This document shows, piece after piece, positions 1-64,000 of a stretch of DNA of 64,000 nucleotides. A model generated the notes under the pieces. That model was not told where the DNA came from, did not search any database, and saw nothing but the letters and a program-made list of their open reading frames with translations. Position numbers and translations under genes: made by a program. Where the stretch lies: NCBI GenBank assembly GCA_030390025.1, contig CM059432.1:32366001-32430000 (forward strand), in the 5' to 3' direction. Every line of letters begins with the position of its first letter. Within the stretch, counting starts at the first letter, position 1. The DNA is from Squalus acanthias (Eukaryota).

Positions 1-2378
1 GGAGTGGGATTTGAACCCACAACCTTTTGACTTCCAAGGTGAGAGTGCTACCACTGAGCCAAGACTAGTACTTCACTATTACAGTAAATACAATGAAAGA
101 GTTGTGAACTATGTCCAGTTGAACTGTACATAATACCTAATTGCACCTTGCCCTTCCCAGCTTGCGTTGTCTTGAGAGCATTTTGAACAATTTCACCCTA
201 GGGTGAAATACAAGTAATTACAGGCCTGTCGCTGATCGTAATGGTCTGAGTTAAGATTAAAACACGAGCATAACAGGATAATATATTGGCCTTAGTGTAG
301 CTTTATTTTGAATTGGTGTCAATACACTAAATATGCCATGGGACAATCCCAGTCTCAGGTCAGTAATTTGCACCATCGTGAGTAGAACAGCACAGGAGCC
401 ACAGCTGTGGAGGTGTTCCTGTCAGCCCATGTGACTATAGAGCTGTATTCCACGAGGATTTATGTTCCTCGGTTTTACCTGGGATGATTCTAGGATGCAT
501 AGGCCACTGGGGTTTAATGCATCCACAAGATATCCTCTTGGGGCTTAGAATTGCTGCCTGCTCTGTAAAGAGGGGAGAATTCACTTGCCTGGGCCTCATC
601 TGTACTTTCTATCTGTACAAATACCTGTTTCATTACTCATTGGTATAGATGACATTGAACTTAGTGTGTTCATCACATATGATACATTGATGGATCATCA
701 TCTCTTGACATTCTCACTCAATGAGCCATTTTAGGAGTCTATTAAAAATCCAAGATAAGAGTTTCAAGGGAATAGCATATGTGTTTCATGCTGAATGTCA
801 CAACTTTTATCACACTCCTCTCTAAACACCGCCCTTTGTCTGTCTCTCCTCTCTCTCTGTCTCTCTGTATCATCGCAGTCAGTAGGCTTGTGTTTAATTT
901 TATTTTAATAGAAGTTTGCTCACACTCTCATGGCATGAATCATTGAGAGATCTTGGAGTAATAGATCAGATGTGCCTTCCACAGAGAGTTACTTCCACCC
1001 ACGTGCAGGCTGCAAAGGTTGCAGAATCATTCTAGTAAAGGGAGTACAAGTCATCTGGTTACATTATTGAGCGTACTGTACTGAGTCATGTGTGGCAGGT
1101 TCTTGGACCTACACTGACACCAATGAGTAAGCTGTGTTTACGAGTATTTATTGTGTTGCCTTGAATTACTCAGGCTTTGCAGGACCCTGGATATGTACTG
1201 TCATTCAGTTCTGTGACAAAACTCTCTCTGCATTGCTTAACCTTCATCGTCGCTGGGTCAAAATCCCAGAACTCCCTAACCAGCAACACTATGGGAGTAC
1301 CTTCACCACACAGACTGCAGCAGCTCACCACCACCTTCTCGAGGGCAACTAGGGATGATCAATGAATGCCGGCCTTGCCAGCGACTTCCATATCCAGAGA
1401 ATTAATTTTTAAAAATACTCAGATGTCCGATAATCTGTTTTAGGTTTTAACTGAGGGATAAATGTTGGCCACAATACCCCTGCTCATCTTCGAATAGAGC
1501 CTTGGGATCTTTTGCGTCCATCTGAGAGGGCAGACTTCTCATCCAAAAGACGGCACCTCCGACATTGCAGCACTCCCTCAGCACTGTACTGAAGTGTCGA
1601 CCTAGATTATGTGCTCAAGTCTCTGGAGTGGGACTTGTACCCACAACCTCCTGACTCAAAATATGTAATTGCATTTTGCCCTTCCCAGCTTTTGAACAAT
1701 TTCACCCTACAGGTCTGTCACTGATCGTAACTGAATTCAATAAATCTGATTGATTTTGTGGGCTGGCATCAGGAAGAAAAGATGACCAAAAACTGTAGTA
1801 AAAACCAAACTGGTTAACTCATGTCCTTTAGGGGACGAGGAAAGCTACAGTCCTACCTGGTCTGACCTACATCTTGCACTAATCCATGTTACATGGTTAA
1901 CTGTAAATGCTCTTGGGGCAACTAGGGATGGAGAATAAATGCATCCTTGCCAGATCACCCACATCCCCAGAATAAAAATCACTGGCTCAGCTCTGCCTCC
2001 CATCATTCTTAAACAGACCTTTCTTCCCCTTTCTGGTTCTACAATTTCAAACGCAATATAATTTTAACAGATTTTTTTGTGATTTAAAAAAAAAAAATCT
2101 CTAAATGTAAAGGAACGCCTCAAAGATCTGGTTGTCAAGATAGAATTAATTGTTTAATTCTGGACATGAAGCTTTACGATGTTATTGAAAGACTTCAACG
2201 CACTGGAGTACCAGAAAACTGGTAACTCCAGCTTGGCGAGGGTATTTTAAAATTTAAATTCAAATCTTGCTGAAGAAAAAAGCTGTAAGGTGTACAGTGC
2301 TAGGTAGAAAAACTCTTCATTGACATTTTCTTTTCTTTGCTGTTTGTAAGCAGAACTGTGATCAAACCACATTTTGCC

Positions 2379-2601
2379 ATGAGTGGAGTTCTGAAACGAA
2401 AGTTTGAAGAAGTGGAGGACGATCCCTGTTACTCCTCATCTTCTCCGTCATCATCCTCTTCCTCCTCCTCTTCGTCATCCTCCTCCTCCGCCGCTTCATC
2501 TTGCTCTTTGTCCTCCAGCTGGGACTCTGATGATGACAGCTCTTGTGGTGAAACGTGGGCAACCAGAAGTAATGCAACTTTCCCCTCGACACCATTTACC
2601 C
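2379..2601 (+). CDS. CSRNP1: CSRNP1 coding exon 1 (MSGVLKRKFEEV, Ser-rich tract)
   Basis: ATG 2379 in GCCATG context after a polypyrimidine/AG acceptor; typical CSRNP N-terminus; donor C|GTAAGT at 2602 (phase 1, matches next exon). Confidence 0.93.
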
Positions 2602-2929
2602 GTAAGTACCTAACGTAACATCCTATTCACAGTTAACAATCTCAATTAACATTGCAAGGTATTGGTGTCCTGCACTACAAATACATCCTTTGGGTAACAT
2701 ATTGTCTTCAACTTTTACCTAGTTCTTTCCCAGGACTGTAAAACTCCCAAAATTGTTTACCTCCCTAATTATTATCTTCCTCCTACAATTGAACTCTGTG
2801 TCACACATAATCACTACTTTTTAATTTTGTTCAACTTTTCTCCTACCCTTTTTAACCTTGGTGATCTGTGACATTATAGATTAAAAATGGAAGAGTCCTA
2901 GCATACAATGCAATGTATAAATACATAAA

Positions 2930-3245
2930 TCTACATAGTTACATAGTATTTACAGCACAGAAGCAGGCCATTCGGCCCAACAGGTCCATGCTGGTGTTTA
3001 TGCTCCACACGAGCCTCCTCCCACCTTTCTTCATCTAACCCCATCAACATATCCTTCGAGTCCTTTCTCCCTCATGTGTTTACCTAGCTTCCCCTTAAAT
3101 GCATCTATGCAAGTCTCCTCAACTGCTCCTTGTGGTAGTGAGTTCCACATCATAACCACTCTCTGGGTGAAGAAGTTTCTCCTGAATTCCATATTGGATT
3201 TATTAGTGACCACCTTCTATTCATGGCCCCTAGTTCTGGTCTCTC
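2930..3245 (-). mobile_element. CR1 3' fragment in CSRNP1 intron
   Basis: RRNFFTQRVV.MWNSLPQ peptide and tail; related copy at ~10440-10975. Confidence 0.85.
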
Positions 3246-5050
3246 TCTCTCAAATCTATTTGGGCAGTGGAGAAGCTTTGTCACCAATGAGCCAAACAGC
3301 CCAGAAAGGTTTAACGATTGATCCCCAATCAGACAGTGGTTGGAGGAGGAGAAAGAACTGCTTTGGGGAAGAACTGGTGCTTGATATGGAGGCACAGAAT
3401 CTTCAAGCAGATGTTATCGGTGAAAACTAGGAGTTCCTGTAATAGTTTGTATTGAAGAATGGAAACATCCTTAGATGCTCTCGTTCTCTCTTTAAATTGT
3501 GGAAAATTCAAGGTCAAAGCAGACAACTGAGGCACCATGTTGGAATTCCCTCAACATCTCTACCTTTCCACACCCCTCTGCTCCTTTTAAGACCCTCCTT
3601 CAAAGTTACCTCTTCGACCAAGCTAATATCTCTCCTTTGGCTTGGTGTCAATTTTTGTCTGATTACGCTTCTGGGTAGCACCTTGGGATGTTTTCCTACT
3701 TTAAAGGTGCTACAGTATATAAATGCAAGTTCATGCTGTTGTTCCAGCATCTACAGGGCTGTTACCCAAAGCACTTTTGCTCCATGCAAGAGGGGTACAT
3801 GTTAAGGTTGTAAGTAGAAGCTTGTTTTAAAAGCTTGATGAGAGAAAGAAGAGAGCTTCTTCCACAATGACAAAAAGCTACTTCATTGCTTTATTTTCTC
3901 TTGCCCCATTGCGCACACTATGCATTGTTCTCTGAGGAGAAGGCATAAAGCACTCTTGAATCACAAGCCAGTAGTCACTAACTTGAGAGTCTGACAGTGT
4001 AGGCTGTTGAGTTGGTACCTGATATTAGGTCTGTGAATTGGGCATGGTTCCCCCACACAAAGTTGGGCTGGCAGGTCCCCGAGGTCAGAAACTCACTGGT
4101 ACTTGGGCCCAATGGGTAAATACAATATACAAAATGGCCATGGGTCAGCGGAGACCAGGAAAATCTGTGCCTAGTTAGCCAAATTCAGCAGGGGCAACAG
4201 TGAGGGTGCTGAGCCAGGTTGGGTGAAGGCAGGATTGGTCTGTGGTGCCCTCAGTGATTTAAAATGTTCAGACTTGCATGTGAAAATATAGCCACTCGGG
4301 TAAAGAAGCAGCTATAATGGGTGTATTACTCGTAGCAGCAGGCTGTTAGCCCCCTGTGGTGCTGTACTCCGGTGAGAGCTGGGTGGAATCGGAGGGATGG
4401 AATCAATGGTTTATAAAGCAGTATGCGAACAGCATGTTGCTACATTGTGTTACTACTGCAGAAAAAAACTTGTACTAACAGCATTTGTAGTAACAGGCCT
4501 TCACTCTAATAATCTGCTTAAAATTGCATTGAAATGCTTAAAATTAGTCTTCAGTGGACAGCATGGCAACTGACTTCCTTGAAACTAGCAAACTGTCAGG
4601 AAATCTAATTACAGTTTGGCATTTTCTCAGTATTAAGTCATGTGCTGAGGCTCCATATGACTAGAGTAGCTGCTTCCTTTCCTTGCCCACTTGTTTTTAA
4701 AAAGGAAAATGTTGAAACCACAAAGTTAATTCTATTGTGCTGCGTCTTTTTGTGTGCTTTTTCTTGCTGTTGGTTTAAATAGGAAATGTACTTTTTTTAT
4801 CCTGGTGAATTTACCATCATTTCTCTCTCTCTTGGAGCATCAGACAATGCACAGTTTATGAAAGCGTACACACAGACATGCGCGCGCACCCCACATGGAT
4901 GATCGCACTGAGCCTGAGAGTAGAGTTAACACACAATCACGGGGCCATAATATTAAATCCAAGCCTCTTCTATCAAGTTGAAGCTCATTGGCAAGTTTAA
5001 CAGCTAAGGCCACTGGAAAGATTTGCCCTTCCTTGGAGGAAGTAGGTGTC

Positions 5051-5470
5051 AGCCCTGGCTCAGTTAGTAGCACTCTCGCCTCTGTCAGAAGGTCGTGGGT
5101 TCAAGCCCCACTCCAGAGACCAGAGCACGTAATTCAGGCTGACACTGCAGTGCAGTACTGAGGAGTGCTGCACTATCGGAGGTGCCGTCTTTCGCATGAG
5201 ACATTAAACTGAGGGCCCTGTCTGCCCCCTTGGGTTGACGTAAAAGATCCCATGGCACTATTCGAAGAAGAACGGGTGATTCTCCTGGATTCCTGCCTAA
5301 CAATTATCTCTCAACCAACACATAAAACAGATGATCTGATTTATTTTATTGCTGTTTGGACCTTTCCATACGCAGATTGAAGCTGCGTTTCCTTGCGTTA
5401 CAGCAGTGGCAACACTTCAAAAGCGTTTTGGGATGTCTTGAGGTCGTGAAAGGCACTGTATAAATGCTAG
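5051..5470 (+). mobile_element. tRNA-derived DeuSINE-like (SacSINE1-like) SINE with L2-type tail
   Basis: TGGCTCAGTTAG A-box and GGTTCAAGCCC B-box; central CCCATGGCACTATTCGAAG domain; other copies at 1-65, ~1450-1660, ~9050-9535, ~9855-9990, ~18740-19050, ~30350-30700, ~30990-31395. Confidence 0.8.
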
Positions 5471-5592
5471 TTTTTCTCTTTCCATACACAAAGTAAATCT
5501 AGCAACATCCTTGTAATGAGATCTGTTGATTGACATTTAATAACAAAACAATTATTAACTTTATTTTCTCTTTTTCGTTCCTCGTTTTTTAG

Positions 5593-5852
5593 CTGTGCCC
5601 ATCCTGAAAAGAACTAAACGCATGAGAAAGAACAACGTCCAGTTTGACCGTGTCGTCGTGTTCTATTTTGCTCGGTGTCAGGGGTTCACTAGCGTTCCGA
5701 GCCAGGGTGGCTGCACCTTGGGGATGGCCAACAAGCACAGCTCATGCAGGCAGTACACGCTGGCGGAGTTTGCCAAAGAGCAGGAGCTCGTTCGCTGGGA
5801 GAAAATCAAGGAACTTTTGAAAGAACAGAAGCTGGACTCTTTAAGGCTGCAG
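5593..5852 (+). CDS. CSRNP1: CSRNP1 coding exon 2 (PILKR...VQFDRVVVFYFARCQGFTSVPSQGGCTLGM)
   Basis: Hallmark CSRNP motif; acceptor tttttag| at 5592, donor CAG|GTATG at 5853; phases consistent. Confidence 0.96.
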
Positions 5853-5867
5853 GTATGAAACCTGGGA

Positions 5868-6642
5868 ACGGTCGTGTCGTGGTTATGTTACAGGATTAGT
5901 AATCCAAAGACCTGGACTAATATTCCGGAGGCGATATGAGTTCAAATCCCTCCATGGTAGTTTGAGAATTTGAATTTCAGTTGAAATAAATCTAGAAATA
6001 CAGGAAACTTTCGTTTATCCGGCATCGACGGGACCGGCGTGGTGCCGGTTTATCGAAAGTACCGGATAACGGAGAGTTATATCTACCGAGGCTATTTTTA
6101 AACAGAGACTCCAGGCAGCGCGGGAGAATCAACTCCTGCTACTGCAGTGTTTCGGACTTCCGACAGCGCCAGGAGGCCGAGTAGTGGCACTTTTGAAAAG
6201 TACCCCTACTGACTAAATCGGCGTTCGCGGACTCGGACTCAGACTCGGATCGGCAACATTGCCGGTTATTTGAGAGGAGTTTTCGGAGCACTCGGCGTTC
6301 ACGGAGACTCGACTGCGACTCGGCAACATTGCCGGTTATTTGAGAGGAGTTTTCGGAGGATGATTTTTGCCGGTTAAGCGAGAATTCCGGATATTTGGGT
6401 GCCGGATAAACGAAAGTTTCCTGTAAATATCTGGTATCAGTAAAAGTGATCACAAGGCTGTTGGATTGTCGTAAAAACGCAACTGGTCCTTTAGGGAAGG
6501 AAACTTGTCATCCGTACCCAGCCTATGTCTGACTCCAGTCCCACGCTGACTCTTAACTGATCTCTGAAGTAGCCTACCAGGGCAACTAGGAATGGGTAAT
6601 AAATGCCAGCGACGCCCACATCCTGAGATTGAATTTAAAAAA
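5868..6642 (+). mobile_element. Short bipartite element (tRNA-like head + 3' tail of the 20.4-22.7 kb LINE family), host of the MITE
   Basis: GAGTTCAAATCC B-box-like motif, body matching 22420-22660 (reverse), tail GGGCAACTAGG...GCCAGCGACGCCCACATCC. Confidence 0.7.
6001..6423. mobile_element. Non-autonomous Tc1/mariner (pogo/Tigger-like) MITE
   Basis: Perfect 24-bp TIR CAGGAAACTTTCGTTTATCCGGCA; TA on both flanks; CpG-rich; internal ~38-bp direct repeat. Confidence 0.92.
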
Positions 6643-7764
6643 ACAAATAATGTGATGCAGGGGTGGGGAGTAAATCTGTGGTGCTTTTTGGTTTCCTACC
6701 CCTCCCACAGCCACTTCCAATTTTCTTTACTCCACTTCTGAAGGCAGTAAAGTCATGATGGTCTCCAGTTTAATGGCACTAGCTTCCCTCCAGTACTTTG
6801 CCCATTCTTCACAGGTGAGCTTAGACTGTGAATGCTGCCAGCCTGGTGAACCATGAGGGGCATCCGGGCCAAAGCAAATGTTTTCCTCCTCCCCCCCCCC
6901 CCCCCCCCAAATGTCCACATGCGTGCACTTTTCAGTGAGAGTCGCTGGATCGTGATCAGGAGCAGGAATTCTGCTCTTCCTTCCCTTGCTCAGAAAGGTT
7001 GAAGTCACTCATAGCCAGAGCAAATGATTTGTTATAGCAAGTGATGTAATGCTGTGTCTGCTCAGGTACTGGTATTTCACCTGCCTCTGGGACATATTCT
7101 GCTTAAACTCTGTATTGGGCAGCAAGTCCTGCTACACCCAGAAAATGTAGAAATTCATAGAATCTCACAGCACAGAAGGAGGCTGTTTAGCCTATCGTGC
7201 TTGTGCCGCCTCTTTGAAAGAGCTGTCCAATTAGTCCCACTCCCCTGCTCTCTTCCCCATAGCCCTGCAAATTTTTCCCTTTCATTTATTTATCCAATTC
7301 CTTTTTGAAAATTACTGTTCAATCTGCTTCCACCATCCTTTCAGGCAGTGCATTCTGGATCCAGAACATTTCCCCCATAAACCTGCAAATGTTTCCCAAG
7401 TAACATATCCAATTCCCAAGGTTTTTTTGTAGCGTGAGATCACTTGCCCTGATCATCCTTCTGCCACTGCTCTCCCGGCTGAGATCAGCACAAACCAGGG
7501 ACTGACATGGCCCTTTCTGCTCTGTGTGGTTCAGCATTGTAGTACCTAGATGGAGCAGAGGACAATACAGGGCTAAGGGGGAGCATGGGGCAGTGGGATT
7601 GCTTTGGGAATTAGTCTAGCAAGACACGATGGGCCAAGTGGCCGCCTCTTGTGCTGTAAACATCAATACTCTGAGCTATTGCGTACCGCTGAAGGAAAAT
7701 TATTATTCACTAGTCTTAATTTGAAAAAAAAAAACATCTCTTTTTTTTTCTTCCCCCACAACAG

Positions 7765-8061
7765 TTGACTAAGAATGGTACTGCTGACTCTGAAGAGGCC
7801 GACCGGCTTACTGTCGATGACATCTCGGACGACGATATCGATGTCGGCGAGGTGGAGCTCGACAGCGGCTTCTTTCCACAGCCGTACCCAGCTAAGAAAA
7901 GGCACACGCTGCTGAAAGCGGCCGGAGTGAAGAAGATCGACCGAGAAGAAAAACGGGAGCTGAACGCAATCCGGGTGTCGCGCGAGGACTGCGGCTGTGA
8001 CTGCAAGGGTTTCTGTGAGCCGGAGACTTGCAGCTGTAGCCTGGCTGGAATTAAATGCCAA
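7765..8061 (+). CDS. CSRNP1: CSRNP1 coding exon 3 (LTKNGT...SREDCGCDC...[11 protein letters not shown]), Cys-rich domain
   Basis: Acceptor acag| at 7764, donor CAA|GTAAGT at 8062; 99 codons in frame. Confidence 0.96.
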
Positions 8062-11000
8062 GTAAGTGAGCAGCTGATTGAAACGCCTCATTTTATACAG
8101 CAAGTCACCTTTTGGTTTCCTACATTACAATTAATCGATTTTTAAAGCTTCCCCTCCTACGATTCCATCCGTTTTTAAATGAAACGGCAAACCATTTACT
8201 TTGGCTGTGACGTTAACTCGGTCTCTCGGTTTGTCCCTCTGTTTCTATGTTTCTCAAAAGCAGCTCAAGTATGAACATCGACCCCCAATTTAACCATTAT
8301 GCACCCAGAGTAATTCCTGTTAACTGCGTCCATCAATATTTCAGTTTCAAGAAAGAGACTAGCATTGTTTTCCCCCCTTTCATTCCCAGTAGACAGTCAG
8401 ACTGCCGACTCAGCAGACTTGGCAGCACAAGACGTGGCTTTAGCCATACAACAGCAAAGCCTGCTCGTACTATCCTACCGTTGCTCTAAAGCTGGGGTTT
8501 TAATTCTGTGGTAGTTACTGGGAATCAATGCTTGTAAAAACAAGCAGTGGTTTCATAGTAACTCAGAATTTATATTAAAAGAAAAAACCTGAATGGCAGG
8601 GTAGGGAGCAGCTCGGCTTCCAACAATTAAAATGTAGGTTAAGTAATTAAGTAGCCTAAGGGGCTGAGGCGTACAATGCATTTTTTTTTTGACTCCAGAT
8701 TTGTCTGCACGCTTGGCCTGTCTTGTCAACAACTAGCATATTTTATTGAGCTGTATACTAATCCCTGTGTGTTCCAGATGCGAAATGTTTAATTGTGTGG
8801 AGACAGGAGAGTAGAAGATCAGACAGCTCGGCTGTTTAGTGAGCACTGTATGTGGCTTTGACACAGCAGCTCTTTATTTTGACAGACACTTTTTAAAACC
8901 AAAACATAAAGTCCTACAGTATTTTGGAACATTTTTAATTTATTGTCACTGTTTGTGACAAATGTCTCTGTAGGCTGACTTGGTTTATTTATGTCCAAAC
9001 CAACATAACAGTTGAAGCTTTGCAAAAGACTTGTGTCTGTATAATGCCTCACCAAGTGTCTCAAACATCTCCGAACCCTTTACACAATGAAGTGAAGATT
9101 GACTGGTTACATAGGTAAATTTTGCACACCGCAAAGTCCCACAAACTGCCATGAGGTACAGATGGAGTTGAGATCCGGATCAGCCATGATCTAATTGAAT
9201 GGTGGAACATGTTCAAGGGGCTGAATGGCCTACTCCTGTTCCTATGAGAGGAATGACTTGTTGATCTGTATTTAAGGGTGTTGGTTGAGAAGATTGTTTT
9301 CCAGTAAGCAGAGTTCCCTGTTCCTCTTCAGATCGCACCATGCAATCTTTTAACAGCTAACTGAAGAGACAAGGGTCTTGGTTTACAGTCTCCTGCAAAG
9401 GATGAGGATGCAGCACTCCCTCCCTCAACCCTGCAGTGAAGTGTCAGCCTCGATCATGTTTAAATCCTAGTGTGGGGCTTGAACTCAACCTTTTGAATTC
9501 GAGATGAAAATGCTACCAATTGAGCCAAGCTGACACCAGTTTGGTGTCAAAGATTATTTTTTTAAAAGATCTTTCTGTTCCTTGAGTGTTCACTTTTTTA
9601 TTGCATGGATCTGTGCTTCCAATATCTGTAATGTTAAACCAAGCCAGCTACAATCTTAATCTTAACTCCCTCTTCACAGCCATCCATTTCCAGTGCCCAT
9701 CAAAAGCTTTTGAAATTGGACATTTTCTTTATAAAAACAAAACTTGTTACAGCGCTAATTGCAACATGTGTAAAATCTATATACTGTTGCTTCCTCCAGA
9801 AGTGAGATTTTTGCTTTATGCAAATCCATATTCCAAAATATATAATAAGTATTAGCCTTGGCTCAGTGTTGGCACTCTGGCTTCTGAGTCAGAAGATTGT
9901 GGTTTCAAGCCCCACTCCAGAGACTTGAACACATAATCGGCACTGTACTGATGGAGTGCGACACTGTTGGAGATGCTGTCGTCTGGTTCAAATGGTAAAG
10001 CGACGCCCCAGCGAGGCTGGACTGGGTAAGGACAGCAGGTTTCCTTCCCTAAAGGGCATTAGTGAACCAGTTGGATTTTTACAACGATCAGACAGCTTCT
10101 TGGTCACTTTACTGATTCCAGCTTCCCCCCCCCCCCCTCCCCATATTTTTTAAACTAATTCAAATTCACCAATTACCATTTGAACTGTAGATTACCAGTC
10201 CAGTAACATCATCACTACACTACTCATTAAATGGCGGAGCAGGCTCGAAGGGCCGGATGGCCTACTCCTGCTCTTATCTTCTATGTATCTATGTATCTAT
10301 GTTACCTCAGTAACATGTAATGTAATGAGAACACTTGAACTGTTATCCAATTGTAGATTTTCTAAATTTTGATTGTCTGGAGGAAGCCTTTTAAGCTGGA
10401 TAACAATAGGATGAAGTACCAGTCTGGCACCAGCTGTGGTTTACATAGGATATACGGCACAGAAACAGGCCATTCGACCCAACCAGTCCATGCCGGCGTT
10501 TATGCTCCACTCGAGCCTCCTCCTGTCTTTCCTCATCTAAATCTATCAGCATAACCCTCTATTCCCTTCTCCCTCATATGCTTATCTAGCATCCCCTTAA
10601 ATGAATTTATGCTGTTCGCTTCAACCACTCCCTGTGGTAGCGAGTTCCACATTCTCACCACTCTCTGGGTAAAGAAGTTTCTTCTCAATTCCCTATTGGA
10701 TTTCTTGGTGACTATCTTATATTGGTGGCCTCTAGTTATGCTCTTCCCCACAAGTGGAAACATTCTCTGTATCCACTCTTATCAAAACCTCATGATTTTA
10801 AAGACCTTTCATGATTTTAAAGACCTCTATTAGGTCACCCTTCGGCATTTTTTTCCAAGAGAAGAGAGACCCAGCCTGTTCATCCTTTCCTGATATGTAT
10901 ACCCTCGCATTTCTGGTATCATCCTTGTAAATCTTCTCTGCACCCTCTCCAGTGCCTCTATATCCTTTTTATCCTGGTTTAAAGAGAGCAATTTGAGATC

Positions 11001-11933
11001 ATGAGTTTGGATCACACATTAAAGTGCAATTTCCACCTCTACAACACACTGCTACAAAAACACAAATTGTAACAGCCGTTTGTAGTTAGTAGTTTAAATC
11101 CTCGCACACTTCAAAAATTAGAGTTTAAATTCCAATTTTTAGTCCAGATATTCCAAATCTTTATAATCCATATCGCCATGTCCGCTGCATTGTGGCCATT
11201 GAGTTGTCAACATTCTTCAATGATTAAGTCTCTCTTTTTTCTCAACCAATAAGTTGATTTTTACTAACTTTCTTTATTGACACATCACATCACACACACA
11301 ATCTTTCTTCCCAATTTCAATTTTCTCCTTATTCACATTCCAGTAAAACCCTTGGGATACAGCCACTACGATAGTTCCTCACTTATAACAGAGAGACAGA
11401 AACAGAAGGGAAGGAGGAAGCTCGGAGAGACTTTTTTCTTTCAGATAGAGCTAGGGAGAGTGCAAGTGGTTGAGAGAATTTTTTGATATAACTTTTTTTT
11501 GAGACAAGTCCTGAGAATTACTGAGATGACCAATCAGGGCCCCAATAGGTGTGTGCAGAACAATCCATCTCCAATAAAAGAACTCTGGACTTTACATTGG
11601 CGGCGAATGGGAAGGGCGAGCTCTGCCTCCAAAGGGCACCCGTGAAAACTAATTCAGTGTCTTCACTGAAGAACTGGGGAAATGAGAGAGGAACAAAACC
11701 TAGTTCTACGTAATTAGAGTATGGTAGTAATAGACTTTGGTGATTTAGGCTAGACAATGCTATAAAAGGATATGGAGCCAAGGCAGATCAATGGAGTTAA
11801 GATACAAATTAGCCATGATTTCATTGAATGGGTGGAAAAAGCTCAAGGAGCTGAATGACCTACTCCTGTTCCTATGTTCCTATGTCGATAGATGTTCCTA
11901 AGTGCTTACACTGTGCACTTTTGTATTGTACAG

Positions 11934-12965
11934 ATGGATCGCATGTCTTTTCCCTGTGGATGTACAAAGGACGGCTGTGGTAACACAATGGGCAGGATAG
12001 AGTTCAACTCTGCCAGAGTACAGACACACTTCATCCACACCATCATGAAGCTGGACTTGGAGAAACGGCAACCGAACGGTGAAAATAAGAATGGAGAGTC
12101 AGACACGGCGCACTTGGAAAATTCCCAGCACTATGGCTACTCGGCAGACAAATCTGCATTCCAGGACAGAAGTGCCTCCTTAACGCCAGCCTTTCACTTC
12201 AGCGAGGAGTCCGATGACACCGAGGACAACAGCTGTAGCAGTGACATGACCGACTCCAGTTCGTCGAATTACAGCGAGGAGGTGGACGAGGGAGTTGATG
12301 ACCGTTTCTTGGATAACGCACCGCAGTCTCGTCAAACTGCGGACATTGACGATGATGGACTGGCCCGGATACTCCATTTTAACGATTCTGACAATGAGTG
12401 CGGTAACGATGCAGAGAACCAGGACGGCTTCCCTTACTTTAACCCTTCCGATTTTTTCTGTGAGACTGGTGACCAGCACTGTGGCACAGAAAGCTTCAAG
12501 TTCAACACTGAGTACTACACTAATCACTTGCCCAGCTTGGACGAGAATGCCAATCAGGAGGGGAGTTTCCCCCTGGGCGATGTAGCTCCAACGCAGGGCA
12601 GCAGCCATGTCTATCCCCCATCTCACTGCCCAGAGCAGTCCACGAAAAGCTACACTGACCTCAGCCTGTCGACTGACTCCTTCGAATTTTTCCAGTCGTT
12701 CTCCGAGTTCAACTACGGCTCGTTTCACAACCCGCAGAAGGACTACGAAAGCATGGACAATTGTCCGACGCTCCAGTTTCAGTTCCCTGGGTTTCCCACC
12801 TTCACCCAGGCTGCCGATCCAGGCAGCTGTTTCCTGGAGTCTCTGATTGGTCTGGCTGAGCCAATCACAGCAGACTCCTTCCCAGAGCCCCCTACACCTT
12901 TCCCAGACAGTCAGCACCTTGAAGAAGCCATCAAAACATCCATCATGGAAACTGTGAAGGTTTGA
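11934..12965 (+). CDS. CSRNP1: CSRNP1 last coding exon ([17 protein letters not shown]...SIMETVKV*)
   Basis: Acceptor tacag| at 11933; conserved FPCGC-x3-GC and [10 protein letters not shown] motifs; C-terminus resembles CSRNP1 more than CSRNP2/3 (from recall); spliced CDS 1812 nt = 603 aa + stop. Confidence 0.93.
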
Positions 12966-15900
12966 CTTCGGATTATTGAAGTGACTGGTTCCGAAATCCT
13001 TTATTTCTTTTCAAAGATAATTGATATATATCTTTATGAAATGACTCGTGTATTGGGGGGAGGGGGTGGGGGACCAGAACTAATTGAAATCATAAGTCAA
13101 GGAATCGTTCTCCGCTAATTAGCCCTCAGTTGGATCCAGTGAGGCTACAAATGGCGCAACAATTCTTCAACTTGGAGAAGTGGGAGCGATACTCCTGGCT
13201 ATCAGTTGGTAATAATTTGAGAGCTATATATTGTTTAAACCGGAAAGATAATTGGACCCCGAGTGTATTCTAATAGTGACGCATCAATGCCGAATATCAG
13301 TGGTACTTTAGTGAAGTGAGGCAGAAATGATGACTTGCTGATGACACTTAAAGTGGAAATGGAAGAAGTCTCTACATGTTTGGCTTCTTATCAATGGACG
13401 TCTGGCAGCTAAAATGATTCAAACAATAACTTGACGTCTTTGTGACCAGTCCTATTCAAAGAGTCACCTTTGTTTTCTTCAGCCCCGATCACTTATCTTG
13501 TACTATGTGATACATTTTTTTTTTGTTTCACCTCCAACCCAGCCTCAATCCTGGAGACAGCTACCCATGCTGGGCTCCAATTCCATGTTGCTGCTGGACC
13601 TTTGTAACCTCATCCAATGCCTGTATCACGTGAGCCTAGACAATGAGCACCGGCTGGCTGTTTAACCAGCCAAGCATGATGCCGTGCACTTAAGCTACTG
13701 TGCCCACACCTGCTCTTTCCAGCGCGGGTGTCAAGATCACAGTCGGGATTGAGTGCCCTGGCTGATTTTATTCCAGCCTGACTGAAGCCCATTGGAACAC
13801 CCCAGCTGTTGCCCTCAGCTTGGCTGAGATTGACTTAACTGAACACAAGCCACCCATTGAACCTGGGACGCTCCTGGCATGCATGGTTCAGTATCACCGC
13901 GCACAGTGCATTTACGCACTAAGCCATTTTGGGAGCCCCCATCATAGTACATTAAGATAGGTGTTCGAGATGAGCCTTGTTCACACACATATATATGCAT
14001 TGATTCACATCTGCTTTAGATCCAGTAATTATTTTTGAAAGCTAGGTGAATTATTTTTCAAGCTGCAAAACTTGCCCCTTTTATCTCAGCTGTAAATGAG
14101 ATGGTCCAGTGAAAGTGTGCATTGTGGTTGTTCCAACAACACAACTTGCATTTATATAGCGCCTTTAACGTAGTAAAACATCCTGAGATGCTTCACAGGA
14201 GCGTAATCAGACAAAATTTGACACAGCCACATAAGGAGATATAGCGCAGGTGACCATATCTTGGTGAAAGAGGTAGGTGTAAAGGAGTGTCCTGAAGGGT
14301 AAGAGAGAGGTGGGGAGGTTTAGGGAAGTAATTCCAGAGCTTGGGGCCTAGACAGCTGAAGGCACAGCCACCAATGTGGGGCGAAGGAAATCTGGATGTA
14401 CAAGGCCAGAATTGGAGTAACGCAGAGTTCTCAGAGGGTTGCAGGGCTGGAAGAGGTTACAGAGATAGGGAGGGATGAGGCCACGGAGGGATTTGAACAC
14501 GAGGATGAGAATTTTAAATTCCGTGTTTATTCTGAACTCCCTCTGACACTGATTCCAACCCAAGTGGCAGGTTGTCTACACAATTGGATCTAGATTCTGA
14601 AACTTAAGATTGCAATTTGACTCCAAGCTTCAATTTTGAGACCATTACCAAAAGTAGATGTGGCAACGTCTCACTGTAAATCTAAAGCTGTGGAATATTT
14701 CTATTTGTGCTAGTGACATCTAGTGCCAAGAGCATTGATACAGTGCCAACCTTTAGATTTATTGCATTAGTCAACTTCCCCAATAGGAATGTCTTTGAAC
14801 TCTCCAATAGTCTGTTGGGTGCTAACCTAGTGTCTCGTTCACTGGATGAATAGAACTTGGGTATTTCTTAAACGTACACGTCACTGATGTAAAGGACGAT
14901 TGCTGGGTTCTGTCCACACTTTCTTATGATTGCATCTCTGCATTCTTTGACCAGAGGCTGCAGTCCAATTAATCTAGATTTTTTAGTTCAGGCAGATTGT
15001 AAGTTTGGGATAAAAAACAGAAAATGCTGGAAATGCACAGCAGGTCTGTCAGTCTGAGTTTTAAATATAACCCTTCCTGAGTTCCGATTACATTTCTTCA
15101 TTCTTGACATTGGCCTGACTTTCTCTCTCCCGCTGATTGAGCTGCTCTGCATTTCCAGCACTTTCTGGTTTTTCTCTGCACCGCCCCCCCCTGGATTTTC
15201 AACATTCAGTCTTTTTTTTAATATATTGTATACCCTTACAAGATAAAGACTCTTTGAATGGCAAAGAGTTAATGCACAAATTGACTGACATACTATGCAA
15301 AGTCTTAACTACAGCCGAGCCCAGCAAATTGTAATTTGTAAAGTGCAAAGTACATTGATAAAGCCAACTTTGAGACAAGGTCTTAAATAACAGGAAGTTA
15401 ATGAGTAATTTTTTGTAATACTGTACCTCAAGTATTACATGTGCAGTTTTTATTTATTTTGTACTTCTGTATTTATTTATTTTTGTACATGCAGTACTGC
15501 AAGAAGCACTGTGGTTTAATAATGAAACAATGGAAGTGCAATACAGCCTTTCAGTAGCACTGATCCTTCCGATCATTACACTGTTATGATGACTAAGTGT
15601 TTGCTTGAGCAGTATTGTCACTAGTCTTGTTGGTACCAATATGCTACAGAAAAACAAAATTGCACATAATCAGCTGCACATTGCAGTTGTGGCTGTGCAC
15701 TTTTTATCCCACACCTTTTTTAATTCGTCACCTGGAGTTGCTCCTATTGTCTGGCGCTGGTGACCTGTAACCACCTCTACTTCATCCTAGTGTTTTCCAC
15801 AGCCTAAAATGCACTCTCCACACACGAGCCAAGTTTGGAAGGTCAAAAGCTGTGTTACCTGGGTGTTTTTCAACGCAAACTTTGCCTACCAAATCATCAC

Positions 15901-17802
15901 TAAAAATCCTAGTGACAGCACTGCTCCAGTCAAGTAAAATACTTTATAGCGAGTTCTCGGCTTTTCTCCAAGACCTCCGCAAAATGAGGGTCTTTTAAGA
16001 TTTGAAAAGTACCTTTTTGGTAAACGATTTTTTAAAATAAAAGTTAATTTGCGTGGATTACATTCAAACGTTTAGTGTTTCAGGCTGTATTTTTGGCATG
16101 AAGGTCGTAGCTCTGTAAAGGTGCTAGGGATTTGAAACCTTTAATTATTTAAAAAAATTCCACAAAGTAGCTAATTTTTTTTTGTTAAGCTTTACAGTTT
16201 ATAATTTATTGAAATTCTGTGAGGAAGTGGCATGCGTGGTTCAGCCCAGTGTCTGTTATGCAGAGAAACATTTTTGTAGCAGAGGGGACACTGTAGAATA
16301 ATAGCAATAAGACATGAAAGATAGAGTAACCCAAATTGGGAAGGGATCGTAAAATTAATACTCCTTTACTGAACTATTTTCGGAAGAGCTCTTGGTGTTT
16401 GTGACAGGATTTATTTTTAATTCAATTTTTTCTGATTATCAACTTTCTTCCTAGTCTGTCTGATGTTTTAGAGGACTAGTCAATTTGAAAAATAACTGCT
16501 CTTGTCTACAATCTCTCTTCCCTGCCCCTCAAATTTTTGAAAGTGAAAAGAATGGGCATTGTAGGGTAAAGATTACAATCAGCTCAATCCCAGTACAAGT
16601 GCTTTGAGCTTGTACAAAATTCCCCTCTGTTCAATTTTAAACAGGTTAACATGTGTTAAAATACCACAGTGAGGAGCTCTGTATGATGTGGTTAATCGTT
16701 TGTACAGGAATAAAACTGATTTGTAATTTCAGCCACGTCCATTAAGACCAGTAGTGAATGCTGTCAAATAACTCCCATTTCATTAGTCGCAGGTGATGAC
16801 TTTTGGTTTTCCCATTGAGCATCTTAAAAGTAAAAAATGTCCCATTGACAACATATCTGAAAGGCATAGTGAAGAATATTGTTAGGGAGGAGGGGAAAAT
16901 TCAAGGGATGATGTTGCTAGTCTCCCCTATGTCCAGGTCCTGCATAAACCAAATGACTGGCATCTCTGCTTCTCATCTTTGTGAATGGAAATAGATGGGC
17001 ATTGTAGAGACAAAAATTTTCCATCCTTGAACTATATTTGATATCAAAATGTAATATTTCAAATCACAAACTTAAAGTTTTGTACGGTACACTTTTATAA
17101 ACTAGTCAAAGTAGGTGGGTGAGTGGGGATCCTCCACTTTGAAGTCTGCTGACTTGTGTAAACAAACTTATTTATTTCCTAAATCATTTCACTTTACTTG
17201 GCTTGGGATTATCAGTGACCAAATCCGTCCAGCTTCACTTGACATTTCAGTTCAGTTGGAGAAGGGCTATTTTTTTTTTTGAAGCGGGGGGGTTCTGTAG
17301 CCAACTCAACGATTTATTTGCCTTTCACCCACCTGAAGTTTCTTTGCATAAACCACCTGGATCACGCAACATGCAGCTGTACTGCCTTTAAAAATCATTA
17401 ATTTATATTTTTTGTTTCCCTCGTCGGTTGCATGTGGCAAAAATTGAATTCCGTTCCTTCTCAAAGGCACTAGAAGTCTGTAAATAAGTTAAATCTCACT
17501 CCATTGTATGATTCATTTTTTTTGCCTGTTTGTACATAGAAAAAATGAAAATTGGTATTTATTACAAAACTGTTGAGATAATGTTATGTATTGAATTGAT
17601 TTGTCTGTACATCTCCCATTTGCCTTCAATATGTAAATAATATATATATTCGACTTCAATAATTTTGCAGAATGGTACTGATTGTTTTTTTTAAAAAAAA
17701 ACACACATTTAGCTTAATCTGTAAAATATGTTGGTGAATTACATGCTATTCATTTCATCCGAGCCGTATGAAGCCATTTTCATCATACTTTTAAATAATA
17801 AA
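12966..17802 (+). promoter_or_regulatory. CSRNP1: Probable long CSRNP1 3' UTR with AU-rich elements, Pumilio motifs and poly(A) signals
   Basis: ATTTA clusters near 15450-15480; TGTA(A/C)ATA at 17479, 17531, 17632; AATAAA at 16709 and 17797; low repeat density. Extent is inferred. Confidence 0.6.
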
Positions 17803-20392
17803 AAAAATTATATATGCAAGAAAAGCAAGTGTTTGTGATTCTTCCCTCCAGTTTTCTTCGCTGTCTTTTCTGAAAGTGCTGGCGTATGCCAGAGTACATT
17901 TCAACGCACACCAGCCGCACAATGGTACCTCACCCGAGTGGGTGATTTAGAATTGGGGTTGGTCCTCGTGTGAATCTTGATGGGGAATTTCAGTGGCCTA
18001 CTGGACTGTGGGAAGAGGGGAGAGTTGCAGCCTAATCCGATCCCAGCATTGCCAGGTCTCCACTTGCACCAGTGTGCACTCTCGCTTTCCAGCAGAAGTT
18101 ACTAGGTAGCGATTAGCAGTAGGAAGCATGGCTGCTTTTCTTTTTACCCTTGCTCGGCCAGCATTGGCCAGAACACCAGGAGCACTCCGTACTCTTATTC
18201 AAACAGCGCCTTACGATCTTTATGACCATCTGAGGTGGGGGGGGGGGGGAATGAGCCTATGGCTTAATGCTAGCATTCCTGCCTCAGAGTCAGAAGGTGC
18301 AGGGTTCAAACCCTGTTGCAAACAGTCCTGGCGATTGGAGTTTGGCACTTTGGCTTTGAATTCTGGGTTAACATCCAGCGGGATGTTCGCATCCGGTGGG
18401 TGAGAGTGCCCCACCCTCTTCCCCCCCCCCCCCCCCCCCCATTGTATCGGTTGCGCGAGCCCATAAAACCCTCCTGTTTTTGGACTGATATAAGGATGGT
18501 TACGGCCATGGTAGGAGGGTTCATAATCGCAAACTGTTACAGCCTGCGAATCCTTCAGTGGAAGACTGAAGATATGAAAACAACTTGAAGGCAGATGGCG
18601 ATACACAAAGAGAAACAAGAAGAAAAACAAACTTGAAAGGTTGTAGGGGGAAAGGTGAGTGGGCTCACTGGGGGTGGTGGGGGGGAACATGACTGCAGCA
18701 GTAGAAGGCAAACTAAGAAATTCTTCCATTATTGTAGTATCTTTGACAATCTCGGGACATCCCAAAGCGCTTTACAGCCAATTAAGTATTTTTGAAGTGT
18801 AGTCATTGTTGTAATGTAGGGAAATGCAGCAGCCAATTTACGTATGGCAAGGTCCCACAAACAGCAATGTGTTAATGAACAAATACCACTGTTTTGATTG
18901 AGGGATAAATATTGGCCAGGAAAACTCCCCAGCTCTTCTTTGAAATAGTGCCATGGGATCTTTTGCATTCAAATGAGCAGGCAGATGGGGCCTCGGTTTA
19001 ACGTCTCATCCAAAAGACGGCACCTCCAATTGTCCAGCACTCCCTCTGCTTTTTAAAAAAAAGTCTTCACTGGAGAAGCACTAGTTATGTCACCAATCGT
19101 GGGAGGTTCAGTTGATATCCTGAAGATGCTGTATGAACTGACAACCATTAAATCTTCAGAGGCCAGGGATCATGAAGTTGATGAATACAGTGCATGTCCC
19201 GTTGCATTGGGTAACAAAGTACACATTTTCAAGAAAGGTGGTTAAAACTCTGGTAACTTAACTGGCAAATGATGGAATTGATTTTTTGGGGAACAAATTG
19301 AGGATTACTACATGAAAATAAACTAAGCAGCAATAAAATTTAAGAAGGCGGATTTTGCGTGAATAACTGGATACAGGCTAGTGGTTGTGGTACTGGACTG
19401 CCACCTGATTTGCTAATGTCCTTCAGGAACGGGAACCTGTCACCTCTACCTGATCTGGTCTACACGTAACTCCAATCCCACAATATGTGGTTGTCCCTTA
19501 ATGGCCTCTGATGTGGTCTAGCAAGCCACCCAGTTATAAATCCTAAGAGAGGCATCAAATGGGCCTATCAGCAACAACCGATGTATTGGATCAGGGCAAG
19601 ACTTGAGTAATCCCAACATCAACCCTGCAAAGTTGTCCTCGCTACCATCTGGGGACTGGTGCCCAAGTTGGGTGAGATCAGTTGGAGCTTCTCATTTGGA
19701 TTCTGTTAATCCCCTCTCTGATTTTTGCTGTTAAATCCATTTTCTAGCCCAGCAGTAGACTCTTTGACCCAGCTTTAACTTTGTTAAATCCATTTCAATA
19801 GGCTGGCAATGTAAAGGGCAAGAGCTTGGAATCCACATACATATGTGTATGTGACTTCAATCCCACACCGATATGGTTGGCTCTTAACAACCCTCTGAAG
19901 TGGCCTAGCAAGCCACTCAATTGAATCAAAAAATTCAGGGTTTGAAAAGGCCCACCACCACCTTCATTGGGCAACTAGGGATGGGTAATAAATTCTGGCT
20001 TTGCCAGTGATGCTTCTATCCTGAGAATAAATTTTTTTAAACTGAGGTAGGGGTACTAACACTGGGCTGACTTACTATAAGGTCAGTGAAGTGAAATACA
20101 TGATTTTTTAAGGGAATCAATGGTCCTTAGAAATTTTAATACTTTAAGTGGGTAAAAGTAGGACAATTTGCACCAGGAGCTGGTATGAAAACATCCAGAA
20201 AGGGTTCTGTATGTCATACATATTGAAAATGTTGCTTTGGGAATGTTGTGGGATGGTTACATCCTGTCCAGCTCGTATGTAGCAACATGCCTTTTCTTTG
20301 TTTTTGGGATGTGGGCAGCAATGGCAAAGGAGTATCTATTGCTCATCTCTAGTTGCCCTGAGGGTAAGGGCAACTACGTAATGTGGGAGTAT

Positions 20393-22662
20393 TTTTTTAT
20401 TCATTCACGGGATGTGGGCGTCGCTGGCAAGGCCAGCATTTATTGCTCATCCCTAATTGCTCTTGAGAAGGTGGTGCAGCCTGTGCGGTGAAGGTACTCC
20501 CACGATGTAGTTAGGTATGGAGTTCCAGGATTTTGACCCAGCGACGATGAAGGAACAGTGATATATTTCCAAGTCAGGATGGTGTGTGACTTCGAGGGGA
20601 ACTTGGAGGTGGTGGTGTTCCCATGCGCCTGCTGCCCTTGTCCTTCTAGCTGGTAGAGGTCACGGGTTTGGGAGGTGCTGTCGAAGAAGACTTGGCGAGT
20701 TGCTGCAGTGCATCTTGTAGATGGTACACACTGCAGCCACGGTGCGCCGGTGGTGGAGGGAGTGAATGTTTAAGGTGGTGGATGGGGTGCCAATCAAGTG
20801 GGCTGCTTTGTCCTGGATGGTGTCGAGCTTCTTGAGTGTTGGAACTTCACTCATCCAGGCAAGTGGAGATTATTCCATCACACTCCTGACGTGTACCTTG
20901 TAGATGGTGGAAAAGCTTTGGGGAGTCAAGAAGTGAGTCACACCACAGAATACCTAGCCTCTGACCTGCTCTTGTAGCCACATTATTTGTGGCTGGTCCA
21001 GTTAAGTTTCTGGTCAATGGTGACCCCCAGGATGTTAATGGTGAGGAATTTGACAATGACAATGTCATTGAATGTCAAGGGGAGGTAGTTAGACTTTCTC
21101 TTGTTGGAGATGGTCATTGGCTGGCACGTGTGAAACGTGAATGTTACTTGCCACTTATCAGCCCAAGCCTGAATATTGTCCAGGTCTTGCTGCATGCAGG
21201 CAAGGACTGCTTCATTATCTGGGGAGTTGCAAGTGGAACTGAACGCTGTGCAATCATCACCGAACATCCCCACTTCTGAGCTTATGATGGAGAGAAGGTC
21301 ATTGATGAAGCAGCTAAAGATGGTTGGGCCTAGGACACACTCTTGAGGATGTCCTGGGGCTGAGATGATTGGCCACCAACAACCATAACCATCTTCCTTT
21401 GTGCTAGGTATGACTCCAGCCAGTGTAGAGTTTTCCCCCTGATTCCACCTGGCCTACTGTTCTACACTCCTCATTGAACCAGGGTTGGTCCACTGGCTTG
21501 ATGGTAATGGTAGAGTGAGGGATATGCCGGGCCATGCGGTTACAATTCTGCTGCTGCTGACGGCCCACAGCACCTCATGGATGCTCAGTTTTGAGCTGCT
21601 AGATCTGTTCTGAACCTATTCCAATTAGCATGGTGGTAGTGCCACACAACACGATTGAGGGTGTCCTCAGTGTGAAGACGGGACTTTGACTCCACAATGA
21701 CTGTGCGGTGGTCACTCCTACCAATGCTGTCATGGACGGATGGATCTGCGACAGGTAGATTGGTGAGGACGCAGTCAAGTAGGTTTTTCCCTCGTTTTGG
21801 TTCTCTCACCACCCGCCGCAAGCCCAGTCTAGCAGCTATGTCCTTCAGGACTCGGCCAGCTCAGTCAGTAGTGGTACTACCGAGCCACTCTTGGTGTTGG
21901 ACATTGAAGTCCCACACCCAGAGTACATTCTGTGCCCTTGCTACCCTCAGTGCTTCTTCCAAGTGGTGTTCAACATCAGCTAAGGGTGGGCGGTAGGTAG
22001 TAATCAGCAGGATGTTTCCTTGCCCATGCTTGACCTGAAGCCATGAGAAATGGGGTCCGGAGTCAATGTTGAGGACTCCCAAGGCCACTCCTTCCCGACT
22101 GTATACCACTGTGCCGCCACCCCTGGTGGGTCTGTCCTGCCAGTGGGACAGGATGTACCCAGGGATGGTGGTCCTGGGACATTGGCTGAAAGGTATGATT
22201 CTGTGAGTATGACTATGACAAGCTGTTGCTTGACAGCTCTCCCAATTTTGGCACAAGTCTCTAGATGTTAGTGAGGAGGACTTTGCAGGGTTGACTGAGC
22301 TGGGTGTGCCTTTGCCGTGTCTGAATCCGGTGCCTAGGTCGATACCGGGTGGTCTGTCTGGTTTTATTCTTATTATAGTTTTTCGTTGTGGTTTTGATAC
22401 AACTGAGTGGCTTGCTAGGCCATTTCAGAGGGCAGTTAAGAGTCAACCACATTGCTGTTGGTCTGGAATCACATATAGGCCAGACCAGGTAAGGATAGCA
22501 GATTTCCTACCCTAAAGGACATTAGTGAACCAGATGAGTTTTTTTTTTAACAACAATCCGGTAGTTTCATGGTCACCATTACTGATACTAGCTTTTTATT
22601 CCAGATATATTTAATTAACTGAATTTAAATTCCCCAGCTGCTGTGGTGGGATTTGAACTCAT
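20393..22662 (-). mobile_element. Degenerate non-LTR retrotransposon (CR1 group, possibly Zenon-like), APE + RT, no visible ORF1, internally deleted
   Basis: GGGTVVY, TYRPP, DFN, SDH endonuclease remnants; MFGDDC, QQDLDNIQAWADKWQV, LGVTIDQKL RT remnants; A-rich tail at 20393. Confidence 0.85.
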
Positions 22663-23690
22663 GATCCGGAGTCACATGTAGGCCAGACCGTGTAGGAGTG
22701 GCAGGTTCCCTTCCCTGAAGAACATCAGTGAACTATTAACAGCAATCTGGCAGCTTTCATGGTCATTTTCTGGTGCTAACCCATAATAAAGCAGGTTTAT
22801 TGAATTCGATTTCACAACTGTGATGGGATTTAAACTCTCAACCTCTGGGTTGCTGGTCTAGCATCATAACCAACAGCTACCATACCCTGTTTAAATACAT
22901 AACCAGAGAGAACAATTTTAAAACATAGAAACATAGAAGATAGGAGCAGGAGTAGGCCATTCGGCCCCTCGAGCCTGTTTCGCCATTTAATGAGATCATG
23001 GCTGATCATTCAAATTCAGTACCCTGTCCCTGCTTTCTCCCCATATCCCTTGATCCCTTTAGCCTTAAGAAATATGGGAGATTTGCAGAAAAGCAGGGAG
23101 GGAAAAAATGTGACGCTTTCAACTTTTAACCTCTGTACCTTATATAATAGGTCTCTATTAAACACAGACGTTACAGGTACATATTTAAATTCAAATTAGT
23201 TAAGGCAAGCTTTAACCAAGAAAAACATAGCATTTAACTGGACTTGTTGTAAAATGAAATAAAATTAATTACCTAGGAACAGATACGGATTGTTCTGGGA
23301 TTTTAAAATACCATGATTGAGTGAGAGGGAGTTAATAATAATCACGTAAATTGCTAGGAGAGAGTCAGATGGAATAATAGCTGGAGTCAATTAGAGTGTA
23401 AAATACCAGGAGAAAGCAAGAGGAAATAAAGCAGAAGACAGTAAGAGTATAAATTACTAAGAGAGTGAGAGGGAATAAAGCAGGAGATAATAAGTATATA
23501 AATTACTAGGGCGAGAACAATTTGTATTTATATAGCGCATTTAACATAGTAAAACATCCCAAGGCGTTTAACAACGACGATATCAATAAAAACATTTTTG
23601 ACACCGAACCACAGAAGGAGATATCAGGACTGATGACCAAAAGCTTGATCAAAACAAATAGGTTTTAAGGAGTATCTTAAAAGAGTAGAG

Positions 23691-24098
23691 AAACATAGAA
23701 TCTAGGAGCAGGAGTAGGCCATTCGAGCCTGCTCCACCATTCAATACGATCATGGCTGATCATCCAAATCCAATACCCTGTCCCTGCTTTAATCCCCACA
23801 GTGCACATATCCCACCCTACCCCCGTAACCCCACGTATTTAATTCCCCCTAGCATATCCCATCCTATCCCCATAACCCCACATATTTAATCCCCCCGTAA
23901 CACTAAGGGTCAATTTATCATAGCCAAATCAACCTAACCCGCACATTTTTGGACTGTGGGAGGAAACCGGAGCACCCGGAGGAAACCCACGCAGACACGG
24001 GGAGAATGACAAACTCCACACAGACAGTCACCCGAGGTCAGATTCGAACCCGGGTCCCTGGTGCTGTGAGGCACCAGTGCTAACCACTATGCCACCGT
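23691..24098 (-). mobile_element. HE1-like (V-SINE) tRNA-derived SINE with CR1-derived tail, nested in an L2 fragment
   Basis: tRNA head with GGTTCGAATC B-box; V-domain GTCTGCGTGGGTTTCCTCCGGGTGCTCCGGTTTCCTCCCACA; tail matches local CR1 3' ends. Confidence 0.85.
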
Positions 24099-24859
24099 GT
24101 AGAGAGAGGTAGAAAGGTGGAGATGTTTAGGGAGGGAATTCCAGAGCTTAGAGCCTTGGCAGCTGAAGGCACAGCTGCCAATGGTGGAGTGATTAAAATC
24201 GGGGATGCGCAAGAAGCCAGAAATGGAAGAGCGCAGAGATCTCGAAGGCTTGTAGGGCTGGAAGAGGCTATAGAGATAGGGAGGTGCAAGGCCATGGAGA
24301 GAGTTTCATCTGCCATTGTTCTTGTATAGTTTATCAAAATCTTCCTGTAATTTCTAAGCTGCATCCTCATATTTCACTGTTTTGCATCATCTGTAAATTT
24401 GACAACTTGACAATGAGTTTCTAAATCCAAGTCACTTTTGTACATTAGTAACAGTAATGGTGCAAATATCGAGTCCTGTGGTACCCCACTCAGTACTTCA
24501 CCCCCTCGTAACAATTCCTCTAATGAGTACTTTCTGTCTTCTACCCTTCACCCAGTTCCTAACCTATTTACATGAATTTACCCTGAATGCTTACAGCTTT
24601 GAGTTTAACATAGCCTCTTGTGTGCAACTTTGCCAAATGTCTAGGTACATCGCATCGTAAGGCTTCCTACAGTCCACTTTGGGTTTCACTTCCTCAAAGA
24701 AGTCTCAGGATTTGGTCGAGCCAGGATCTGAACCCATGTTAACTGCTGTTTACTAGGTAGCTACTGTCCACACCTACCCAGTCTGACTCCAACCCCACAC
24801 TATGTTGCTGATTCTTAATGCCCTCTCAGATAGCCCAGCAAACCACACAGTTGTTAAGA

Positions 24860-25617
24860 AAATTGAGGCAAGACAATGCATGCTAAATGGTACAATTTTA
24901 AAGGGGGTGCAAGAAGAGAGAGACCTAGGGTGCTTGTGCACAAATTTTTGAAGGTGGCAGGACAGGTTAACAAAGCAGTTAATAAAGCATATGGGATCCT
25001 GGGCTTTAAAAATAAAGGCATAGAATAAAAAAGGCAGGAATTTATGCTAAACCTATATAAAATACTAGTTCGACCCCAGCTGGAGTATTGTGTCCAATTC
25101 TGGGCACCACACTTTAGGAAGGACATGAAAGCTTTGCAGAGGGTGCAGAAGAGATTTACTAGAATGGTTCCAGGGATGAGGGATTACAGTTACGTGAATA
25201 GACTGGAGAAGCTGGGGTTGTTCTCCTTGGAGCAGAGAAGACTGAGGAGATTTGATAGAGGTGTTCAAAATCATGAAGGAGTTAGATAGAGTAAATAAAG
25301 AGAAACTGTTCCCAGGGTTGATAACGAGAGGGCACAGATTTAAGGTAATTGGCAAAAGAACCAGAGGTGACATGAGGAAAAAAAATTTTATGCAATGAGT
25401 GGTTAGGATTTGGAATGCACTGCCTGCTAGGGTGGTGGATACAGATTCAATAGTAGCCTTCAAAAGGGAATTGGATAAATACTTGAAGGAAAAAATTGCA
25501 GGGATATGGGGAAAGAGCGAGGAAGTGGGACTAACTGGATTGCTCTTCGAAAGATCCAGCACAGACTCGATGGGCCAAATGGCCGCCTTCTGTGCTGTAC
25601 TATTCTATGATTCTATG
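24860..25617 (+). mobile_element. CR1 3' fragment
   Basis: LVRPQLEYCVQFW peptide, TTCTATGATTCTATG tail; further fragments at ~25900-26255 and ~29530-29870. Confidence 0.85.
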
Positions 25618-26699
25618 AACTCAAGAAGAAGGCTTGCCAAGACCTTCTCAGGGATGGGCAATAAATTGGGCCTTCCACGTGCTGTCCACATCCTGAGGAC
25701 AAATATACATTAAAAAATAAAGTAAATAGTAAATGTTTGGACTAAACCTGTCTAGCTCTCGATAATGTCATAAATCCCCAAGATAGGGGCTCTGTAATTG
25801 TTAAAGCAAACAACCTCCCTCTATTTTTGTTTTGGTTATCTAATTTAATTATTTTTATTAAAGTGAATTGAGAAAGGAGCCGCTGCAGTCTCATTTTGTG
25901 TTTAAAATGATAAAGGGATTGGATAGGGTAGATGAAGGGAATCTATATCCTCTGGCGGAGGAAATCAAGAACAATGGAGCATGATTTACAATTAGAGCTA
26001 GGCCATTCAGGTGAAAAATCAGGAAACATTTCTTTACACAGAAGGGTAGTGGAAATCTGGAACTCGCCTCCCCAAAAGGCAGTGGATGCTGGGTCATGAA
26101 ATTTTCAAGACTGATTGTTGATTTTTATGAGATAAGGGTATCAAGGGATGTGGGACAAAGTCAGGTCAATGGAGTTGAGGTACAGATCAGCTATGATCTA
26201 ATTGAATGACAGACAGGCTCGAGGGGCTAAATGGCCTACTCTTGTTCCTGTGTTCCTTTATATACTTTTGGACTCTGCCTAAACGCCTAGTTAAAATGTT
26301 TTATTTCCCACACACGGCTAACATGCTGAAAATTTGGTCCTGCAAACAAATACAAATGCAATTTGCTATATAAATGCAAATCTTTCTTTTTTCTTTTATT
26401 TGGTATCTTTTCCTTCAAATATGGAACACCAAACTACCAATCCATCAACTGTAGAAAAAACTGTAAGGAGAAACTGGTAACAGCAGATCCTTTAACAGGC
26501 ATACACACACCAACACAGACACAGGCATACACAGCTGCACACAGGGACAAAAGCCTACACAGATATGCTTTGCTTTACTGCATAACCAGAGATCATAGGT
26601 CATAATCAGTTTTGCAGAGAGTGCAAAAAGCATCCAATATCCATAACTTGCAGCCTCTTTTTAAAAAAATCTCTGAGATACACATACAGACATAAGAGA

Positions 26700-27430
26700 C
26701 AGACACAGAAATACACACACCAACACAGACACAGGCATACACACGCCAACACAGACACAGGCATACACACACCAACACAGACACAGGCATACACACGCCA
26801 ACACAGACACAGGCATACACACACCAACACAGACACAGGCATACACACGCCAACACAGACACAGGCATACACACGCCAACACAGACACAGGCATACACAC
26901 GCCAACACAGACACAGGCATACACACACCAACACAGACACAGACACACACACGCCAACACAGACACAGGCATACACAGCTGCACACATGGGCAAAAGAGT
27001 ACACAGATACACATGCACACAGACTCACACAGAAACACGCACAGACACAAACTCACAAATATGCACACACACAGATACAGACAGACAGGTACACACAGAC
27101 ACACAAGCACAGATATGCACACGCAGACCAGACAGGCACAGACAGATACATACAGCCACGTAAGCACAGATACGCACACACAGACAGACATAGACAGGAA
27201 CATGCAGATACACAAGCACAGATATGCACACAGATACACATAGATGGACACACATACATGCTGTCAGATACACACAGATAGACATACAGATATACAGAGA
27301 AAGGCGCACATTCACAGACTCAAATGCTCGTAGATGTACACAAAGATACACATAGACATACAGCCACGGATAGGCACATACAGACAGACACTTAGGAACA
27401 TACAAGTACAGGAACACAAACAGACACATG
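26700..27430. repeat. 26-bp minisatellite (about 10 copies, ~26700-26975) followed by degenerate CA-rich simple sequence
   Basis: Unit CAACACAGACACAGGCATACACAC(A/G)C. Confidence 0.92.
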
Positions 27431-27432
27431 CG

Positions 27433-29165
27433 ACAACAACAACCTGCATTTATATAGCACCTGTAACATAGTAAAACATCCCAAGGCACTTCACAAGAGC
27501 GATTATCAAACAAAATTTGACTCCGAGCTACATAAGGAGATATTAGGGCAGATGACCAAAAGCTTGGTCAAAGAGTTAGGTTTTAAGGAGCGTCTTAAAG
27601 GAGGAAAGAGAGGTAGCAAGGCGGAGAGGTTTAGGGAGGGAATTCCAGAACTAGGCAACAGAAGGCACGGCCACCAATGGTGGAGCGATTAAAATCAGGG
27701 ATCATAAGAGGCCAGAATTGGAGGAGCGCAGATATCTCGGAGGGTTGTAAGGCTGGAGGAGATTACAGAGATAGGGCTGGGCAAGGCCATGAAGGGATTT
27801 GAAAACAAGGATGAGAATTTTGAAATCGAGGCGTTGTTTAACTGGGAGCCAATGTAGGTCAGCGAGCACAGGGGTGATGGGTGAACGGGACTTGGTGCGA
27901 GTTAGGACACGGGCGGCAGAGTTTTGGATGAGTTTGAGTTTATAGAGGGTGGAAGATGGGAGGCCGGCCAGGAGTCGTTGGAATAGTCTAGAGGTAACAA
28001 AGGCATGGATGAGGGTTTCAGCAGCAGATGAGCTGAGGCAGGGACGGAGACGGGCGATGTTACGGAGGTGGAAATAGGTGGTCTTATTTATAGCGCAGAT
28101 ATGTGGTCGGAAATTCATCTTGGGGTCAAATATGACACCAGTGTTGCGAACAGTCTGGTTCAGCTTCAACCTCAGCCAGTTGCCAGGGAGAGGGATGGGT
28201 CGGTGGCTAGGGAACGGAGTTTGTGGTGGGGACAGAAGGCAATGACTTTGGTTTTCCTAATATTTTGTTGGAGGAAATTTCTGCTCATCCAGTAATGGAT
28301 GTCGGACAAGCAGTCTGACAATTTAGAGGCAGTGGAGGGGTCGAGAGAAGTGGTGGTGAGGTAGAGCTGGGTGTCGTCAGCGTACATGTGGAACCTGACG
28401 GGTTTTTGGATGATGTCACTGAGGGACAGCATGTAGATGAGAAATAGGAGGGGGCCAATGAGAAATTGGGGGACACCAGAGGTAACGTTGCGGGAGCAGG
28501 AAGAGAAGCCACTGCAGGTGATTCTCTGGCTACGACTGCATAGATAAGAATGGAACCAGGCGTGTGCAGCCCCACCCAGCTGGACGATGGTGGAGAGGCG
28601 TTGGAGGAGGATGGTGTGGTGAACCGTGTCAAAGGCTGCAGACAGGTCGAGAAGGACGAGGAGGGATAGTTTACCATGGCCACAGTCACATAGGATGTCA
28701 TTTGTGACTTTGATAAGAGCCATTTCGGTACTGTGGCAGGGGTGGAAACCTGATTGCAGGGATTCAAACATGGAGTTCCAGGAAAGATAAGCACGGATTT
28801 GGAAGGCGACAACACGTTTAAGGCCTTTGAAGAGAAAAAGTAGGTTGAAGATGGGGCAGTAGTTTGCAAGGATAGAGGGGTCAAGAGTTTTTTGAGGAGA
28901 AGAGTGATAACAGCAGATTTTAAGGGGAGGGGGACAGTACCTGAGTAGAGAGAACCATTAACAACATCATGGGGGCCAGGAAGAGAAGTTGGGTGGTCAG
29001 CAGTTTAGTGGAAATAGGGTCGAGGGAGCAGGAGGTGGGTCTCATGGACAAGATGAGCTCAGAGAGGGCATGAGGGGAGATAGGAGAGAAACTAGAGAAA
29101 GATGCGAGTTCAGGGCTAGGGCAGGGGGGAATTTTAGAGGAAGTTTGGCCCAGTGGGCTAGGGGA
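27433..29165 (-). mobile_element. L2-clade LINE, 5'-truncated RT region
   Basis: QSGF...HSTE, LLDLSAAFDTV, HMYADDTQLY, LHWLPV motifs; tail ...TATATAAATGCAGGTTGTTGTTG; shorter copies at ~3560-3745 (+), ~14135-14520, ~23516-24300, ~52060-52340 (-). Confidence 0.9.
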
Positions 29166-32100
29166 TAGATACTCACATGCATACACACACAGAGAATTAG
29201 TTGAGATAGAAACTGTCGATATTCAATATTAGATTAGATAGGTGGATGAAGATGAAAGGGTTGAAGGGATATGGCAGCAGATTGGGTAAAGGGAGGGTAA
29301 ATGCCAACGTGGACTGGTTGGGCCACATGGCTTCTTTCCGTTGTAACTGCTTTGTATTTCTATGTAATTAGTTTTCACCATTAGCAAAGCCAAAATCTAA
29401 ACAATTTCACCACTGCCCAATCGCTATCCTACATCCTTACAAATGAAAGTCCTAGGGACCTAACCAAATGGGTTAATCAGATTGTCTATATAACAACAGT
29501 CGCTGCATTTCAAAGTAATTCATTGTATTGTCAGGGTAGATGCTAAGAGGTTGTTTCCCCTGGCTGGAGAGTCTAGAACTAGGGGGCATAGTCTCAGGAT
29601 AAGGGGTCGGCCATTTAAGACTGAGATGAGGAGGAATTTCTTTACTCAGAGGGTTGTGAATCTTTGGAATTCTCTGCCCCAAAGGGCTGTGGATGCTGAG
29701 TCGTTGAGTATATTCAAGGCTGAGGTAGATAGATTTTTGGACTTGAGGGGAATCAAGGGATATGGGGATCGGTCGGGAAAGTGGAGTTGAGGTCGAAGAT
29801 CTTATTAAATGGCGGTGCAGACTCGAAGGGCTGTGTGGCCTACTCCTGCTCCTAATTCTTACGTTCTTATGTAAGCAAAGCACTTTGGGATGTTTTCAAC
29901 GGACGTGATGAAACCATAAGAAATTTCAAGTCTTTCTTTTTTGACGTCTGAGAGGAGTAAATACAAAATTAGGGCAGCAAAGTATCTTTTTTACTTTTTC
30001 TGTTCCAATATTCTGTCCTTCAGACACTAACCCTTGCTAGAGTAAGTTTTCCTCTGTTCTCTTAGGTGTTAGTAACATCATAGAATCTTACAGCACAAAA
30101 GGAGTCCATTCAGCTCATCGTGCCTGTGCCGGCTTTTTGAAAGAGATATCCAATTAGTCCCACTCCGCTGCTCTTTCCCCATAGCCCTGAAGCCTGTCTG
30201 TGTGTATATATCTGTGCTTGTATGTAACTGTGTGTTGTTGTGTACATATTTATGTGTTTGAGACTGTGCGCACGTCTGTGTTTACGTCTGCGTGTATGTG
30301 TACCTGTGAACATCTGTGAATGTGTGTACAGCTGTGTATGCCTGTATCTGTGCACAAAATCTAGGCTGACACTCCAAAACAGTACTGAGGGAGTGCTGCA
30401 CTGTCGGAGGTGCCGTCTTTCGATGAGACAGTAAACCGAGGCTCCGTCTGCTGGAAGTAAACGATTCCATGGCACTATTGGAAGAAGAGCAGTGGAGTTC
30501 TCCCCAGTGTTCTGGCCAATATTTATCCCTTAACCAACATCACAAAGACAGATTACCATTATTTCATTCCTGTTTTTGGGAGCTTGCTGTGCACAAATTG
30601 GCCGTCGCGTTTTCTACATTACAACATTACTGCACTTCAAAAGTACTTCATTGGCTTTGGGGCATCCTGAGGTCATGAAAGACGCTATATAAATGCAACT
30701 TTTTGTTCTTTTTAAATATGTCTTGTTCGGATGGATTACTATGTGTTAAAGAGGATACAAGGCTTTATATCTGTGCTCTGAGCGTCCCCAGGTGGACAAA
30801 CTTTAATTGACATGCAAGTCTAGTGCAATCGAGTAAATTCTATTTGCGGTTTTATTCCCATATGTCTTGAAGGCAATAAATTAATGGAGTGAATGGTTCT
30901 GTCAGCACCGGCTGATGTCCTCCATTATGTCACCTCATAGTAGAGAAAAAGGCAATGAATAGCACTACCCAAATGTACACGTGTAAGAAAGAACTTGCAT
31001 GTATATAGCGCCTTTCATGATCTCAGGACGTCCCAAAGCACTTGACAGCCCATGAAGTACTTTCAACATAGGGAAATGCGGCAGCCAATTTGCACACAGC
31101 AAGGTCCCACCAACAGCAAAGAAATAATAATTCTATAATATGTTCTAGTGAAGTTGGTTGAGGGATAAATATTGGCAAGTACATTGGGCGAACTCCTCTG
31201 CTCTTCTTAAAATAGTAACATCGGATCTTTTATGTCTACCTGAGAGGGCAGACAGGGTCTCAGTTTAACGTCTCATCAGAAAGATGGCACTTCCCACTGG
31301 AGTGCCAGCCTTGGTTACATGCTCACGTCTGTGGAGTGAGGCTTGAACCCACATCCTTCTGACTCAGAAGCGAAAGTGCAACCACTCAGCTAATGCTAAA
31401 ATCCTCACTATATGCATCATGATTACAACACGATTGAGTTCCCGACTGATGCCCCCCCAAAAAAAACCCGATTACCTAAAATGGTAACACCATGGTAGGA
31501 GCACCATTAGTACAAGGACTACAGTGGTTCAAGGAAAAGGCCCATCGCCATCTACTCAGGGCAACTAGGGATGAGCAACAAATGCAGCCTTGCCAGAGAA
31601 CAACAAAAAGGTAAGGAAGTGGAGGCAAAAGCCCCAGAGCCATTTAAGAGGTAGGGGGACACTCTGTTGGAGATGATCGTAAGTTTGAATATACTTGGGA
31701 ATGGGGCAGATAGATTGCAGATGAAATTAAATGTAGAGAAATGTAAAGTGTTACACATGGGGACAAAAAAAAATCCATGAAGGGACTATTACTTAAATGG
31801 AAACAAACTAATGTGCATGGAAAATGAAACTGTGGAAACATTATTTCAGTGAACAAGTGGTAAACCTATGGGCGAAGCTTTCTAGGGAGATGGTGGAAGC
31901 AGTTAGTATTGATTCATGCAAATGTAAATTAGATAGATTTAGTTCAGAATATAACATTTTGCGATACAGTGCATGAGTAATTTGAGACATGACATGTGGA
32001 AAGTGTAGCATACTTAGAAAGAACAGGTGACTTTGGACCTATGATTCCCAAAGCTCTCCACCACTAGGGTTTACCTCTTATATCTGGGTCTGCTGTAGAC

Positions 32101-32404
32101 TAATTGATAGAGGTTAATTGCTATGATTAGTCAACAACTTCATTATCATTGTATCATGTGACTGTCAGGATGGTAGCAAGCGAACTAGATAGACCTTGGA
32201 AATAACAACAGAAAACGCTGGAAAAACTCAGCAGGCCAGGCAGCATCCGTGGAGTAGAGGTAGAGGGAATTTAAAAGGTAGGTTCGATTTTATATTTTGT
32301 TTTCAGGGACTTAACTCCTGGACCTAAGTTAAATAAGTTTAAATTTTAGTAATAAAGTAACATAAGGGTTAAGTCTCGGACCCGTTTCATGCTCCTCCTG
32401 TGCC

Positions 32405-33307
32405 ATGTGGGAAACCAGGGACACTTGCAGTGTCCCTGACAACTACGTGTGCGGGAAGTGTGTCCAGCTGCAGCTCCTGACAGCCCGCATGGCGGTGCTG
32501 GAGCTGCGGGTGGACTCACTCTGGAGCATGCACGATGCCGAGAACTCGGTGAATCGCTCATTTAGTGAGTTGTCCACACCGCAGGTAAAGGCTAGGACAG
32601 ACAGTGAATGGGTGACCAAGAAGCAGGGCAATATCAGGAAGGTAGTGCAGGAGTCCCCTGTGGTCATCTCCCTCCAAAACAGGTATGCCGCTTTGGATAC
32701 TGTTGGGGGAGATGGCCTACCAGGGGAAGGCACTAGCAGCCAGGTTCATGGCACCATGGCTGGCTCTGCTGCACAGCAGGGCGGGAAAAAGAGTGGTAGG
32801 GCTATAGTGATAGGGGACTCAATTGTAAGGGGAATAGACAGGAGTTTCTGTGGCCGCAACCGAGATTCCAGGATGGTATGTTGCCTCCCTGGTGCAAGGG
32901 TCAAGGATGTCTCGGAGCGGCTGCAGAACATTCTGAAGAGGGAGGGTGAACAGCCAGCTGTCGTGGTGCATGTAGGTACCAACGATATAGGTAAAAAGCG
33001 GGAAGAGGTCCTACAAGCAGAATTTAGGGAGCTAGGAGCTAAATTAAAAAGTAGGACCTCTAAGGTAGTAATCTCTGGATTGCTACCAGGGCCACGTGCT
33101 AATCAGAATAGAGAGAACAGGATAGTGAGATTGAATACATGGCTTGAGCAGTGGTGCAGGAGGGAGGGATTCAAATTCCTGAGGCATTGGAACCAGTTCT
33201 GGGGGAAGTGGGACCTGTACAAAAGGGACGGTCTGCACTTGGGCAGGACTGGAACCGATGTCCTCGGGGTAATATTTGCTAAAGCAGTTCGGGAGGATTT
33301 AAACTAA
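32405..33307 (+). CDS. CR1 ORF1p: Cys-rich zinc-finger/coiled region plus SGNH/GDSL esterase domain
   Basis: VIGDSIVR, VHVGTND and DGLHL esterase blocks; CxxC motifs. Confidence 0.9.
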   Translation: MWETRDTCSVPDNYVCGKCVQLQLLTARMAVLELRVDSLWSMHDAENSVNRSFSELSTPQVKARTDSEWVTKKQGNIRKVVQESPVVISLQNRYAALDTVGGDGLPGEGTSSQVHGTMAGSAAQQGGKKSGRAIVIGDSIVRGIDRSFCGRNRDSRMVCCLPGARVKDVSERLQNILKREGEQPAVVVHVGTNDIGKKREEVLQAEFRELGAKLKSRTSKVVISGLLPGPRANQNRENRIVRLNTWLEQWCRREGFKFLRHWNQFWGKWDLYKRDGLHLGRTGTDVLGVIFAKAVREDLN

Positions 33308-33354
33308 TATGGCAGGGGAATGGGAACCTATGTAGCGAAACAGGGGGAAGTAAT

Positions 33355-36288
33355 ATGCAGTCAGAAACAAATGTTAGGGTGAGAAACAATAAGGGAAATC
33401 CGAGTAAACAAAGGCAAGAAACACAAAGGGCCATACTAAATCATAAGTCTAAAAGGACAAAGGATGTTAATGAAACAAGCCTAAAGGCTCTGTCTCTTAA
33501 TGCAAGGAGTATCCGTAATAAGGTGGATGAATTGACTGTGCAAATAGATGTTAACGGATACGATGTGATTAGGATTACAGAGACGTGGCTCCAGAACAAT
33601 CAAGGCTGGGAACTGAACATCCAGGGGTATTCAACATTCAGAAAGGATAGAATAAAAGGAAAAGGGGGTGGGGTAGCATTGCTGGTTAAAGAGGAGATTA
33701 ATGCAATAGCTAGGAAGGACATCAGCTTGGAGGATGTGGAATCAATATGGGTTGAGCTGCAGAACACCAAAGGGCAGAAAACGTTAGTGGGAGTTGTGTA
33801 CAGACCTCCAAACAGCAGTAGTGAGGTGGGGGAGGGTATGAAACAGGAAATCAGAGGTGCGTGCAAAAAAGGCACGGCAGTTATCATGGGTGACTTTAAT
33901 ATGCATATAGATTGGGCTACTCAAACTGGAAGCAATACGGTGGAGGAGGATTTCCTGGAGTGTTTAAGGGATGGTTTCCTAAACCAATATGTTGAGGAAC
34001 CAACTCGAGGGGAGGCCATCCTGGACTGGGTGTTGTGTAATGAGGAGGGACTAATCAGCAATCTTGTGGTACGAGGCCCCCTGGGGAAGAGTGACCATAG
34101 TATGGTGGAGTTCTACATTAGGATGGAGAAGGAAACAGTTAAGTCAGAGACCATGGTCCAGAACTTAAATAAGGGCAACTTTGAGGGTATGAGGCGTGAA
34201 TTGGCGAGGTTAAATTGGCAAGCGATATTTAAGGGGCTATCAGTGGAAGGGCAATGGCAGACATTTAGAGATCGCATGGATGAACTACAACAATTGTACA
34301 TCCCGGTCTGGCGTAAAAATAAAAAAGGGAAGGTGGCTCAACCATGGCTAACAAGGGAAATCAGGGATAATATTAAAACCAAGGAAGTTGCATACAAATT
34401 GGCCAGAAGTAGCAGCAAACCCGGGGACTGGGAGAACTTCAAAACTCAGCAGAGGAGGACGAAGGGTTTGATTAGGGCAGGGAAAATAAAATATGAAAGG
34501 AAGCTTGCAGAGAACATTAAAATGGACTGCAAAAGCTTCTATAAATATGTAAAAAGAAAGAGGTTAGTAAAAACAAACGTAGGTCCCCTGCAGTCGGAAA
34601 CAGGGGAAGTCGTAATGGGGAACAAGGAAATGGCAGATCAATTGAACAAGTACTTTGGTTCGGTGTTTACTGTGGAGGACACACACAACCTGCCGGAAAT
34701 AAAAGGGGTCAGAGGATCTGGTAAGAGGGAGGAGCTGAGGGAAATCCTTATTAGTCGGGAAAAGGTATTGGGGAAATTGATGGGACTGAAGGCTGAAAAA
34801 TCCCCGGGGCCTGATGGTCTGCATCCCAGAGTACTTAAGGAGGTGGCCTTGGAAATAGTGGATGCATTGACGATCATTTTCCAACATTCCTTAGACTCTG
34901 GATCAGTTCCGATGGAGTGGAGGGTGGCCAATGTAACCCCTCTTTTTAAAAAAGGAGGGAGGGAGAAAGCAGGGAATTATAGACCGGTCAGCCTGACATC
35001 GGTCGTGGGTAAAATGATGGAAGCAATTATTAAAGATGTCATAACAGACCATTTGGAAAGTGGCGACATGATAGGTCCAAGTCAGCATGGATTTGTGAAA
35101 GGGAAATCATGCTTGACAAATCTTCTGGAATTTTTTGAGGATGTTTCCAATAGGGTGGACAGGGGGGAACCAGTAGATGTGGTGTATTTGGACTTTCAGA
35201 AGGCCTTCAACAAGGTCCCACACAAGAGATTGGTGAGCAAAGTTAAAGCACATGGGATTGGGGGTAATGTGTTGACGTGGATTGAGAACTGGTTGGCACA
35301 CAGGAAACAAAGAGTAGGAGTAAATGGGTACTTTTCAGAATGGCAGGCAGTGACCAGCGGGGTACCGCAGGGTTCGGTGCTGGGACCCCAGCTGTTTACA
35401 TTATATATTAATGATTTGGACGAAGGGATTAAATGTAATATCTCCAAATTTGCGGATGACACTAAATTGGGAGGCAGTGTGAACAATGAGGAGGATGCTA
35501 GGAGGCTACAGAGTGACTTGGACAGGTTGGGTGAATGGGCAAATGTATGGCAGATGAAGTACAATGTGGATAAATGTGAGGTTATCCACTTTGGTGGTAA
35601 AAATAGAGAGGCGGACTATTACCTGAATGGTGGCAGATTAGGGAAAGGGGACGTGCAACGAGACCTGGGCGTCATGGTACATCAGTCACTGAAGGTGGGA
35701 ATGCAAGTGCAGCAGGCAGTCAAGAAAGCAAATGGAATGATGGCCTTCATAGCAAGGGGATTTGAGTACAGGAGTAGGGAGGTGATGCTACAGTTGTACA
35801 GGGCCTTGGTGAGGCCACACCTGGAGTATTGTGCGCAGTTTTGGTCTCCTAACTTAAGGAAGGACATTCTTGCTATTGAGGGAGTGCAGCGAAGGTTCAC
35901 TAGATTGATTCCTGGGATGGCCGGACTGACATATCAAGAAAGATTGGGTCAACTGAACTTGTATCCTCTGGAGTTCAGAAGAATGAGGGGGGATCTTATA
36001 GAGACATTTAAAATCCTGACTGGTTTAGACAAATTAGATGCGGGCAGAATGTTCCCAATGTTAGGGAAAACTAGAACCAGGGGTCACAGTCTAAGGATTA
36101 AGGGGAAGCCATTTAGGACTGAGCTGAGGAGGAACTTCTTCACCCAGAGAGTGGTGAATCTATGGAATTCTCTTCCACAGAAGGTTGTTGAGGCCAGTTC
36201 GCTAAATATATTCAAAAGGGAGTTAGATATAACACTCACAACTAAGGGGATCAAGGGGTATGGCGAGAAAGCAGGAATGGGGTACTGA
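33355..36288 (+). CDS. CR1 ORF2p: APE endonuclease + reverse transcriptase (977 aa)
   Basis: NARSI, ITETW, GDFN, SDH endonuclease motifs; YRPVSL, GVPQGSVLGP, KFADDTK RT motifs; uninterrupted ORF. Confidence 0.96.
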   Translation: MQSETNVRVRNNKGNPSKQRQETQRAILNHKSKRTKDVNETSLKALSLNARSIRNKVDELTVQIDVNGYDVIRITETWLQNNQGWELNIQGYSTFRKDRIKGKGGGVALLVKEEINAIARKDISLEDVESIWVELQNTKGQKTLVGVVYRPPNSSSEVGEGMKQEIRGACKKGTAVIMGDFNMHIDWATQTGSNTVEEDFLECLRDGFLNQYVEEPTRGEAILDWVLCNEEGLISNLVVRGPLGKSDHSMVEFYIRMEKETVKSETMVQNLNKGNFEGMRRELARLNWQAIFKGLSVEGQWQTFRDRMDELQQLYIPVWRKNKKGKVAQPWLTREIRDNIKTKEVAYKLARSSSKPGDWENFKTQQRRTKGLIRAGKIKYERKLAENIKMDCKSFYKYVKRKRLVKTNVGPLQSETGEVVMGNKEMADQLNKYFGSVFTVEDTHNLPEIKGVRGSGKREELREILISREKVLGKLMGLKAEKSPGPDGLHPRVLKEVALEIVDALTIIFQHSLDSGSVPMEWRVANVTPLFKKGGREKAGNYRPVSLTSVVGKMMEAIIKDVITDHLESGDMIGPSQHGFVKGKSCLTNLLEFFEDVSNRVDRGEPVDVVYLDFQKAFNKVPHKRLVSKVKAHGIGGNVLTWIENWLAHRKQRVGVNGYFSEWQAVTSGVPQGSVLGPQLFTLYINDLDEGIKCNISKFADDTKLGGSVNNEEDARRLQSDLDRLGEWANVWQMKYNVDKCEVIHFGGKNREADYYLNGGRLGKGDVQRDLGVMVHQSLKVGMQVQQAVKKANGMMAFIARGFEYRSREVMLQLYRALVRPHLEYCAQFWSPNLRKDILAIEGVQRRFTRLIPGMAGLTYQERLGQLNLYPLEFRRMRGDLIETFKILTGLDKLDAGRMFPMLGKTRTRGHSLRIKGKPFRTELRRNFFTQRVVNLWNSLPQKVVEASSLNIFKRELDITLTTKGIKGYGEKAGMGY

Positions 36289-36401
36289 GGTAGCATGTTC
36301 AGCCATGAACGCATTGAATGGCGGTGCAGGCTCGAAGGACCGAATGGTCTACTCCTGTACCTATTTTCTATGTTTCTATGTTTTCTATGAGAGAGAAACA
36401 G

Positions 36402-36438
36402 AGTTAACGTTTCAGGTCAAAGACCTTTCGTCAGAACT
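36402..36438 (-). ncRNA. Minimal type I hammerhead-ribozyme-like motif in Penelope terminal repeat
   Basis: Minus strand reads AGTT-CTGACGA-A-AGGTC ttt GACCT-GAAA-CGT-T-AACT: stem I AGTT/AACT, CUGANGA core, stem II, GAAA, palindromic ACGT stem III. Confidence 0.7.
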
Positions 36439-37034
36439 GGAAAAAAGCAGGAAATGAAATAGATTTTAAAGCAAGTACAGTATAATGCTGGGAAAAGGGG
36501 GAGGGGATGAAAGAACAAAAGGGAAGGTCAGTGGTAGGATAGAAAGCAGGAGAGATTAAGAGACATTGAGAGACATTAAGAGATATTCAAGGCAAGAGGA
36601 GGTGGTAATGTGACAGGTTGAGGAACAAAGGATGGCTCTAGATGAAGTGTGAAATGCGCTGGCAGAATGAAGGACAGCTGCCAGCTACATAGAGTTCAAC
36701 AATTTCAGATCATAACCCCAGCCCCCATCACATATATACCTATTTTTTTTTATCCACCCTTTTGTTTGGCGCTTTTTTTTTCTTCCCTCCCAGAAGCTGG
36801 CAGCTGTCCTTCATTCTGCCAGTGCATTTCACACTTCATCTAGAGCCATCCTTTGTTCCTCAACCTGTCACATTACCACCTCCTCTTGCCTTGAATATCT
36901 CTTAATGTCTCAATGTCTCTAATCTCTCCTGCTTTCTATCCTATCACTGACCTTCCCTTTTGTTCTTTCATCCCCTCCCCCTTTTCCCAGCATTATACTT
37001 GCTTTAAAATCTATTTAATTTCCTGCTTTTTTCC

Positions 37035-37071
37035 AGTTCTGACGAAAGGTCTTCGACCTGAAACGATAACT
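37035..37071 (+). ncRNA. Hammerhead-like motif (variant, GAAACGAT)
   Basis: AGTT CTGACGA A AGGTC ttc GACCT GAAA CGAT AACT. Confidence 0.55.
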
Positions 37072-37429
37072 CTGTTTCTCTCTCCACGGATGCTGCCTGG
37101 CCTGCTGAGTTTTTCCAGCGTTTTCTGTTGTTATTTCGGATTTCCAGCATCCGCAGTATTTTGCTATCGTAGATAGACCTTGGTCTTTTTTTGTCTAGTA
37201 ATTCCTATGTTCCTAGGAAGAATGAGGTAGTTGGGCCAAATGTCTCTTATCTGAGTTTTCATTCTGTGCATATGATGTAGTCATTATATTACTGTGACCC
37301 AAGAAAGCAGATACACTCTACACAATTCAAAAATTTTTTGAAACAAGTGGACGCTTCAAGTCTAGTAGCGCCATCAGCTGGTACAGAGTAACACTGCAAC
37401 TGTTTTCCATTCATCCAATTTTATCAGAT

Positions 37430-37535
37430 CATCTTCCTGTTCTGATGAAAGGTCATCGACCTGAAGCATTAACTATGTTTCTCTTTCCACAGATGCTGCC
37501 TGACCTGCTGACTGTTTCCAGCATTTACTGTTTTT
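37430..37535 (+). mobile_element. Short Penelope terminal fragment with degenerate hammerhead core (GAAG instead of GAAA)
   Basis: CTGATGAAAGGTCATCGACCTGAAG...GATGCTGCCTGACCTGCTGA, same as other Penelope tails here. Confidence 0.7.
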
Positions 37536-38097
37536 CTCCTCGGTAATCTTTGCTCATTGATTCAACTTCAAAGGCCATGAAAGTCTGGGGGGAACAAATT
37601 CGGTACCTTAGCGCCTCCCCGTAGCGCCAGCAGATGGTGCTAACGGGGCACTAGAGCATTATTGACGGGGCGAGGTGAATCCAGCGCTGCACGCCAAATC
37701 CCGCACCCCCCCCCCCCCGCCGCACCGCCGCTAGCAGTTAGTGCCGGGAGCCTCAACGCCAGGTGGATCGTGACGTCCGTGAGTGTGCAACATCCATGGC
37801 CCGCCCGATCTACAAAATTGATTGTCGCCACCTACCTTAGCGCCTGGAGGAAACAACGACAGGGAGAACTGGTGTTGAGCAGCAGGAAGCCGGCCCCAGG
37901 GACACTATTTAAAGGGATCATCAGTAATCAGTCGCAGCTGTAGGTTAGTGGAGTTTCAGTGCTTTCTTGTCAGTTTCACATAGTGCAACAGTGTCATTCT
38001 GTGATTTCAAGGTTATTTAGTATCAGGAGTGTTGTGGCAACTAAAAAGTAGCTACATTTATTCTTAAAAAATCAAACTGCTGCACTTGGTTACATTA

Positions 38098-39268
38098 ATG
38101 GGGGCTGTACTGGCAGTCGACCTCACCGTCCAGGATCTACGGCAGAGGGAGCGGAGGCAGCGAGAAAGACTGGAATATGTGGCCATCAGGGCTCTCAACA
38201 GGAGGCCTTACCCTCCGAGGGTATTCCAAGAGCACTTCTCCTACCTCCAATTAAGCGAGGAGCAGTCCATTAGAAGGCTCCGCTTCACCAAGGAGGTGGT
38301 CACAGAACTCTGCCACCTCCTGCAACCAGACCTCCAGCCTCAGATAAGGGCGAGCACGGCTCTCCCAGTGGCAGTCAAAGTCACCGTCGCCCTCAATTTC
38401 TTCACCAGCGGATCCTTCCAGTCTGCAACAGGAGACATAGCTAACATCTTGCAGTTCGCCGTCCATCGCTGCACCCGGGAGGTCACAGAGGCTCTCTAGA
38501 GTAGGAGAAGGGACTACATTTCCTTCCCCATCACCAGAGAGAAGCAGGACAAGCGTGCATGTGGCTTTGCTAGGATAGCGGGATTCCCCATGGTGCAGGG
38601 CACCATTGATTGCCCGCACGTGGCCTTGCAGGCACCACATAACAATCCTGAGATCTTCCATAACCACAAAGGCTACCACTCACTTAATGTGCAGTTGGTG
38701 TGTGACCACAGACAGCTAATCCACAATGTCAATGCCCGCTATCCTGGTAGCAGGCACGATGCCTTCATCCTGTGCCAAACCGGTGTGCCAGCACTATTCC
38801 AGCCACCATGTCAAGCTCGCGCCTGGCTGGTCAGAGACGAGGGCTATCCGCTCTCCACCTGGCTCATGATTCCCCTCCGCAACCCCAACGCTCCTGCCCA
38901 GCAGTCATATAATGAGAGCCATGCCGCCACCAGGGATCATCATCAAGGAGACCATTGGCCTGCTGAAACAACGGTTCCACTGCCTTGACCGCTCGGGAGG
39001 AACCCTCCAGTACTCGGCTGAGCGGGTGTCCCATTTCGTGGTGGTCTGCTGCATGCTCCACAACTTGGCCATCATGAGGGCCCAGCCCTTGCCACCAGGG
39101 ATTGCGGGACCACCTCAGGAGGAGGAAGAGGGAGAGGAAAAGCAGGAGGAGGAGGAAGAGGAAGATGAAGAGGAGGAGGAGGAACAGGAGCGAGGGCGGA
39201 GGCAGCCACTCAATCAGCCTTCCGGAAGGGTGGTCCATGACCGCCTCATCAGACTGCGGTTCGAATGA
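38098..39268 (+). pseudogene. Harbinger (HARBI1-like) DDE transposase, disrupted
   Basis: LRFTKE, ALNFFTSGSFQ, GTIDCPHV, KGYHSLNVQLVCD, PGSRHDAFIL, LKQRFHCLD, CCMLHNLA motifs; stop at 38497-38499 and frameshift near 38940. Confidence 0.9.
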
Positions 39269-39449
39269 ATTAAACCTCAGATCCCCATTGCTCACCACAT
39301 CCCCATCATTCCATTCCTGTCGCAGGCCATATCACAGCACAAAGCTGAAATGAGAGACACCACAAAAGAATCCAAACTGAATTTATAAATTTATCAATAA
39401 TCAGTGAACACATATTTACAACAAAATATTAACTATTCATCTTGTGCAA

Positions 39450-42400
39450 TTACTTAGTGCCTCTCGTTACTGTGCCTTTGCCTACTCTAGTGCTCCTACG
39501 AAGTGTTGGCCCAGTGGCTGCAGCATGGCTGGTGGAAGGCTGCTGAGTGTCCGTGTAGGGAGACTTCAGATGGCCATGCAGGATGCCCTCGACCAGCTCT
39601 GGGCCTGGAAGGCCCGGCTGTAGACTGCACCAGCTCAGCATGGGCAGCAGCAGTCTGGGCTGGCTGGATGACAGGGAGTGACAAGGGCAATGGCGGAGTG
39701 GCAGTGGTGAGAGCAGGAATGCTGTCATCATGAGAGAGGCCAGCAAGTTCCTGCTCCACTGACCCACTGCTACTCCCTTGGGGCAGCACCTCAGCATCCC
39801 TAGCAATCTGTTGGAGCAGATTGCTGGCCTGCTGCGACACCGTGAAAGCCCCAATCGACAGTGGTATACCCAGCCACGATAGTAACAGTCAGAGCTTGCA
39901 TTGCATCAAGTTGAGACTGCATGAGAGCAGTCTGAGATTGGATGCCACCAAGCATGGACTGCATTACAGCACTAAGACGTTGTGTCGCTTCCGCCTGTGC
40001 TGCAATGGAAGCTGCCAGATCGCCCATCACACGCGGCATCAAGTCTGGGTCGCCACGGTCTCTCTGGGAGTCTACCATCCTTTGCAGACTGGAAATGATG
40101 GGCTCCATGGTGTGCGCAGAGCCTTGTGCAATGTTGGAGGCACACTCCTCCATGCTCCTTATCATTGTCGAGAGGCTCTCGGGCACCCTTGCCATTGCAC
40201 CTATCATCTCTGTGTGCATGCCCATCACCCTTCTTCTAAATGCCTCTCCATCAAGGTTCTCATCTGAGTCCCGTGCAGCAGAACTCACGCGTGAACTCGC
40301 CCTCCGGTGAGCTGGCCCCCGAGCTACCTTTTCCCCCTGGCCTTGCTGCAGCCCACTCGCAAGCTGGCGGAAAATATAAAAACTAACTCCAAAAGCTTTT
40401 ATAAGTATATCAAGAGGAAAAGACTGGTGAAAACCAAAGTTGGCCCATTGCAGTCAGATAAGGGGAATATATAACGGGAAATAAGGAAATGGCAGACCAA
40501 CTAAATGCATACTTTGGGTCAGTCTTTACGAAGGAAGACACAAAAAACCTCCCTGGGATATCGGGAAAAATAGGGACATTGGCAAAGGAGGAACTGACGC
40601 AAATCAATATCTCTAAGGATATGGTGTTAAGGAAGCTAAAGGGATTGAAGGCGGACAAATCCCCAGGGCCTGATAACATGCATCCTAGGGTGCTGAAGGA
40701 GGTGGCCCTAGAGATAGCGGATGCACTAAGTATGATTTTTCAGAATTCATTAGACTCGGGAACAGTGCCCATGGATTGGAGGGTAGCTAACGTTACCCCA
40801 CTATTCAAAAAGGGGGGTAGGGAAAAAGCAGGTAATTACAGACCTGTAAGCCTTACATCAGTTGTGGGCAAAATGCTGGAGTCCATCATTAAGGATGAAA
40901 TAGCGGAGCACTTAGCAAATGGGGACAGGATAGGACAGAGTCAACATGGATTTACAAAGGGTAAATCGTGCTTGACTAATCTATTGGAATTTTTTGAGGG
41001 AGTAACTGGTAAAATAGATGGGGGAGAGCCAGTAGATGTGGTGTACCTGGACTTCCAAAAGGCCTTCGATAAGGTCCCACATAAAAGATTAGCAGGGAAA
41101 ATTGAAGCTCATGGGATAAAGGGGAAAGTATTGACGTGGATAGAGAACTGGCTGTCAGATAGAAAACAGAGAGTTGGAATAAACGGCTCATTTTCTGAAT
41201 GGCAGGCAGTAACAAGTGGGGTACCGCAGGGATCTGTCCTGGGTCCCCAGCTGTTCACAATTTACATTAATGACCTGGATCAGGGAGTCGGATGCAGCAT
41301 TTCCAAATTTGCAGACGACACTAAACTAGGAGGGGGGGTGGGCTCAGAGGAGGAGACCAGGAAGCTCCAGAGCGATTTGGACAGACTGGGTGATTGGGCG
41401 GATAAATGGCAGATGCACTATAATGTGGACAAGTGCGAAGTTATCCACCTTGGGTGCAGGAACGGGAGGGCAAATTATTATTTAAATGGCAATAAATTGG
41501 GAGAGGGGGAAGTACAGAGAGACCTGGGTGTTCTTGTACACCAGTCACTGAAGGCGAGCATGCAGGTGCAACAGGCGGTCAAGAAGGCAAACGGTATGCT
41601 GGCCTTCATAGCAAAAGGGTTGGAATACAGGAACAGGGATACCTTGCTGCAGCTGTACAGGGCACTGGTGAGACCACACCTCGAGTACTGTGTACAGTTT
41701 TGGTCGCCTCATCTGAGGAAAGATGTTCTTGCCATGGAGGGGGTGCAGCGGCGATTCACCAGGCTGATACCAGGAATGGCGGGATTGACCTATGAGGAGA
41801 GACTATGTAGTTTAGGGATGTACACACTGGAGTTTAGAAGATTGAGAGGGGACCTCATAGAAGTGTATAAAATTCTGACAGGTCTAGACAGACTAGATGC
41901 AGAAGGAATGTTTCCCTTGGCGGGTGAGAACAGAACTAGAGGACATAATTTAAGGATAAGGGCTAAACCATTTAGGACAGAAATGAGGGGGAATTTCTTC
42001 ACTCAGAGGGTGGTGAACCTGTGGAACTCATTGCCACAGAGGGCAGTGTACGCCAGCTCATTAAATATATTTAAGAGGGAATTAGATATATTTCTACAGG
42101 CAAAAGGGGTTAAGGGTTACGGAGAGAAGGCGGGGACGGGATACTGAATTGGAGGATCAGCCATGATCTCATTAAATGGCGGAGCAGGCTCGAAGGGCCG
42201 GATGGCCTACTCCTGCTCCTATCTTCTATGTATCTATGTATCTATGTATCTATGTCCCCGGTGCCTCACCCTGTGCAGATCCCACTACTATAGAAGCTTC
42301 TAAAGAATACATAGTGCCAGTGTCTGAGCTGGTGCCTGCGGGTGAGAGATGCAGTGACGCAGTGTTATTCCTCCTCCTCTTCTCCGGCTTCGCTCTCTAC

Positions 42401-43209
42401 GGTGCCCTCAGGGACAGGCTGCTCAGATGCTTGCTCATTATCTGAAAGCATAAAGGCACAAGAGTCGGGTAAAGGTGAGGGGAGGAGGGCAGGAAGGGAG
42501 AAATGCATGCATACAGTGCGAAACACTTGTGGGGTGAGGGGGAAGTGGGATGTGAGAAGGAGGGGTAGGGATGAGAATACCATTATTGTCCTCAAGGGGG
42601 TCAATGTCGCCGGTGGCCACAGCGCCCACCACCTGGCGCCCAATGATTCGCAGCACTCTTTCCTCCAGCTCAGAAAGTGTTTGGGTGTCAGGTTGTTCCC
42701 CGCCTGTGCGCTCCTGCTCCCTCATGCTGTGAGCCACCTTAGCCTGCAAGAGAAAGGAAAGTGTGTGAGTGAGTGTGGAGCAATGTGTTTGGGGGATGTC
42801 CCTGCCATTGTTGAATAGCTCTCATTGTGTGCAAGGTGTGAGATGTGGGTGTGAGTGTTGGTAGGTGGAGATTGTTGGTGGGTGAGTGCTGGGGATGTGG
42901 TGTTTTGGGTAGTCTGTGAAGACTGTGGTTCAGATGTATGTAGCATTTGTTGAAGCATTCACTCACCCTGACCACTCGAGTGAGGTCGTTAAATTTCTTC
43001 CTGCACTGTGTGTGGGTTCTGGGGACCACAGTGCTGCCCAAGACGTGCAGCACTACCTCCCTCCACATGGTGCGGAACACTTGCGGTGAGGGCCTCCTGC
43101 CACTTGCCGGGTAGAGCACCGCCCTCAGTCTCTCCACAGCGAACACCAACGCCTCCAATGCTTGATTGCAGAATCTGCGGGCTCTCTCCCTGGGGCATGG
43201 ATCTGCCAT
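39450..43209 (-). pseudogene. Harbinger Myb/SANT-like (trihelix) accessory gene, 3 exons, disrupted
   Basis: Exon 1 43209-42967 (RF..ALEALV..WREV..RTHTQCRKKFNDL), exon 2 42743-42581, exon 3 from 42441 with GT-AG junctions in phase; stop at 42365 and CR1 insertion in exon 3. Confidence 0.82.
40359..42254 (+). mobile_element. 5'-truncated young CR1 (RT ORF 40489-42147) inserted in the Harbinger Myb-like gene
   Basis: 552-aa open RT ORF, (TATCTATG)n tail; Harbinger sequence resumes on both sides. Confidence 0.93.
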
Positions 43210-44324
43210 GAGTACAGCTGCTTCAGTCCTCCGGCTCCTTCTCCTTGACCTGCTGCTGCTTGCTGAGGCAGCTGCACAGCCAGCAATGCTAAGAACGAGG
43301 TTCTGCAGCATCAATGAAGCTCCCCTCTAAGAACTGGAAAAAGCCTGTGGCAATCATGACTTGTGATTGGACTGCACCTGATATTGGTCCACCCTTTGAG
43401 TGTAATGCCAATGGGCTTGAGCTTCAAGGCTTGAATTAGGACTCCAATAATTTTTTGAGCCGTGAGCATGAATTTTGCGTGCAGTCTAAAGCATTAGTGC
43501 CTGGCGCTAATTCTCCAACTTTTCTAATTATACCACCCATTCCTGGGCTGTAATGAATTTCTAGCCCTGGGTATCTGTTAGCCCAAAAATGACCATTGGA
43601 CAACTACCGAACTTTCATGCATGGTAAACACAATACACGGCCATGCACAGGCCACAGGCACCTATCCATCTCCACTAGGGGCAGACTGGCCATACGGGGA
43701 ATTGGGAGATTTCCCGAGTGCCCACGAATGGTTCCTTAGCCCACCCTTTTTTCTATGAGAATCCTAATGGGCGCGGGATTCTCATAGAAAAAGGATCAGA
43801 CTCTTTGCTCCTGTGGTTCATAACATGACCCTAATCACTACAAGTGTGTTACAACCTTGTAACTAATTCTCAAGCCTCTGATATTCTCTATGTAGTAAAC
43901 TTTAAATGCCTTTTAATGGCAAGTCCCAATAATTCTTAATCTAGTCCATTTACATTTGTTTATCAGTGTCACGCTCACAATATCTCCCTCTCCTTGTGTA
44001 ATGGGAAAAGTTGCGCCTGTGTATAATTGAAAGTTGCTCAAAGTTTCACATTTTAAAGCCAGACAGACCCAGAAATGTCTGTAACCGAGGTCAAACAACA
44101 GTTCTTTTTTCTCCTTTACACTTTTCTTGCCTCCTGTTCTGAAGTAATTTACCTCAAAAAACGTTGGAATAAAAATGGGAGGAAGTTATGCTTCAGTTGC
44201 ATAGATCTTTGGTTAGACCACATCTGGGCATTGCGTTCAGTTTTGTGCATGATGGATATAAAAATTCCAGTCACTTTTTTCCTCTTTTACTTTTCTGGGC
44301 CACGTCCCATTCAACCTCATCATT

Positions 44325-44720
44325 CATAGAAACATTAAGAACAGGAGGAGGTCATTTAGCTCCTTGAGCCTGCTCTGCCATTCAATTAGATCATGGCTGA
44401 TCTGCACCTCAACTCCATTTTCCCATCTATGCTCCGTATCCTTGATATCCTTACCAAATAAAAGCCTATCTATCTCAGTCTTGAAAGATCCAATTGCCCT
44501 AGCCTCCATAGCCTTTTGGTGGAGAGAGTTCCAAATTTCTACTACCCTTTGTGTGAAAAAGTGCGTCTTGACTTCGATCCTGAAAGGTCTAGCCCTAATT
44601 TTAAGATTATGTTCACGATTCCCACACCAGACAAAATAGTTTCTCTGTATCTACCCTATAAAACCCTTTTAACATTTTAAAAACCTCAATCAGATCACCC
44701 CTCAATCTCCTATACTCAGG
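44325..44720 (-). mobile_element. CR1 3' fragment
   Basis: Reverse-complement CR1 tail and TQRVVEIWNSL-like peptide. Confidence 0.8.
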
Positions 44721-44819
44721 GAACCTGCATGTCTTCTATCACAGTATCTATATCATGGTAACAACCGGATCGTTTAAAAACCTTTTTCTTTCTGTTATTC
44801 ATGTGAACCATAAATCCTT

Positions 44820-46420
44820 TGGTAAATGTTGGTATTCAGAGGGACCTGGGTGTCCTTGTACATGAATCACAGAAAGTTAATATGTAGGTACAGCAAGCAA
44901 TTAGGAAATTAAATGGTATGTAAGCCTTTATTACAAAGGGATTGGAGTATGAGTAAAGAAGTCTTACTACAATTATATAGAGCCTTGATGAGACCACACC
45001 GAGTACTGTGTACAGTTTTGGTCTCCTTACCTAAGGAAGGATATACGCCTTGGAGGGAGTGCAATGAAGGTTCATTAGACTGATTCCTGGGATGAGGGGA
45101 TTGTCCTATGAGGAGAGATTGAGTAGACTCGGCCTATATTCCCTAGAGATTAGAAGAATGAGAGGTGATCTCATTAAAACATATACAATTCTTAAAGGGC
45201 TTGACAGGGTAGATGCTGGGAGGATGTTTCCCCTGGCTGGGGCGTCTAGAACCAGGAGTCATAGTCTCAGAATAAAGGGTCGGCCATTTAGGACTGAGAT
45301 GAGGAGAAATGTCTTCACTCAAAGGGTTGTGAATCTTTGGATGCTCAGTCATTGAGTATATTCAAGACAGAGATCGATAGATTTTTGGATACTAAGGGAA
45401 TCAACAGATATGGGGATAGGGGGGGAAGGTAGAGTTGAGGTAGAAGATCAGCCATGATCTTATTGAATGGCGGAGCAGGCTCGAAGGGCTGAATGGCCTA
45501 CTCCTGCTCCTAATTCTTATGTTCTTATGTTTACTGTAAAAACAACACAGATATTTAGGGGTGGGCACCTCTAAATAAAGATAGATTTAAAAATTAGTCA
45601 CTTTTTCCTGCGAGGAGTCAGAAGCACCGGAGGCAGATAAATACAGCGGGAGGCGAGGACAGCGCAAACCTGCGAAAAGCAGAATATGTTTTGAATGGTG
45701 AGAGACTGGGAAATGTTTGCACTCAGAGGGACCTGGGTGTCCTTGTACATGAATCACTGAATGTTAACATGCAGGTACAGCAAGCAATTAGGAAATTAAA
45801 TGGTATGTTAGCTTTTGTTACAAAGGGATTAGAGTATAAGAAAAAAGAAGTCTTACTACAATTATACAGGGCATTGGTGAGGCCACACCTGCAGTACTGT
45901 ATACAGTTCTGGTCTCTTTACCTAAGGAAAGACATACTTGCCTTAGAGGGAGTGCAGCGAAAGTTCACTAGACTGGTTCCTGGGATGAGGGGATTGCCCT
46001 ATGAGGAGAGATTGAGTAGACTAGGCCTATATTCCCAAGAGTTTAGAAGAATGAGAGGTGATCTAATTGAAACATTTAAAATTCTTGACAGGGTTAATGC
46101 TGAGAAAATGTTTCCCCTGACTGGGGAATCTAGAACACGGGGTCACAGTCTCAGAATAAGGGGTAGGCCATTTAGGACAGAGATGAGGAGAAGTTTCTTC
46201 ACTCAAAGGGTTGTGAATTTTTGAAATTCTCTACCCTAGAGAGCTGTGGATGCTCAGTCATTGAGTATATTCAAGACAGGGAACGAAGGGAATTAAGGGA
46301 TATAGGGATAGTGCGGGAAGGTGGAGTTGAGGTAGAAGATCAGCCATGATCTTGTTGAATGGTGGAGCAGGCTTGAAGGGCCGAATGGCCTACTCCAGCT
46401 CCTATTTCTTCTGTTCTTAT
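44820..46420 (+). mobile_element. Two tandem 3' CR1 fragments (~44820-45530 and ~45680-46420)
   Basis: RT C-terminal peptides (ALVRPHL.YC.QFW, RRMRGDLI) and CR1 tails. Confidence 0.88.
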
Positions 46421-49400
46421 GAGTCGGCAGCACCGGAGGCAGATAAATACGGCTGGAGGCAAGGACAGCGTGGAGTGACATCACAGGACAGCAGGTAGGT
46501 GATTGGTTGGTGAGTATTAACATTTTTTCTCTCTAAGGTAGGCAGTGGTTTAAACTAAGAGCTGGAAAACTATAACGCACTTTATTAAATTAATAACTTA
46601 ACTAGTTAAACTAATTAATATAACTATAAATAATCGTTGAATAAAGATATTAAATAAATAAACCAAGGTTAGACTAAGATATGGCAGAGCAGGTTGTGTG
46701 TCTGGACTGCAGTATGTGGGAGTTTGTGGACAACGAGACTGTCCCGAGTGAACTCATCTGCAGTAGATATCTCTATTGTGAATCTCTCCGGCTCAGAGTC
46801 ATTGAGCTGGAGTGCGAGTTGGACACACTCCGACACATAAGGGAGGGGGAGGAGTATCTGGACAGTTTGCTCTAGACTTCGGTCACACCTCATATGGAGG
46901 TGCAGGATCAGAACGGGGTTGGTGTGACCGATAGTGTGCAGAGTAAGGGGAAGCCAGGTTAGAAAGGGAACGAGGATCCACAGAAACTGATCCTATTCAA
47001 CAGGTACAATGTATTTGCTACCTGTGAGGATAAGGATAAAGATTGTCAGAAGGACAGCCAGAATGCGGACCGTGGCACTTTGGAGCAGGAGGCTGTCCAT
47101 AGGGGGGAGGAGGAGGAGGAGAGGAAGCATAATGTGGTAGTTGTAGGGGATTCTATAATTAGGGGGACAGATAGCATCCTTTGTAAGCAAGATCGCGAGT
47201 CCCACATGGTATGTTGCCTACCTGGTGCCAGGGTGAGGGACATCTCAAACAGGCTTGAAAGGATATTGGAGAGGGAGGGGGAGGATCCAGTCGTTGTGGT
47301 TCATGTTGAGACCAACAACATAGGGAAGAGTAGGCAAGTGGTCCTGTTTGGGGAATACCAGGAACTAGGAGCTAAATTAAAGAACAGGACCTCAAGGGTT
47401 ATAAGCTCTGGATTATTACCTGAGCCACGTGCAAATTGGCGTAGGGATAAGCTGATTGGGGAAGTGAACACGTGGCTAAAGGAGGGGTGTGGGAAAGAGG
47501 GGTTCCCTGTCATGGGGCACTGGCACCAGTATTGGGACAGGAAGGAACTGTACCGTTGGCTCCACCTGAACTAGTCTGGGACCAGGGTCCTAGCGGAAAG
47601 GATAAATAGGGCGGTCACAAGGACTTTAAACCAGTAAATGGTGGGGGGGGGCGGGGGAGGGCTCAGGTGGAAATTGTAGTACAAATAGTAGTTCAAAAAC
47701 AAACGAAAGGGAAGAAAGTAGAGTGCTTTAGGCACTACAGGTAAAGGAGAAACTAAAAGATGTAAAGTAATTAAACCAGGAGAGAGAAATAAGAAACATG
47801 TGAGTAAAACATTAGAGCTGAAGGACAGGCTAGGGTGTGTGGCTCAAATAAGCGTTCTTTATACAAATGCACCGAGTATAAGGAATAAATTGAATGAACT
47901 GTAGGCGCAAATTCAAATTGGAAGGTATGACATGGTAGCCATTACTGAGACATGGCTGCAAGACGGTCAGGACTGGGAACTAAATATACCAGGTTATAAG
48001 GTCTACAGGAAAGATAGGGAAAATGGCAGAGGGGGAGGAGTAGCCTTAGAGATTAAGGATGAAATCATTTCAATGATAAGAGAGGATATAAAGAGAGGTA
48101 ATCTGGCAGTGGAGACTTTATGGGTAGAATTAAGAAATAGGAAAGGATTTAAGACTGTAGTGGGAGTTGTGTATAGGCCCCCTGGTAGCAGCTGTGAAGT
48201 GCTAGATTGTATCAATGCAGAGATTAGATAAGTGTGTAGCAAAGGCAGTGTGGTTTTAATGGGGGATTTTAACTTTCATATAGATTGGGATAAGCATACT
48301 AGCACCTGTCAGAAAGATAGTGAATTTCTTGAGTGTGTCCGGGATAGTTTTCTACAACAATATGTCCTAGAGGCAGCAAGGGGGAAAGCCATATTAGATT
48401 TAGTAATGAGTAATGAGCCAGATTTAGTTAACAGCCTAATTGTGTGTGAACATTTATCTAAGAGTGAGCATAACATGATCGAGTTCAACGTAGCGTTTGA
48501 AAGGGAGAAACACAAAACAGATGAGGCAGAGACTGTTCACAGTAAACTGGGCAAATCTGTTAATGGGTAAAACGACAGAAGATCAGTGAGAGATGTTCAA
48601 AAAAGAATTTCATGTGATACAGAACCAGTTTATACCCCTGAGTGGCAAGAGCTCTACTTGCCAAAAAAAAACAGCCATGGATGACTAAAGAGGTAAGAGA
48701 CAACATAAAACAAAGAAAAAGCATACAAAAATGAAAAAAATAGCACAGACCCTGGCGAATGGGAAAGATACAAAGAACAGCAAAGACGGGAGTATGAAAA
48801 GAAACTTGCAAGGGATATTAAAATCAATACAAAGAATTTTTACAATTACATTAAGAAAAAGAGGGTGGTCAGGAGCAATGTTGGCCCCTTAAAAACTGAA
48901 AGCGGTGATATTGTCAATGATAATAAGGAAATGGCGGACACGTTGAATAATTACTTTGCGTCAGTATTTACAGTAGAAGAAGAGGATAGCATGCCGTAAA
49001 TCCCAAGGAAACTAATATTAAATCGGGGACAGGAACTCAATAAAATTAACATAGGTAAAATAACAGTAATGAAGAAAATAATGGTACTAAAGAGTGACAA
49101 ATCCACAGAACCAGATGGTTTCCATCCCAGGGTTTTAAAGGAAGTGGGTGAGCACATTGCAGATGCCCTAACTATAATCTGCCAAAGTTCACTCAATTCA
49201 GGAACCGTTCCTTTAGATTGGAAAATTGCGTATGTCATTCCATTATTTAAGAATGGCGAGAGAGGGAAACCAGGGAATTATAGACCAGTTAACCTAACAT
49301 CTGTTGTTGGGAAAATGCTAGAGTCTATAATTAAGGATAGGGTGGCTGAACACCTCAAAAATTTTCAGTTGGTCAGAGAGCCAGCATGGATTTGTGAAAG

Positions 49401-50648
49401 GTAGGTCTTGCCTGACAAACCTGATTGAATTTTTTGAAGAGGTGACTAAAGTAGTGGACAGGGGAATGTCTATGGATGTTATTTATATAGACTTCCAGAA
49501 AACATTTGATAAAGTCCCACATAAGAGACTAAGGTAAAAGCCCATGGAATTGAGGGCAAATCATTAATCTGGTTAGGAAATTGGCTGAGCGGCAGGAGAC
49601 AGAGAGTAGGGATAATGGGCAGGTACTCTAATTGGCAGGATGTGACTCGTGGTGTCCTGCAAGGATCTGTGCTGGGGCCTCAACTATTCACAGTATTTAT
49701 TAACGACTTAGATGATGGGATAGAAAGTCATATAGCCAAATTTGCCGATGACACAAAGATAGGTGGCACTGTAGGCAGTGTAGATGAAAGCATAAAATTA
49801 CAAAGGGATATCGACAAATTAAGTGAATGGGCAAAACTGTGGCAAATGGATTTCAATGTAGGCAAATGTGAGGTAATCCACTTTGGACCTAAAAAGGATA
49901 GAACAGGGTACTTTCTAAATGGTGAAAGGCTAAAAACAGTGGAGGTCCAAAGAGACTTGGGGATTCAGGTACATAGATCATTAAAATGTCATGAACAGGT
50001 ACAGAAAATAATCAAAAAGGCTAATGGAATGCTGGCCTTTATATCTAGAGGACTAGAATACAAGGGGGTAGAAGTTATGCTTCAGCGATACAAAACCCTG
50101 GTTAGGCCACACCTGGAGCACTGTGAGCAGTTCTGGGCACCACACCTCAGGAAGGATATATTGGCCCTGGAGGGAGTGCAGCGTAGATTTACCAGAATGA
50201 TACCCAGACTTCAAGGGTTAAGTTACGAGGAGAGATTATACAAATTAAGGTTGTATTTCCTGGAATTTAAAAGGTTAAGGGGTGATCAGATCGAAGATTT
50301 CAAGATATTAAGGGGAACAGATAGGGTAGATAGAGAGAAACTATTTCCGCTGGTTGGGGATTCTAGGACTAGGGGGCATAGTCTAAAAATTAGAGCCAGA
50401 CCTTTCAGGAGTGAAATTAGGAAACGCTTCTACATACAAAGGGAGGCAGAAGTTTGGAACTCTCTTCCACAAACAGCAATTGATGCTAGATCAATTGTTA
50501 ATTTTAAATCTGAGATTTTGCTAACCAAAGGTATTAAGGGATATGGGCCAAAGGCAGATATATTGAGTTAGGTCACAGATCAGCCAAGATCTCATTGAAT
50601 GGTGGAACGGGCTCGAGGGGCCGAATGGCCTACTCCTGTTCCTATGTC
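46421..50648 (+). mobile_element. Full-length but degenerate CR1 LINE (second family)
   Basis: ORF1 remnants 46681-47574 (CLDC, VVGDSIIR), ORF2 remnants 47850-50571 with stops and frameshifts; CR1 tail. Confidence 0.92.
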
Positions 50649-50761
50649 CTCTGCTATAATCTCTGCTTCAGCCCAGAAATTTACATTGCTACAGTGAGGA
50701 AAAAATTATTAATGAGGTTCCTTTAAACCAATGAAGTGTTGAATTTTACAAAAAATGTGTC

Positions 50762-51510
50762 CAGGGCCCCAAACACCCCTTCCAGGTGAAACAGCGATTT
50801 ACTTGTACTTCTTGCAATTTAGTAAACTGTATTCGCTGCTCACGATACGGTCTCCTCTACATTGGGGAGACCAAACGCAGATTGGGTGACCGCTTTGCGG
50901 AACACCTCCGTTCAGTCCGTAAGGGGGACCCCGAGCTTCCGGTCGCCTGTCACTTTAATTCTCCGCTCCACTCCCACTCGGACCTCACTGTCCTCGGTCT
51001 CTTGCATTGTTCCACTGAAGCTCAGTGTAAGCTCGAGGAACAGCACCTCATCTTTCGATTAGGCACTTTACAGCCTTCTGGACTCAACATAGAGTTCAAC
51101 AATTTCAGATCATAACCTCAGCCCCTATCATATATATATTTTTTATCCACACTTTTTGTCTGTCTTTTTTTCTTCTCTCCCACATGGCAGCTGTCTTTCA
51201 TTCTGCCAGCGCAATTTACACTTCATCTAGAGCCATCCTTTGTTTCTTAACCTGTCCCATTACCATCTCCTTTTGCCTTGCTTATCTCTAAATGTCTCTT
51301 AACCTCTCCTGCCTTCTATCCTCACAGACCTTCCCTTTTGTTCTTTCATCCCCTCCCCCCTTTCCCAACCCCTACGCTTGCTTAAAAATCTGTTCCATTT
51401 CCTGCTTTTTTCCAGTTCTGACGAAAGGTCATCGACCTGAAACGCTAACTCTGTTTCTCTCTTCACAGATGCTGCCTGACTTGCTGAGTATCTTCAGCAT
51501 TTTCTGTTTT
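50762..51510 (+). mobile_element. Penelope-like element 3' fragment (GIY-YIG endonuclease + terminal repeat with hammerhead-like motif 51414-51450)
   Basis: ORF 50786-51115: NLVNCIRCSR.GLLYIGETKRRLGDRFAEH...GLN; tail matches the other Penelope copies. Confidence 0.9.
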
Positions 51511-51624
51511 TAACCCAACCAACTAGTTTAGGTAAGAACAAAAGAATTTTGAGGAAAAGGCCCATTTGTTCCCCTGAAATGAAGTCACGAGTTGATAAGG
51601 TAATTCAAGTAATTCAAGTGATTA

Positions 51625-51950
51625 CAGTGTTCACCATCTACAAGATGCACTGCAGCAACTTGTCAAGGCTTCTTCGGCAGCACCTCCCAAACCCGCGACC
51701 TCAAACACCTAGAAGGACAAGGGCAGCAGGCATATGGCAACACCATCACCTCCAAGTTCCCCTCCAAGTTACACACCATCCTGACTTGGAAGTATATCAC
51801 CATTCCTTCATAGTCGCTGGGTCAAAATCCTGGAACTCCCTCCCTAACAGTTCTATGGGAGGACCTTCACCACACAGACTGTAGCGGTTCAAGAATGGCC
51901 AAAAAAATGGTGGCCTTGCCAGCGATGCTCACATCCCAGGAACGAATAAA
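51625..51950 (+). mobile_element. 3' fragment of the same LINE family as 20393-22662
   Basis: TIYKMHCSN..RLLRQHLPNP peptide and matching tail; another fragment at ~1240-1410. Confidence 0.85.
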
Positions 51951-53041
51951 ACATAAACAACTGGAACTGAACTCAGGCTGGAACTATAAGAGCACAAAAG
52001 CAATATAAATTTGAAGCTAAATAGATACATTGGAAACCCTTAAGTATTTTAGTTGTCATACAACAACAACAACAGCTTGTATTTATATAGCGCCTTTAAC
52101 GTAGCAAAATGTCCCAAGGCACTTCACAGGAGTATTATAAGATAAAAAATTTGACACTGAGCCACATAAGGAGAAATTAGGGCAGGTAACCAAAAGCTTG
52201 GTCAAAGAGTTTTAAAAAGCGTCTTAAAGGAGGAAAGAGAGGTAGAGAGGCGGAGAGGTTTAGGCAGGGAATTCCAGAGCTTTGGGCTTAGGCAACAGAA
52301 GGCATGGCCACCAATGGTTGAGCGATTATAATCAGGAGGGCAGAAGGGATTCAAATTTTGAAATCATGAAACCTGGATGAACCACAGTATGGGACATCAC
52401 CAAGGATGGACACAGCTGGAGAGAAAATGAGGTAAATCAGGTCATGGTTAGTTAATGTCAGGATTGTCTTTTAAAAGACTGTAAATTGAAGAAAAAGGGG
52501 TGAAACTGGTCATCGGTTGTAGTGTAAAACGGGTGATAGCGAATCTGCAGCCCGCTTTACACCCCAAATAATTTTCTGTGCCTTTAAAGCATTTCTGTTC
52601 TTATTTCTCATTAACTATCCAGGCTGGTGGGTCCGACTATAGCTTATTCTTCCTTATGTGCCAAGCCAAATGGCAGATGGACCACCCTTGAGATGGTGGT
52701 TTAAGAAATAGCAGCCCCAGCACTCCCTCTGCTGTCAAGCCACAGTGCTGCAGTTATTGCAACATTTCTGCTTGCCAAAAAATACAATTGCTCTCCCAGT
52801 CTACCCTTTGCACTTGCTGGGACTGATTTCACATATCATTGTTGAAAAGAGCCCAAACATCATGAAATGATATAAAACGGTCTGCCATTGCACAAATTAC
52901 CAGATTTATTGAATTCAAATTCAATTCACAACTTCTAGGTTTCGAGACCAGTACCATAGCCACAGACCTACCATGAGATACAAGATTATTCACTCTTATA
53001 TACCATTTGAGATATTAACATGAAGATACAAGGAAACATAC

Positions 53042-53177
53042 CTGGTTAATCCAGTCAATGAAGGATGAGACCTCTGTAAAAACAGTGGGCTTGTGGTACG
53101 TGTTGCATATTGCTAACAATGCCATACACTTGCCAAACACCATCAACGTTACAGTTCAGAGGCCCACCAGAATCTCC
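53042..53177 (-). pseudogene. Elastase-family protease exon with catalytic Ser (GDSGGPLNC...), frameshifted
   Basis: Reads [22 protein letters not shown]; conserved [22 protein letters not shown] follows in another frame; exon is 136 nt, not a multiple of 3; absent from the ORF track. Confidence 0.8.
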
Positions 53178-53574
53178 CTGAAACCAACACGATAGTTGCA
53201 GTGAGAACATTTGCAACAGCACTGTCGCCAGTTTAATATGTAAGTATCATTCCCTGCAACATTCTCTGTAACATTTTAATGTCACCTGAACATCTACTCA
53301 GTGGGTCTGAACCTGCCAGGAAGAGATGGAGACTTCATAATGTGAAGGATAGGAAGAGGAATCATCGTGGTTACCGGGAGAGAGTAAGGAAATTGGCTTA
53401 GAGTGGATAGCTCCAGTGTGGAGTTTGTACTGACACAGGAATGATGGGACGAATGGTCACCCTCTCAATTGAAATTTCTCTGATTCTATGAATTTCTATG
53501 ATAAGGCATCGATTCCCCAGGCAGATGCTACTGAGTGGGGTTAAGGGCCCATTTTCTTGTGTCTCTTCCTCAGT

Positions 53575-53765
53575 CCCTGGTGATTATAGATCTCTCACTA
53601 GTGGTTACAGACCTGTCACTGGTAGTTACAGGCTTGTCACTGGGTTACAAGTTGTCATTGGTAGTTACGGGCCCATCACTGCATTACAGACCCATCACTG
53701 AGCTACGGGCCTGTCACTGGTGGTTACAGGCCTACATTGGTGGTTATGAGCCCATCACTGGCAGT
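53575..53765. repeat. Degenerate ~21-bp tandem repeat in protease intron
   Basis: Recurrent GTGGTTACAGGCCTGTCACTG-like unit. Confidence 0.75.
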
Positions 53766-54007
53766 GGTGGAAGCAATTGGAATGCAATGAATTAAGATTA
53801 TCAAACAACAATGAAATGTATTGGATTAATTACTGGCTATCGGGTGAAAGGATTAAACCAAACAAGCTGAAGGGCTTTCTTCATCCAAGCGCTTGTGAAG
53901 TTTCATGTTTTTCTTCTGAGTGCAGTGTGTCAAAAAAGAGGAAATAGGACAGAGTAGTCTTACAATTTAAAAAAAATACAGCAGTGTTCAAAAATAAGTG
54001 GCTTTAC

Positions 54008-54153
54008 CTGACACCCAGCCAAGTAGCCGTCACCACCAGCACACACCATTTTCTCGCCAGCATAATAGTCCCAGTACTCTCGAGTTGCACATTTTTTATG
54101 GTCTGCAATTGGGAGGCGAGCTTGCAGCAAAGCAGGAGATGGATAGCCTGCAG
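54008..54153 (-). CDS. Elastase-family protease exon (SAGYPSPALLQARLPIADHKKC...MVCAGGDGYLAGCQ)
   Basis: 146-nt exon, tttcag| acceptor, |GTAAAG donor; phase 1 start matches preceding exon; VCAGG...GCQ motif. Confidence 0.9.
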
Positions 54154-54587
54154 CTGAAAGGAATTGGGCAAAGCAGTAAAAGAAAAGCATCAAAATAATT
54201 AATCAAACCCAACACCAAGATCGTTAGCTTGGTCATCTTGAGCAAGTAGGTTTACACCAACTGAAGCAGCAACTGAACCCAGGAAGAAGCTCCAACAATA
54301 ATAATGTTAAAGGGCCAGATCACAAACATGGATCGTTCATTTGAGTATAAAATATGGACTACTTGAATTCATTAAAGTGTTCAAAGGATTTGATAGAGTA
54401 GATACGGAGAAACGATGTCCTCTGGTAGGTGAGTCCAGAATCTTAAAATTAGTGCTCGGCCATTCAGGAGTGAAATCAGGAAGCACTTTTACACACAAAG
54501 GGTAGTAGAAATTCGGAACTCTTTCCCCCAAAATGCCGTGGTTGCTGGGACAACTGGAGAGATAGATTTTTGTTAGGTAAGGGTGTC

Positions 54588-55195
54588 ATAGAAACATAGA
54601 AACATAGAAGATAGGAGCAGGAGTAGGCCATTCGGCCCCTCGAGCCTGCTCCGCCATTTAATGAGATCATGGCTGATCATCCAAATTCAGTACCCTGTCC
54701 CTGCTTTCTCCCCATATCCCTTGATCCCTTTAGCCTTAAGAAATATATCTATCTCCTTCTTGAATATATTTAATGAATTGGCCTCAACTGCCTTCTGTGG
54801 TAGAGAATTCCACAGGTTCACCACTCTCTGGGTGAAGAAATTCCTCCTCATCTCAGTCCTAAATGGCTTACCCCTTATCCTTAGACTGTGACCCCTGGTT
54901 CTGGACTCCCCCGCCATCGGGAACATCCTTCCTGCATCTAGTCTGTCTAGTCCTGTTAGAATGTTATAAGTTTCAATGAGATCCCCTCTCATTCTTCTAA
55001 ACTCTAGCGAATACAAGCCCAATCGTCCCAATCTCTCTTCATACGTCATTTCTGCCATCCCAGGTATCAGTCTGGTGAATCTTCGCTGCATTCCCTCCAT
55101 GGCAAGAACATCCTTCCTCAGATAAGGCGACCAAAACTGCACACAATACTCATGGTGTGGTCTCACCAAGGCCCTGTACAACTGCAGCAAGACTG
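54588..55195 (-). mobile_element. 5'-truncated CR1 nested in an older CR1 3' fragment, within a protease intron
   Basis: ORF 54687-55304 RT C-terminus; tail nearly identical to 59746 and 22921 copies. Confidence 0.9.
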
Positions 55196-55629
55196 TGTCA
55201 AGGGATATGGAGCAAAGGCAGGAAAATGGAGTTGAGGTTACTGTGTTGTGCCATGGTTTAGAGTACACCAGCATGTCAGCTGATGCTGAAGCCAATTGCA
55301 GCATCCCTGCTTGCTAACACAAGTCAGCCTGGGAAACAAACATGGAATCTCCCTGAGCCTCTATTGTTCATTTCCACAATGATTATGTCATCAGAGCTTT
55401 AAAAAGTTTCCAGGAGGATCATCCAGAAGGGTTCAGGGTGGGACTGTAACCGAAACATTGACAGCAAAATGTCCCATGACCATTCTCTCCTACATAAGTC
55501 AGCCAAAGAGCCAGCTGATTCAGAATGTTTTTGGGCTGAATGGATATGTTTAACTTTTCTAATTGGTCCTTGTCTATTCTGCTCCTTGGATGAAGATATA
55601 AATTGGATCAACCCAAATAGATTTATCCA

Positions 55630-58600
55630 CACAAAAGCAATGTACTGCAGATGCTGGAAATCTGAAATAAAAACAGAAAATGCTGGAGATACTCAGCAGG
55701 TCAGGCAGCATCTGTGGAGAGAGAAACAGAGTAACATTTCAGGTCGATGACCTTTCATCAGATCTGGAAATGTTAGAGATGTAACAGGTTTTAAGGAAGT
55801 AGAGACAGGGAAAGGGGGAATGGGAGGAAAGAACAAAAGGGAAGGCCTGTGATAGGGTGGAAGGCAGGAGAGATTAAATGACAAAAGGGATGATGGTGCA
55901 AGACAAAAGGAGATGGTAATGGGACAAGTAAAGAAACAAAAGATGGGTCTAGACGAGGTGTAAATGGGAATGGCAGAATCAGCACCTGCTGTCCGAAAAA
56001 ATGGGAGCAGTGTTTATGAGCTGAAATTGTTGAACTCAATGTTGAGCCCGGAATGCTGTAAAGTGCCTAATCGAAAGATGAGGTGCTGTTCCTCGAGCTT
56101 ACGTTGAGCTTCATTGGAACAGTGAAGGTGACCGAGGACAGAGAGGTCAGAGTGGGAGTGGAGCAGAGAATTAAAATGACACGTGACCAGAAGCTCGGGG
56201 TCACGCTTGTGGACTGAACGGATGTGTTCCGCAAAGCGGTCACCCAATCTGCATTTGGTCTCCCCAGTGTAGAGGAGACCGCATCGTGAGCAGCGAATAC
56301 AGTATACTAAGTTAAAAGAAGTACAAGTAAATCGCTGTTTCACCTGGAATGAATGTTTGGGGCCCTGGACGGTACTAAGGGAGGAGGTAAAAGGGCAGGT
56401 GTTGCATGGGAAGGTGCTGTGGGAAGGGGAGGGGGTGTTGGGGGTGATTGACGCATGGACCAGGGTGTCGCAGAGGGAACAGTCCCTTCAGAATGCTGAA
56501 AGGGAAAGGGAAGGTCTGTTTGGTAGTGGGATCACGCTGGAGGTGGTGGAAATGGCGGAGGATGATCCGTTGAATTGGAGGCTGGTGGGGTGGAAGGTGA
56601 GGACCAGGGGAATCCTATCGTGGTTCCGGGAGGGAGGGGAAGGGGTGAAAGCATAAGTGCGGGAAATGGAACAGACACGGTCGAGGGCCCTGTCATCCAC
56701 GGTGGAGGGGAATCCTCGGTTGAGGTGTAGAATTCGCAATATATCGCGATTTTATTAATAAGGAGAAAAACACATAGTTTCGTTCAAACAGCTTTTATTT
56801 CAGCAGAATGCTGTCAGGTTTCAAAGTGGACACAAGCAGCTTGTAAAATGGCCGCCGCACCTCGTGGCGGAACATTCTAGACTTTTCAACAGGCAGACAA
56901 GATGGCGTTCCAATAAACATTTGTGCAAGATCGATTAAGATTCAGCACATTGAAGATAATACACGAGACATCATGGGTTTACAGTATACACATAAATACT
57001 GAAATCGGTCTCCCAGGTACGAATAAAAACTATTGTACCAAGTAATCAAGAACCCATCCAAAGACATTAATATGTAAAATCCCAACGACTCTACGATGAG
57101 AGAGCCGTTAGCGGGTAGTTACAGAAAACACTTGGAAGCCCCAAAACCCCTCCAGGGAGAACACCGACCGATTAAACAATGGGAGAAATATTAACAGGTA
57201 CTCAGACATTTACGAGTAGCCCCGAAACCCATTAAAAACGGAGATCACCCTATACAAGACATTTGAGCGCCAAACCCTAACAAAAGAAAAGACATTAAGG
57301 TTGGGCAGGAAACGGAAGATTTTGTACTATAATTACAAGCTCCAAACCGTCCATCTCTCTCTTATCCTCTTATCTTGCTGGTGTTCATCCTCGTGGCTGC
57401 TCCTGTGTTCTTGACTCGCCGTCTTGTTCCTGCTTGCCTCGTGTCTCTTTTAAAAAGACTGTTGAATTTTGTGATCCGCTCGGATCTACCTCGTGTCGTG
57501 TCGCGAAGACCTGTGTAGAACTGGGCTCTGAAGCCTTGAAGCGGGCGCACCATTCCGATAAGTCGGTAAACGGTGTCGGAACCAAAGGCCCGAGATGAGA
57601 TGAGATGAGATGAGATGAGAAGAGAAGAAGACCATACTTATCGCCACGGTCAGTAAGCCCCGACCGCGCCTGTAGGTCGAATAGACATTTTCCTTGCCAG
57701 GAAGACTTCTTTGAGTTCTACAGAACTGACACAGGAAGACTCTTCTTTGAATTTTATCGCACCCGTGCGAGGGCACAGGAAGACTCTTTTTTGAGTAGAG
57801 TCGGAACTCCGAGGACAACACAGATCTTCATGACAGCAGACGTTCCAGCTTGCTAGCCGGAGCAGAACGAGTAAACAAGTGGGGCCAGGAGACCCCCTGA
57901 TCGACACGTGGGCGCTGCGGTGAAAAACATCCGATCAGAGGTTTCGGAATTCTCCGAGTTATCACGAGTGGTGAGCATGAGTCTCGAATCCTACGAATCT
58001 AGTTTAGAATAGGTATTGATAGGGGAGGGTTTAAGTTTTAAGGATAACTGTAATGTGTGCCCCCATTTATGATGTGTCGTTCGTTCCTCGTTTCCCTGAA
58101 ATTAGTTACATAACTGCGTGTAAGATTGTACTGTCATGAATCTGTGCTTATGACATGTATTTCGAAATCTTAAATATTATGCAATAAAGATTTTCCATTT
58201 CGTACCATTCAACCGAGTCTACCTGAGTTTCATCTCCATTACTGCTCTCGCATCTAAGTCCAGTGTCTAGAACCGTAAGGGCGAGTGGATCGAACCACTC
58301 ACAGGTGTGTCTAGTGCTCCCAGACTGGCTGGAGACCAGAACAGGCAATAAGGCCTAAACCCGCACTAGCATCCAGGCTGCACAGAGCCACACGAATCTC
58401 ACAGGCTGAGAGACGGTCAGAAACCCTTACAGAGGAAAAAGGAAGACATATCGGAAGCACTGGTATGGAAGGTGGTATCGTCAGAACAGATGCGACGGAA
58501 ACGGAGAAACTGGAAGAATGGAATAGAGTCCTTACAGGAAGGTGGGAGAAAGTGTAGTCAAGGTAGCTGTGTGAGTCAGTGGGCTTATAGTGGATGTTTG

Positions 58601-59150
58601 TCAGCCTATCCCCAGAAATGGAGACAGAGAAGTCGAGGAAGGGAAGGGAAGAGTCGGAGATGGACCATTTGAAGGCGAGGGAAGGGTGGAAATTGAAAGC
58701 AAAGTTGTTGAAATTTTCCAGTTCGGGGCAAGAACAGGAAACAGCACCAATACAGTCATCAATGTGGCGGAAAAAGATGTGAGGGAGGGGACCTGAGTAG
58801 GACTGCAACAAAGTATGTTCCACATATCCCACAAAAAGGCAGGCATAGCTAGGACCCATGCGGGTTCCCAAAGCAACACCTTTAATTTGGAGGAAGTGAG
58901 TGGATTCAAAGGAGAAGTTGTTCAATGTGACAACATGTTCAGCCAGGTGGAGGAGGATGGTGGTGGATGGGGACTAGTTGGGCCTCTGTTCAAGGAAGAA
59001 GTGGAGAGCCCACAGGCCATCCTGGTGGGGGATGGAGATGTAGGGGGATCCATAGTGAAAAGGAGACGGTTAGGGCCAGGAATCTGGAAATTGTTAAAGT
59101 AGCAGAGGGTGTCAGAAGAGTCGAGGATGTAGATAGGAAGAGACTGGACA
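55630..59150 (-). mobile_element. Penelope-like element (RT + GIY-YIG), degenerate, split by an LTR-like insertion
   Basis: RT motifs QIKGVALGTRMGPSYACLF and FRHIDD, PFLD (58311-58925); GIY-YIG ORF 56014-56343; tail with hammerhead-like core ~55730-55765. Confidence 0.9.
56726..58431 (+). mobile_element. Solo LTR-like insertion, 1706 bp
   Basis: Termini TGTA...TACA; GAGG duplicated at 56722-56725 and 58432-58435; removal restores Penelope coding sequence; AATAAA at 58183 suggests + orientation. Confidence 0.85.
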
Positions 59151-59310
59151 TCAGATTTATCCATTGCACTTCCCTGATGCCTCTTTAAGGCATTTTGTAT
59201 TGCTATTGGTTTGTACCAGAACTGAGTGAAAATTGTGCTTTTGCCTGGTTACACTGAGGGGCAGGTCAGGCCCATGGATCATGTCATGTGCAAAGATTTG
59301 TTATACTTAC

Positions 59311-59447
59311 ATTCAGTCAGTCCCCATCCAGTGATATAACAGGGAAAATTATCAGGAAGGATTCGACCAGGTGATGGAAGATTAGCAATCTGCACATATT
59401 GGTTAATAATAACTGGCTCTAGCAGATAAAGCAAAGCGATATCATTC
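59311..59447 (-). CDS. Chymotrypsin-like elastase-family serine protease, exon with catalytic Asp (NDIALL...[10 protein letters not shown])
   Basis: 137-nt exon, ttgcag| acceptor, |GTAAGT donor; DIALL and CYITGWG motifs; size and phase match the CELA/CTRC gene structure. Confidence 0.9.
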
Positions 59448-59745
59448 CTGCAACAAGAGAAAGGGCACAGAATAAAGCACTGGATAGTCAAGAAGGTCCT
59501 CCCCTAACTTACCCTGTTAGTGCTTATGGGGATATGTCCTAGACTGAGATGATCCATTAATGTACCAGCCATAACTTGCTGCTGGGTTAAGGGATGTTTG
59601 CCTGGAGGGCAAATAGTGGTGGTTGAGTAGTGAAGAATGAATTATTGATGGATATTCTGGATTTTACGCGATGACCTTTGGTGATCCATGGAGTATTTAG
59701 GCAAAGAAAGATTTGTATTAATATAGGGTTGATTTTAGTCTTGAG

Positions 59746-62649
59746 AAACATAGAAACATAGAAGATAGGAGCAGGAGTAGGCCATTCGGCCCCTCGAACC
59801 TGCTCCGCCATTTAATGAGATCATGGCTGATCATCCAAATTCAGTACCCTGTCCCTGCTTTCTCCCCATATCCCTTGATCCCTTTAGCCTTAAGAAATAT
59901 ATCTATCTCCTTCTTGAATATATTTAATGAATTGGCCTCAACTGCCTTTTGTGGTAGAGAATTCCACAGGTTCACCACTCTCTGGGTGAAGAAATTCCTC
60001 CTCATCTCTGTCCTAAATGGCTTACCCCTTATCTTTAGACTGTGACCCCTGGTTCTAGACAACCCCGCCATCGGGAACATCCTTCCTGCATCTAGTCTGT
60101 CTAGTCCTGTTAGAATTTTATAAGTTTCAATGAGATCCCCTCTCATTCTTCTAAACTCCAGCGAATATAAGCCCAATCGACCCAATCTCTCCTCATACCT
60201 CATTCCTGCCATCCCAGGTATCAGTCTGGTGAATCTTCGCTGCACTCCCTCCATGGCAAGAACATCCTTCCTCAGATAAGGCAACCAAAACTGCACACAA
60301 TACTCAAGGTGTGGTCTCACCAAGGCCCTGTACAACTGCAGCAAGACATCCTTGCTCCTGTACTCGAATCCTCTCGCTATGAATGCCAACATACCATTTG
60401 CCTTCTTAACCACCTGCTGCACCTGCATGCTTACCTTCAGCGACTGGTGCACAAGGACACCCAGGTCTTGTTGCACTTCCCCTTTTCCCAATCTATTGCC
60501 ATTCAGATAATAATCTGCCTTCCTGTTTTGCCACCAAAGTGGATAACCTCGCATTTATCCACATTATACTGCATCTTCCATGCATCTGCCCAATCACCCA
60601 ACCTGTCCAAATCATACTGGAGTTTCTCGGCATCCTCCTCACAGCACACACGCCCACCCAGCTTTGTGTCGTCTGCAAACTTGGAGATATTACATCTAGT
60701 TCCCTCGTCTAGATCATTAATATATATTGTGAATAGCTGCGGTCCTAGCACCAATCCCTGTGGTACCCCACTAGTCACTGCCTGCCACTCGGAAAAGGAC
60801 CCGTTTATTTCAACTCTTTGCTTCCTGTCTGCCAACCAGTTCTCTATCCAAGTCAGTACCTTACCCCCAATCCCATGTGCTTTAACTTTACACGCTAATC
60901 TCTTGTGCGGGACCTTATCGAAAGCCTTCTGAAAGTCCAAATATACCACATCCACTGGTTCTCCCTTATCTATTCTACCAGTTACATACTCAAAAAATTC
61001 CAGTAGATTAGTCAAGCATGATTTACCTTTTGTAAATCCATGTTGACTTTGTCCGATCCTGTCACTGTTTTCCAAGTGCTCTGCTATTACATCTTTTATA
61101 ATGGACTCTAGCATTTTCCCCACTATTGATGTCAGGCTTACCGGTCTATAATTCCCCGTTTTCCCTCTACCACCTTTTTTAAATAGTGGGGTTACATTAG
61201 CTACCCTCCAATCCATGGGAACTGTGCCAGAGTCTATAGAATTTTGGAAGATGACCAGCAATGCATCTACTATTTCTAGGGCCACTTCCTTAAGTACCCT
61301 AGGATGTAGATTATCAGGCCCTAGGGATTTATCAGCCTTCAATCCCGTCAATTTCCCTAACACCATTTCCCTACAAACACTGATTTCTTTCAGTTCCTCC
61401 CTCTCATTAGACCCTATGTTCCCTGACATCTCTGGGAGGTTATTTGTGTCCTCCTTTGTGAAGACAGAACCAAAGTATGTATTTAATTGGTCAGCCATTT
61501 CTTTGTTCCCCATTATAAATTCCCCTGATTCTGACTGCAAGGGACCTACGCTTGACTTCACCAATCTTTTTCTCTTCACATATCTATAGAAGCTTTTACA
61601 GTCAGTTTTTATGTTCCCTGCAAGCTTCCTCTTATATTCTATTTTCCCCCTTTTAATTAATCCCTTTGTCCTCCTTTGCTGAATCGTAAACTGTTCCCAA
61701 TCCTCAGGTTTACTGCTTTTTCTGGCCAATTTATATGTCCTTTCCTTGGATCTTATGCTATCCCTAATTTCCCTTGTTAGCCCTTGTGACACCTTTTTTG
61801 TTTTATTTTTATGCCAGACAGGGATCATCCATGCGATCTTTAACTGTTTGCCATTGCCTATCCACCGTCAACCCTTTAATTAACGTTTCCCAATCCATCC
61901 TAGCCAACTCGCGCCTCATACCATCATAGTTTCCTTTATTTAAATTCAGGACCCTAGTCTCTGAGTCAACGACTTCACTCTCCATCTTAATGAAGAATTC
62001 TATCATATTCTGATTGCTCCTCCCCAAGGGGCCTCACACAACAAGATTGCTAATCAATCCTTTCTCATTACATAATACCCAGTCTAAGATGGCCTGATCT
62101 CTAGTTGGTTCCTCGACATATTGGTCCAGGAAACCATCCTGTATACACTCTAGGAATTCCTCCTCCACAGTATTGTTACTAATCTGGTTAGCCCAATCTA
62201 TATGTAGATTAAAGTCACCCATGATAACTGCTGTGCCCTTATTGCATGTGTCTCTAATTTCCTGTTGAATGCCACCCCCAACCTCAGCATTACTGTTTGG
62301 GGGTCTGTATACAACTCCCACTAACGTTTTCTGCCCCTTGGTATTTCTCAGCTCTACCCATACAGATTCCACATCATCAGAGCTAATATCCTTCCTTACT
62401 ATTGTGTTAATCTCCTCTTTAACCAGCAATGCTACCCCACCTCCTTTTCCTTTTTGCCTGTCCTTCCTGAATATTGAATACCCCTGGATGTTGACTTCCC
62501 AGCCTTGGTCACCCTGGAGCCATGTCTCCGTAATCCCAATTATATCATATCCGTTTACATCTATTTGCGCAGCTAATTCATCCACCTTATTATGAATGCT
62601 CCTCGCATTAAGACACAAAGCCTTCAGGCTTGTTTTTTTAACACTCTTA
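59746..62649 (-). mobile_element. CR1 ORF2 (endonuclease + RT, few frameshifts), interrupted at its 5' side by a Harbinger element
   Basis: ORFs 62034-62675, 60503-61828 and 59841-60554 tile ORF2; CR1 tail at 59746. Confidence 0.93.
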
Positions 62650-64000
62650 GGGGTAGAAATTAGGTCGCGTCCCATTTGGGGCGCAAATATCGTCCGAGCG
62701 CAAATATTAGCGCCTGGCGCTAATTATCGGCACTGACAGGAAACTTCACTTTTACTGCCCCGGGAGGTGAGTGTGAGCGCTAAATTAGGCGCTGCACACC
62801 TCTCTTAAGGCGCAAGGCCTAGGAGTGAGGCCTACCTCAGCGCACGAGCGCAGCGCAGCTGCTGCCAGTTAGCGAGGGAACACAGACACACTGGCGCCGG
62901 ACACTTCTTAAAGCGGGGGGGCCACTTGCTCCCAGCCACACCCTGCTCATTGCAGCCTTGAATCTCAGCCTGGAGAGACCTGTAATCCATTTTGCTGCCA
63001 AGCATGGAGAGGGTGAGAAAACGCGCTCATCGCTTCACCGAGCGGGCCTTGGATGCTCTGGTTGACGCAGTGGAGCGCAGACGATGCATGCTGTTCCCGG
63101 AGAGTGGCAGGAGGCCTTTGCCACGCGAGTTCAGAAGAGTGTGGAGGGAGGTGGCTCAGAGCGTCTCCTCCAGGAGCATGGTGCCCAGGACCCATGTGCA
63201 GTGCCGCAAAAAGTTCAACGACCTCACTCGGGTCGTCAGGGTGAGTGGCTTTTTCTCAATACCTCTCCATCCCTCCATCTCAACCTCACTCTATGGCCAG
63301 AGGGTCTTAAAACCCCAATGCACAACACTCATCCAACACCTATGGCCCTTTCATCAAACACACACACACATTCACACTTTGCATACAGTAAGGGCTATTC
63401 ACCTATGGGAGGCACATCAGGCAAGACCATGGCTGCATATTGTAAGGGCTATTCACCTATGGGAGGCACATCAGGCAAGACCATGGCTGCATATTGTAAG
63501 GGCTATTCACCTATGGGAGGCACATCAGGCAAGACCATGGCTGTATATTTACTCAGATGCTGTCCTTTTTCTTGCAGGCTAAGCTGGCTCATAATCGGAG
63601 ACAGCAGCAACGGACGGGTGGAGGGCGGCTTCAGCTGCAACCCCTCAGCGATCTGGAGGAGCGCGTCCACAGGATTGTGGCAAGCCGGTGATCGGTCCCG
63701 TCGCCACTGGGGACGCCGACCCCGTTGTGGACAGCAATGGTAAGGTCATCACCTTTTTGTCCTCTGTCCTTCCACTTGTCCCTCACAATACCAGCCTTTG
63801 ACACTTTCAATCCAACTTGCTAACTCGCTGCACTTATTCCTCCCTTACTGCCACCCTGTCCTCACGCTAAAGCCACTCTTGTACCTCCCTGCTTTCAGAT
63901 GGTGATTCACCAGCTGAGAGGACGGGCCTGAAGCTGCCACTGGGAGTGATGCTGCAGCTGAGGAGGAAGAGGAAGCCGGAGCATCAGTGCCACCCTCTCC
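62650..64000 (+). mobile_element. Second PIF/Harbinger element (runs off window) with Myb/SANT-like gene: exons 63004-63240, 63578-63739, 63899->
   Basis: TTA then GGGGTAGAAATT TIR; GCGC-rich subterminal repeats; RFTERALDALV...QCRKKFNDLTRVVR; same intron positions as first copy; frameshifts in exons 2 and 3. Confidence 0.85.
63381..63545 (+). repeat. 54-bp tandem repeat x3 in intron 1 of the Harbinger Myb-like gene
   Basis: GTAAGGGCTATTCACCTATGGGAGGCACATCAGGCAAGACCATGGCTG starts at 63388, 63442, 63496. Confidence 0.95.

Follow-up and report, generated by a model that had tools for sequence, protein, structure and literature searches.

The 64-kb stretch of DNA analysed here (the window) contains, at positions 32186-37183, two inverted copies of the 3' end of a Penelope-like element (PLE), each with a hammerhead-like motif. 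This raises the question of whether the locus is a single truncated and inverted insertion or a member of a non-autonomous, ribozyme-bearing family, the two options that the original prediction had set side by side. The locus is an ordinary PLE leftover, whose inverted copy, tail, target site duplication (TSD) and opposite-strand hammerheads are features already published for such elements. Very probably, it goes back to one dead-on-arrival insertion of an EN+ PLE, with priming at two nicks, early stops and end-joining, to which a CR1 element was later added.

Anatomy of the insertion and order of its layers

The element is framed, as predicted, by an exact 14-bp TSD, with the left copy at 32186-32199 (+) and the right copy at 37170-37183 (+). 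The 14-mer, TAGATAGACCTTGG, occurs exactly twice in the 64-kb window and the match extends no further, while none of 200,000 random position pairs shared a 14-mer in register. The right arm (36687-37169, +) is a 5'-truncated PLE comprising the last eight ORF codons, the 3' UTR/pLTR and the tail, and it opens with IEFNNFRS* (36689-36715), the end of the GIY-YIG ORF. The left arm is inverted and lies in two pieces: an outer piece (32199-32254, -), which is the PLE 3' end without the tail and complementary to 37082-37137 at 56 of 56 positions, and an inner piece (36389-36686, -), a 5'-truncated PLE 3' region that mirrors 36795-37084 with 285 matches in 298 alignment columns, five substitutions and three gaps. 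The arms stand head to head with their 3' ends outward, the pair measuring about 0.83 kb without the CR1, and the inversion junction, 36686|36687, is blunt; next to it, the left arm ends in an 11-nt micro-hairpin (36676-36686, +; AGCT, 3 nt, AGCT). The arms are unequal because a 108-nt inner extra (36687-36794) and the 32-nt tail (37138-37169, +) sit on the right arm only, and the outer end of the left arm stops 32 nt short of that of the right arm. The tail is also present in another PLE copy, at 55630-59152. The element had been described as consisting only of two inverted copies, which holds for the inverted arms but not for the word 'only', given the two single-occurrence segments and the included ORF end. 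Nor is the unit non-coding as claimed, since the right arm starts with the last eight codons of the GIY-YIG ORF; a purely non-coding separate unit is ruled out by longer copies, in which the sequence continues into GIY-YIG coding sequence.

When the five arm-to-arm substitutions are compared with other window copies, two fall on the left arm and three on the right, two of them being CpG transitions, and this spread over both arms would, as expected, fit decay from identical copies. At aligned bases, the two arms agree to about 98.6%, compared with 79-85% for the other window copies. An origin by two independent head-to-head insertions that met by chance, or by an assembly fold-back artefact, is scarcely credible. 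In its favour, the family is very abundant, the contig depth of the arms exceeding that of the flank by a factor of tens of thousands; however, one exact TSD surrounds both arms, and this, together with the arm identity, contradicts two chance insertions. The arms also differ by substitutions and indels and only one of them holds a CR1, which no artefact would give, and an assembly error is rejected.

The CR1 LINE within the left arm (32255-36389, +) is about 4.1 kb long, shows a 2-3-nt overlap (AG/GAG) at its site and ends in a (TTCTATG)-like tail. Its ORF1 (32366-33307, +; 313 aa stop to stop) encodes a GDSL esterase domain (PF13472, E 3e-13), and its ORF2 (33283-36288, +; 1001 aa stop to stop, no stops) an APE endonuclease and an RT (PF03372, E 8e-13; PF00078, E 8e-34). 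The esterase ORF1, the APE-RT ORF2, the 3' stem-loop and the microsatellite tail are shared with the CR1/L3 LINEs of cartilaginous fishes, and this comparison yielded no differences. The CR1 inserted second, because contigs of all three contig runs carry the arm without it (joint 32251>36393); the uninterrupted arm was found in none of the reads of a raw-read run, a thin set of 150 aligned reads from a distant organism (organism I). These four runs were aligned out of 21 available. With both ORFs open and the CR1-free arm seen in contigs, the predicted later split by a full-length CR1 is supported.

The oldest layer is a CR1/L3-type LINE remnant whose left part (31685-32185, +) was detected by tblastn with the CR1 ORF2, with matches at 31685-31810 (E 1.4e-6) and 31815-31934 (E 1e-4); its extent to 32185 is presumed. 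To the right of the second TSD copy, a T run, a stem partner and a TTCCTATG-like tail (37184-37215, +) continue what we take, by its likeness, to be the 3' end of the same host LINE. Degraded CR1-type RT sequence on the left and a LINE-like tail on the right agree with the predicted older LINE-like host, and the three-layer nest is confirmed in its order: old CR1-type LINE, then the PLE pair, then the CR1 in the left arm. This anatomy, the TSD and the nesting order are direct observations. For the state before insertion, contig joints were ranked by depth and the best 15 of 1159 were taken in; no empty site was seen among these 15, and the flank contigs were ambiguous. The right flank is single-copy in all three contig runs, and the contig of run X9 extends 7 nt into the tail before 24 unaligned letters follow, a pattern that neither the filled nor the empty state fits cleanly. 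Within the window, the inferred empty-site sequence had no match spanning the joint.

The PLE family and its other copies

The right arm is 84% identical to 51087-51512 and 79% identical to 55636-55979, both of which run upstream into GIY-YIG coding sequence. The right arm is a 5'-truncated PLE, because the related copies continue into GIY-YIG sequence and IEFNNFRS* is in frame, and the claimed Penelope origin of the arms is borne out by their match to copies with RT and GIY-YIG coding sequence. For instance, the copy at 55630-59152 (-), a degraded member of the same family that is 5'-truncated in the RT, has the full tail and an 11-bp TSD (TGGATAAATCT) without an inverted arm; it contains RT pieces followed by VYCIRCSRCGLLYTGET..H..H and a GIY-YIG domain with CCHH, as in EN+ PLEs, and the GIY-YIG profile PF01541 matches it with E 9e-4, which is below the curated cut-off. 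This copy is interrupted by a 1.7-kb insert (56726-58431, -) whose ends are TG...CA and which comes with a duplication of 4 bp, CCTC; the insert looks like a solo LTR. Further copies are tail-less stumps with hammerhead motifs of the GCU and GAAG variants (50759-51512 and 37434-37535, both +). The window copies have four start points, namely 59152 (in the RT), about 50759 (in the GIY-YIG), 36687 (in the last codons) and about 37434 (just before the hammerhead).

A search for homologues of the PLE endonuclease gave nine matches, four of them named, from two rays and a shark, and five with eukprot ids only. On the named matches, the host of this vertebrate DNA is taken to be a cartilaginous fish. 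Among five of the nine, a CX4CxxC linker is complete in P0001 and P0002 (CKRNKCYTC), degenerate in P0003 and P0004 and absent from the chimeric P0005; in the window copy, only PCNTC is visible of the linker. A CX2-5CxxC linker marks Neptune and Nematis and not Penelope or Poseidon, according to PMC8557442. Judged by the linker of its relatives, the element would be Neptune-type, a feature that Nematis shares. The literature on Neptune and other PLEs in cartilaginous fishes that was searched, outside subscription journals and Repbase/Dfam, contained no paper naming the PLE family of the window.

Within the 3' region, an ATG at 37090 (+), preceded by a pyrimidine tract and C(A/G)G, opens 27 codons without a stop up to the end of the tail, and the frame at 37090-37170 may mark where the ORF begins, within the pLTR and downstream of a splice acceptor. 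The five of nine homologues that were fetched begin within the RT or are chimeric and give no view of the ORF start. In the same region, 37088-37096 can pair with 37146-37154 in the tail (CGGAUGCUG/CAGCAUCCG); the copy at 55630-55720 (-) has A-U where the right arm has G-C, a single compensatory change in two sequences. Isolated folds of the 3' region were not more stable than those of shuffled sequences in four of four cases (z -0.6 to -1.6).

Two hammerhead motifs on opposite strands

Both arms read AGTT-CTGACGA-A-AGGTC-loop-GACCT-GAAAC-NNT-AACT, so that the predicted CUGANGA-stem II-GAAA core and AGTT/AACT stem I are found in each. The left-arm motif (36402-36438, -) is a minimal type I hammerhead motif with an intact core and GUU, a palindromic ACGU at 15.1-16.1 and an A-U pair at 10.1-11.1. 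In the right-arm minimal motif (37035-37071, +), U16.1 is replaced by A, giving GAU, and this motif is predicted to be inactive; the claimed GUU cleavage site thus exists in the left arm only. The 10.1-11.1 pair is A-U instead of the usual G-C in all five window motifs folded.

A descriptor modelled on the minimal motif, and written after the motif was seen, gave three window matches in relaxed form (both arms and 51418), compared with a mean of 0.02 in 100 shuffles; in strict form, its sole window match was the left arm, with none in 100 shuffles, and a version requiring a UH site was passed by one of the two arms. The bare CTGANGA..GAAA pattern is weakly above chance (13 occurrences versus 7.3 expected; 1 of 100 shuffles reached 13). 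An Rfam search of the window returned no hammerheads among nine matches at E<=10, and its two best matches (mir-31, below the gathering score) correspond to the arm-to-arm hairpin. A scan with one hammerhead pattern found no occurrence in metagenome contigs or in viral contigs.

The motifs resemble the minimal type I hammerheads described in PMC4209133, with which they share CUGANGA, an extra nucleotide before stem II, a 4-bp stem I, a palindromic 15.2-16.2, no real helix III and an opposite-strand pair; they differ in the A-U in place of the highly conserved G-C at 10.1-11.1, in the 5-bp stem II and in the loss of U16.1 on the right. The same paper also describes paired minimal hammerheads on opposite strands, with 100-700 bp between them, and finds little cleavage even when they dimerise. 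The two arm motifs here lie 597 nt apart on opposite strands, and hence one transcript holds one sense motif and the antisense of the other. A cis dimer of the two hammerheads is ruled out, as opposite strands give no two sense motifs per RNA. When 36389-37169 is folded, the arms pair into one hairpin (-567 kcal/mol for the plus and -572 kcal/mol for the minus strand), in which stem II of either motif forms with a probability of about 1e-13 or less.

It is extremely improbable that the hammerheads work as a ribozyme pair here, as the original prediction implied. The left motif satisfies the minimal descriptor at every position and includes the palindromic ACGU that dimers require; however, the strands are opposite, the right motif lacks U16.1, the arm-to-arm pairing would sequester both motifs, and PMC4209133 reports poor cleavage by minimal PLE hammerheads, dimers included. 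Even in isolation, the left motif favours an inactive fold (-24.1 kcal/mol) over the active dimer (-9.7 kcal/mol) in a nearest-neighbour model that ignores tertiary terms. The two motifs almost certainly cannot cut RNA together at this locus. Most likely, the hammerheads are passengers of the pLTR, standard for the PLE family and idle as a pair here.

Routes to the inverted pair

An inverted 5'-truncated copy, a one-sided tail of 30-40 bp and a TSD are described as typical of PLE insertions in PMC8557442 and PMC3846280, and the locus, with its inverted 5'-truncated copy, 32-nt tail at one end and exact 14-bp TSD, has each of these EN+ PLE features. The option of a single truncated and inverted insertion is supported by the one TSD, the 5'-truncated arms and the varied starts. 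We propose that the GIY-YIG nuclease would have nicked the target strands at positions 14 bp apart, in the 3' end of an old LINE of CR1 type, and that both nicks would have primed reverse transcription of the element RNA, at start sites 32 nt apart. Two such start sites would leave the tail on one arm only. The two cDNAs would have ended prematurely, at about 343 and 483 nt, and would have been joined at their truncation points, presumably by end-joining, into a head-to-head inverted pair with the 3' ends outward. The young CR1 would have inserted into the left arm later.

Priming from both nicks is suggested by the in vitro behaviour of PAc, a Poseidon element of Anolis carolinensis, whose protein both cuts the two strands of the target and extends them (Frangieh et al. 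2024, PMC11167929). In that study, PAc starts at two adjacent RNA sites, the spacing of which equals the tail, and its insertion needs no hammerhead cleavage. The locus shares with PAc a hammerhead near the 3' end and a tail lying between two 3' end points, and PAc-like extension of both target strands would yield its geometry. The two-nick model is, however, borrowed from a Poseidon-clade element and not a Neptune-type one: relatives of the window PLE carry the CX4CxxC linker that is absent in Poseidon. A further point against two nicks is the 14-bp TSD, compared with 8-10 bp in rotifer PLEs in PMC3846280. There, Pen2a/Pen2 of Adineta vaga share with the locus the head-to-head arms, an inverted arm that is shorter at its inner end, a tail of 31-32 nt carried by one of the arms, a single TSD enclosing the unit and a short palindrome at the junction; in the window, in contrast, eight ORF codons are left, the TSD is 14 bp and not 8-10 bp, and a CR1 splits one arm. 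For these insertions, PMC3846280 instead proposes self-priming on an antisense template.

While we favour end-joining of two cDNAs, the inversion in the same insertion could have come from a single cDNA that folded back or switched template under the guidance of hairpins, in which case hairpins, including that of the hammerhead, would have set the breakpoints; this we consider possible but rather unlikely. The inner end of the left arm lies on the 11-nt hairpin, and a comparable hairpin begins at 6 of 469 right-arm positions (about 1%, a post hoc figure). Among the best 15 of 1159 contig joints, six are head-to-head (left-arm-to-right-arm) jumps at element positions 37037-37056, the hammerhead 5' edge and stem II, and these are the best-supported other joints; two further head-to-head joints lie at 36905 and 36888. 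Palindromes at inverted junctions are also reported, and read as self-priming, in PMC3846280. Fold-back would be expected to give a perfect palindrome, whereas here 108 nt of further-upstream sequence stand between the arms at a blunt joint; by itself, it gives no account of the one-sided tail, and the joint evidence covers the best 15 of 1159, ranked by depth. Two-nick priming and a hairpin-guided switch are not mutually exclusive.

The remaining question is whether the pair was copied as a unit. The junction 36686|36687 is present once in the window, and we infer it to be unique. Because the head-to-head joints in contigs of three runs lie at other positions, the head-to-head architecture is common in the family with other junctions; and because the window copies truncate elsewhere as well, this junction looks made at insertion and not inherited. 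Some of the other joints reach a summed contig depth of 128-505 in one run (X1), compared with about 9 on the single-copy flank, although depth is no copy number. The high-depth joints, 36417-36436 > 37036-37096 in the contigs from organisms A, B and C, fall at the hammerhead 5' edge and read as short palindromes, about 0.2 kb long and joining hammerhead to hammerhead, at other places in those genomes. Such short junctions may recur as hot spots or by amplification.

The depth of some of these short junctions would suit a non-autonomous palindromic family whose members the PLE machinery copies whole, together with the junction. Non-autonomous PLE derivatives do exist, as tandem retrozymes, in bioRxiv 10.64898/2026.07.22.740005, where non-LTR retrozymes are reported in the one chondrichthyan sampled; like the window unit, these are non-coding, pLTR-derived and equipped with a type I hammerhead. 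They are, in contrast, head-to-tail tandems with two sense hammerheads, whereas the window unit is head-to-head with one motif per strand, and membership of the retrozymes is rejected on the inverted arms. The window holds no second copy of the junction, the unit begins at an arbitrary point of the ORF, and its transcript would be a long double-stranded hairpin. The family option of the original prediction is also not supported in view of the continuation of longer copies into GIY-YIG coding sequence, the four start points and the location of the other contig joints elsewhere, and we regard such a family as very unlikely. It is an equally long shot that the 0.83-kb palindrome belongs to a family copied head-to-head and that RNA hairpins, the fold of the hammerhead among them, determine its breakpoints; if true, it would be the inverted counterpart of the tandem retrozymes.

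As a single dead-on-arrival insertion, the locus would be a clean record in the genome of how PLEs insert, by itself of little weight and no evidence of a working ribozyme pair. The two 3' end points lie on opposite strands of the target, separated by exactly one tail length, which fits the priming at two sites and on two strands that the anole element shows in vitro, and such stumps across shark genomes could test both the two-site priming model and hairpin-set inversion points.

Elsewhere, the window is rich in CR1 elements and includes the last exon of CSRNP at 11892-12965. A segment at 59290-59450 (-; NDIALL...CYITGWG) is presumably a trypsin/elastase-like serine protease exon, judged by its motif. 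Harbinger-like pieces lie at 38500-40453, 42739-43326 and 62986-63582, the last with a Myb/SANT domain, and a frame near 38500-38988 looks DDE-like. An abundant SINE-like repeat occurs in opposite orientations at 30350-30704 and 30989-31400, 73-86% alike and 284 nt apart; this is probably a chance pair, because other copies occur in the window (about 5067-5477 and 18741-19046).
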